Program-made: the position numbers and the translations under genes
Notes under the pieces: generated by a model
Database searches by the model: none
What the model saw: the letters and a program-made list of their open reading frames with translations, nothing else
Told to the model about the DNA's origin: nothing
Shown here: piece after piece, positions 1 through 64,000 of the stretch
Position numbering within the stretch: the first letter of the stretch is position 1
Layout: the number at the start of each line of letters is the position of its first letter
From: Eledone cirrhosa
Taxonomy: Eukaryota
DNA length: 64,000 nucleotides
Assembly: GCA_964016885.1 (NCBI GenBank)
Contig: OZ024741.1
Span: forward strand, 85,498,001-85,562,000
Direction: 5' to 3'

Positions 1-2081
1 ATTTCTGTCCTCCTGTGAGCCAATGATGTATCCCTCACATTTCTTGAGCAGAAAGGACAAGGGGTTTAAGGACAAGGTGAATAATATCACATAGAGACTG
101 TCCCCCTGAAATATACCCCTGCAATATTTTATTTTATCAGTGAAAATAGAGTCCTCCTTCTCTGTCTTTAACCTTAGGATAGTAGCCCAAGAAGAAGACA
201 GCCTCTCTATGGCTCTGATAATAATGTCTGGGACTTTAGCAAGTTGGAGGGCCTCTATCATCCAAGAGTGGGGAACAGAATCGAAAGCTTTCCTGTAGCC
301 CAGCCAAACTGTAGCCATATTCCTCCTAAGTTGTCGCAACTCCGACATCGCATTTTTGTTGATTAGGAGTTGTTCAGCACATCCCCAAACCCCGTTCTTT
401 CCAGCTGCTTGTTCATCTGTGATGATGTTATTATTTTCACAGTGATCTTGGAGGAATAGGTCCAGGCAGGCTGTATACATCTTATACATCAGATTCTGGC
501 ATGCAATGGGTCGGTAGTTTTTTGCCAAGTGGGTGTCTTTGTTCTTGGGGACCAGTAATGTTTGTGCTAATGTCAACCATTCTGGTATAAGTGTATCTAC
601 CTTAAGAACTTGTTAGTAGAGGTCAGTAAGATACCTCCGATACAATATCAGTTTTTTTGTACCAGTAGCCGACAATCATGTCTCTTCCTGGTGTTTTCTT
701 ATCTTGGAGTTTTCCTATCACAGTCTCAAGAGTACCCTCACTTATTTCGTATGTTTTTGTTGTAGTGTAGGAGCAATAGTTCTTTGGGATTTCTCTTAGC
801 CACACTGCATCTTGGTTGAAATTCTTCTTTTTACCCCATATTTTGCTCCAAAAGGAATCTATGTCTTTCTGGGATGGGGCCTCAGTGACACTTATTATTT
901 TGTTCTTCATATCTCTATAGACTGATGTTTGGTTTCGTCTGAATCTTTTATTAAGCACTTTTCTCTCATCTACCTTCTTCAGGTATCGGCGTTTTTCGCT
1001 AGCAGCTCTCAATTCTTGTTGAAGGGTGATCAGCTTATATTGAAGACTTCTGGTTCTACCAGACATCGTCTCTATTTTATTTCTCACTCTTTGTTGGTGA
1101 GGAGTGAGATCTTTTTGTGTTTGTTTGCATGTAAGGAGCATTGTCACATATCCTATGGTTTTTCGTAGGTCAACAATCTTTTTTTCTATTTTAGTTATAT
1201 ATGATGGTATTTTTGGTGGTGTTCTGTTCTTGTTAATATCTCTGCTATCACCAAGATAATGCTTCACTGTCGTTGCTAGGGCATATAAACAGGCATTGAT
1301 TTGCCAAAATGTTTGGATTTTTATCCGTCGTAAATATTCATCCCCTATTTAGTCAATAACACGTAATATTTCATTATTTGGTTTTTTATTAAACATTGTC
1401 GTTTTAATACGTTCAGCAAGAGAGATATTTATACATGAATTAATTTCTCTTTGGAAGATTTCGTTGAGGGAAATTTTCAATTGTTTATACTTTTGATTAT
1501 TATCATTATCGATAGTATTTTCCACAACAGTCGAGGTAGACTCAGATGGTACACGCGGTGTGAAATTTCTTCGATTATTATTATTATTGCTTCGATTTTT
1601 ATTATTATCGATAGTGTTTTCCCCAGCATTCGAGGTAGACTTAGATGGTACAGGTGGTGTCAAGTTTCTTACAAGCATAGTTGTTTCAAGGCGCTGTTCG
1701 ACCTGGCTGCTCGGAAGTCTAGTAGCATGGCGATCTGTAGCACGTGTTGTTGATAACATGTTTGTTGTGGGGGACTTACAATTAATAATATTTATCTTAT
1801 TTTTACGTTCAACAAACGTCGCTTGTTGGCGTAATTGTTTCGCTGTGAAATAATTTAGCTCTGGGTGTATTTCGTCCCAGTGTAGCTTCATTTTGTTCAT
1901 ATAGCCAATGGAGGGATTTTGTTGCCATTTTATAACAATTAAATAAATCATTATTAAGTTCGCAACTCCAAGAGAAATGCGATTTATAATTTCGGTCTCT
2001 TCTGTATAAAGTTTGATTACCTTTCTTGTTGGTTGTCTTCGGTACTTCCTTAATGTTGTTGTTGATGTTGTGTTCAGCCAT
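1..2081 (-). mobile_element. R4/Dong-like (RLE-type) non-LTR retrotransposon, N-terminal region and RT, frameshifted; runs off the window start
   Basis: The minus strand of 1-600 translates to LVPKNKDTHLAKNYRPIACQNLMYK..EQAAGKNGVWGCAEQLLIN..YRKAFDSVPHSW..RGIFQGDSL (RT motifs). The upstream ORFs 623-1267 (FWSKIWG, KTPGRDMIVGYWYKK) and 1349-2081 (WDEIHPEL..KQLRQQA) fit an R4/Dong N-terminus. Confidence 0.85.
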
Positions 2082-2399
2082 GCTGTTTATAGCAAATCCT
2101 TGTAAAATGAATTATGTATTTAGTCGGATATCTCTACGAATTCGAATAAAAGGTGTCTTCAGAAGATATAGTTAGAAGAATAGCCAGTTATTCAACATGA
2201 CTGTAGTTGTGGCAATACTGTCGGAGATAGTATTCATCTTAAATTTAATAAATAGTCTCCCACGCCAAAATATGCGACTGATCGCGTTGACTGTCTGTAT
2301 GTATTTATGTATGTATATTTGTATGTATATATAACTGTATGTATGACTGTATGACTGTATGTATGTATGTAGGTATGTATGCATGTATATATATATGTA

Positions 2400-3012
2400 T
2401 TTTCTCTCTTTCTCTTAATTTCGAGTATATTTTTGACGGGCCACCTTCCTGGTGGCAAGGTTGTAAAAGAAAAGAAATTGTCATCCCTTGAATCGCAAGA
2501 ATGTTTTGCAAATTTTGAAGGTGCCAGCTATTGCAGCCATTTGTAGACTATGAATTAGGGAGCTGCGCTCTTTGTCCGCAAATCCAAGTTCAGTTATACA
2601 TTGGTCCAAGCGGGTTGGTATATAACCTGTAGCTCCAATAATGATGGGTATGAAGCTAAAGGTGTATCTTGGATACTGGATTTGTAAACTCCTCATCAAT
2701 GGTCCGTAGATGTCCTCCTTCTCCTGTATTTTTCTGACAACGTTTACATCAAATGGGCAGCTGATCTCCACAACAGAACACGTTTTCAATGTGTGGTCCC
2801 AAACAACAATATCAGGCTAGTAACACTGAAGCAACCATCTTGCCCAGGTTTATGAGCATGAAGAAAATATATCATTAGGATAGCCACTGATCTGGAGGAG
2901 AGATATGGAATAAAGCCTGATATAAATCTCTCACCCAGAGAAATCGGAAGATCCTATTCAATGTTGAAACAAGATGAAAAAATTGACCAATTTGCAGAAA
3001 AAGTTGTGCATG
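2400..3012 (-). mobile_element. 5'-truncated R4/Dong-like 3' end (restriction-like endonuclease and 3' UTR) with probable inverted 5' segment
   Basis: Minus strand PDIVVWDHTLKTCSVVEISCPFD..EKEDIYGPL..IPIIIGATG is a PD-(D/E)xK RLE domain. The 3' UTR ends in (CATA)n. Plus strand 2820-3012 reads ..IIRIATDLEERY..DQFAEKVVH, resembling the post-RT region. Confidence 0.75.
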
Positions 3013-3487
3013 TATGTATGTATGTATAAATTTCTGTGTTCAACTGTCTGTTGAGCTACAGAAGCTTATCTGTTTTTTGCATCAAAGCTTCACCATGTGT
3101 ATGTGTGTATGCGGGGTTGGGATATGTGTCCATGTATGTATGTGCATGTATGGATTTTCTGTCTGCGTGTATGTGTGTGTGCATGTATCTGAGTAAGTCT
3201 TTTATTCTCTTTCATCGATATATTTGTGTCTTTGCTGACACAGTATATCTAATTTTCTTTTGTTTTGTTTTTGTTATTTGTATTTTTGTATTTATTTTTA
3301 TCATGATTTGGTAAAAAATATATTCATTTGCCAACTCGAATCGTCTTTTAAAAACAACGCATACTATTAAATGGAACAGGAAAAAAGAAAAAAGAAGAAA
3401 ATGAAAAGGAAAAAAAGAAGGATCAAACAACAAAATAAAGGAAGAGGGCGGAGGTTTAGACACTACACCCCACTCCCCCTGTTGACG

Positions 3488-4265
3488 TCAAGTCCCCCAA
3501 AGCACTTGGGATGCCATCCAGTGCAGCCTGGCCTCAGACAGGCTCACGCGCCAGCTCGACCAGCACCGCCTTGCCTGCTTTCGTGCGGCCTCCAAACCCC
3601 ACAGTGGTGCCTGGCTCCATGCCCTGCCCTCCTTCTCCATTGGCACGCAGCTAGACAACAATAGCCTGCGCATCAGCGTTTCCTTGAGGCTCGGCCTCCT
3701 GATCTGTGAGCCACACTAATGTCGCTGCGGATCCACCGTGGACTCTTTCGGCCTCCACCCGCTTTCCTGTCGCCACATAGCCGGCCGCCTTCCATGCCAT
3801 GCTGCTCTCAACGAGGACATAAAGCATGGCTTGGACGCTGCGGGCGTCCCTTCCCAGCTCGAGCCGGTGGGGATGGACTTAGGGGACGGCAAAAAGCCAG
3901 ATGGCATGACCATCTTCCCGTTCCGTGGTGGAAAAACCCTCGTCTGGGATGCTACTTGCACCGACACTTTCTGCAGCCGCAACCTGGTGCAGTCTGCCAC
4001 TAACCCAGGTTCTGCTGCACGTCAGGCTGAGGAGGCCAAGCTCCTCAAATACCAGTCGCTCTCCGACAGGTTTGTGGTTGTACCCCTGACAGTGGAGACT
4101 TCTGGTATCCTCGGCTCCAGGGCTACATCCCTACTCACCACCAGGCGCTGAGCTGGCAGCCGCAAGTGTGAACCCCGCGAGTTGGAGTGGCTTTTCCAGC
4201 GCATCTTCCTTGCCGTCCTCCGCGGGAACGCCTTCTCCATCCTGTCCGCCGAGGCTGGGGAGGGG
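3488..4265 (+). mobile_element. CRE-clade-like non-LTR retrotransposon 3' fragment (zinc knuckle and RLE), degraded
   Basis: LDNNSLRISVSLRLG..CRCG..GLHPLSC..HAALN..EPVG..DGKKPDGMT..VWDATC..AEEAKLLKY..VETSG..LFQRIFLAVLRGNA. It is a GC-rich island with a stop and a frameshift. Confidence 0.8.
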
Positions 4266-4400
4266 GGGGGCTTATCGCGTAACATTCCATATTTAGGTAT
4301 CCAGATTAATAGAGCAGGACAACCTCATGGATTTAACTTCTGTTGGGTAGTGGCATTTCTATATGGGCTGACGACGAAAGTGAAAGAATTTCAATCAGAA

Positions 4401-7400
4401 AATGTTCTATTCCAATATAGTACAGTAATGTTCTATTCCAATATAGTACAGTGTTCTATTCCAATATAGTACAGTAATGTTCTATTCCAATATAGTACAG
4501 TGTTCTATTCCAATATAGTACAGTAATGTTCTATTCCAATATAGTACAGTGTTCTATTCCAATATAGTACAGTAATGTTCTATTCCAATATAGTACAGTA
4601 ATGTTCTATTCCAATATAGTACAGTGTTCTATTCCAATATAGTACAGTAATATTCTATTTCAATATAGTACAGTGTTCTATTCCAATATAATACAGTAAT
4701 GTTCTATTCCAATATAGTACAGTGTTCTATTCCAATATAGTACAGTAATGTTCTATTCCAATATAGTACAGTGTTCTATTCCAATATAGTACAGTAATGT
4801 TCTATTCCAATATAGTACAGTAATGTTCTATTCCAATATAGTACAGTAATGTTCTATTCCAATATAGTACAGTGTTCTATTCCAATATAATACAGTAATG
4901 TTCTATTCCAATATAGTACAGTGTTCTATTCCAATATAGTACAGTAATGTTCTATTCCAATATAGTACAGTAATGTTCTATTCCAATATAGTACAGTAAT
5001 GTTCTATTCCAATATAGTACAGTAATGTTCTATTCCAATATAGTACAGTGTTCTATTCCAATATAGTACAGTAATGTTCTATTCCAATATAGTACAGTAA
5101 TGTTCTATTCCAATATAGTACAGTGTTCTATTCCAATATAGTACAGTAATGTTCTATTCCAATATAGTACAGTGTTCTATTCCAATATAGTACAGTAATG
5201 TTCTATTCCAATATAGTACAGTGTTCTATTCCAATATAGTACAGTGTTCTATTCCAATATAGTACAGTAATGTTCTATTCCAATATAGTACAGTAATGTT
5301 CTATTCCAATATAGTACAGTGTTCTATTCCAATATAGTACAGTAAGGTTCTATTCCAATATAGTACAGTAATGTTCTATTCCAATATAGTACAGTAATGT
5401 TCTATTCCAATATAGTACAGTGTTCTATTCCAATATAGTACAGTAATGTTCTATTCCAATATAGTACAGTAATATCTATTCCAATATAGTACAGTAATGT
5501 TCTATTCCAATATAGTACAGTAATGTTCTATTCCAATATAGTACAGTAATATCTATTCCAATATAGTACAGTAATGTTCTATTCCAATATAGTACAGTGT
5601 TCTATTCCAATATAGTACAGTAATGTTCTATTCCAATATAGTACAGTGTTCTATTCCAATATAGTACAGTAATGTTCTATTCCAATATAGTACAGTAATG
5701 TTCTATTCCAATATAGTACAGTAATGTTCTATTCCAATATAGTACAGTAATGTTCTATTCCAATATAGTACAGTGTTCTATTCCAATATAGTACAGTAAT
5801 GTTCTATTCCAATATAGTACAGTAATGTTCTATTCCAATATAGTACAGTAATGTTATATTCCAATATAGTACAGTAATGTTCTATTCCAATATAGTACAG
5901 TAATGTTCTATTCCAATATAGTACAGTAATGTTCTATTCCAATATAGTACAGTGTTCTATTCCAATATAGTACAGTAATGTTATATTCCAATATAGTACA
6001 GTAATGTTCTATTCCAATATAGTACAGTAATGTTCTATTCCAATATAGTACAGTAATGTTCTATTCCAATATAGTACAGTGTTCTATTCCAATATAGTAC
6101 AGTAATGTTATATTCCAATATAGTACAGTGTTCTATTCCAATATAGTACAGTAATGTTATATTCCAATATAGTACAGTAATGTTCTATTCCAATATAGTA
6201 CAGTAATGTTCTATTCCAATATAGTACAGTGTTCTATTCCAATATAGTACAGTAATGTTATATTCCAATATAGTACAGTGTTCTATTCCAATATAGTACA
6301 GTAATGTTATATTCCAATATAGTACAGTAATGTTCTATTCCAATATAGTACAGTGTTCTATTCCAATATAGTACAGTAATGTTATATTCCAATATAGTAC
6401 AGTAATGTTCTATTCCAATATAGTACAGTAATGTTCTATTCCAATATAGTACAGTAATGTTCTATTCCAATATAGTACAGTGTTCTATTCCAATATAGTA
6501 CAGTAATGTTATATTCCAATATAGTACAGTAATGTTCTATTCCAATATAGTACAGTAATGTTCTATTCCAATATAGTACAGTAATGTTCTATTCCAATAT
6601 AGTACAGTGTTCTATTCCAATATAGTACAGTAATGTTATATTCCAATATAGTACAGTAATGTTCTATTCCAATATAGTACAGTAATGTTCTATTCCAATA
6701 TAGTACAGTAATGTTCTATTCCAATATAGTACAGTAATGTTCTATTCCAATATAGTACAGTGTTCTATTCCAATATAGTACAGTAATGTTATATTCCAAT
6801 ATAGTACAGTAATGTTCTATTCCAATATAGTACAGTGTTCTATTCCAATATAGTACAGTAATGTTATATTCCAATATAGTACAGTAATGTTCTATTCCAA
6901 TATAGTACAGTAATGTTCTATTCCAATATAGTACAGTAATGTTCTATTCCAATATAGTACAGTGTTCTATTCCAATATAGTACAGTAATGTTATATTCCA
7001 ATATAGTACAGTAATGTTCTATTCCAATATAGTACAGTAATGTTCTATTCCAATATAGTACAGTAATGTTCTATTCCAATATAGTACAGTGTTCTATTCC
7101 AATATAGTACAGTAATGTTATATTCCAATATAGTACAGTAATGTTCTATTCCAATATAGTACAGTAATGTTCTATTCCAATATAGTACAGTAATGTTCTA
7201 TTCCAATATAGTACAGTGTTCTATTCCAATATAGTACAGTAATGTTATATTCCAATATAGTACAGTAATGTTCTATTCCAATATAGTACAGTAATGTTCT
7301 ATTCCAATATAGTACAGTAATGTTCTATTCCAATATAGTACAGTGTTCTATTCCAATATAGTACAGTAATGTTATATTCCAATATAGTACAGTAATGTTC

Positions 7401-8965
7401 TATTCCAATATAGTACAGTGTTCTATTCCAATATAGTACAGTGTTCTATTCCAATATAGTACAGTAATGTTATATTCCAATATAGTACAGTAATGTTCTA
7501 TTCCAATATAGTACAGTGTTCTATTCCAATATAGTACAGTAATGTTCTATTCCAATATAGTACAGTGTTCTATTCCAATATAGTACAGTAATGTTATATT
7601 CCAATATAGTACAGTGTTCTATTCCAATATAGTACAGTAATGTTATATTCCAATATAGTACAGTAATGTTCTATTCCAATATAGTACAGTAATGTTCTAT
7701 TCCAATATAGTACAGTAATGTTATATTCCAATATAGTACAGTAATGTTCTATTCCAATATAGTACAGTAATGTTCTATTCCAATATAGTACAGTAATGTT
7801 CTATTCCAATATAGTACAGTGTTCTATTCCAATATAGTACAGTAATGTTATATTCCAATATAGTACAGTAATGTTCTATTCCAATATAGTACAGTGTTCT
7901 ATTCCAATATAGTACAGTAATGTTCTATTCCAATATAGTACAGTGTTCTATTCCAATATAGTACAGTAATGTTATATTCCAATATAGTACAGTAATGTTC
8001 TATTCCAATATAGTACAGTGTTCTATTCCAATATAGTACAGTGTTCTATTCCAATATAGTACAGTAATGTTCTATTCCAATATAGTACAGTGTTCTATTC
8101 CAATATAGTACAGTAATGTTATATTCCAATATAGTACAGTAATGTTCTATTCCAATATAGTACAGTGTTCTATTCCAATATAGTACAGTAATGTTATATT
8201 CCAATATAGTACAGTGTTCTATTCCAATATAGTACAGTAATGTTATATTCCAATATAGTACAGTAATGTTCTATTCCAATATAGTACAGTGTTCTATTCC
8301 AATATAGTACAGTGTTCTATTCCAATATAGTACAGTAATGTTCTATTCCAATATAGTACAGTAATGTTCTATTCCAATATAGTACAGTGTTCTATTCCAA
8401 TATAGTACAGTAATGTTCTATTCCAATATAGTACAGTAATGTTATATTCCAATATAGTACAGTAATGTTCTATTCCAATATAGTACAGTGTTCTATTCCA
8501 ATATAGTACAGTAATGTTATATTCCAATATAGTACAGTAATGTTCTATTCCAATATAGTACAGTGTTCTATTCCAATATAGTACAGTGTTCTATTCCAAT
8601 ATAGTACAGTAATGTTCTATTCCAATATAGTACAGTAATGTTCTATTCCAATATAGTACAGTGTTCTATTCCAATATAGTACAGTAATGTTCTATTCCAA
8701 TATAGTACAGTAATGTTATATTCCAATATAGTACAGTAATGTTCTATTCCAATATAGTACAGTGTTCTATTCCAATATAGTACAGTAATGTTATATTCCA
8801 ATATAGTACAGTAATGTTCTATTCCAATATAGTACAGTGTTCTATTCCAATATAGTACAGTGTTCTATTCCAATATAGTACAGTAATGTTCTATTCCAAT
8901 ATAGTACAGTGTTCTATTCCAATATAGTACAGTAATGTTATATTCCAATATAGTACAGTGTTCTA
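4401..8965. repeat. ~4.6 kb minisatellite of 26-bp (AATGTTCTATTCCAATATAGTACAGT) and 23-bp (lacking AAT) monomers
   Basis: Directly visible head-to-tail monomers with no spacers. A TTC>TTA variant appears from ~5855. Confidence 0.98.
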
Positions 8966-9599
8966 GTTGGAACTGTGCCTTATTCGTACCCCAATGACAA
9001 AACGGCAAAAGTGTTACCGCGGAGAATGGCCAGAGACACCTGTTGCAACAGACCCCACCACCACCACCATCACCATCACCACCCCTTACCCCACCCTCAC
9101 GGAGTCCCTTCCTCAAGCGGGCCGTCGTCTTTCCGACTTTTCTAAGGGAATCAGCAGTGCTTGGACCAAGGAGGCCAAAAGTCTCGACAAAGACCGGTAC
9201 AAAGAGGAAACGGTCGGTCAGGCTCCGGTATTGTTATTGGTCTTTCATTGCTGTTGTTGTTTTTTTAAGATAGCAGGTTATGGCATCACCACTCGCGTTT
9301 AAGAATATTCCCCTTCCTCCCTTCCCTCGTCGCGTCCCTCGTTGTTTTCCTCGTCTCTTTTCTCCTCCTTTCCCTCTTCCCTCACGCTGACTCTGGCCCT
9401 GTCCCTTCCCCCATACATTTCTTACACTTCTTTCCCCTCCTCCCTTCACCTTTCCCTTCTCCACCTCCTTCCCCCATCACTTCCCTCTTACCTCTTTACC
9501 ACAAGTCACGGGATCCCTGAAAATTGTTCTTCTCCCCACTCTGCCAACTAAGCGATAAAAAGTGGAAAGTGAATGTTTGTCTTAAATGAATATATATGA

Positions 9600-10198
9600 A
9601 GGATCCTCCGATGGTGTCGACGATGAACATTCATTTGTTAAATCAACTGAACGCACGACTCGTGAATTAACTTATAAGCGGCTGAGTATTCCACAGACAC
9701 TTGTGCCCTTGACGTAATCCTCGGCAAAATCAGTATGTCACAATATGAAGCAAAGCTGGCAGGCTTCCTCGGAGTTTTCGTCGACCCAATTTCACTCACA
9801 AAGCTTGGTTCGGCCCGGAGCTCTGGCATTTGCTCAGGATGCTACTCAGTGGGATCAAACTTGGGCCCTCCTGATTCTTAACCACTCAGCTATGCCTACC
9901 AATAACAAAGTAGTTATAGCTATACTAGTGGTATGATGTGGGGGGGGGGTGCTCCGACAGTTCCGATGGTGAGTGTCCCAGTTGTAAAATCAACGGAACA
10001 GGCAGCCGGTTTATAAAATTAATGGGCAAGTGGTTTGGCATTCCACACTATGACCCTTAACATAGTTTTCAAGGAGATTTCATGCGACATAATGTGTAAC
10101 AAGGCTGACCCACAGAATTACAGGTACAACTTTATTTTCGAGGGTAATAGACTGAAACGACATGAAATAAAGTGTCTTGCTCAAGTACACGACGCGCC
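9600..10198 (-). mobile_element. Two diverged copies of a SINE-like repeat (~9600-9880 and ~9955-10198)
   Basis: The two segments resemble each other (gatggtg..aatcaac.gaac..aattaa..aag.gg..attccaca..cccttaac). The second has the aagtgtcttgctcaag motif typical of antisense tRNA-derived SINEs. Confidence 0.55.
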
Positions 10199-10445
10199 GA
10201 AGAAGGCAAACTTCGTGAGCCGAAGAAGGCAAACTGTCCAAGTATCGGTCGCTCTCCGATAGAGTAGTGGTAGAGCCTGTAACAGTTGATACTTCCTCCG
10301 TACATGGCCCCTGGACCACATCCCTACTCACTGTTATCAGATAGGATTTAACCGCCCGCAGGTGCGAGACCCGCGAGATGGAGTGGCTGATCCAGCACGT
10401 CTCCCTCGCCGCCCTCAAAGGCAATTTATTCTCATATCTAGTCGG
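10198..10445 (+). mobile_element. Second CRE-like RLE 3' fragment
   Basis: AEEGKLSKYRSLSDRVVVEPVTVDTS..ETREMEWLIQHVSLAALKGN is homologous to 4025-4250. Confidence 0.75.
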
Positions 10446-10843
10446 CCGGGACCCAGAGGTGGTGGATACCCGTTAGGACGTCACTTCCTCTCTATTTCTT
10501 AATAATATTAGTCAGACTTTTATTTGGTTAAACATACAGAAAGAGAAAGCAGTATTTGAAAAGACTTCTTTATCTCAGGAAAATAAGAACAATGAAATTA
10601 GATTACAGAACTAAAACGGCGAGAATTTAGTCGAGAAGAATATAAATAAATGAGATGGTAAGGAATAGTATAAGATGATGCGTTTATATTCAATCAATAA
10701 CTTTGCTGGCGAGATTTTATTTATTTATTCATCTCGTTATTTATTTGTTTTTCAGGTTAACTTGTTTGAAAGAAATGACTGGTGAATCTATGTCAATTTA
10801 TGTATGTATGCATATATGTGTGTGTATGTGTGTGTATTTGTAG

Positions 10844-10928
<85 letters not shown>

Positions 10929-11024
10929 CACACACAGAGTTATAATTTCCATTCGATTCTGCATTTGTTGATGTTTGCTTTTTATGTATTTTCACTCAAC
11001 TAATGAATAGTGGAGGTATACTCC

Positions 11025-11097
<73 letters not shown>

Positions 11098-11579
11098 CGC
11101 GCGTGTGTGTGTGTATACACACATATATATATATATATATATATATGTGTGCATGTATGTATGTGTGTGTATATATATATATATATATACACACACATAC
11201 ATACATGCACGCATATATATATATATATGTGTGTGTGTATACATATATATACAACATACATACATTAATGGAACAGTAAAAATATGTAAAACATTCCAAA
11301 TATTCTGTACCTAATAACTCAATGCACACATGTACAGATACAAAGCATATGCACACATACAACTCAAAACATACACCTCCACATAAACAATAACATCCAT
11401 ACCTGCACACGCAATCACGCGTGCAGACATGCAGACATATCTACCGAGTTGATGTGTAAATTCCAATGAGAGAGACTTGTATCTATGTTAGAAACGGACT
11501 CTCTCTCTATTGGCAAAAATTTGTGAAATTATAAAACAAGAAGAACATATATACATACATACGTACGTACGTACTTACA

Positions 11580-11640
11580 TATGTACAAATAAATATATGT
11601 ATGTAAGTATCTGTATATATATAAGTGTGTGAGTGTTTAA

Positions 11641-11715
<75 letters not shown>

Positions 11716-11763
11716 TAGATGAGATTCTACAGTTCTAGTCCTGTAGAATCTCATCTATATTAA

Positions 11764-11841
<78 letters not shown>

Positions 11842-11890
11842 TTATATATATACAGATACTTACATACATATATTTATTTGTATATATGTA
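11580..11890. repeat. Foldback inverted repeat centred at ~11736
   Basis: ATAGATGAGATTCTACAG-ttctagtc-CTGTAGAATCTCATCTAT is flanked by (TA)n. The outer arms ~11585-11628 and ~11839-11882 are reverse complements. Confidence 0.85.
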
Positions 11891-12044
11891 TATATAATAA
11901 ATAGTGAAAGTATGTTTAGTAAAAAGCTTTAATTAAACATACCTTTTGTTTCTGGATAATGATTATTAATATCTATTGATAATGCCAGACATGCTAAATC
12001 TGAGAATTGGTGGGAAAAACTTAGAGAATAAAAGACTTACACAA

Positions 12045-12110
<66 letters not shown>

Positions 12111-12204
12111 CTATATATATATATATATACACACGACTGGCACAGGTATACATGCACGTGCATTCCTACACACTCTCACACAATTACAAATGCATATTTG
12201 TATT

Positions 12205-12250
<46 letters not shown>

Positions 12251-12296
12251 AGTGTGTGTGCGTGTTTGTGTGTGTGTGTGTTTATCTATAGATAAA

Positions 12297-12336
<40 letters not shown>

Positions 12337-12453
12337 TTATATAAGTATTCTATATATGTATAGGTTATATAATATATCTATATACTTACGCACACTTACA
12401 TAAACACACTCATACATACACACGCACTCATATACACACATATATGTAATATA

Positions 12454-12554
<101 letters not shown>

Positions 12555-12861
12555 CATACGCATACATACATACACATACATACACACACCTTTCCATGTG
12601 ACATTTATAGTATTACTGAGCAATATATATTTTCTTATAGTCTGATATTTGAGGTTCTCAAGACAGTTAGCATATTACTAATCAATCATTTGTATTAATT
12701 AATTACGGTAATATCAGGAATGCCTGCTTGTCCCATTCCTCTAATTATATTATTAATTAACTTAAATGCTGTGTAATTACTTGAAATTGTCGATAGTGGC
12801 TGTTGTATGAGTGTATATCTGTGTATATATATATATACATATATATATATACATATATATA

Positions 12862-12949
<88 letters not shown>

Positions 12950-13306
12950 TAAACAAATAATGAATAAAACAATGAAACAGTTCCTTATATTAAACAAAAA
13001 AAGTTCATTATTTAACGATCGTTTCTAGGATATATATGTGTTAGAATTGGCATGCATATTCAACAGATCTATGTACAAAATTATACAAAATTATACAAAC
13101 TATCAAGATTTATATATAGTATTAATAATAAATTTGAAGACTAAAATCCAAAGAGGGCTCGATAAGGATAAATATATATCAAATATATAAGAACCGTAGA
13201 GCAAATATTTATTAAAATAACAGATTAAAGTTTAAGCAAAGATTCAGAAGATCCCGTTAAGGGTGAAAGCAGCGATTCTTTGCTTAAACTTTAATCTGTT
13301 ATTTTA

Positions 13307-13358
<52 letters not shown>

Positions 13359-13397
13359 AGGAAGTTATAGTTCACTTGAAGCATTGTGTAATGAGGT

Positions 13398-13728
13398 ATA
13401 AACGTTTGTATATGTATAATAAAGCCAAAACAATGCAGGTATGGACATAGAATAAAGAATGTAAATGCAAAAGATATTGTTGACAATTAGTCTTTTACCT
13501 TAGATTTATTTAAATGTCCTTAATTTTCGAGATAATATCTCTTCTTCGGAGGGAAGTAAAGCGGTTAAACCGAACAGTGGTTTAACCGCTTTACTTCCCT
13601 CCGAAAATTAAGGACATTTAAATAAATCTAAGGTAAAAGACTAATTGTCAACAATATCTTTTGCATTTGCATTCTTTATTCTATGTCCATACCTGCATTG
13701 TTTTGGCTTTATTATACATATACAAACG
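13398..13728. repeat. Long inverted repeat with 7-nt spacer GAACAGT (duplicate ~30146-30482)
   Basis: GCGGTTAAACC-gaacagt-GGTTTAACCGC at 13561-13589. The arms extend ~150-170 bp, and the right arm lacks 19 nt. Confidence 0.9.
13518..13552 (-). ncRNA. Minimal hammerhead-like motif with CCGAAGA core (duplicate 30266-30300)
   Basis: Minus strand CCT-CCGAAGA-A-GAGATA-T-TATCTC-GAAA-AT-TA-AGG: 3-bp helix I, 6-bp helix II, palindromic AATT helix III. Confidence 0.45.
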
Positions 13729-15997
<2,269 letters not shown>

Positions 15998-16002
15998 GTA
16001 TA

Positions 16003-16033
<31 letters not shown>

Positions 16034-16058
16034 GTATATGTATGTATGTATATATATG

Positions 16059-16103
<45 letters not shown>

Positions 16104-16215
16104 TTGTATGTATATATATATGTATGTAAAAGCTAAACAGAAATAACAACACAATCGGTACAGTATATGGAAGGTATATATTAGGTTAACGTTTGATATA
16201 GCGGGAAGAAGGTAT

Positions 16216-16244
16216 TAACGTTTCGGACGCTAGTCCTTCATCAG
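16216..16244 (-). ncRNA. Hammerhead-like core, helix I not evident (duplicate 32925-32953)
   Basis: Minus strand CTGATGA-A-GGAC-TAGC-GTCC-GAAACGTTA with palindromic AACGTT. Confidence 0.4.
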
Positions 16245-16675
16245 AAGAAAGAATGAGAAATAAAATAGATTGAGGAGACGGGCGGATTGGAATTGGAAAA
16301 AATGTATTTAGATAAAAATAACATGTCCATTCATGTTGACATCTCCTGAAAAACTGTTGGTGCTGGCGTTTTGTGTATTATTTGTTTTTTAGAAAAGTGG
16401 ATGATGGCAGGCGTCTACCTGAAATGAAAAAAAAACGTTTTGTAAAAAGAGCTATACTTGAGCATGTGCGTAAGCATGAGTTAGTGTGTGTGTGTGTGTG
16501 TCTTATTATAGGTCCGTACGAAGCTAAGAAGAAATGTGTGTGTATATGTGAGTAAAAGAGTGTGTGTGCATGTAAGTACGAAGCTATGAGCAAAAGTATG
16601 TTAATATAAGGGTGTGTATCGGCATGTATTAGTAGTAAGAGAAGCTGCTAATGATCAAGAGAAAGCTATAGGAAT

Positions 16676-16724
<49 letters not shown>

Positions 16725-16728
<4 letters not shown>

Positions 16729-16919
16729 AAAATGTTTGACCCCGACGGCAGAGCTCAAGCCGTTTCGACAGCTAATTCTGGACTAGAAATAGCCGTCGAA
16801 ACGGCTTGAGATCTGCGTCGGGGTCAAACATTTTCCTATTCCCCACTCTACTACCCTAAGTATTGAGTACTCTGGTGCGTTATGGTCCATCTGGTTCCTT
16901 ACCACTCTTCCTTCGTTAT
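16725..16919. mobile_element. Short non-autonomous foldback element, family member 1 (duplicate ~33436-33630)
   Basis: Imperfect palindrome 16725-16838 plus a tail ending CCTTCGTTAT; homologous to 25637-25951 and 28490-28689. Confidence 0.75.
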
Positions 16920-17109
16920 CTACTATATAAATTGGAAGTGGTCGGACATTGTATATGTAGGTGTAGTCGGATAAACGTCGAAATGGCTTGGTGGAATGCA
17001 GCGAAAATTTACACAGTTATGCAGACCCGCGGAGGCGTTGGGTCGACTTTCACGCTACAAGCTTTCATGGTTACGGAGTAAATCGATGAAACCGGAATTT
17101 CCCATTCAA

Positions 17110-17330
17110 ATTGAACTGAGAATAATCTGTGAACGCAGAAGTAATTATTTCGAGAAACGCTGCAACCGAACGAAAACAGGAAGACGATATTTTTGTTCGT
17201 GAAGACGTTCCCTGGCAATGAACGGGAAAAAAGCGAGGATAATACGTCGTTATGTGGGACGAAAAGAACAATGTCATGCAAAGACAAGACCAAGTTTATG
17301 GTATAAATGGAGTCGTTAGACTAATATTCT
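17110..17330 (-). repeat. Diverged copy of the Penelope 3' repeat sequence
   Basis: Similar to ~14000-14205 (aatctgt.aacgcagaa..tgcaaccg..acaggaagacgata..gttcgtg..tttatggtataaa..gtcgt.agactaat). Confidence 0.7.
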
Positions 17331-17739
17331 ATTTAAAATAACAGAATGATTTCCAGCCCCGGAGTTTAAGAATGATGTAAATAAAATTGAAAACGAAAAT
17401 GACAGAGGTTATTAAAATAGTAAAAGTAAATAGTGAAGATTTAGGCCAGTACATGCCCCGACGGACATACACATACATACGCAAATACACACACACATAG
17501 GCGCGCGCGTATAGTTTTCGAAGCAGCACTGAAGTATTGACATAAATGGTACACACAACTGCTATTTAATACTCGAGCAACGCCGGCTACCTCTGCTAGT
17601 ATATATATATATATATATATATAGACATAGAATTTTCGAAAATATTCTGTATGTTTATAATAAACATTTTGAAGACCTAATCGCTATAGAATAGAATACG
17701 TCACGTATTACAATTAGATTCTCGATAAAAGCAAGGGAA

Positions 17740-17782
17740 GTAATCTACGCGTTTCATTCTTATTAGAAATCTTCAGGACTAC
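17740..17782 (-). ncRNA. Type I hammerhead ribozyme, antisense copy of the array unit
   Basis: Exact reverse complement of 18027-18069. Confidence 0.85.
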
Positions 17783-18026
17783 ATATCCAGTGCTTTTATC
17801 GAGAATGACACAGCTAGAGACTTATAGAATACTTAGCTGTGTACAGGAACTGGTTTGAAAGAGCGGTTGCCGGTCCGGCAGAAATTAGAAATTGGAATAA
17901 ATGCTCTGAAATAGCGATATATATGTGAATATAGACATAGAATATTCGAAAATATTCTGTATGTTTATACAGCTAAGTATTCTATAAGTCTCTAGCTGTG
18001 TCATTCTCGATAAAAGCACTGGATAT

Positions 18027-18069
18027 GTAGTCCTGAAGATTTCTAATAAGAATGAAACGCGTAGATTAC
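18027..18069 (+). ncRNA. Type I hammerhead ribozyme (further copies start at 18337, 18647, 18957, 19267, 19577)
   Basis: GTAGTC-CTGAAGA-tTTCTaataAGAAt-GAAA-CGCG-TA-GATTAC. Helix I is GTAGTC/GATTAC, helix III is palindromic ACGCGT, and predicted cleavage is after GUA at 18063. The motif is enclosed by a 15-bp stem TTCTCGATAAAAGCA/TGCTTTTATCGAGAA. Confidence 0.85.
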
Positions 18070-20449
18070 TTCCCTTGCTTTTATCGAGAATCTAATTGTA
18101 ATACGTGACGTATTCTATTCTATAGCGATTAGGTCTTCAAAATGTTTATTATAAACATACAGAATATTTTCGAATATTCTATGTCTATATTCACATATAT
18201 ATCGCTATTTCAGAGCATTTATTCCAATTTCTAATTTCTGCCGGACCGGCAACCGCTCTTTCAAACCAGTTCCTGTACACAGCTAAGTATTCTATAAGTC
18301 TCTAGCTGTGTCATTCTCGATAAAAGCACTGGATATGTAGTCCTGAAGATTTCTAATAAGAATGAAACGCGTAGATTACTTCCCTTGCTTTTATCGAGAA
18401 TCTAATTGTAATACGTGACGTATTCTATTCTATAGCGATTAGGTCTTCAAAATGTTTATTATAAACATACAGAATATTTTCGAATATTCTATGTCTATAT
18501 TCACATATATATCGCTATTTCAGAGCATTTATTCCAATTTCTAATTTCTGCCGGACCGGCATCCGCTCTTTCAAACCAGTTCCTGTACACAGCTAAGTAT
18601 TCTATAAGTCTCTAGCTGTGTCATTCTCGATAAAAGCACTGGATATGTAGTCCTGAAGATTTCTAATAAGAATGAAACGCGTAGATTACTTCCCTTGCTT
18701 TTATCGAGAATCTAATTGTAATACGTGACGTATTCTATTCTATAGCGATTAGGTCTTCAAAATGTTTATTATAAACATACAGAATATTTTCGAATATTCT
18801 ATGTCTATATTCACATATATATCGCTATTTCAGAGCATTTATTCCAATTTCTAATTTCTGCCGGACCGGCAACCGCTCTTTCAAACCAGTTCCTGTACAC
18901 AGCTAAGTATTCTATAAGTCTCTAGCTGTGTCATTCTCGATAAAAGCACTGGATATGTAGTCCTGAAGATTTCTAATAAGAATGAAACACGTAGATTACT
19001 TCCCTTGCTTTTATCGAGAATCTAATTGTAATACGTGACGTATTCTATTCTATAGCGATTAGGTCTTCAAAATGTTTATTATAAACATACAGAATATTTT
19101 CGAATATTCTATGTCTATATTCACATATATATCGCTATTTCAGAGCATTTATTCCAATTTCTAATTTCTGCCGGACCGGCATCCGCTCTTTCAAACCAGT
19201 TCCTGTACACAGCTAAGTATTCTATAAGTCTCTAGCTGTGTCATTCTCGATAAAAGCACTGGATATGTAGTCCTGAAGATTTCTAATAAGAATGAAACGC
19301 GTAGATTACTTCCCTTGCTTTTATCGAGAATCTAATTGTAATACGTGACGTATTCTATTCTATAGCGATTAGGTCTTCAAAATGTTTATTATAAACATAC
19401 AGAATATTTTCGAATATTCTATGTCTATATTCACATATATATCGCTATTTCAGAGCATTTATTCCAATTTCTAATTTCTGCCGGACCGGCAACCGCTCTT
19501 TCAAACCAGTTCCTGTACACAGCTAAGTATTCTATAAGTCTCTAGCTGTGTCATTCTCGATAAAAGCACTGGATATGTAGTCCTGAAGATTTCTAATAAG
19601 AATGAAACGCGTAGATTACTTCCCTTGCTTTTATCGAGAATCTAATTGTAATACGTGACGTATTCTATTCTATAGCGATTAGGTCTTCAAAATGTTTATT
19701 ATAAACATACAGAATATTTTCGAATATTCTATGTCTATATTCACATATATATCGCTATTTCAGAGCATTTATTCCAATTTCTAATATATATATATATATA
19801 TGTAAGGGGGGGGGGGCGTGTGTGTATATAAATTTCTCTATATATATGCGTGTGTGTGTGTGTCTGTGTGTGTATGCGTGTGTGTTGTGTATTATCAGAA
19901 AATGCACACAGATAAATAGTTATATAAGACGAACAAACAGCGGCATCTCTACCTTTTAAACCACCATGCAGCATGCAATTTCGCATATTAGGTTGGTATT
20001 GTACATCTAATGCCAGTTTGCGTAACAGATTAGACAGCCGCTCTGTTGGCGATATGCATGTAAGACAATAACAAAACAAATCGACAGAAAATTTTACAGG
20101 TTTCTTTCGACAAAAACAGAAATAGAAATATTAAAGTTTTACGCCTAGAAATAAATAGACAAGGGATATAGCATGTCAAATGTGCATCTTGTTAACACAG
20201 GAATATATTGAAAATATAGTCTTTCTTCAAAAGAATGGCGAGCTTAATAAAATGCGTCCGTTACATACTAAGATTGAGAATTAAGACAGAAAGACGGGAT
20301 GAGGGAAAGGAAAAAGAAATGAGTGAAACAAAGGGAATTCATGGAAGAGGGAGGAAGAGAGAGAGGGGGTCGAGAGAGAACAAAGAAGAAATAGAAAGAA
20401 AATCTTATTGTGTCCACAAGAGTGTTAGCTACAAAGCTTGGCTAGAAGT

Positions 20450-21235
20450 GGTTCTGCCACAGCTGAACACATTGCTGTGCTTCCTTATTAAACTCTGCCA
20501 AGTCCAATGCTGTGCAGGGGTGTTGCATCAGGGGGCATATCAGGAGGTGCTGCGTAGTCTGTGATTCGCAGTCACACACGACGTTCTCGTCCTTTAAATA
20601 TCCCCATTTTAAATATCCCAGATTTTAATCTGTTGAGGAATTTCCACACTGCATAGTTTGAATCTGCTCCAGGGGGCAGTGCCTTGCTCACCTTTAGCTC
20701 CATTGTTGTTACAGATGGAAGGTCAAGTTTTTCTTCCTAGTCAGTGACTCTTTCACTACTTATGTTAGATGTTCCAAAGGGTGTAACACTCTTTAGGAAA
20801 CCTTTAGAGGATTTAAGGTGGTTTTTTTGCTGGCACATGGCCGAAGAGAGGATGTGTTTTATCTGTAGTCTGTTGTTGACGCTCTTTCTTGCTTGCAGCA
20901 CTTTGTCGTATCTCTGGTGGGGCTATGGCTGCCAGGTTATGCAGACAGTCAGTATGTCAGGCAGCCTGTGATGAGGCGACAGCTAACATTGAGGGCGGAA
21001 TCTAGCTTCTGGGCATGTACAGCTCGCCGCCATACTGGGCATGCATACTCGGTAGCTGAGTAACAGAGAGCTAGTGCAGTTGACTTCAGAGTTTGCACCC
21101 CAGGTTGTACCAGTGAGCCTGTGGGTGATGTTGTTCCTCACATTCACTTTGCACTTGGTCTTCTCAATGTGGATCTTAAAAGAGAGACACCTGTTCAGGG
21201 TTACACCTAGATAGACTGGGTGCTCACTGAAAGTA
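20450..21235 (-). pseudogene. Degraded LINE RT C-terminal relic, possibly Daphne/L2-group (duplicate ~35015-35800)
   Basis: HPVYLGVTLNRCLSFKIHIEKTKCKVNVRNNITHRLTGTTWGA, followed by frameshifted PVW and RLITGCL motifs. Confidence 0.7.
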
Positions 21236-21714
21236 AGGTTAAAGTAATGCAAATAGAAACCGTGGCCGAGAAAAAGACGTGTAGCATCATATACAAATAA
21301 ATATACAATCAGTAGAAAATGCACACATAAAAACAGATGCGCATGACGAACAGACAACTGCATCTCTACATCATCAGCCACCTTGCATACGAGCAATATC
21401 GCGCATTGGGGTGGTATTGCACTTGTAATGCCAGATTGCACAACAGACTCGAAAACAGCTTGTTTATGACATGCATGTGAGGTGACAACAAATCAAAAAA
21501 TGGACGGAAAAGTTTTACGGGCATCCTTCGACAGAAAACATAGAGAGAGACGGGAGAGAAACACACGTAGACTCAAGCACACACACACATACACACACAT
21601 ATCACAAAATATATATTAAAATAAACTCAATCTTATTATACCATAATGAATATTAAGGGCTAAAATCCAAAATTTGAGAACATCATTTACAAATTCTTTT
21701 TTAGGTATAATATT

Positions 21715-21900
21715 TGTTTTACTTTTGGCACAAGGCCAGCAATTAACCTACTGCATTACTGGTATTTTATTTTATCGACCAGTCAGGATGAAAGGCAAAG
21801 CTAACCTCGGCAGGATTTGAGCTCAGAACATAAAGGGCCAAAGCACTATGTGGCAAAGCATGGTGTCTGACGCTCTACCGATACTGTTAATCCACCACCC
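21715..21900 (-). mobile_element. tRNA-derived SINE (duplicate ~36280-36465)
   Basis: Reverse-complement homolog of 25055-25240: tttgcctttcatcc..ggtcgataaaataaa and 3' gctggccttgtgccaaaagt. Confidence 0.75.
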
Positions 21901-22712
21901 ATTTTTTTTTTAGGTGTAATAATACATATATATAGTAGAAGAAAGTATAGTAAGCAAAAGTACATTGTAACTGACACCATTAAACAAAAAAGGCCGTGAA
22001 AGCATGTGGCAGGTGTTCTGTCGTGAAAAATGTGGCTGATGTTATGTTTACTTAACATCTAATAAGCGTCTACCCTCGAATCGGGTAGTTACTAGTAATC
22101 CTATCTTTTGTATCTGTATATGTTCTATCGCTAGTTGGGTACATACAACTTTGAAAAAGATTACTATATACAGCAGGCTTGAACATATCCGTAGATAGGG
22201 AGGAGGCTATATTATTTTCCACCTGGCCTAGGCTTATTACAAGCCTTGCACATTTCTGATGAAGTAAGATGTATTTTTCGTCACTATTTGCACTGGGAAT
22301 ACAAATAGTGGCCTGGTTTATCATCACCATTGCACCGGGTCTGCAAATTGTGGAGATATATTTACGTCTGAATTGAGAGAGAATCAATATGACTTCGACT
22401 GAGCAGACATATGACTGCGTCACCTGGCAACAGGTGGTGGAGGAGAAAATAGAAAATACGATTAGAACTGTCATGCATTCGAACTTTTTGACCTCATCTA
22501 TTATGATACGAAGTCATGATTTGAATTTGTGACCTCAGATCTTGTTAGAAAATCAGGTTAAACCTGTTACCTGTTGAAATATATATATAAATTTGAGTAT
22601 GTGTTGGTTATTTACCAAGACTTCAGTATGCAGGGTAGAACACTCAACGAAGTACGCAGATGGTGTAATTTAAAAACAAGAAGTGTAATTCAACAGGTCA
22701 AAATTAACTTCA

Positions 22713-22769
22713 CTGTCATATATATTTCGGTGATAACCATTATTCAACAGCTATGACCTCATCAGACAG
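22713..22769 (-). ncRNA. Type I hammerhead motif, probably inactive with G at the cleavage position (duplicate 37278-37334), within dispersed repeat ~22585-22780
   Basis: Minus strand CTGT-CTGATGA-GGTCATAGC..GGTTATCACC-GAAA-TATATA-TG-ACAG. Same family as 50790-50844 and ~62315-62365. Confidence 0.6.
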
Positions 22770-23310
22770 CTAGAACCTGAACAGAAAAAACCCCAGAAAA
22801 ACAGAAAAACAAAGTTTACCTCTGTTATTTCGATCTTTTGATATGCCCAGTCCCGAAGTATGGTGTTGTTTCCTCAAGGAACTGGTGACATATGATTTAG
22901 AATGAACGAATTCAAGCATCAGTAAAATTTACCGTCCTCTCATTGGTCAGATTGTCTCACTATTCCAATACGAAGTCTATTGGATTACTTTGGTAAGTTG
23001 TCCTGGAATTAGGTCAGTCGGTTAGGGTTGCTTTTAGCAACCAACTATTCTAACTGTAGAAGAAACAAGGGGCTGTGTGGTTACTTGATAAAATGTATTT
23101 AGAAATAAAAGGAAAGCACAAACGAGGGACAGTCCTTTCTTCAGCTGTCTGCAGGAGGTCACCGACATTTCAACGCATTCAAGACACCTAGGATGGGTGC
23201 ATGTCTATACACGCACGTGTGAATATTAGTATATATACGTATAGATACATGGGTGGGTCGATGTGTGGATGTACATGTGTATGTGTATGTGTGTGCGTTT
23301 CTGTGCGTAC

Positions 23311-23366
<56 letters not shown>

Positions 23367-23442
23367 TATATACATGTATATGTATGTATATATGTATGTA
23401 TGTGTATATATGCATGTGTTTATGTATATATGTGGGTATATG

Positions 23443-23555
<113 letters not shown>

Positions 23556-23586
23556 ATTTGTGTATATGTGCGTATATATATATATA

Positions 23587-24358
23587 TTACAGTCTCGCTC
23601 GTTCCCCTTTTTACGTGTCCCAACGACTTTCTTTAGCCGTTGCTCGCACCAGCCGGAGGTATATGGTCTTTAAAGCGATGAAATACCAATGAACGTTGGA
23701 AGATCACTGATGAAGGACTAACTTTATTCATATGTAACCCAGTTGCAACCACGCAGCACGTTTGTTTTCATATTCACACATATATTTTCCTCCGTTGTGA
23801 CCCGTCTATTTCGTTCTTACTGCTTCCTCTTTCTCTGTATATTTACCCTCTCTAACAGTCACTCTCTCTGTTAGCCTCTTCCTCACCCTTCACTCACTCA
23901 CTCACTCTCTGCTTCTACCTCTCCTACTTCCTCCCGTTTGACCTTACGTAATTCTTTTCTCGCGCACGCTTGACCAGGCTGGTTGTTCCTTTTTTCTCTC
24001 TTGTCTACGATTTCACAGAACTTATGTTCACCAAATTCAGGGACTAGACTCCTTCTACCTCCCGTTTGACCTGTGCGGAATTCCTTCCTTGCTCACATTT
24101 CGACTAGGTTTGATGGTCTTTATTCTCTCTCGTTCACGATTTCACCGAACTTATATTTATGGAAATCTGGAACTTGACTCTTTCTTCCTCACTTTCCGTT
24201 GCATTACCATCTTTGTTTGTTTACAGTCTCGCTCGTCCCCCTTATTTACGTGTCCCAACGACTTTCTTTAGCCGTTGCTCGCACCAACCGAAGGTATATT
24301 GTCTTTAAAGCGATGAAATACCAATGAAGGTTGGAAGATTACTGATGAAGGACTAACT

Positions 24359-24435
<77 letters not shown>

Positions 24436-25045
24436 GAAAAATTGAACAGGGACAGAACAGAGAGGCAGTACGATAAATGTTTATTAAATTCACGCTCAGG
24501 AGAGTGGCGGGCTATTTTATTCATAGAATTTTCCATATCAGTTGTGACCCGTCATCTCTCTCCCCCTTCTCCCTCTTTCTCCATCTTACTTTCGCTCACC
24601 CCCTCTGCTAGTCACCTTCTCTCTGCTATCCTGCCACTATAACTATCTCTTTCTCGCTTCCTCTTATTTTCACTCACTCCCCCTCTGCTAGTCACCCTCT
24701 CTCCGCTAGCTCACTTCCTCCCTCGTCCGCCACTGCAAGCAGTCTCTTTTCTCGCTCACACTGCTGCAGTCAAAAGACGTGTCTGCTCTCTCGTCACACT
24801 TGCTACGACTTACTTATATCCAAAAAAAGGTTTGCTGACTTGATATTTTTCCTCTCTTTACGTTACTTTTCGTGTCTGTTTACGATTTTTTCTCGCCCCT
24901 CCCCTCCCGCCTTTTTATCCTAATAACTTATTTTAGTTATTGTTCGCACTAGGTTGAGATATACTGTCGCTAACACGAAGAAATATCGATGATTCCTAGC
25001 AGACAACTGATGATGGATATTACCCTCTTTCGCCCGTAACGTTTT
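23587..25045 (+). repeat. Three diverged, ~0.63-0.66 kb-spaced direct repeats each ending in a CTGATGA motif (duplicate ~38195-39625)
   Basis: 23587-23728 is very similar to 24220-24363, with a weaker third copy at ~24880-25045. The CT-rich spacers also resemble each other. Confidence 0.7.
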
Positions 25046-25054
25046 ATTTTCATT

Positions 25055-25234
25055 GTGGATTGGCTATATCGGTAGAGCGTCGGACGCCATGCTTTGCAGC
25101 AAAGAGTTACGGCCCTTTATGGTCTGAGTTCAAATCCCGCCGAGGTTAGCTTTGCCTTTCATCCCTACGGGGTCGATAAAATAAAGTACCAGTAATATAC
25201 TGGAATTTGCTGGCCTTGTGCCAAAAGTAGAAAC

Positions 25235-25240
<6 letters not shown>
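25055..25240 (+). mobile_element. tRNA-derived SINE (duplicate ~39635-39820; relics ~58575-58635 and ~61250-61350)
   Basis: A-box-like TGGCTATATCGG, B-box GAGTTCAAATCCC and conserved body tttgcctttcatccctacggggtcgataaaataaagtacc; ends in (TA)n. Confidence 0.8.
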
Positions 25241-25293
<53 letters not shown>

Positions 25294-25389
25294 TGGGTGT
25301 ATATTTATCTACTTATTTATATATGGATGTATGGGTGTGCACGTGTATTTTTTTGGATGTACACATATGGCGCGTATACATATATGCCC

Positions 25390-25449
<60 letters not shown>

Positions 25450-25452
25450 ATA

Positions 25453-25526
<74 letters not shown>

Positions 25527-25583
25527 CATATATATATATATACATATACATATATATATATATACATATATATATACATATAC

Positions 25584-25614
<31 letters not shown>

Positions 25615-25636
25615 CATACATATATATATTTATACA

Positions 25637-25951
25637 TAGGAACCAGTAAGACCCCGACAGCTGAGCTCAAGCCGTTTCGACGGCTAATTCTGGACTAAAT
25701 GAACATTTATCCTGGTATTTAAATAGGCGATCTTCTCAAGGGGTAATTCCATATATGGTCAAAGTGATTGTCAAAAATCAGTAGTAATTCTGTGGTTGCA
25801 AATTAGTAGGGGAGATGGTGGCTAAACCTGCCAGTAGGAGAAAGAGGGGAGGGGGTGGAGTAGACCCAATCAAGCGTTGGTAGTGCCAGCTACAGCTGGG
25901 CATGAGGTCAAAGAAGATACACCTGGTTCCTTACCACATTTCCTTCGTTAT
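25637..25951. mobile_element. Foldback-family element present only in duplicate copy 1, with a 12-bp flanking direct repeat
   Basis: TATTTATACATA occurs at 25627-25638 and 25949-25960, but only once at the empty site 40181-40192. Confidence 0.85.
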
Positions 25952-25991
25952 TTATACATATATATATATACATACATATATATATATATAC

Positions 25992-26022
<31 letters not shown>

Positions 26023-27302
26023 CAGACATATATATATATATGTATATATATACACACACACACATACAGACGCATTCGTACACATACGCAGACACACACA
26101 TATAGATACATATATATGTAAATCGACACGGGCATATATGTATACGCGCCATATGTGTACATCCATAAAAAAAATATATATATTCTTGGCGTTTTTAATT
26201 TTTAATATTGACATCTGTTGTCTATTCTATGCTTGATCGATAATCATGCAAGTAAGGCAGGAATATTACTTTAAATGTTAATGTATATCTTATTTATTTT
26301 ATGTCTATATATATGTATATATGTATGTAGATATATGTAAGGTGGAATCTTTTATAATGCAATGAAGATTTTCATGAAATATAAAATCTGGGGAGCATAT
26401 CACGTAGGTTCACATGTGTGTCTATATTTATCAACTTGAATTTGAGATAACCTTCTCTTTTCTCTTTTTCTTTTTTCATGAGAATGCATATATACTTATG
26501 TTTGAAGTTTTATCTCAGATTTTGCTTATAGACCTAAGAATTTTTAAACTAAGCATGTGGTCATTTTTTCACACATTATGGATATGTGTCTCATTCATGA
26601 ATACTGATATTTACATTATAATACCTAATTCATAAAAATTGATAATTCAAATGGATGAGACATAATATATTTTTAATATATTTTAAATATATCATCTTTC
26701 TTTCTTTTTCTCCTCTACACTGGACGTGATTTATGTGTCGGCTAGTTTAACTGTATCCCTTCCCTCCTTAACCTCTCACATATACGATGATCATCTGTCC
26801 AAAAGCTGCCTACTATATTTTTTCACTTCCTCAATGTATTTCTCTCTCCCATATCTCATTCTCTCTCTATCTCGCTCTGTTGTTTTTCTTTACATACATC
26901 TCTTCATCTTCTTTTTTTATTTACATACATCTCTTCATCTTCTTCTTTTCATCTTCGTTTTTCTTTCTATATAACTGTCATAACAGTTTCACTACCAAAT
27001 CAACTTTTTAAATAGAAGTTGCATTATTATAAGGTATGTAAAAATTATTTATAAAACAGCTTATGTATTGTATTTTGTCTGAGGAAGGCATACCATATTT
27101 TTAATATGATATCCCAGAAATATATATAACGAAATAAATATGGTTTTATAAATATAGGTTCTATTTGTTTAATATCGTAAACCTACTCCAGAAACTGTTG
27201 TGTGCTTTTATATCAGTTATAAAATATTTACTCGTTGTAACCCAACAATTTTAAATATAACTTTTGCATATATATATATGTATATATATGTATATATATA
27301 TA

Positions 27303-27421
<119 letters not shown>

Positions 27422-28272
27422 GTTGAACTAGGAATATTGGATCCTCCGTCAATGTCTGGGTGAGCAAAAATAGATTTCTATCTGCATTGGAATTTACGAA
27501 CTTGTGCATCTGCTGTGGTGTCAAAAACAAACGCGCATGACCGCACAGATAAACAATGGACTATGCCACGTGGCTTGAACCTGTAAGTGAATTGAAGGTT
27601 CTGTAACTCTGATACACAGATTATTTATTATTAAACTTGACATAACTATTATCATGTTATATTCTCTCAACTAATCACATTTGATCATATTTCTCTATCC
27701 CGTTTTCTCCCCCCATAATTATTATATTTTTATTTTTATTTGAAAAAATCGTTTTTTTTACATTGTGTTTTCCCTCTAAATATTCGCTTATATTCCTTAT
27801 ATATTCTCTATATATTTTTTTACATATATATATTTTTTATCTTTATTATTTCCACTTTTATCCTCCTTTATATTTGACCTTATTCTTACTTTTATACCTT
27901 ATTATAGTGTAATCTTCCCCATGCCTTATTATACACTATTAATTATAGATTATTATTATTACTCTTTTTCCATTTCTAATTACCTCATGTACTTTCTCCT
28001 CCGCTATATATATATATATATAGTGTATGCCCTTTGTGTTTGTGTAGCCTCTGCACACCCTCTGCACCATACTATCGACGCCACCCCATCTATGGTTCAG
28101 CTAACCACTCGACTCCCGGGAATGAATATGACCGCAGCTAGTAAACAAGGACCCACACCCCACCCTCCCGCACCAAAATTAGACTTATCGTCCCCTACTT
28201 TTGCTCTTTACTCTCTTTACTCTTTGTTCTTGAATGTTTGGTTGGTAGAGTCCATAACATCAATCAAACCCC

Positions 28273-28332
28273 TTTTATAGCTCTGACGAATCCTACGGTT
28301 ACGTAAGGAAGAAACATTGTAAGCCAATAAAA
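28273..28332 (+). ncRNA. Type I hammerhead ribozyme (duplicate 42508-42567)
   Basis: TTTTATaGCT-CTGACGA-aTCCTACGgttaCGTaAGGAa-GAAA-CATTG-TA-AGCcaATAAAA; GUA cleavage triplet and interrupted helix I. Confidence 0.7.
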
Positions 28333-28489
28333 ATCTTTTGATGTTGTAGACGCTCTTGTGTTCTTTTTCATATATACGGCTCTGCTCCAAAGCATAGAGC
28401 TAATTATTATGCTGCCAATACCTTAATGGGACACGGGTATACAATACCTAACTCCTATTAACCTAAGTATTTATATATATATATATATA

Positions 28490-28687
28490 TAACGAAGGAA
28501 ATGTGGTAAGGAGCCAGGTGGACCATAACGCACCAAAGTACTCAATACTTAGGGTAGTAGAGTGGGTAATAGGAACGAGTAAGACCCCGACGGCTGAGCT
28601 CAAGCCGTTTCGACGGCTAATTCTGGACTAGTCCAGAATTAGCCGTCGAAACGGCTTGAGCTTAGCCGTCGGGGTCCTACTCGTTCC

Positions 28688-28689
<2 letters not shown>
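28490..28689. mobile_element. Foldback-family element with 120-bp near-perfect palindrome 28570-28689 (duplicate ~42725-42924)
   Basis: The arms are centred on ACTAGT at 28627-28632 with no spacer and two mismatches; (TA)n lies on both sides. Confidence 0.85.
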
Positions 28690-28728
<39 letters not shown>

Positions 28729-28730
28729 AT

Positions 28731-29883
<1,153 letters not shown>

Positions 29884-30068
29884 TTAATAATAAATTTGAA
29901 GACTAAAATCCAAAGAGGGCTCGATAAGGATAAATATATATCAAATATATAAGAACCGTAGAGCAAATATTTATTAAAATAACAGATTAAAGTTTAAGCA
30001 AAGATTCAGAAGATCCCGTTAAGGGTGAAAGCAGCGATTCTTTGCTTAAACTTTAATCTGTTATTTTA

Positions 30069-30106
<38 letters not shown>

Positions 30107-30478
30107 AGGAAGTTATAGTTCACTTGAAGCATTGTGTAATGAGGTATAAACGTTTGTATATGTATAATAAAGCCAAAACAATGCAGGTATGGACATAGAA
30201 TAAAGAATGTAAATGCAAAAGATATTATTGACAATTAGTCTTTTACCTTAGATTTATTTAAATGTCCTTAATTTTCGAGATAATATCTCTTCTTCGGAGG
30301 GAAGTAAAGCGGTTAAACCGAACAGTGGTTTAACCGCTTTACTTCCCTCCGAAAATTAAGGACATTTAAATAAATCTAAGGTAAAAGACTAATTGTCAAC
30401 AATATCTTTTGCATTTGCATTCTTTATTCTATGTCCATACCTGCATTGTTTTGGCTTTATTATACATATACAAACGTT

Positions 30479-32734
<2,256 letters not shown>

Positions 32735-32759
32735 GTATATGTATGTATGTATATATATG

Positions 32760-32815
<56 letters not shown>

Positions 32816-33384
32816 TATGTATATATATATGTATGTAAAAGCTAAACAGAAATAACAACACAATCGGTACAGTATATGGAAGGTATATATTAGGTTAACG
32901 TTTGATATAGCGGGAAGAAGGTATTAACGTTTCGGACGCTAGTCCTTCATCAGAAGAAAGAATGAGAAATAAAATAGATTGAGGAGACGGGCGGATTGGA
33001 ATTGGAAAAAATGTATTTAGATAAAAATAACATGTCCATTCATGTTGACATCTCCTGAAAAACTGTTGGTGCTGGCGTTTTGTGTATTATTTGTTTTTTA
33101 GAAAAGTGGATGATGGCAGGCGTCTACCTGAAATGAAAAAAAAACGTTTTGTAAAAAGAGCTATACTTGAGCATGTGCGTAAGCATGAGTTAGTGTGTGT
33201 GTGTGTGTGTCTTATTATAGGTCCGTACGAAGCTAAGAAGAAATGTGTGTGTATATGTGAGTAAAAGAGTGTGTGTGCATGTAAGTACGAAGCTATGAGC
33301 AAAAGTATGTTAATATAAGGGTGTGTATCGGCATGTATTAGTAGTAAGAGAAGCTGCTAATGATCAAGAGAAAGCTATAGGAAT

Positions 33385-33439
<55 letters not shown>

Positions 33440-34309
33440 AAAATGTTTGACCCCGACGGCAGAGCTCAAGCCGTTTCGACAGCTAATTCTGGACTAGAAA
33501 TAGCCGTCGAAACGGCTTGAGATCTGCGTCGGGGTCAAACATTTTCCTATTCCCCACTCTACTACCCTAAGTATTGAGTACTCTGGTGCGTTATGGTCCA
33601 TCTGGTTCCTTACCACTCTTCCTTCGTTATCTACTATATAAATTGGAAGTGGTCGGACGTTGTATATGTAGGTGTAGTCGGATAAACGTCGAAATGGCTT
33701 GGTGGAATGCAGCGAAAATTTACACACTTATGCAGACCCGCGGAGGCGTTGGGTCGACTTTCAAGCTACAAGCTTTCATGGTTACGGAGTAAATCGATGA
33801 AACCGGAATTTCCCATTCAAATTGAACTGAGAATAATCTGTGAACGCAGAAGTAATTATTTCGAGAAACGCTGCAACCGAACGAAAACAGGAAGACGATA
33901 TTTTTGTTCGTGAAGACGTTCCCTGGCAATGAACGGGAAAAAAGCGAGGATAATACGTCGTTATGTGGGACGAAAAGAACAATGTCATGCAAAGACAAGA
34001 CCAAGTTTATGGTATAAATGGAGTCGTTAGACTAATATTCTATTTAAAATAACAGAATGATTTCCAGCCCCGGAGTTTAAGAATGATGTAAATAAAATTG
34101 AAAACGAAAATGACAGAGGTTATTAAAATAGTAAAAGTAAATAGTGAAGATTTAGGCCAGTACATGCCCCGACGGACATACACATACATACGCAAATACA
34201 CACACACATAGGCGCGCGCGTATAGTTTTCGAAGCAGCACTGAAGTATTGACATAAATGGTACACACAACTGCTATTTAATACTCGAGCAACGCCGGCTA
34301 CCTCTGCTA

Positions 34310-34374
<65 letters not shown>

Positions 34375-37300
34375 GGGGGGGCGTGTGTGTATATAAACTT
34401 CTCTATATATATGCGTGTGTGTGTGTGTCTGTGTGTGTATGCGTGTGTGTTGTGTATTATCAGAAAATGCACACAGATAAATAGTTATATAAGACGAACA
34501 AACAGCGGCATCTCTACCTTTTAAACCACCATGCAGCATGCAATTTCGCATATTAGGTTGGTATTGTACATCTAATGCCAGTTTGCGTAACAGATTAGAC
34601 AGCCGCTCTGTTGGCGATATGCATGTAAGACAATAACAAAACAAATCGACAGAAAATTTTACAGGTTTCTTTCGACAAAAACAGAAATAGAAATATTAAA
34701 GTTTTACGCCTAGAAATAAATAGACAAGGGATATAGCATGTCAAATGTGCATCTTGTTAACACAGGAATATATTGAAAATATAGTCTTTCTTCAAAAGAA
34801 TGGCGAGCTTAATAAAATGCGTCCGTTACATACTAAGATTGAGAATTAAGACAGAAAGACGGGATGAGGGAAAGGAAAAAGAAATGAGTGAAACAAAGGG
34901 AATTCATGGAAGAGGGAGGAAGAGAGAGAGGGGGTCGAGAGAGAACAAAGAAGAAATAGAAAGAAAATCTTATTGTGTCCACAAGAGTGTTAGCTACAAA
35001 GCTTGGCTAGAAGTGGTTCTGCCACAGCTGAACACATTGCTGTGCTTCCTTATTAAACTCTGCCAAGTCCAATGCTGTGCAGGGGTGTTGCATCAGGGGG
35101 CATATCAGGAGGTGCTGCGTAGTCTGTGATTCGCAGTCACACACGACGTTCTCGTCCTTTAAATATCCCCATTTTAAATATCCCAGATTTTAATCTGTTG
35201 AGGAATTTCCACACTGCATAGTTTGAATCTGCTCCAGGGGGCAGTGCCTTGCTCACCTTTAGCTCCATTGTTGTTACAGATGGAAGGTCAAGTTTTTCTT
35301 CCTAGTCAGTGACTCTTTCACTACTTATGTTAGATGTTCCAAAGGGTGTAACACTCTTTAGGAAACCTTTAGAGGATTTAAGGTGGTTTTTTTGCTGGCA
35401 CATGGCCGAAGAGAGGATGTGTTTTATCTGTAGTCTGTTGTTGACGCTCTTTCTTGCTTGCAGCACTTTGTCGTATCTCTGGTGGGGCTATGGCTGCCAG
35501 GTTATGCAGACAGTCAGTATGTCAGGCAGCCTGTGATGAGGCGACAGCTAACATTGAGGGCGGAATCTAGCTTCTGGGCATGGACAGCTCGCCGCCATAC
35601 TGGGCATGCATACTCGGTAGCTGAGTAACAGAGAGCTAGTGCAGTTGACTTCAGAGTTTGCACCCCAGGTTGTACCAGTGAGCCTGTGGGTGATGTTGTT
35701 CCTCACATTCACTTTGCACTTGGTCTTCTCAATGTGGATCTTAAAAGAGAGACACCTGTTCAGGGTTACACCTAGATAGACTGGGTGCTCACTGAAAGTA
35801 AGGTTAAAGTAATGCAAATAGAAACCGTGGCCGAGAAAAAGACGTGTAGCATCATATACAAATAAATATACAATCAGTAGAAAATGCACACATAAAAACA
35901 GATGCGCATGACGAACAGACAACTGCATCTCTACATCATCAGCCACCTTGCATACGAGCAATATCGCGCATTGGGGTGGTATTGCACTTGTAATGCCAGA
36001 TTGCACAACAGACTCGAAAACAGCTTGTTTATGACATGCATGTGAGGTGACAACAAATCAAAAAATGGACGGAAAAGTTTTACGGGCATCCTTCGACAGA
36101 AAACATAGAGAGAGACGGGAGAGAAACACACGTAGACTCAAGCACACACACACATACACACACATATCACAAAATATATATTAAAATAAACTCAATCTTA
36201 TTATACCATAATGAATATTAAGGGCTAAAATCCAAAATTTGAGAACATCATTTACAAATTCTTTTTTAGGTATAATATTTGTTTTACTTTTGGCACAAGG
36301 CCAGCAATTAACCTACTGCATTACTGGTATTTTATTTTATCGACCAGTCAGGATGAAAGGCAAAGCTAACCTCGGCAGGATTTGAGCTCAGAACATAAAG
36401 GGCCAAAGCACTATGTGGCAAAGCATGGTGTCTGACGCTCTACCGATACTGTTAATCCACCACCCATTTTTTTTTTAGGTGTAATAATACATATATATAG
36501 TAGAAGAAAGTATAGTAAGCAAAAGTACATTGTAACTGACACCATTAAACAAAAAAGGCCGTGAAAGCATGTGGCAGGTGTTCTGTCGTGAAAAATGTGG
36601 CTGATGTTATGTTTACTTAACATCTAATAAGCGTCTACCCTCGAATCGGGTAGTTACTAGTAATCCTATCTTTTGTATCTGTATATGTTCTATCGCTAGT
36701 TGGGTACATACAACTTTGAAAAAGATTACTATATACAGCAGGCTTGAACATATCCGTAGATAGGGAGGAGGCTATATTATTTTCCACCTGGCCTAGGCTT
36801 ATTACAAGCCTTGCACATTTCTGATGAAGTAAGATGTATTTTTCGTCACTATTTGCACTGGGAATACAAATAGTGGCCTGGTTTATCATCACCATTGCAC
36901 CGGGTCTGCAAATTGTGGAGATATATTTACGTCTGAATTGAGAGAGAATCAATATGACTTCGACTGAGCAGACATATGACTGCGTCACCTGGCAACAGGT
37001 GGTGGAGGAGAAAATAGAAAATACGATTAGAACTGTCATGCATTCGAACTTTTTGACCTCATCTATTATGATACGAAGTCATGATTTGAATTTGTGACCT
37101 CAGATCTTGTTAGAAAATCAGGTTAAACCTGTTACCTGTTGAAATATATATATAAATTTGAGTATGTGTTGGTTATTTACCAAGACTTCAGTATGCAGGG
37201 TAGAACACTCAACGAAGTACGCAGATGGTGTAATTTAAAAACAAGAAGTGTAATTCAACAGGTCAAAATTAACTTCACTGTCATATATATTTCGGTGATA

Positions 37301-37875
37301 ACCATTATTCAACAGCTATGACCTCATCAGACAGCTAGAACCTGAACAGAAAAAACCCCAGAAAAACAGAAAAACAAAGTTTACCTCTGTTATTTCGATC
37401 TTTTGATATGCCCAGTCCCGAAGTATGGTGTTGTTTCCTCAAGGAACTGGTGACATATGATTTAGAATGAACGAATTCAAGCATCAGTAAAATTTACCGT
37501 CCTCTCATTGGTCAGATTGTCTCACTATTCCAATACGAAGTCTATTGGATTACTTTGGTAAGTTGTCCTGGAATTAGGTCAGTCGGTTAGGGTTGCTTTT
37601 AGCAACCAACTATTCTAACTGTAGAAGAAACAAGGGGCTGTGTGGTTACTTGATAAAATGTATTTAGAAATAAAAGGAAAGCACAAACGAGGGACAGTCC
37701 TTTCTTCAGCTGTCTGCAGGAGGTCACCGACATTTCAACGCATTCAAGACACCTAGGATGGGTGCATGTCTATACACGCACGTGTGAATATTAGTATATA
37801 TACGTATAGATACATGTGTGGGTCGATGTGTGGATGTACATGTGTATGTGTATGTGTGTGCGTTTCTGTGCGTAC

Positions 37876-37930
<55 letters not shown>

Positions 37931-38032
37931 TATATATACATGTATATGTATGTATATATGTATGTATGTGTATATATGCATGTGTTTATGTATATATGTG
38001 GGTATATGTATATATATATATGTGTGTGTGTG

Positions 38033-38155
<123 letters not shown>

Positions 38156-38966
38156 ATTTGTGTATATGTGCGTATATATATATATATATATATATTACAG
38201 TCTCGCTCGTTCCCCTTTTTACGTGTCCCAACGACTTTCTTTAGCCGTTGCTCGCACCAGCCGGAGGTATATGGTCTTTAAAGCGATGAAATACCAATGA
38301 ACGTTGGAAGATCACTGATGAAGGGCTAACTTTATTCATATGTAACCCAGTTGCAACCACGCAGCACGTTTGTTTTCATATTCACACATATATTTTCCTC
38401 CGTTGTGACCCGTCTATTTCGTTCTTACTGCTTCCTCTTTCTCTGTATATTTACCCTCTCTAACAGTCACTCTCTCTGTTAGCCTCTTCCTCACCCTTCA
38501 CTCACTCACTCACTCTCTGCTTCTACCTCTCCTACTTCCTCCCGTTTGACCTTACGTAATTCTTTTCTCGCGCACGCTTGACCAGGCTGGTTGTTCCTTT
38601 TTTCTCTCTTGTCTACGATTTCACAGAACTTATGTTCACCAAATTCAGGGACTAGACTCCTTCTACCTCCCGTTTGACCTGTGCGGAATTCCTTCCTTGC
38701 TCACATTTCGACTAGGTTTGATGGTCTTTATTCTCTCTCGTTCACGATTTCACCGAACTTATATTTATGGAAATCTGGAACTTGACTCTTTCTTCCTCAC
38801 TTTCCGTTGCATTACCATCTTTGTTTGTTTACAGTCTCGCTCGTCCCCCTTATTTACGTGTCCCAACGACTTTCTTTAGCCGTTGCTCGCACCAACCGAA
38901 GGTATATTGTCTTTAAAGCGATGAAATACCAATGAAGGTTGGAAGATTACTGATGAAGGACTAACT

Positions 38967-39015
<49 letters not shown>

Positions 39016-39814
39016 GAAAAATTGAACAGGGACAGAACAGAGAGGCAGTACGATAAATGTTTATTAAATTCACGCTCAGGAGAGTGGCGGGCTATTTTAT
39101 TCATAGAATTTTCCATATCAGTTGTGACCCGTCATCTCTCTCCCCCTTCTCCCTCTTTCTCCATCTTACTTTCGCTCACCCCCTCTGCTAGTCACCTTCT
39201 CTCTGCTATCCTGCCACTATAACTATCTCTTTCTCGCTTCCTCTTATTTTCACTCACTCCCCCTCTGCTAGTCACCCTCTCTCCGCTAGCTCACTTCCTC
39301 CCTCGTCCGCCACTGCAAGCAGTCTCTTTTCTCGCTCACACTGCTGCAGTCAAAAGACGTGTCTGCTCTCTCGTCACACTTGCTACGACTTACTTATATC
39401 CAAAAAAAGGTTTGCTGACTTGATATTTTTCCTCTCTTTACGTTACTTTTCGTGTCTGTTTACGATTTTTTCTCGCCCCTCCCCTCCCGCCTTTTTATCC
39501 TAATAACTTATTTTAGTTATTGTTCGCACTAGGTTGAGATATACTGTCGCTAACACGAAGAAATATCGATGATTCCTAGCAGACAACTGATGATGGATAT
39601 TACCCTCTTTCGCCCGTAACGTTTTATTTTCATTGTGGATTGGCTATATCGGTAGAGCGTCGGACGCCATGCTTTGCAGCAAAGAGTTACGGCCCTTTAT
39701 GGTCTGAGTTCAAATCCCGCCGAAGTTAGCTTTGCCTTTCATCCCTACGGGGTCGATAAAATAAAGTACCAGTAATATACTGGAATTTGCTGGCCTTGTG
39801 CCAAAAGTAGAAAC

Positions 39815-39867
<53 letters not shown>

Positions 39868-39963
39868 TGGGTGTATATTTATCTACTTATTTATATATGG
39901 ATGTATGGGTGTGCACGTGTATTTTTTTGGATGTACACATATGGCGCGTATACATATATGCCC

Positions 39964-39997
<34 letters not shown>

Positions 39998-40008
39998 ATA
40001 TATATATG

Positions 40009-40076
<68 letters not shown>

Positions 40077-40136
40077 CATATATATATATATACATATACA
40101 TATATATATATATACATATATATATACATATACATA

Positions 40137-40168
<32 letters not shown>

Positions 40169-40207
40169 CATACATATATATATTTATACATATATATATA
40201 TACATAC

Positions 40208-40256
<49 letters not shown>

Positions 40257-41541
40257 CAGACATATATATATATATGTATATATATACACACACACACATA
40301 CAGACGCATTCGTACACATACGCAGACACACACATATAGATACATATATATGTAAATCGACACGGGCATATATGTATACGCGCCATATGTGTACATCCAT
40401 AAAAAAAAATATATATATTCTTGGCGTTTTTAATTTTTAATATTGACATCTGTTGTCTATTCTATGCTTGATCGATAATCATGCAAGTGAGGCAGGAATA
40501 TTACTTTAAATGTTAATGTATATCTTATTTATTTTATGTCTATATATATGTATATATGTATGTAGATATATGTAGGGTGGAATCTTTTGTAATGCAATGA
40601 AGATTTTCATGAAATATAAGAATCTGTGGAGCATATCACGTAGGTTCACATGTGTGTCTATATTTATCAACTTGAATTTGAGATAACCTTCTCTTTTCTC
40701 TTTTTCTTTTTTCATGAGAATGCATATATACTTATGTTTGAAGTTTTATCTCAGATTTTGCTTATAGACCTAAGAATTTTTAAACTAAGCATGTGGTCAT
40801 TTTTTCACACATTATGGATATGTGTCTCATTCATGAATACTGATATTTACATTATAATACCTAATTCATAAAAATTGATAATTCAAATGGATGACATAAT
40901 ATATTTTTAATATATTTTAAATATATCATCTTTCTTTCTTTTTCTCCTCTACACTGGACGTAATTTATGTGTCGGCTAGTTTAACTGTATCCCTTCCCTC
41001 CTTAACCTCTCACATATACGATGATCATCTGTCCAAAAGCTGCCTACTATATTTTTTCACTTCCTCAATGTATTTCTCTCTCCCATATCTCCTTCTCTCT
41101 CTATCTCGCTCTGTTGTTTTTCTTTACATACATCTCTTCATCTTCTTCTTTTTTTATTTACATACATCTCTTCATCTTCTTCTTTTCATCTTCGTTTTTC
41201 TTTCTATATAACTGTCATAACAGTTTCACTACCAAATCAACTTTTTAAATAGAAGTTGCATTATTATAAGGTATGTAAAAATTATTTATAAAACAGCTTA
41301 TGTATTGTATTTTGTCTGAGGAAGGCATACCATATTTTTAATATGATATCCCAGAAATATATATAACGAAATAAATATGGTTTTATAAATATAGGTTCCA
41401 TTTGTTTAATATCGTAAACCTACTCCAGAAACTGTTGAGTGCTTTTATATCAGTTATAAAATATTTACTCGTTGTAACCCAACAATTTTAAATATAACTT
41501 TTGCATATATATATATGTATATATATGTATATATATATATA

Positions 41542-41656
<115 letters not shown>

Positions 41657-42920
41657 GTTGAACTAGGAATATTGGATCCTCCGTCAATGTCTGGGTGAGC
41701 AAAAATAGATTTCTATCTGCATTGGAATTTACGAACTTGTGCATCTGCTGTGGTGTCAAAAACAAACGCGCATGACCGCACAGATAAACAATGGACTATG
41801 CCACGTGGCTTGAACCTGTAAGTGAATTGAAGGTTCTGTAACTCTGATACACAGATTATTTATTATTAAACTTGACATAACTATTATCATGTTATATTCT
41901 CTCAACTAATCACATTTGATCATATTTCTCTATCCCGTTTTCTCCCCCCATAATTATTATATTTTTATTTTTATTTGAAAAAATCGTTTTTTTTACATTG
42001 TGTTTTCCCTCTAAATATTCGCTTATATTCCTTATATATTCTCTATATATTTTTTTACATATATATATTTTTTATCTTTATTATTTCCACTTTTATCCTC
42101 CTTTATATTTGACCTTATTCTTACTTTTATACCTTATTATAGTGTAATCTTCCCCATGCCTTATTATACACTATTAATTATAGATTATTATTATTACTCT
42201 TTTTCCATTTCTAATTACCTCATGTACTTTCTCCTCCGCTATATATATATATATATAGTGTATGCCCTTTGTGTTTGTGTAGCCTCTGCACACCCTCTGC
42301 ACCATACTATCGACGCCACCCCATCTATGGTTCAGCTAACCACTCGACTCCCGGGAATGAATATGACCGCAGCTAGTAAACAAGGACCCACACCCCACCC
42401 TCCCGCACCAAAATTAGACTTATCGTCCCCTACTTTTGCTCTTTACTCTCTTTACTCTTTGTTCTTGAATGTTTGGTTGGTAGAGTCCATAACATCAATC
42501 AAACCCCTTTTATAGCTCTGACGAATCCTACGGTTACGTAAGGAAGAAACATTGTAAGCCAATAAAAATCTTTTGATGTTGTAGACGCTCTTGTGTTCTT
42601 TTTCATATATACGGCTCTGCTCCAAAGCATAGAGCTAATTATTATGCTGCCAATACCTTAATGGGACACGGGTATACAATACCTAACTCCTATTAACCTA
42701 AGTATTTATATATATATATATATATAACGAAGGAAATGTGGTAAGGAGCCAGGTGGACCATAACGCACCAAAGTACTCAATACTTAGGGTAGTAGAGTGG
42801 GTAATAGGAACGAGTAAGACCCCGACGGCTGAGCTCAAGCCGTTTCGACGGCTAATTCTGGACTAGTCCAGAATTAGCCGTCGAAACGGCTTGAGCTTAG
42901 CCGTCGGGGTCCTACTCGTT

Positions 42921-42967
<47 letters not shown>

Positions 42968-42969
42968 AT

Positions 42970-43970
42970 CATCATCATCATCATCGTTTAACGTCCATAT
43001 TCCACGCTTGCGTGGTACCTGGGTGACAAAATCAGCAGTCAGGGAGGGTGCTCTGAAAGTACAGTAGCTAGAGTCAGAACTGGATGGAAAAAGTTCAGAG
43101 AGCTTATACTACTATTAGCCTCTAAAGGGTTCTCCCTAAAAATGAAAGGCAGGTTATACGATGCCTGCATACGAACAGCAATGTTGCATGGCAGTGAGAC
43201 CTGGGCATTGTGTGCAGAGGATATACGCAGACTAGAGAGGAACGACGCTTACATGCTCCGCTGGATGTGTAATAGTAATATACGTGAACGGCAAAGCATT
43301 AACGAACTAAGGGAAAAATTAGAAATAAGAGGGATCAGATGTTGTTTACTGGAGAGAAGGCTACGTTGGTATGGTCACGTGATGCGCATGAAAGACGACA
43401 GCTGTATAAAAAAGTGCAGGGCAATAAAAATAGACGGTAGCCACGGAGTAGGCAGACCCAGAAAAACCTGGGACGACTTGATAAATTCCGACCTCACACA
43501 CTTACACCTCTCCAAGACAATTTTACTGGACCTAGATCTTTGGCGGTACTCGGTAATAGAGAAGACCCGCCTTACCTAAATACAAAATAAAACCTACTAC
43601 AGTCAGTAGGCACCTCTAACAAAATACACCCCCGTCCCACTACCCCCACCCCATCCACACCGCCCCTTTCAATGTAAAGTTATGTTGGTACCACAACATC
43701 CAGGCCGAAACAAATGAGGTCGTGTAGGTGTCACGACAAAAAAAACACACAGTCTACGCTGTAATGTGGCCGTGTAGGTAACACGGTAAAAACCTCCCAG
43801 TTCCACACTGTAAATGTGGTTGGTGTTAGGAAGGGCATCCAGCCGTAGAAAATCTGCCAGACAGTCCTATGCGAGCAAGACAACCACTCTTGCCTCAAGT
43901 GGGAAAACTCCCGTCCAAACCCACGCAAGCGTGGAATATGAACGTTATACGGTGATGATGATGATGATGA

Positions 43971-43972
<2 letters not shown>
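42970..43972 (+). mobile_element. Duplicate RTE 3' fragment (CGA instead of the TGA stop in copy 1)
   Basis: ORF 43142-43579 matches 28939-29337. Confidence 0.88.
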
Positions 43973-44047
<75 letters not shown>

Positions 44048-44049
<2 letters not shown>

Positions 44050-44745
44050 GGGCTAACAAATAATAGTTAAATGCAGTCCACTTATGGTATTCCAGGTAGT
44101 GGATGATATTAACGCTTGGCTTGGTTTGACTCAACAAGGCGTTTTCATAGTGATGCTGCGGGTATGCTGTAATTCCTATGTTGTAAACACTTGAAGTAAT
44201 AATAAATCAGGAAAGAAGGTTGACATGGTTTGCTATACAAAAAAAGTTTTTAATCTCATAGCTGACAATTGTTTCTCTGAACTGGTAGGTCTAGAGATCG
44301 CTATTCGCTTATTTTCACGTTACTCGATCGCCAATACAAAATTATAACCAGTCAGATCTTCGGAGCATGCGAGAATGAAGAGAATACACAAGCAAGAAAA
44401 GAATATACAGGCTACTATATGAAGTAGTAATTAGCATTCAATTAGAACAATAACAACAATTACAACAATGCTATTAATAAATTATTTGAGGAGACCCTGA
44501 CATTACTTAGGTGGGGGGTATAATGTATCTAACATTACGGCGTGTAAAACTAGCTGTCATGAGGCAAAAGTAAGAGTTTGGCATGTACAGAGTATCGAAG
44601 TGTGTATCAATTTTAAATTATAAAGATAAGCCAGTGTTTACAGTCTTTCTTTTCATCTTCAATAGCATACATGAGTGGGACGACACTGTCAAAGCTAAAT
44701 AGTTGTTGAGTTAATACAGAGGTTAACGAAGTAATATACGCATAT

Positions 44746-44833
<88 letters not shown>

Positions 44834-47800
44834 GTATATATATACACATGCATGTGTACATAGACACATACATACACATCAATATACACTCGTACAAAAA
44901 TATACATACATGCAAAGAGATAAGCGTGCTAATTGTAATTATGGCAAAAGGAAGGTAAAGTTACATTGTAGTAGTGATTTGAGAAAAACTAGGATTTAGG
45001 ATCAAATGATGGTAGCAGCTGAGAAGGAATAAGTTTGTGGGTTGATGAGGTACTTACAGACATTTGTGTGGTATAGACTTGTGAAGGATATAGTATACTT
45101 AATGAATATATTTCTGTGGGTAGTAGGTATCCTAATTTAAATCTATGTTGTGTTGGTTCGATTCACGGAGGTTTGAATCTTATGAATTTAGTGGCAATTC
45201 TATGTCTGCAGAAGATAGATCTTTCTAACTTATTGTTAAGTAGCCTTTTTACATTTTTGAGGATATATAATAGCTCAAGATCACATAGCCCGCAGTGGGA
45301 CATCCTTGTACTATAGGTTTTAGCAGCCGACAACTTCAACCAGTTGATACTGTAGTTAGTGCTGCTGTCCTTCAGTTCCCATATTTTTTTTGGCGAGGGT
45401 TGTGGAACCCATAAGTGCACGGTTTTTCATTGAGTGTCTGTGCACATACCATCTTTTTTTAAAAGAACCCGCGGTGGATCCTATGTAATTCCAGGTGGAG
45501 TTACCCGAGACGACCGTGCACATGTACACTAGGCTCGAATCGAGACATCTGTTCGCCAATGGGCACCTATCTGGTAGGTGACAGTTACAGTTTGAGGCGC
45601 TATTTTGTGCAGCTTTTACATTCCTGTTTAGTACTCTGTTATAAGTGGGTTGTGATATATGCCCAATGGGGTTTTGCTGCTGCGCGTTTGTATGCGCTTG
45701 TGGTTGTGATGTTGCGATGTGTTTGTGCTTATAATTTGGTGCTACGTTATGTATAGGTGCAGTTGATTTACTAGAGATATTTCTGTGGTTGATCTTGTGT
45801 ATGTGTGATTCTATATTTGCTGCTGTTGAGTATGAGAGTTTTATAGTAGATCTATTGAGTATTTTATGATATCTATGCGAGATAGGGAAGTGTTTATCTA
45901 TTAGTTTAAAGAATGTAGAGGGCAGTCTAGTTTTTATAGAGGAGTTGAATATTGGGTTGAACCATAGGTATTTTCTTTGTCTGTTTCTTCTATTGTTTCT
46001 TGGGTTTACGTTATTAGTGTTTTGGCCATTTACTCCAGGTGTTACGTGTCTTACCCTATGTCTAGTCAAGTTATTTCTATTATTATGTGAGCGGTTGGAG
46101 TAGTAATTACTAGGATTGTTTACGTTGTCCTTATTCACTATATACTGCAGTTTATCTTTATGACCGGCCCTACGTAATGCTGCATTATAATAGTCAGCAT
46201 GCTCGTTAAAGATTTCTAGGTTTGAGGATAAGCGGGATATTCGGATAGATATACTACGTGCTATGGATCTAATTATGGATTTGGGGTGATTTGAGTTGTA
46301 ACTAATGTAGGCAAGATTTTCATTATTTTTGTGGAAAGGTTCTATTAATCCAGTATTTAGATTTAGAGTCACATCTAGAAAATTTACCTTCTTATGGTTT
46401 AGTTCGTAGGTAATACTTAGGCCTAGTTTTTTGAAGAATATTCTAATATTTTTTCTTAGTCTTTCCATGCTCTGGTTGTTTAGGTTCCTAGCTATAAGTA
46501 ACGTGTCGTCCCTATAAATTCCTCCTTGGAGGTTACTGAATTCCTTATGTAGGTTGTGTGCTATGAATAGCCCCACCATATCTGTGATTTGCGCAGAATC
46601 ATTTGATCCCATTGTTATATCGAAGCTATTTATTCTATCCTTTCTTACCCAGTAGCTATTTTCAAATTTTATGATAGTCCTTCTAGCCGCTATTATTATT
46701 TCAATTTCATCATGGGTAAGATCAGAGTTATTTTGGGCAAATATAAGCGCCTTATCTAGGGTAGCTGGGGATATGGATGCATAGTAGTCGTCTATATAAA
46801 ATTGTATGAAGTTACACGTCTCCCTATTTTGTATTTTATTGAACCATTTAATTGCCTCGTTTGTGTTGCCCCATAAATTGATATCTAGTTTACCCTTTAT
46901 TTGTGCGATTACCCTATCTAGAATATTCTTGCTAATTTTACCTATGTCTGACTTGGATGGGCATATTAATCTAATGGTGGGATTAGTTTCAAAGTTATTT
47001 TTGTGATCCTTCAGGTTAAATGTTGGGTTGCACGGGGTTAGCGGTTCGGTCCTATCTGGAATTCCGAGTTTATTAACTATCTTGAGGCCCTCCATGTTAA
47101 TGCTGGTGAGTGTAGATTCATTTGTTTTTTTATATTTTTTTTATGTAGTTCACGCTGGATAAAGCTATTGTATGTGTTAATGTCCATAGAGTATACGTTT
47201 AATGTTTTGTCTTCTTTTACTATGATACCGTTAGTGTCTTTTAGTTTTTTTAGTAATGTATTTAAGTCATTTTGCAATTTGTTGTGGTTTGTTCCTTTTT
47301 AAAATTTAGTTTCACTTATCATGTTCATAAGGTCCAGCTCGAAGGTATCGAGTGCGGGGTTGTTTGGCGGGTTTTTGCAGGATTTAAACCCGTAATTCTC
47401 CTTAGAAAATTCCTTTGCGTTGGTATTCGGTCCCTTATCGAAATGGTAAGCTTTCCATCGGACCCTGCGGATGAAATCATTAGTCCGTCGTATCATGCCC
47501 AGTGTATAGTCCTTTTTTGTAGGTATAGGTATGTTTTTCAGTGACATACCTATACGGTGCTTTTCCGTGTTGTTGCCGTGCGTTAATGGTGTTGCTCGAC
47601 CAGGTGGGAGCTAAATATACGGGGTAACAAATAATAGTTAAATGCAGTCCACTTAGGTATACTACAGTTATGGTATTCCAGGTAGTGAATGATATTAACG
47701 CTTGGCTAGGTTTGACTAAAAAAGGCGTTTTCATAGTGATGCTGCGGGTATGCTGTAATTCCTATGTTGTAAACACTTGGAGTAATAATAAATCAGGAAA

Positions 47801-48270
47801 GAAGGTTGACATGGTTTGCTATACAAAAAAGGTTTTTAATCCCATAGCTGACAATTGTTTCTCTGAACTGGTAGGTCTAGAGATCGCTATTCGCTTATTT
47901 TCACGTTACTCGATCGCCAATACAAAATTATAACCAGTCAGATCTTCGGAGCATGCGAGAATGAAGAGAATACACAGGCAAGAAAAGAATATACAGGCTA
48001 CTATATGAAGTAGTAATGGCATTCAATTAGAACAATAACAACAATTACAACAATGCTATTAATAAATTATTTGAGGAGACCCTGACATTACTTAGGTGGG
48101 GGGTATAATGTATCTAACATTACGGCGTGTAAAACTAGCTGTCATGAGGCAAAAGTAAGAGTTTGGCATGTACAGAGTATCGAAGTGTGTATCAATTTTA
48201 AATTATAAAGATAAGCCAGTGTTTACAGTCTTTCTTTTCATCTTCAATAGCATACATGAGTGGAACGACA

Positions 48271-48271
<1 letters not shown>
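44048..48271 (-). mobile_element. Near full-length Penelope-like element (RT and C-terminal GIY-YIG, likely Naiad-type) with direct pseudo-LTRs ~44048-44690 and ~47618-48271
   Basis: ORF pieces 47547-47299, 47277-47077, 47095-45356 and 45420-45163 contain RRVRWKA, LKDHKNNF..RLICPSKSDIG, MGSNDSAQITD, YRDD, NFLDVTLNL, SNHP, WFNP, CNC-x5-CPL..C, LVY..YIGST..FKKR and CGLC..E. There are about three frameshifts. Confidence 0.93.
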
Positions 48272-50653
<2,382 letters not shown>

Positions 50654-50789
50654 CATATATCACTGAGGAACTGGAATCATATAACCAGTTCCTCAGTGAA
50701 AGAACCCAACCAGGAACTGGGCATATCAGAGTATTGACAAAGTTATACACATCAACAACATATGTACTTGTCTATACACACTAATTCGG

Positions 50790-50844
50790 ACTGCCTGAAG
50801 AGGTCACAGCCAAAGATGGCTGTCACCGAAATATATATAGCAGT
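50790..50844 (+). ncRNA. Type I hammerhead ribozyme
   Basis: ACTGC-CTGAAGA-GGTcACAGCCAaagaTGGCTGTcACC-GAAA-TATATA-TA-GCAGT. Confidence 0.8.
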
Positions 50845-50895
50845 AATAAACGAGGCTAAATTTTAAACATTTGACTTATTTATTTTATTTTATTT

Positions 50896-50927
<32 letters not shown>

Positions 50928-51359
50928 GAGATATCAGTGGTATTTGAACATTAAATCTAGCAATAAATGGCAGACCAGCAACCTCCCACGCCTGAACGCA
51001 CACGACAGTTTACCGGAGGACAGACAGCCGCCATCCCGACGATAGACTGATGATGATGATGGGAGAATTGAACCAATGAACGGGCGTAGAATAACATGAT
51101 GCTAATATGTGCTGTAGATAGCTAATAGCTAAAGATTTGGACACACGGAATCGGAGACGAACTCATATACTAAGCATATCTGACGACCTTTCGACTACAG
51201 AGTCAGGTTCGATCTATAATAGGTCTTGTCTCGAGCTGATCGATAGTGAAACATATGTAATATATTATTAAATAGGTTATGATGCAAAACTGAATCCTTG
51301 TTCCTCATCCTTATAGTGCATATACATGTATATATTTCAATTTTACATCTTGAATTATT

Positions 51360-51455
51360 TCCCTTTGTTATACACCAGGAAGGTGGCCGGTCAAAAATGT
51401 ACTCGAAATTGAGAGAAAGAGAAACATAGATACATACATACATACATACATACAT
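51360..51455 (+). mobile_element. 3' terminus of the R4/Dong-like family followed by (CATA)n
   Basis: caccaggaaggtggccggtcaaaaatgtactcgaaattgagagaaagagaaa matches the reverse complement of ~2401-2455. Confidence 0.75.
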
Positions 51456-51771
51456 GATGATGATGGGTGCCCCCTCGTTATCGAGTATGGCCATTGCACG
51501 AGAGGAAAAAAAAAAAATAAATAAAATAAAAAATAAAGAATAAAAAATAAAAAATAAAAAATAAAAAATAAAAAATAAAAAAATAAAAAATAAAAAATAA
51601 AAAATAAAAAAATAAAAAAATAAAATAAAAAAAATTAAAATAAAATAAAATAATAATAATAATAAATTTAAAAAAAGAAAAAAAATATAGATATATATAT
51701 ATATATACATACATACATATATACATACACACACATACACATACACACACACACACACATACATTAATAAC

Positions 51772-51802
<31 letters not shown>

Positions 51803-51889
51803 GCAATAATAATAATAACGACAACAACAATAATAATATACATATTCATATATATATATACACACACACGCACGCACATAAGCATATCT

Positions 51890-51963
<74 letters not shown>

Positions 51964-54900
51964 TAGCAACTAACAGTGCTGCGATCGAATGTGGCTTTTT
52001 AGCCCAGCCAATGATCTAAAATGTCTTGCACAGAGTCGGCAACCAAAACATTCACTGGGAATAGTCGGCTGTGGTTGGATTTCGTGTACTTTTGCATGTC
52101 GCTTGAGCCCTCCTGCTGATTTACATTCTCTACCACATGTTTGGCAAGCATGATGAGTAGCATCTCCAACAGCAGCCTGGTAGTCAACCACTGGTCTTAC
52201 TTTATGACTGCGAAGATGACTTTCGAGTCCAGCTTTGCTTAGGCATAGTCTCGCACAGACGCTGCATGTCAGCACCATAGGAGGACCCTCGCCGTCTGGA
52301 AGTGTAACAGCAATGCCCTTCCTCACATCCCGCTTTACTTTCTCGTGTGCGATTCGAGATGCCTCAAAGGCAACTTTTCCCTCATATACAGTCTTTCTCC
52401 ATTTATTACGATCAGCAGCAATATTTTCCCATGTATCAGCAGAGATGTTAGCGTCTTTCAGAGAGGCTTTCAAGGAATCCTTATACCTCTTTTTTGGTTT
52501 ATGTAGCGGTCGTTTTCCTTTAACCAACTCTCCATAGAAGAGTTGTTTTGGTATTCTAGAATCCTTCATCCTGGCAAGGTGACCATTCCAACGGAGTCGT
52601 TGCTTAAGCACAAGAGCTTCTATACTGTCACACATAGAGCTTTCCAAAATTTCGACATCACTGATGTGGTCCCTCCAGTGAACGCCATGGATCCGTCTGA
52701 GACACATCTGATGGAAACGCTCCAATTGCTTAAGGTGGTGTCGATATGTGACCCAGGTCTCGCAGGCATAAAGAAGACAAGAGAGTACACATGCCCTGTA
52801 CACTCTTATCTTTGTCCTCCTGCATATGTCTCGCCGACCCCAGAGTCACCTTTCTAGCTTTCCGAAAGCATCACTTGCTTTCCTTATCCTAAGTGAGATT
52901 TCACTGTCAAGGTTGCCGTATCGATTGACAGTGCTTGCCAGGTAGACAAACTTATCAACCACTCCAAGTCGTTTGCCATACACATAGATGTTTGGTTCAG
53001 TGTACTGCTTACTAGGGGCAGGTTGGTACATGACGACGGTTTTCTTAAGACTGACAGTCAAACCCAGGGCAGTGCAAGCGTCAGAAAATGCATTCAAAAT
53101 GTGCTGCATATCACTCTCTGTGTGCGCTACAAGATCGCAATCATCTGCATACAAGAGGTCTCTTATGATTGATGTAAATACTTTTGTCTTCGCAGCAAAG
53201 CGCCTGATGTTAAATATGCTGCCTGAGGTTCGATATCGGATGTAAACACCATGCTCGCAATTCCTGAATGCAATACAGAAAACCATTGCAAAGTATATGG
53301 CAAACAGGGTCGGTGCTGGAATATCCCCCTGTTTCAATCCATTTTTTACTGAGATAGGCTCCGACATGTTACCTCCGACATTAACCCAAGCCTTCATGTC
53401 GTCATGGAAAGACCTAACTAAAGCAAGGAACTTATCAGGTCAACCAAGTTTCTGGAGAACCTTCCATAATGCATCTCTGTTGACAGTATCGAAAGCCTTT
53501 GTCAGATCGACAAAAATCTGATACAGATCCAAGCCTTGTTCAATGCACTTCTCCTGGAGCTGTCTAGCTGAGAAGATCATATCAGTAGTGCCGCGTCCAG
53601 CACGAAAACCAGATTGACTTTCAGGAACAACACAATCTGCAATGTGTGTCAGCAGACGGTCCAGAAGCACCCTACATAAAACTTTCCCTACGACAGAAAG
53701 CAATGATATACCTCTGTAGTTTCCACAATCATTCCTGTTACCCTTTCCCTTGTACAAGACTACCATTACTGCATCTCTCCAGTCCTCAGGTACGGATTCA
53801 TTAGCCCATATCCTTCCAAACAAAGAGTGCAGATGTTGCAGGAGTCTCTCACCACCATATTGTAGGAGCTCAGAATGTATGCCATCCATACCTGGAGATC
53901 TTCCACTGTTCGGCTTCGAAATAGCCACTGCAACCTCCACAAGCGTCGGAGGTTCTGCGAGAGCTACTTTCACAGGATTTTCTGGAATGAGATTGAGGAA
54001 ATCTTCACTGACGACAGACGGCTGATTCAAAAGATCATCAAAGTGCTTTCGCCACCTTCGTAGAATTCCTTGTGAGTCACGAAGAAGTTCTTTGCCATCC
54101 TTGCTGCGAAGCGGTATCACCAGAGAAGAAGACGGTCCATAAACCTCACGCAAGAGACTGTACAACAGCTTTGTGTTATTGGAATCAGACGCAGTTTGTA
54201 TCTCACCAGCCTTCTCACTCCACCACTGATCCTTCATCTGAGAAAGACTCCGCCTAACACGTGATTTTACATCCCTGAGCTCCTCATGCAACGTATTCCT
54301 CTCTTGTGGTTTTGCCGTCAAGTAGCGTGACAGAGCACGCCTCTTATCAGCCAACAAGTCCTCTATATGTACATCATTCTCATTAAACCAGTCCTGATGT
54401 TTTCTCTGCACCAATCCCAGAACACGCCTGCCTACATCATAAACCGAGTTTTTAAGGGTCGGCCAATCCTCACCAAGATCTGCAGCCTGCATCTCTTCTT
54501 CCAATGTCCTCTTCACATTTTTATCCTTAAGACAAGCAGCATTCAATCTTTTGGGCAGGGTAACACCAGGAGCCCGGATTTTACGTTTGGTGATTAGTTT
54601 CACTTTTGCGCGTACCAGGCGGTGGTCCGTCCAGCACTCAGCTCCACGAAGAACACGAACACACTGCACATCCTGTCTGTCACGCATCCTGACTAGGACG
54701 TAGTCCAAAAGATGCCATTCCTTAGATGCAGGATGCATCCATGTGGTCTTGAATTTGTTCTTTTGTTGGAACATGGTGTTGGTAACACAGAGATCCAGCT
54801 CCTCACACATCTGCAGCAGGAGCATACCATTGCTGTTACACTTTCCCACCCCATGCCTTCCGATTACATTCCATGTGTTAAAATCCCTACCCACTCTAGC

Positions 54901-55342
54901 ATTAAAGTCACCAAGCACGATGACTTTGTCTGCCTGAGGGATATTTCTTAAAACACCTTTCAAGGCATGGTAAAAGGACAGTTTTTCTTCATCGACAGAA
55001 TTCATAGTTGGAGCATACACACTCACCAGGGTAGCATATCTTCCTTTGTCCAGCGGAACTCTCATGGACATAAGACGCTCACTAATCCCTACTGGGAATT
55101 CTTCTAATTTATTCACAAGTACAGTCTTAACAGCAAATCCTACCCCAGCCTCTCTTCTGGTTCCTTCATCTCTTCCTTTCCAGAAGAATGTATATTCTCC
55201 ACAAAATTCCGTAAGATGACCATCTCCAGCTAACCTCGTCTCAGATAAAGCCACGATGTCAAGATCGTAACGTCGAAGCTCCTTTGCAACAAGAGCGGTC
55301 CTTCGTTCAGGACGCTCCAAGGAATCCCTGTCAAGCAGAGTC
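51455..55342 (-). mobile_element. Near full-length RTE-clade LINE: APE endonuclease, RT and three C2H2 zinc fingers; two frameshifts
   Basis: TLLDR..PERRTALVAKEL..ALSETR..GVGF..YAPT..LGDFNARVG..LDY..WTDH; NYRGISLL, QSGFR, FVDLTKAFD, KQGD, YADD. The C-terminus has three CxxC-x12-HxxxH units. A putative 3' end atggccatactcgataacgagg-(cat)n lies at ~51455-51495. Confidence 0.93.
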
Positions 55343-55824
55343 TCTCTCTATTGGCAAACATTTGTGAAATTATAAAACCAGAATATACATACATACATAC
55401 ATACATACATACATACATACATACATACATACATACATACTCACACACATACATAATACATACATATATACATACTCATACACATACATACATACATACA
55501 TACATACATACATACATACATACATACATACATAAATACATACATACATACATACATGCATACATACATACTTACATACATACATACACATATATATGCT
55601 GATTTTAAGTTGTACTCGTGTTTCCTGCCACGTGCATGTGTTAAATTATATGTCTTGTCACAGTCAGCTGTGAACGTTTTGTACGAGAGCTGTGTATTGT
55701 AGTAACAACGCTGTATAACACGTGACAATCAACCGACGCTAATATGGCGCTTAATATGCAAAATACGACACACTTACATATAATATTTACCCAGCAAAAA
55801 TAATGTAATAGACACGTGTATGTT

Positions 55825-55968
<144 letters not shown>

Positions 55969-56034
55969 GTATGCACGTTCTTTAAGCGCGAGTGTGTATG
56001 CGTGTCTTTATGGGTAAGTATCTATCTTTCTATC

Positions 56035-56109
<75 letters not shown>

Positions 56110-56121
<12 letters not shown>

Positions 56122-57137
56122 GGTTGACGGGACTAATATGAGTTTCACTGCTAGTACCGGTTGCATCTCAGTGTACTCAATAAGTAATGTTATGTAAAAT
56201 CCCAGAGTAGACACAGAGTTATTTGCTTAAATACAACACACGCAAATCTATACCCGTACTCGAGTTTCGGCCACACATAATGCAGCAATAGAGTGCACAG
56301 CATCCAGTCTGCATTTATTATGCAACAATTTACAATCGACGCATGTAGCTTCATCAGCGGATTTCGCCTAATCAATAATCAATCGATCGACAGAATTCGA
56401 TTCCAGTCAGTGTCGGCTATTACAGTGAATGTGACAAGCAACACAGTAGTACATTAGCAACTGAAATCCCTACGCGTCATCACAATTGCCGTCAACTGAT
56501 TGGCTACTGGTTCAGAAATTTACGTGACGGTAGGAAACGAAATTTAAATAGATCCGCTCCCGCGATAAGCACTCTCTAACGTATCTCAAACACAATTTAA
56601 TAAGTTAGTGGAAAAATCGGTTATTAAAGAAAATCAGTCTCCAATCGTTGTACAATTGAATGGTACCATGGCGAAAAATAGTGCGACAGTAGCAATGATA
56701 GAGCCTAAAGCCTTTCCGGACATTAAATGCCAACAGGCAATTAGACAGCGATACAAAGTTAGCGCGCTGGTTAGAATTCGAATTCTAGGTATTTCCACCA
56801 ACCACATGCGTAAACCAGTCAACTTCACAACTTGTACGATTCAATAGGTGAGTGAGAGAGAAAGATAGAACATGTATTAGAGCGCATATTAAACAAAATA
56901 CAATACAAATATGGAAAATTGTTCAACATACTCTCATTGTTAATCTGCTAGTTGGGAGAAATAATAAGTTTACGGGACTATCATGGGATTCACTGGTAGT
57001 ACCGGTTTTATTTAAGTGTACTCAATAGGTAATTTTATGTAAAATCCCAGAGTAGACACAGAGTTATTTGCTTCAATACAACACACGTAGCTCAAACCTA
57101 TACTAATACCCGAGTTTCGGCCACACATAATGCAGCA

Positions 57138-57140
<3 letters not shown>
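56110..57140. repeat. Diverged ~180-bp direct repeat (~56110-56292 and ~56960-57140)
   Basis: Shared acgggacta..tcactg.tagtaccggtt..gtgtactcaata..tatgtaaaatcccagagtagacacagagttatttgctt..cgagtttcggccacacataatgcagcaatagag. Confidence 0.8.
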
Positions 57141-57197
<57 letters not shown>

Positions 57198-57228
57198 AGA
57201 GAGAGAGAGAGAGAGGGAGAGAGGGAGG

Positions 57229-57298
<70 letters not shown>

Positions 57299-57980
57299 TA
57301 TATATAGAGAGAGAGTTACTTACCCGTACAGACATATATATAAATGTGTGTATATATACGTATATATGTGTGCGTGTATGTATATATATATATATATATA
57401 TATGTGAAAAAAATGGGGAGAAGAATACTGCATGGTTGCACATGGATAACATGTTATAAAATGAGTCCCTCATCAGTGATTTACCAACGGTCATAGGTAT
57501 TTCATTGCATTAAAAATCATATACCTCACGTTGGCGCAATAATAACTAAAATAAGTTATTAGGACAATTAAAACGCATAAAGCGAGTGAGACAAGTAAAC
57601 AACATAGAGGAAAGCTAACCGAAGATAGGAAAAGACACAAGCTACATAGTTATTCTATCAGTATAAGCTGGGTGAATATATGAGCGAGTAGTAAATAGAC
57701 CTTTCGAGATGAATCCGATGTAAGAAAGAAGGAATCGTTAACGTCGCGAACGGGGGGAAGTGAGAAGGGGAGAAACAGTGAGTGAGTGAGTGGAAGTGTG
57801 AGGAAGAGGTCAGTAGAGAGAAAGTGTTAACTGATATGACAGAGGGGACGAAAGAAAGTAAGAGAAACAGAGAGAACGAGGGAGCAGTAAGAGAGAGATA
57901 GAGAGAGAAAACAGAATCGCAGTTTAGGTAAATATATGTGAAAAAATGGGGAGAAGAATACTGCATGGTTGCACATGGAT

Positions 57981-58052
<72 letters not shown>

Positions 58053-58364
58053 CATATACAATATATTAACAAATGGAAACTATATTTATAAAACCATATT
58101 TATTTTATTATACATATTTCAAGGGCCACCAAGGCAAATTAGGGTGCGCTTTCATCAGATAAAATACAATACAAATTAGAAGCTACATTCTTAGCGAGTA
58201 TAAATGACAAGTAAGTATGTTTTGAAACAGTGAGCAGGTTTGAAATTAGAAAATAGAATAGCTTTCACCGTATTTTTTACTAAAGAAATTTTAGTCTGAT
58301 ATGAGGTTTTTTTTCTCACTGTTTCAAAACATACTTACTTGTCATATATATATATATATATATA

Positions 58365-58395
<31 letters not shown>

Positions 58396-58776
58396 GTGTG
58401 TGTATATATATATATATATATAGTGTATATATATAGTGTGTATATATATATATATATATATAGTGTTAGTATCATAAATAAGAGACAGTTTAATTTGTAC
58501 ATTTTATTACAGCATTCCTTTATACGTATATATACATACATAAACATGTTGTTTACAGTTGTATAAAAAAGTATAATTGTTTCTACTTTTGGCACAAGGC
58601 CAGCAATTATGCCAGTACATTACAGGTACTTTATTATATATAATATATATTATACGACATTCCTCTCTCTTTCTTAATCTGTCTTTTTAGACAGATACAT
58701 AGCTATAACGTCGCACGTTTATTTCTGTCTGTATGTCTGGCTGTCTGCATTGACTTCGCTTCTAACCAACTTTTAA

Positions 58777-58847
<71 letters not shown>

Positions 58848-58859
58848 TATATTCATGTA

Positions 58860-59850
58860 CATATTTTCAACAGTAATACTATACTATATATTTTCAAAAG
58901 TAATACTATACTATATATTTTCAACAGTAATACTATACTATATTATATATTTTCAACAGTAATACTATACTATGTATTTTCAACAGTAATACTATACTAT
59001 ATATTTTCAACAGTAATACTATACTATATATTTTCAACAGTAATACTGGACTATATATTTTCAACAGTAATACTGTACTATACTATATATTTTTAATAGT
59101 AATACTGTATTATACTATATATTTTCAACAGTAATACTGTACTATACTATATATTTTTAATAGTAATACTGTATTATACTATATATTTTCAACAGTAATA
59201 CTGTACTATATATTTTTAATAGTAATACTGTACTATATATTTTCAACAGTAATACTGTACTATATATTTTCAACAGTAATACTATACTATATAATTTTAA
59301 CAGTAATACTGTACTATATATTTTTAATAGTAATACTGGACTGTATATTTTTAACAGTAATACTATACTATATATTTTCAACAGTAATACTGTACTATAC
59401 TATATATTTTCAACAGTAATACTATACTATTTATTTTCAACAGTAATACTATACTATATTATATATTTTCAACAGTAATACTATACTTATATTTTCAACG
59501 GTAATACTATAATATACTATATATTTTCAACAGTAATACTATGCTATACTACATATTTTCAACAGTAATACTGTACTATATATTTTCAACAGTAATACTT
59601 TACTATATATTTTCAACAGTAATACTGTACTATATATTTTCAACAGTAATACTGTACTATATATTTTCAACAGTAATACTATACTATATATTTTCAACAG
59701 TAATACTGTACTATATATTTTCAACAGTAATACTGCACTATATATTTTCAACAGTAATACTATACTATACTACATATTTTCAACAGTAATACTGTACTAT
59801 ATATTTTTAATAGTAATACTGGACTATATATTTTCAACGGTAATACTATA
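58860..59850. repeat. ~1 kb minisatellite, 27-bp unit ACAGTAATACTRTACTATATATTTTCA with 32-bp variants
   Basis: Directly visible tandem units. Confidence 0.95.
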
Positions 59851-60369
59851 TATATTACACAGACGGCTTATCGTCTGTTTATCCAGAACACGCTAATGGT
59901 AGCCAGGCGCCAACCGGACGGGCAAATAGTGTATATATATATATATTTAAATGATTTCGAGCGTTTAGCGTGTAAAAATTTCGTAAAATTGTAGGGATCT
60001 CGAACGCCGAAATAGCTGTAAAACAATCGGCTGCTATGATGATCATAGCAAAGATTCGAGTTAAAGAAAACCTCTTAACGAATGGAAATGCGACCAGATT
60101 AGAAATAAAGAGAGAAAGAGAGAGAGAGAGAGTGTGTGTGTGAGAGAGAGAGGGGGAGGGAGAGAGGGGGGAATGAAAGGATTGGAGTGTATAGCATATT
60201 CTATACAACTATTTCCGTGTTCAAGCTTCCTACAATTTTACGAAATATATGTCAGTATATGTATGTGTGTGTATATATATATCCAATAACCGTAATGAGG
60301 GAGTACCCTCTCGTCCTTGTTTTATTTTATTATATATATATATTATATATATATCTTGAACTTTACAAC

Positions 60370-61030
60370 TTATCTCATTCCAGAAACAACATAGAATTCT
60401 GGAGTTCCGTGTTCTGAAAGCGATGAATCCTTCAATGACATTATTTGTTGTTCTTTGGATGATGAAAACTTTTCCTCGCAAGAAGTTGTCTAAATGCTTG
60501 AAAAATCGTAATTCAGTTGGGGAACGATCCGGTGAGTATGGTGGACGAGCCAGAAATTCGTAGCCCAATTAGTTCAACTTCTAGAGCGTTGGTTGTGCGA
60601 TGTGTAGTCAAACATTATTATGAAATAGGATTGGACCTTTTCTACTGACCATTATTAGAAACAAACGATGTCATTTTTATGCATTTCATCGATTTTGTGA
60701 CAATACTGTGATTGTTTTGTCAGGATTCATAAACCTGTAGTGTATAATCCTGCTGCGGGCCATCAAACAATCGCCATAACCTTCTTTTGGTGCAAGTTCG
60801 GCTCTGGGAAGTGTTTAGAAACCTAATCTTGGTCCAACTACGGTGCAGAACGTTGTCGGTGGTTGTACAGAATCCACTTTTCATCACACCTCTCAATGCG
60901 GTCAAGAAATTGGTCTTTTTTGTTGCGAGGAAAAAGTTAAGTGTAGACTTCATTGCGAAGATTTTTCAAGTCTTCCTTCAATTCGTGTGGCACCTATTTT
61001 TCAAGCTTATTCGACTTTCCAGGTTAGCCA
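60370..61030 (-). pseudogene. Mariner (Tc1/mariner) transposase relic
   Basis: K*VPHEL (WVPHEL motif), CDEKWILYN, PNLHQKKVM and RPPYSPDRSPTELRFFKHLDNFLRGKVF (YSPDLAP motif), with stops and frameshifts. Confidence 0.88.
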
Positions 61031-61552
61031 ATTACATACAATTGACTATATGACTGTTTAACAGCATAATTAAAACGTGATTATATTTATAGCGGTTTTG
61101 GCAGAGGCGGTACCATAGCCAATGAGGGTTATCCAAGGCGTAGTTATTGCTAGTAGAAAACTAAACTAAAAACTATAATATTTGGCAGATGTGCTAATGT
61201 TATCTTCCTATAGAATCAATAATTTATCTGACATGTACCACTTGTAGGATCGGGTGATCGAATTGGTAAGATCGTTAAAGCACTGGATATTGGTTTTTCT
61301 CTGTTTTCTGAGTTCAAATTCCGCCGAAGTCTGCTTCGCATTTTATCATTTCGGAATGAATGGGAAAAGAAATATTAGCCTACTGCTAGTCTTTTCTTGC
61401 TGTAACATCTTAGGTGTTCCGCGGTATGTCTGTGCCTGCTAGTGCCTGCAGAGGCCTCTAAATCCCTTAGCAAAAGCATGGTACACACTATCAAGTCATA
61501 TTTGATTACCAATGTAATTAACTACTATAGCCATATATATATATATATAGCC

Positions 61553-61582
<30 letters not shown>

Positions 61583-61583
<1 letters not shown>

Positions 61584-62138
61584 CAAGCAAATTATAAATG
61601 TAAACATGTAAGTATGTTTTTGAAATAGTGCGCGAGTTTGAAATTAGAAATTAGAAATTATAAGCTTTCACCGTATTTTAGACTAAAGAAATTTCTAGCC
61701 TGATAGTGGGGTTTATAACCCTCGGAGAAATGGAAAAAGATGAGTGTTTGCGTACATGGGAGTCGAACCCACATCTTTGGTTATCCAGACCACTGTGCTA
61801 CCATTACACCAATACACCTCCCATCTCCTTCCATTCGAATTAGAAGCTATGAACTTAGCAAGTGAATGATAAACAAGCAAATTATAAACGTAAACATGTA
61901 AGTATGTTTTTGAAACGGTGCGCGAGTTTGAAATTAGAAATTAGAAATTATAAGTTTTCACCGTATTTTAGACTAAAGAAATTTCTAGCCTGATAGTGGG
62001 GTTTATAACCCTCGGAGAAATGGAAAAAGATGAGTGTTGCCGTACATGGGAGTCGAACCCACATCTTTGGTTATCCAGACCACTGTGCTACCATACACCA
62101 ATACACATCCCATCTCCTTCCATTCGAATTAGAAGCTA
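61583..62138. repeat. 290-bp tandem dimer containing a tRNA-like module; other family pieces at ~58205-58344 and 63753-64000
   Basis: ACAAGCAAATTATAAA occurs at 61583 and 61873, and the units are highly similar. Confidence 0.9.
61748..61818 (-). pseudogene. tRNA-like cloverleaf (pseudo-tRNA or SINE head; loop reads GGA); second copy ~62039-62107
   Basis: GGTGTAT-TG-GTGT-AATGGTA-GCAC-A-GTGGT-CTGGATA-ACCAA-AGAT-GTGGG-TTCGACT-CCCAT-GTACGCA. A and B boxes are present, TTTTT lies ~10 nt downstream, and the acceptor and anticodon stems have mismatches. Confidence 0.65.
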
Positions 62139-62139
62139 T

Positions 62140-62410
62140 AATTTTGAGTATGTGTTAGTTGTTTACCGACACCTCAGTATGCAGACTGGAGCACTCAACG
62201 AAGTGCGCAGGTTTGTCTGTTTACTCCGGAGTAATGTAAAAACAAGAAGTGTAATTGAACAGGGTAAAATTAGCTTCGTTTATTCACTGCGGTCATAGCT
62301 CTGAGGTCATAGCACTGAGGTCATAGCTGTTGAATAATGGCTATCACCGAAATATAAATAGCAGCGAATATGAATAAACGAAGCTAATTTTACCCTGTTG
62401 ACTTACATTT
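62140..62410. repeat. Hammerhead-associated dispersed repeat copy with internal inversion
   Basis: 62140-62290 resembles 22587-22715. Segment ~62250-62287 is inverted at ~62371-62407, and GAGGTCATAGC..TCACCGAAATATAAATAGCAG retains the 3' part of the hammerhead. Confidence 0.7.
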
Positions 62411-62647
62411 TTGTTTTATATATGTTTTTTTTTTTTTCAACATACTGAATATGTGGAGATACTGAATATAGAATTTTATGCAGTCTCGATTACTTTGCAT
62501 TGTATATATTTAGAGAGATAAATACATTATCAGTTGATGAAAGTTGGTTGATCAAAAATTACCGACTTTTTCGAAAACAGACGTGAAACACTCTACGGTT
62601 TGTATCCCCTAGGGTTTTCTCCGTAAGATATCGCCAGGAGTTTTAGT

Positions 62648-62759
62648 ATAATAAATAAAAGAGACGGTTTTATTCATATATCTTCATTTTATTATCTAAT
62701 TCATGAATTAGATAATAAAACGAAGATGTACGAATAAAACCGTCTCTCTTATTTATTAT
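62648..62759. repeat. ~110-bp imperfect palindrome centred on AATTCATGAATT
   Basis: The arms ..gagacggttttattc..ttttattatctaattca|tgaattagataataaaa..gaataaaaccgtctc.. are reverse complements. Confidence 0.85.
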
Positions 62760-62795
62760 TATTATCATATTTATATATATATATATATCCCTTAG

Positions 62796-63740
62796 CAGAT
62801 TAATTGCATAAGTTTATTTTAAAAACTACCCAGTCGAGAGCTTATTCGATTTGTGCTATTTATGCAATTTTTTGCATGGATTTACGCATACTGAATTCAT
62901 TTGCCAAAATATGGGGTTTTTCTCCCGTGAGTTACGCATGTTTCTTTACAAAACACTGTGTCATCCACAACACTGGCGCAGAACAAAATACCTGTTGATA
63001 ACGTGATATTCCTCGTTCGATCATTATACCAAAAGCTTATTGTTTTAAGCAGACAGTATTATTGATTTAGGTGTCGCAGAAACCCTGTACTGGATTTTAC
63101 CATCAATTCCAAGGGTTCAGGCTTGTTATATATATATATGTATATGTATACATATATATATATATATGAATATATCATTTATTTTGTCTGACCTGTTTAG
63201 CTTGACTTGTTTTTTTGCTTCTTGACCGCCTTCTCAGTTTGTATGGCCTTTATAACCTATGTTTATTGCTCTGGTCTTTTTAGCTCGTGGGGCGCTTGCC
63301 AGCATGACTCAGAATTTGCGTTACGTTTCGCTTTTTCTACCCGTCTAAATGCGATTCTCGCTGAATTTATATTTGTATTAATCTCCCGAGTCTTACAATT
63401 AACCTGTTAATAATTCTATTGACAGATTAATTGCATAAGTTTATTTTAAAAACTACCCGGTCGAGAGCTTATTTGATTTGTGTTATTTATGCAATTTTTT
63501 GCATGGATTTACACATACTGAATTCATTTGCCAAAATCTGGGGTTTACACATGTGCTTTTACAAAAACTGTGTCATCCACAACACTGGCGCAGAACAAAA
63601 TACCTGTTGATAACGTGATATTCCTCATTCGATCATTATACCAAAAGCTTATTGTTTTAAGCAGACAGTATTATTGATTTAGGTGTCGCAGAAACCCTGT
63701 ACTGGATTTTACCATCAATTCCAAGGGTCTAGATTTGTTA
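62796..63740. repeat. ~320-bp direct repeat (62796-63118 and 63423-63728)
   Basis: Both start CAGATTAATTGCATAAG and end CCATCAATTCCAAGGGT shortly before (TA)n. Confidence 0.88.
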
Positions 63741-63849
63741 TATATATATATATAAGCAAATTATAAATGTAAACATGTAAGTATGTTTTTGAAACGGTGC
63801 GCGAGTTTGAAATTAGAAATTAGAAATTATAAGCTTTCACCGTATTTTA

Positions 63850-64000
63850 GACTAAAGAAATTTCTAGCCTGATAGTGGGGTTTATAACCCTCGGAGAAAT
63901 GGAAAAAGATGAGTGTTCCGTACATGTACGGCAACACTCATCTTTTTCCATTTCTCCGAGGGTTATAAACCCCACTATCAGGCTTGAAATTTCTTTAGTC
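63850..64000. repeat. Palindrome centred on GTACATGTAC (63920-63929), running off the window end
   Basis: 63930-64000 is a near-perfect reverse complement of 63850-63919. Confidence 0.9.

Follow-up and report, generated by a model that had tools for sequence, protein, structure and literature searches.

A young two-armed retrozyme insertion in one copy of a tandem duplicate of Eledone cirrhosa, with an anatomy linking it to Penelope-like elements

Animal non-LTR retrozymes are described, in the accessible text of PMC7229834, as tandem arrays of 150–450 bp units with less than 50% GC, no open reading frame and a type I hammerhead in each unit, co-occurring with Penelope-like elements (PLEs); the same text proposes that tandem cDNA is made from primed circular RNA, with the PLEs as likely helpers. 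Circularised monomers have been shown for other animal retrozymes, and self-cleavage was seen in one of nine elements tested (10.64898/2026.07.22.740005, accessible part). Type I hammerheads of metazoan repeats are described as working as dimers (PMC4209133, accessible part). The EN+ PLEs with a TA preference (Neptune and Naiad; PMC8557442, accessible part) and the Poseidon element PAc (PMC11167929) carry an inverted 5'-truncated copy and a tail of ~30–40 bp at one end, and, as far as these sources are accessible, use a microsatellite target, show no visible target-site duplication and start internally, downstream of a type I hammerhead. One-end tail, inverted copy, microsatellite targeting, two start sites, extension on both strands and the proposal of a path from circle to tandem cDNA are all in print already, in the accessible parts of this literature.

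The insert reported here is a real, young retrozyme insertion of this known kind, and its anatomy links it to the PLE machinery. It resembles the published animal retrozymes (PMC7229834; Li et al. 2026, 10.64898/2026.07.22.740005; both as accessible) in unit length, low GC content, absence of an open reading frame and presence of a hammerhead, and it shares with EN+ PLEs and PAc all the features listed above for them. It differs from these PLEs in being non-coding and in belonging to a family whose arms repeat the 310-bp unit as many as 27 times, against partial tandems of a 3–4 kb element. Compared with the published retrozymes, again as far as accessible, most insertions of this genome have two arms and a TA target, one of their ends being short and the other tailed, and a homologous PLE terminal repeat was not found among the 74 best-scoring PLE loci here. 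The window, by which we mean the whole 64-kb stretch of DNA that was analysed, holds the following features.

13108–29808, plus strand: copy 1 of a tandem duplicate, filled
17600–17623: left target run (TA)12 of copy 1, preceded by the left flank CTCTGCTAG
17619–17969, minus strand: antisense arm, 1.13 units and 351 bp (a length that includes 5 bp common to the TA run), running in RNA sense from 182 to 222 in unit coordinates, with the "short" end outermost
17740–17782, minus strand: type I minimal hammerhead motif of the antisense arm
17969: 5'-to-5' junction of the arms, with a 1-nt overlap and no spacer
17969–19785, plus strand: sense arm, 5.86 tandem 310-bp units, stopping at unit position 267, the "tailed" end
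18027–18069, plus strand: hammerhead of unit 1, predicted cut after the A at 18063, recurring every 310 bp
18188–18235, plus strand: unit positions 220–267, with putative reverse-transcription start zones at 220–234 and 252–267 and the tail between them
19784–19801: right target run (AT)9, followed by GTAA and G11
29870–44048, plus strand: copy 2 of the tandem duplicate, empty
34311–34365: empty site (TA)27 of copy 2, preceded by an identical left flank and followed by GTGTGT and a G tract

In copy 1 the insert occupies 17624–19785 (2,162 bp) between two TA runs, and the last 5 bp of the left (TA)12 also match the end of the antisense arm, a microhomology. Across all units and the antisense arm only three positions vary: units 2 and 4 carry A284T, unit 4 has G91A as well, and the antisense arm has T207A; G91A is private to this locus, and the alternating A284T may stem from a dimer circle, an origin not separable from local duplication or conversion. 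The first-pass annotation had described an array present in one duplicate and an empty (TA)n site in the other, near-zero divergence between units and a short antisense arm joined head-to-head near 17968, all of which we find; it had also called the difference a polymorphism, a term that goes beyond a comparison of two states within one assembly and is not confirmed by it.

The 14-kb tandem duplicate has a divergence of 0.24% (29 substitutions in 12,040 non-microsatellite sites). Its junction consists of a long TA run abutting the 8-bp TATATATA at 13108 within unique context, and there is no N in the 64-kb window nor within 10 kb on either side; from this junction and the ungapped surroundings in the assembled sequence, the duplicate is probably real. 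That the two copies are instead filled and empty haplotypes assembled in series, or an assembly error, is very unlikely in our view: a divergence of 0.24% lies within the allelic range, and matches of at least 99% are confined to these two copies among the scored candidates, but the ungapped sequence speaks against such a misassembly, and an 8-bp TATATATA overlap in unique context would presumably be too short to mislead a long-read assembler. Several other repeats lie in the window. Another TA-anchored family with a hammerhead-like core is present at 13108–13300 and 13834–16081 as a short hairpin and a two-armed copy, the arms of the latter ending ~100 bp apart, and the duplication breakpoint falls at the terminus of this family at 13108–13300. 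Further local duplications, one of them inverted, occur at 44079–50576 with ~98% identity; satellite arrays of 24–27-bp units span 4.5 kb and 1 kb (4401–8965 and 58861–59855); and a locally repeated stretch contains a U4 snRNA match and two tRNA-like copies (61093–61200 and 61748–62104).

The unit is 310 bp long with 34% GC and lacks protein-coding capacity, the longest stop-to-stop frame wholly within the insert being 68 amino acids. All seven expected hammerhead motifs are present (six on the plus strand, one in the antisense arm), each composed of a 6-bp stem I (GUAGUC/GAUUAC), CUGAAGA, a U.U pair plus a 4-bp stem II, GAA and the palindromic ACGCGU of stem III, with the predicted cut after unit position 95; G91A, at 18989, disrupts the stem III palindrome in unit 4. 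Since stem III of a monomer would need a 2-nt loop, the hammerhead is predicted to act as a dimer. It resembles the dimer-type metazoan hammerheads (PMC4209133) in its 6-bp helix I, 4-bp helix II and short palindromic helix III, and the axolotl HHR_Amex2 (PMC7229834) in the U.U mismatch at the base of helix II, but differs from both, as far as these texts are accessible, in its own sequence and in a predicted hammerhead with CUGAAGA. This heptamer is characteristic of the subfamily of the window; the commoner haplotypes have CUGAUGA. Variation within the family respects the predicted fold: A61G, G62A and A97G keep stem I paired, T72A converts U.U to A-U, and T79C and A80G fall in loop II, and in other families of the genome stem II pairs are swapped and the palindrome ACUAGU is used. 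The first-pass reading of the array as a ribozyme is thereby upheld, in that structure and pair-keeping variation within and across families support the fold; the Rfam hit to a hammerhead (HH9) is weak, at E 0.48 and 17 bits where the cut-off is 52. The unit is more stable than shuffled sequences (z −3.7), but the opposite strand is so as well, and fold stability therefore tells little about polarity. Judged by its sequence, the insert fits an animal non-LTR retrozyme with a predicted hammerhead.

Related sequences were seen elsewhere. Two or more other families with a type I hammerhead use the palindromic ACUAGU (L106, L116, L121, L054–L056, L040) and have a loop II of about UAACAA, like that of the commoner haplotypes of the retrozyme family, and diverged relatives of the unit (67–82%; L112:508–908, L039, L045–L047, L151) retain mainly the region of the putative start sites, unit positions ~154–330. 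In each of two runs labelled as other organisms (X4 and X6, of unrecorded type) the unit forms a single closed contig of 340 letters with one haplotype, 2–3 letters off window 18090–18390.

A 36-mer taken from the window hammerhead occurs, without mismatch, 1,527 times in the genome of 3.0 Gb. On the forward strand, sequence patterns for junctions between the unit and (TA)6 identify 783 ends of the tailed and 749 of the short type; reverse-strand counts are inflated, one site being listed at several lengths, so that the figure of ~1,500 TA-anchored insertions genome-wide is a rough one obtained by doubling the forward-strand counts. We paired outward-facing ends at most 15 kb apart on contig C1, over the interval 1–76.75 Mb that is common to the two lists; it contains 39 tailed and 38 short ends, and three tailed ends past 76.75 Mb were set aside. 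All 28 pairs combine one short with one tailed end, 21 ends remaining unpaired; short–short and tailed–tailed pairs were absent from this interval, though they would have been detectable. We then compiled 53 loci, comprising the window, 12 C1 loci (all those on C1 among the first 100 36-mer matches), two from the A284T search, 20 further paired loci and 18 unpaired ends; this set covers 25 of the 28 pairs. Two-armed loci, with arms joined 5'-to-5' and both outer ends on (TA)n, account for 41 of the 53; the other 12 are one-armed or partial, among them two interrupted by N and one whose second arm measures ~10 nt, below the threshold of the script. In L037, duplicated with its flank, and in L060, which has a further inversion at the centre, scoring was confined to the outer or first arms. 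In every one of the 41 two-armed loci one end lies at unit position 220–234 and the other at 252–267, leaving a PLE-like tail of 21–45 nt (median 35), and the short end lies 125–139 nt past the predicted hammerhead cut. It should be noted that 20 of the 41 had been picked as pairs; the unselected evidence is the 28 of 28 pairs together with 21 of 21 loci found otherwise. The antisense arm of the window, reported at first pass as a feature of this insert, is thus the normal anatomy of the family, which that annotation missed along with the short/tailed rule.

Arm lengths range from 0.24 to 27 units, exceed one unit in 74 of 82 arms and are uncorrelated between the two arms of a locus; the idea that the tailed arm is the longer one held in the first 12 loci and failed over 41 (22 against 19). 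The centres show microhomology in 25 loci, a blunt joint in two and inserted letters in 14. In L1 twin priming both target strands prime and the products are joined 5'-to-5' by microhomology, the two pieces being non-overlapping parts of one RNA, whereas the arms described here start at most ~35 nt apart and copy the same sequence. The ends are also seen in raw RAD reads of other samples, where the unit breaks off into loose (AT)n at 18202 for the short end, in 282 and 340 reads, and at 18228 for the tailed end, in 279 reads of a single run; one opposite-strand joint occurs in three raw-read runs with a single read start in each. Short and tailed TA ends in raw reads argue that the ends are not assembly products; as the flanks are dispersed repeats, the three RAD runs and one contig set examined bear on the ends of the family and not on the filled or empty state of the window site. 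A search of sequencing runs with the flank returned none recorded as RNA. All reads over the low-copy stretch 17030–17093 differ from the window, so the sampled organism A may be a related species and not the same one.

In the openly accessible literature that we searched, strict short/tailed pairing with a shared template was not found, and neither were two-armed or head-to-head retrozymes; older PLE papers and two supplementary figures (S9 in PMC7229834, S2 in PMC11167929) may bear on both points. The words "inverted", "microsatellite" and "orientation" are absent from the accessible text of PMC7229834, and the accessible part of 10.64898/2026.07.22.740005 does not describe a two-armed anatomy or a tail. 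The strict pairing also contrasts with PAc in vitro, where the strands show no difference in start site (PMC11167929).

A first look at the genome gave 37,557 reverse transcriptase (RT) and 10,595 GIY-YIG candidates. One locus, L190, is an autonomous element with RT and GIY-YIG that sits two-armed on (TA)n, its arms identical at 1,815 of 1,825 positions, with a short end 127 nt past its own hammerhead cut and the other arm bearing a 55-nt tail; the Cys motif before the nuclease in its family is one that we take to be Neptune-like. A copy of a second PLE family, L185, is likewise two-armed: one of its arms stops on TA, and the other continues further. The anatomy of these two families indicates an end rule common to the retrozyme and the PLEs of this genome. 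The unit itself was found as a contiguous terminal repeat in none of the 74 best-scoring PLE loci (30 RT and 44 GIY-YIG), and three candidate partners were rejected: the L190 family has the same anatomy and no sequence match to the unit, the L105 array beside a Neptune-like RT was inserted into a TA run that lies upstream of the RT, and the L081 unit beside a PLE inverted repeat is an insertion in one arm only. This last locus forms with L149 a second filled/empty pair (L081:804–1075 against L149:3187–3206, C1 ~30.694–30.705 Mb), in an inverted duplicate of 98.8% identity centred on a PLE-like ORF fragment, where a monomer of 0.88 unit sits in the TA run of one duplicate arm only.

Comparison of arms within and between loci shows how uniform the copied template was. 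The two arms of a locus agree in their majority haplotype in 37 of 41 cases, against 173 of 1,640 arm pairs taken across loci (10.5%), with 22 haplotypes among 39 loci. Minor letters within arrays amount to 76 of 140,723 sites, and seven of the 21 loci with at least 10 units have no internal substitution at all. Shared haplotypes and near-uniform arrays suggest that each insertion passed through one monomer sequence or a uniform source, a bottleneck that would have acted shortly before or at insertion. The majority haplotype differs between arms in four loci (L037, L042, L061 and L090). L090 switches haplotype in one arm only; in L042 both arms switch in register at a distance of two units from the 3' end, a pattern that one monomer circle alone could not produce. 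Among 62 distinct minor variants 50 are singletons and 12 are common to several units, including a 7-unit block present twice in L073 and the A284T seen twice in the window. Switches and common variants point to multimer templates, template jumps or exchange after insertion, and the common variants indicate that arrays change after insertion and that some of their length may be local growth.

Taken further, this would mean that PLE-type insertions of one or two units later expanded arm by arm through unequal crossing-over, a local amplification of the kind proposed in the accessible text of 10.64898/2026.07.22.740005. Common minor variants and repeated blocks inside some arrays agree with it, and a macro-array on C14 plainly grew in place to more than 90 kb, but both arms of each locus would have to grow separately before any mutation, while seven of 21 loci of at least 10 units lack internal substitutions, most minor variants (50 of 62) are singletons and, in C284, 16 units over two arms all carry the same six differences from the window unit. 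We regard such later expansion as decidedly improbable as the origin of these arrays. The C14 macro-array (L047–L056, G000 C14, 25.199 to beyond 25.29 Mb) is a one-strand array of heterogeneous units interrupted by TA/CA spacers and by a 6-kb higher-order repeat; it belongs to a separate sub-lineage, was excluded from the count of 53 loci and was rejected as the source of the A284T pattern in the window (G62A, A97G and A221C are fixed in it). A different tandem family of ~600 bp adjoins a retrozyme insertion at L091:3400–4790.

With regard to the order of insertion and duplication, none of the 12 other copies of the left-flank repeat has unit sequence nearby, which indicates an empty site as the deep ancestral state. 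The insert carries three mutation events, where an age equal to that of the duplication would predict 2.6. The first-pass annotation had proposed a very recent insertion of the whole multimer; a young retro-insertion into (TA)n agrees with the unit-free flank copies (12 of 12), the ~1,500 insertions of the family and the uniform arrays (7 of 21), whereas "very recent" relative to the duplication finds no support in three events against 2.6. This same count fits an array that predates the duplication and was cleanly lost from copy 2 through recombination between TA runs, aided by the spacer-less inverted arms; inverted repeats without a spacer are unstable, and the empty (TA)27 is no shorter than the filled runs of 12 and 9 taken together. 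Against such a loss stand the youth and abundance of the family, in which new insertions are common, and the second filled/empty pair, which is one-armed and has no palindrome to drive loss; copying errors may also explain part of the three events. Loss from copy 2 seems to us rather unlikely, and insertion after the duplication is favoured over it.

On balance we think it likely that the two-armed multimer was written whole into (TA)n by a PLE reverse transcriptase-endonuclease after the duplication, and we are highly confident of the more general statement that the retrozyme was moved by a PLE. From the observed anatomy, end pairing, shared haplotypes and empty site, we infer a route of five steps. 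Arrays would be transcribed and cut by dimeric hammerheads to 310-nt monomers, which circularise; a PLE protein would then nick both strands of a (TA)n run. Of the two free 3' ends, one would prime around unit position 260 and its partner around the AU-rich site at 225–234, on one RNA or on two RNAs from the same source. Each enzyme would pass the hammerhead cut site repeatedly, by rolling around a circle or by jumping between monomers, and stop at random, and the cDNA ends would finally be joined by microhomology or short fill-in to give 5'-to-5' arms. Two results on PAc speak against this reading, namely the strand-equal start sites and the finding that hammerhead cleavage is dispensable for insertion in vitro (PMC11167929).

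A more specific version, which we put forward tentatively and hold to be somewhat less probable than its negation, is that one circular 310-nt RNA is copied simultaneously by both subunits of a PLE protein dimer. Each subunit would hold one strand of the nicked (TA)n run, the starts being the tailed site and a point ~35 nt upstream, and both would roll. If true, tail, inverted arm and tandem array would be the footprint of a single reaction, which would account for the tandem, inverted and tail structure of all PLEs, and animal retrozyme arrays would arise by rolling-circle reverse transcription.

The filled/empty pair alone is an ordinary young insertion. The origin of the tandem and inverted structures of PLEs and of their tail is stated as open (PMC8557442, accessible text; PMC11167929), as is the question of whether animal retrozyme arrays enter the genome as multimers made from circles (PMC7229834) or expand locally (10.64898/2026.07.22.740005). 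The family described here offers ~1,500 young insertions of a 310-nt template that is tagged by natural haplotypes, a rule for the ends that is strict, and paralogous sites that are empty, so that both mechanistic questions become countable in one genome, and its unit is a minimal RNA for a reconstituted reaction.
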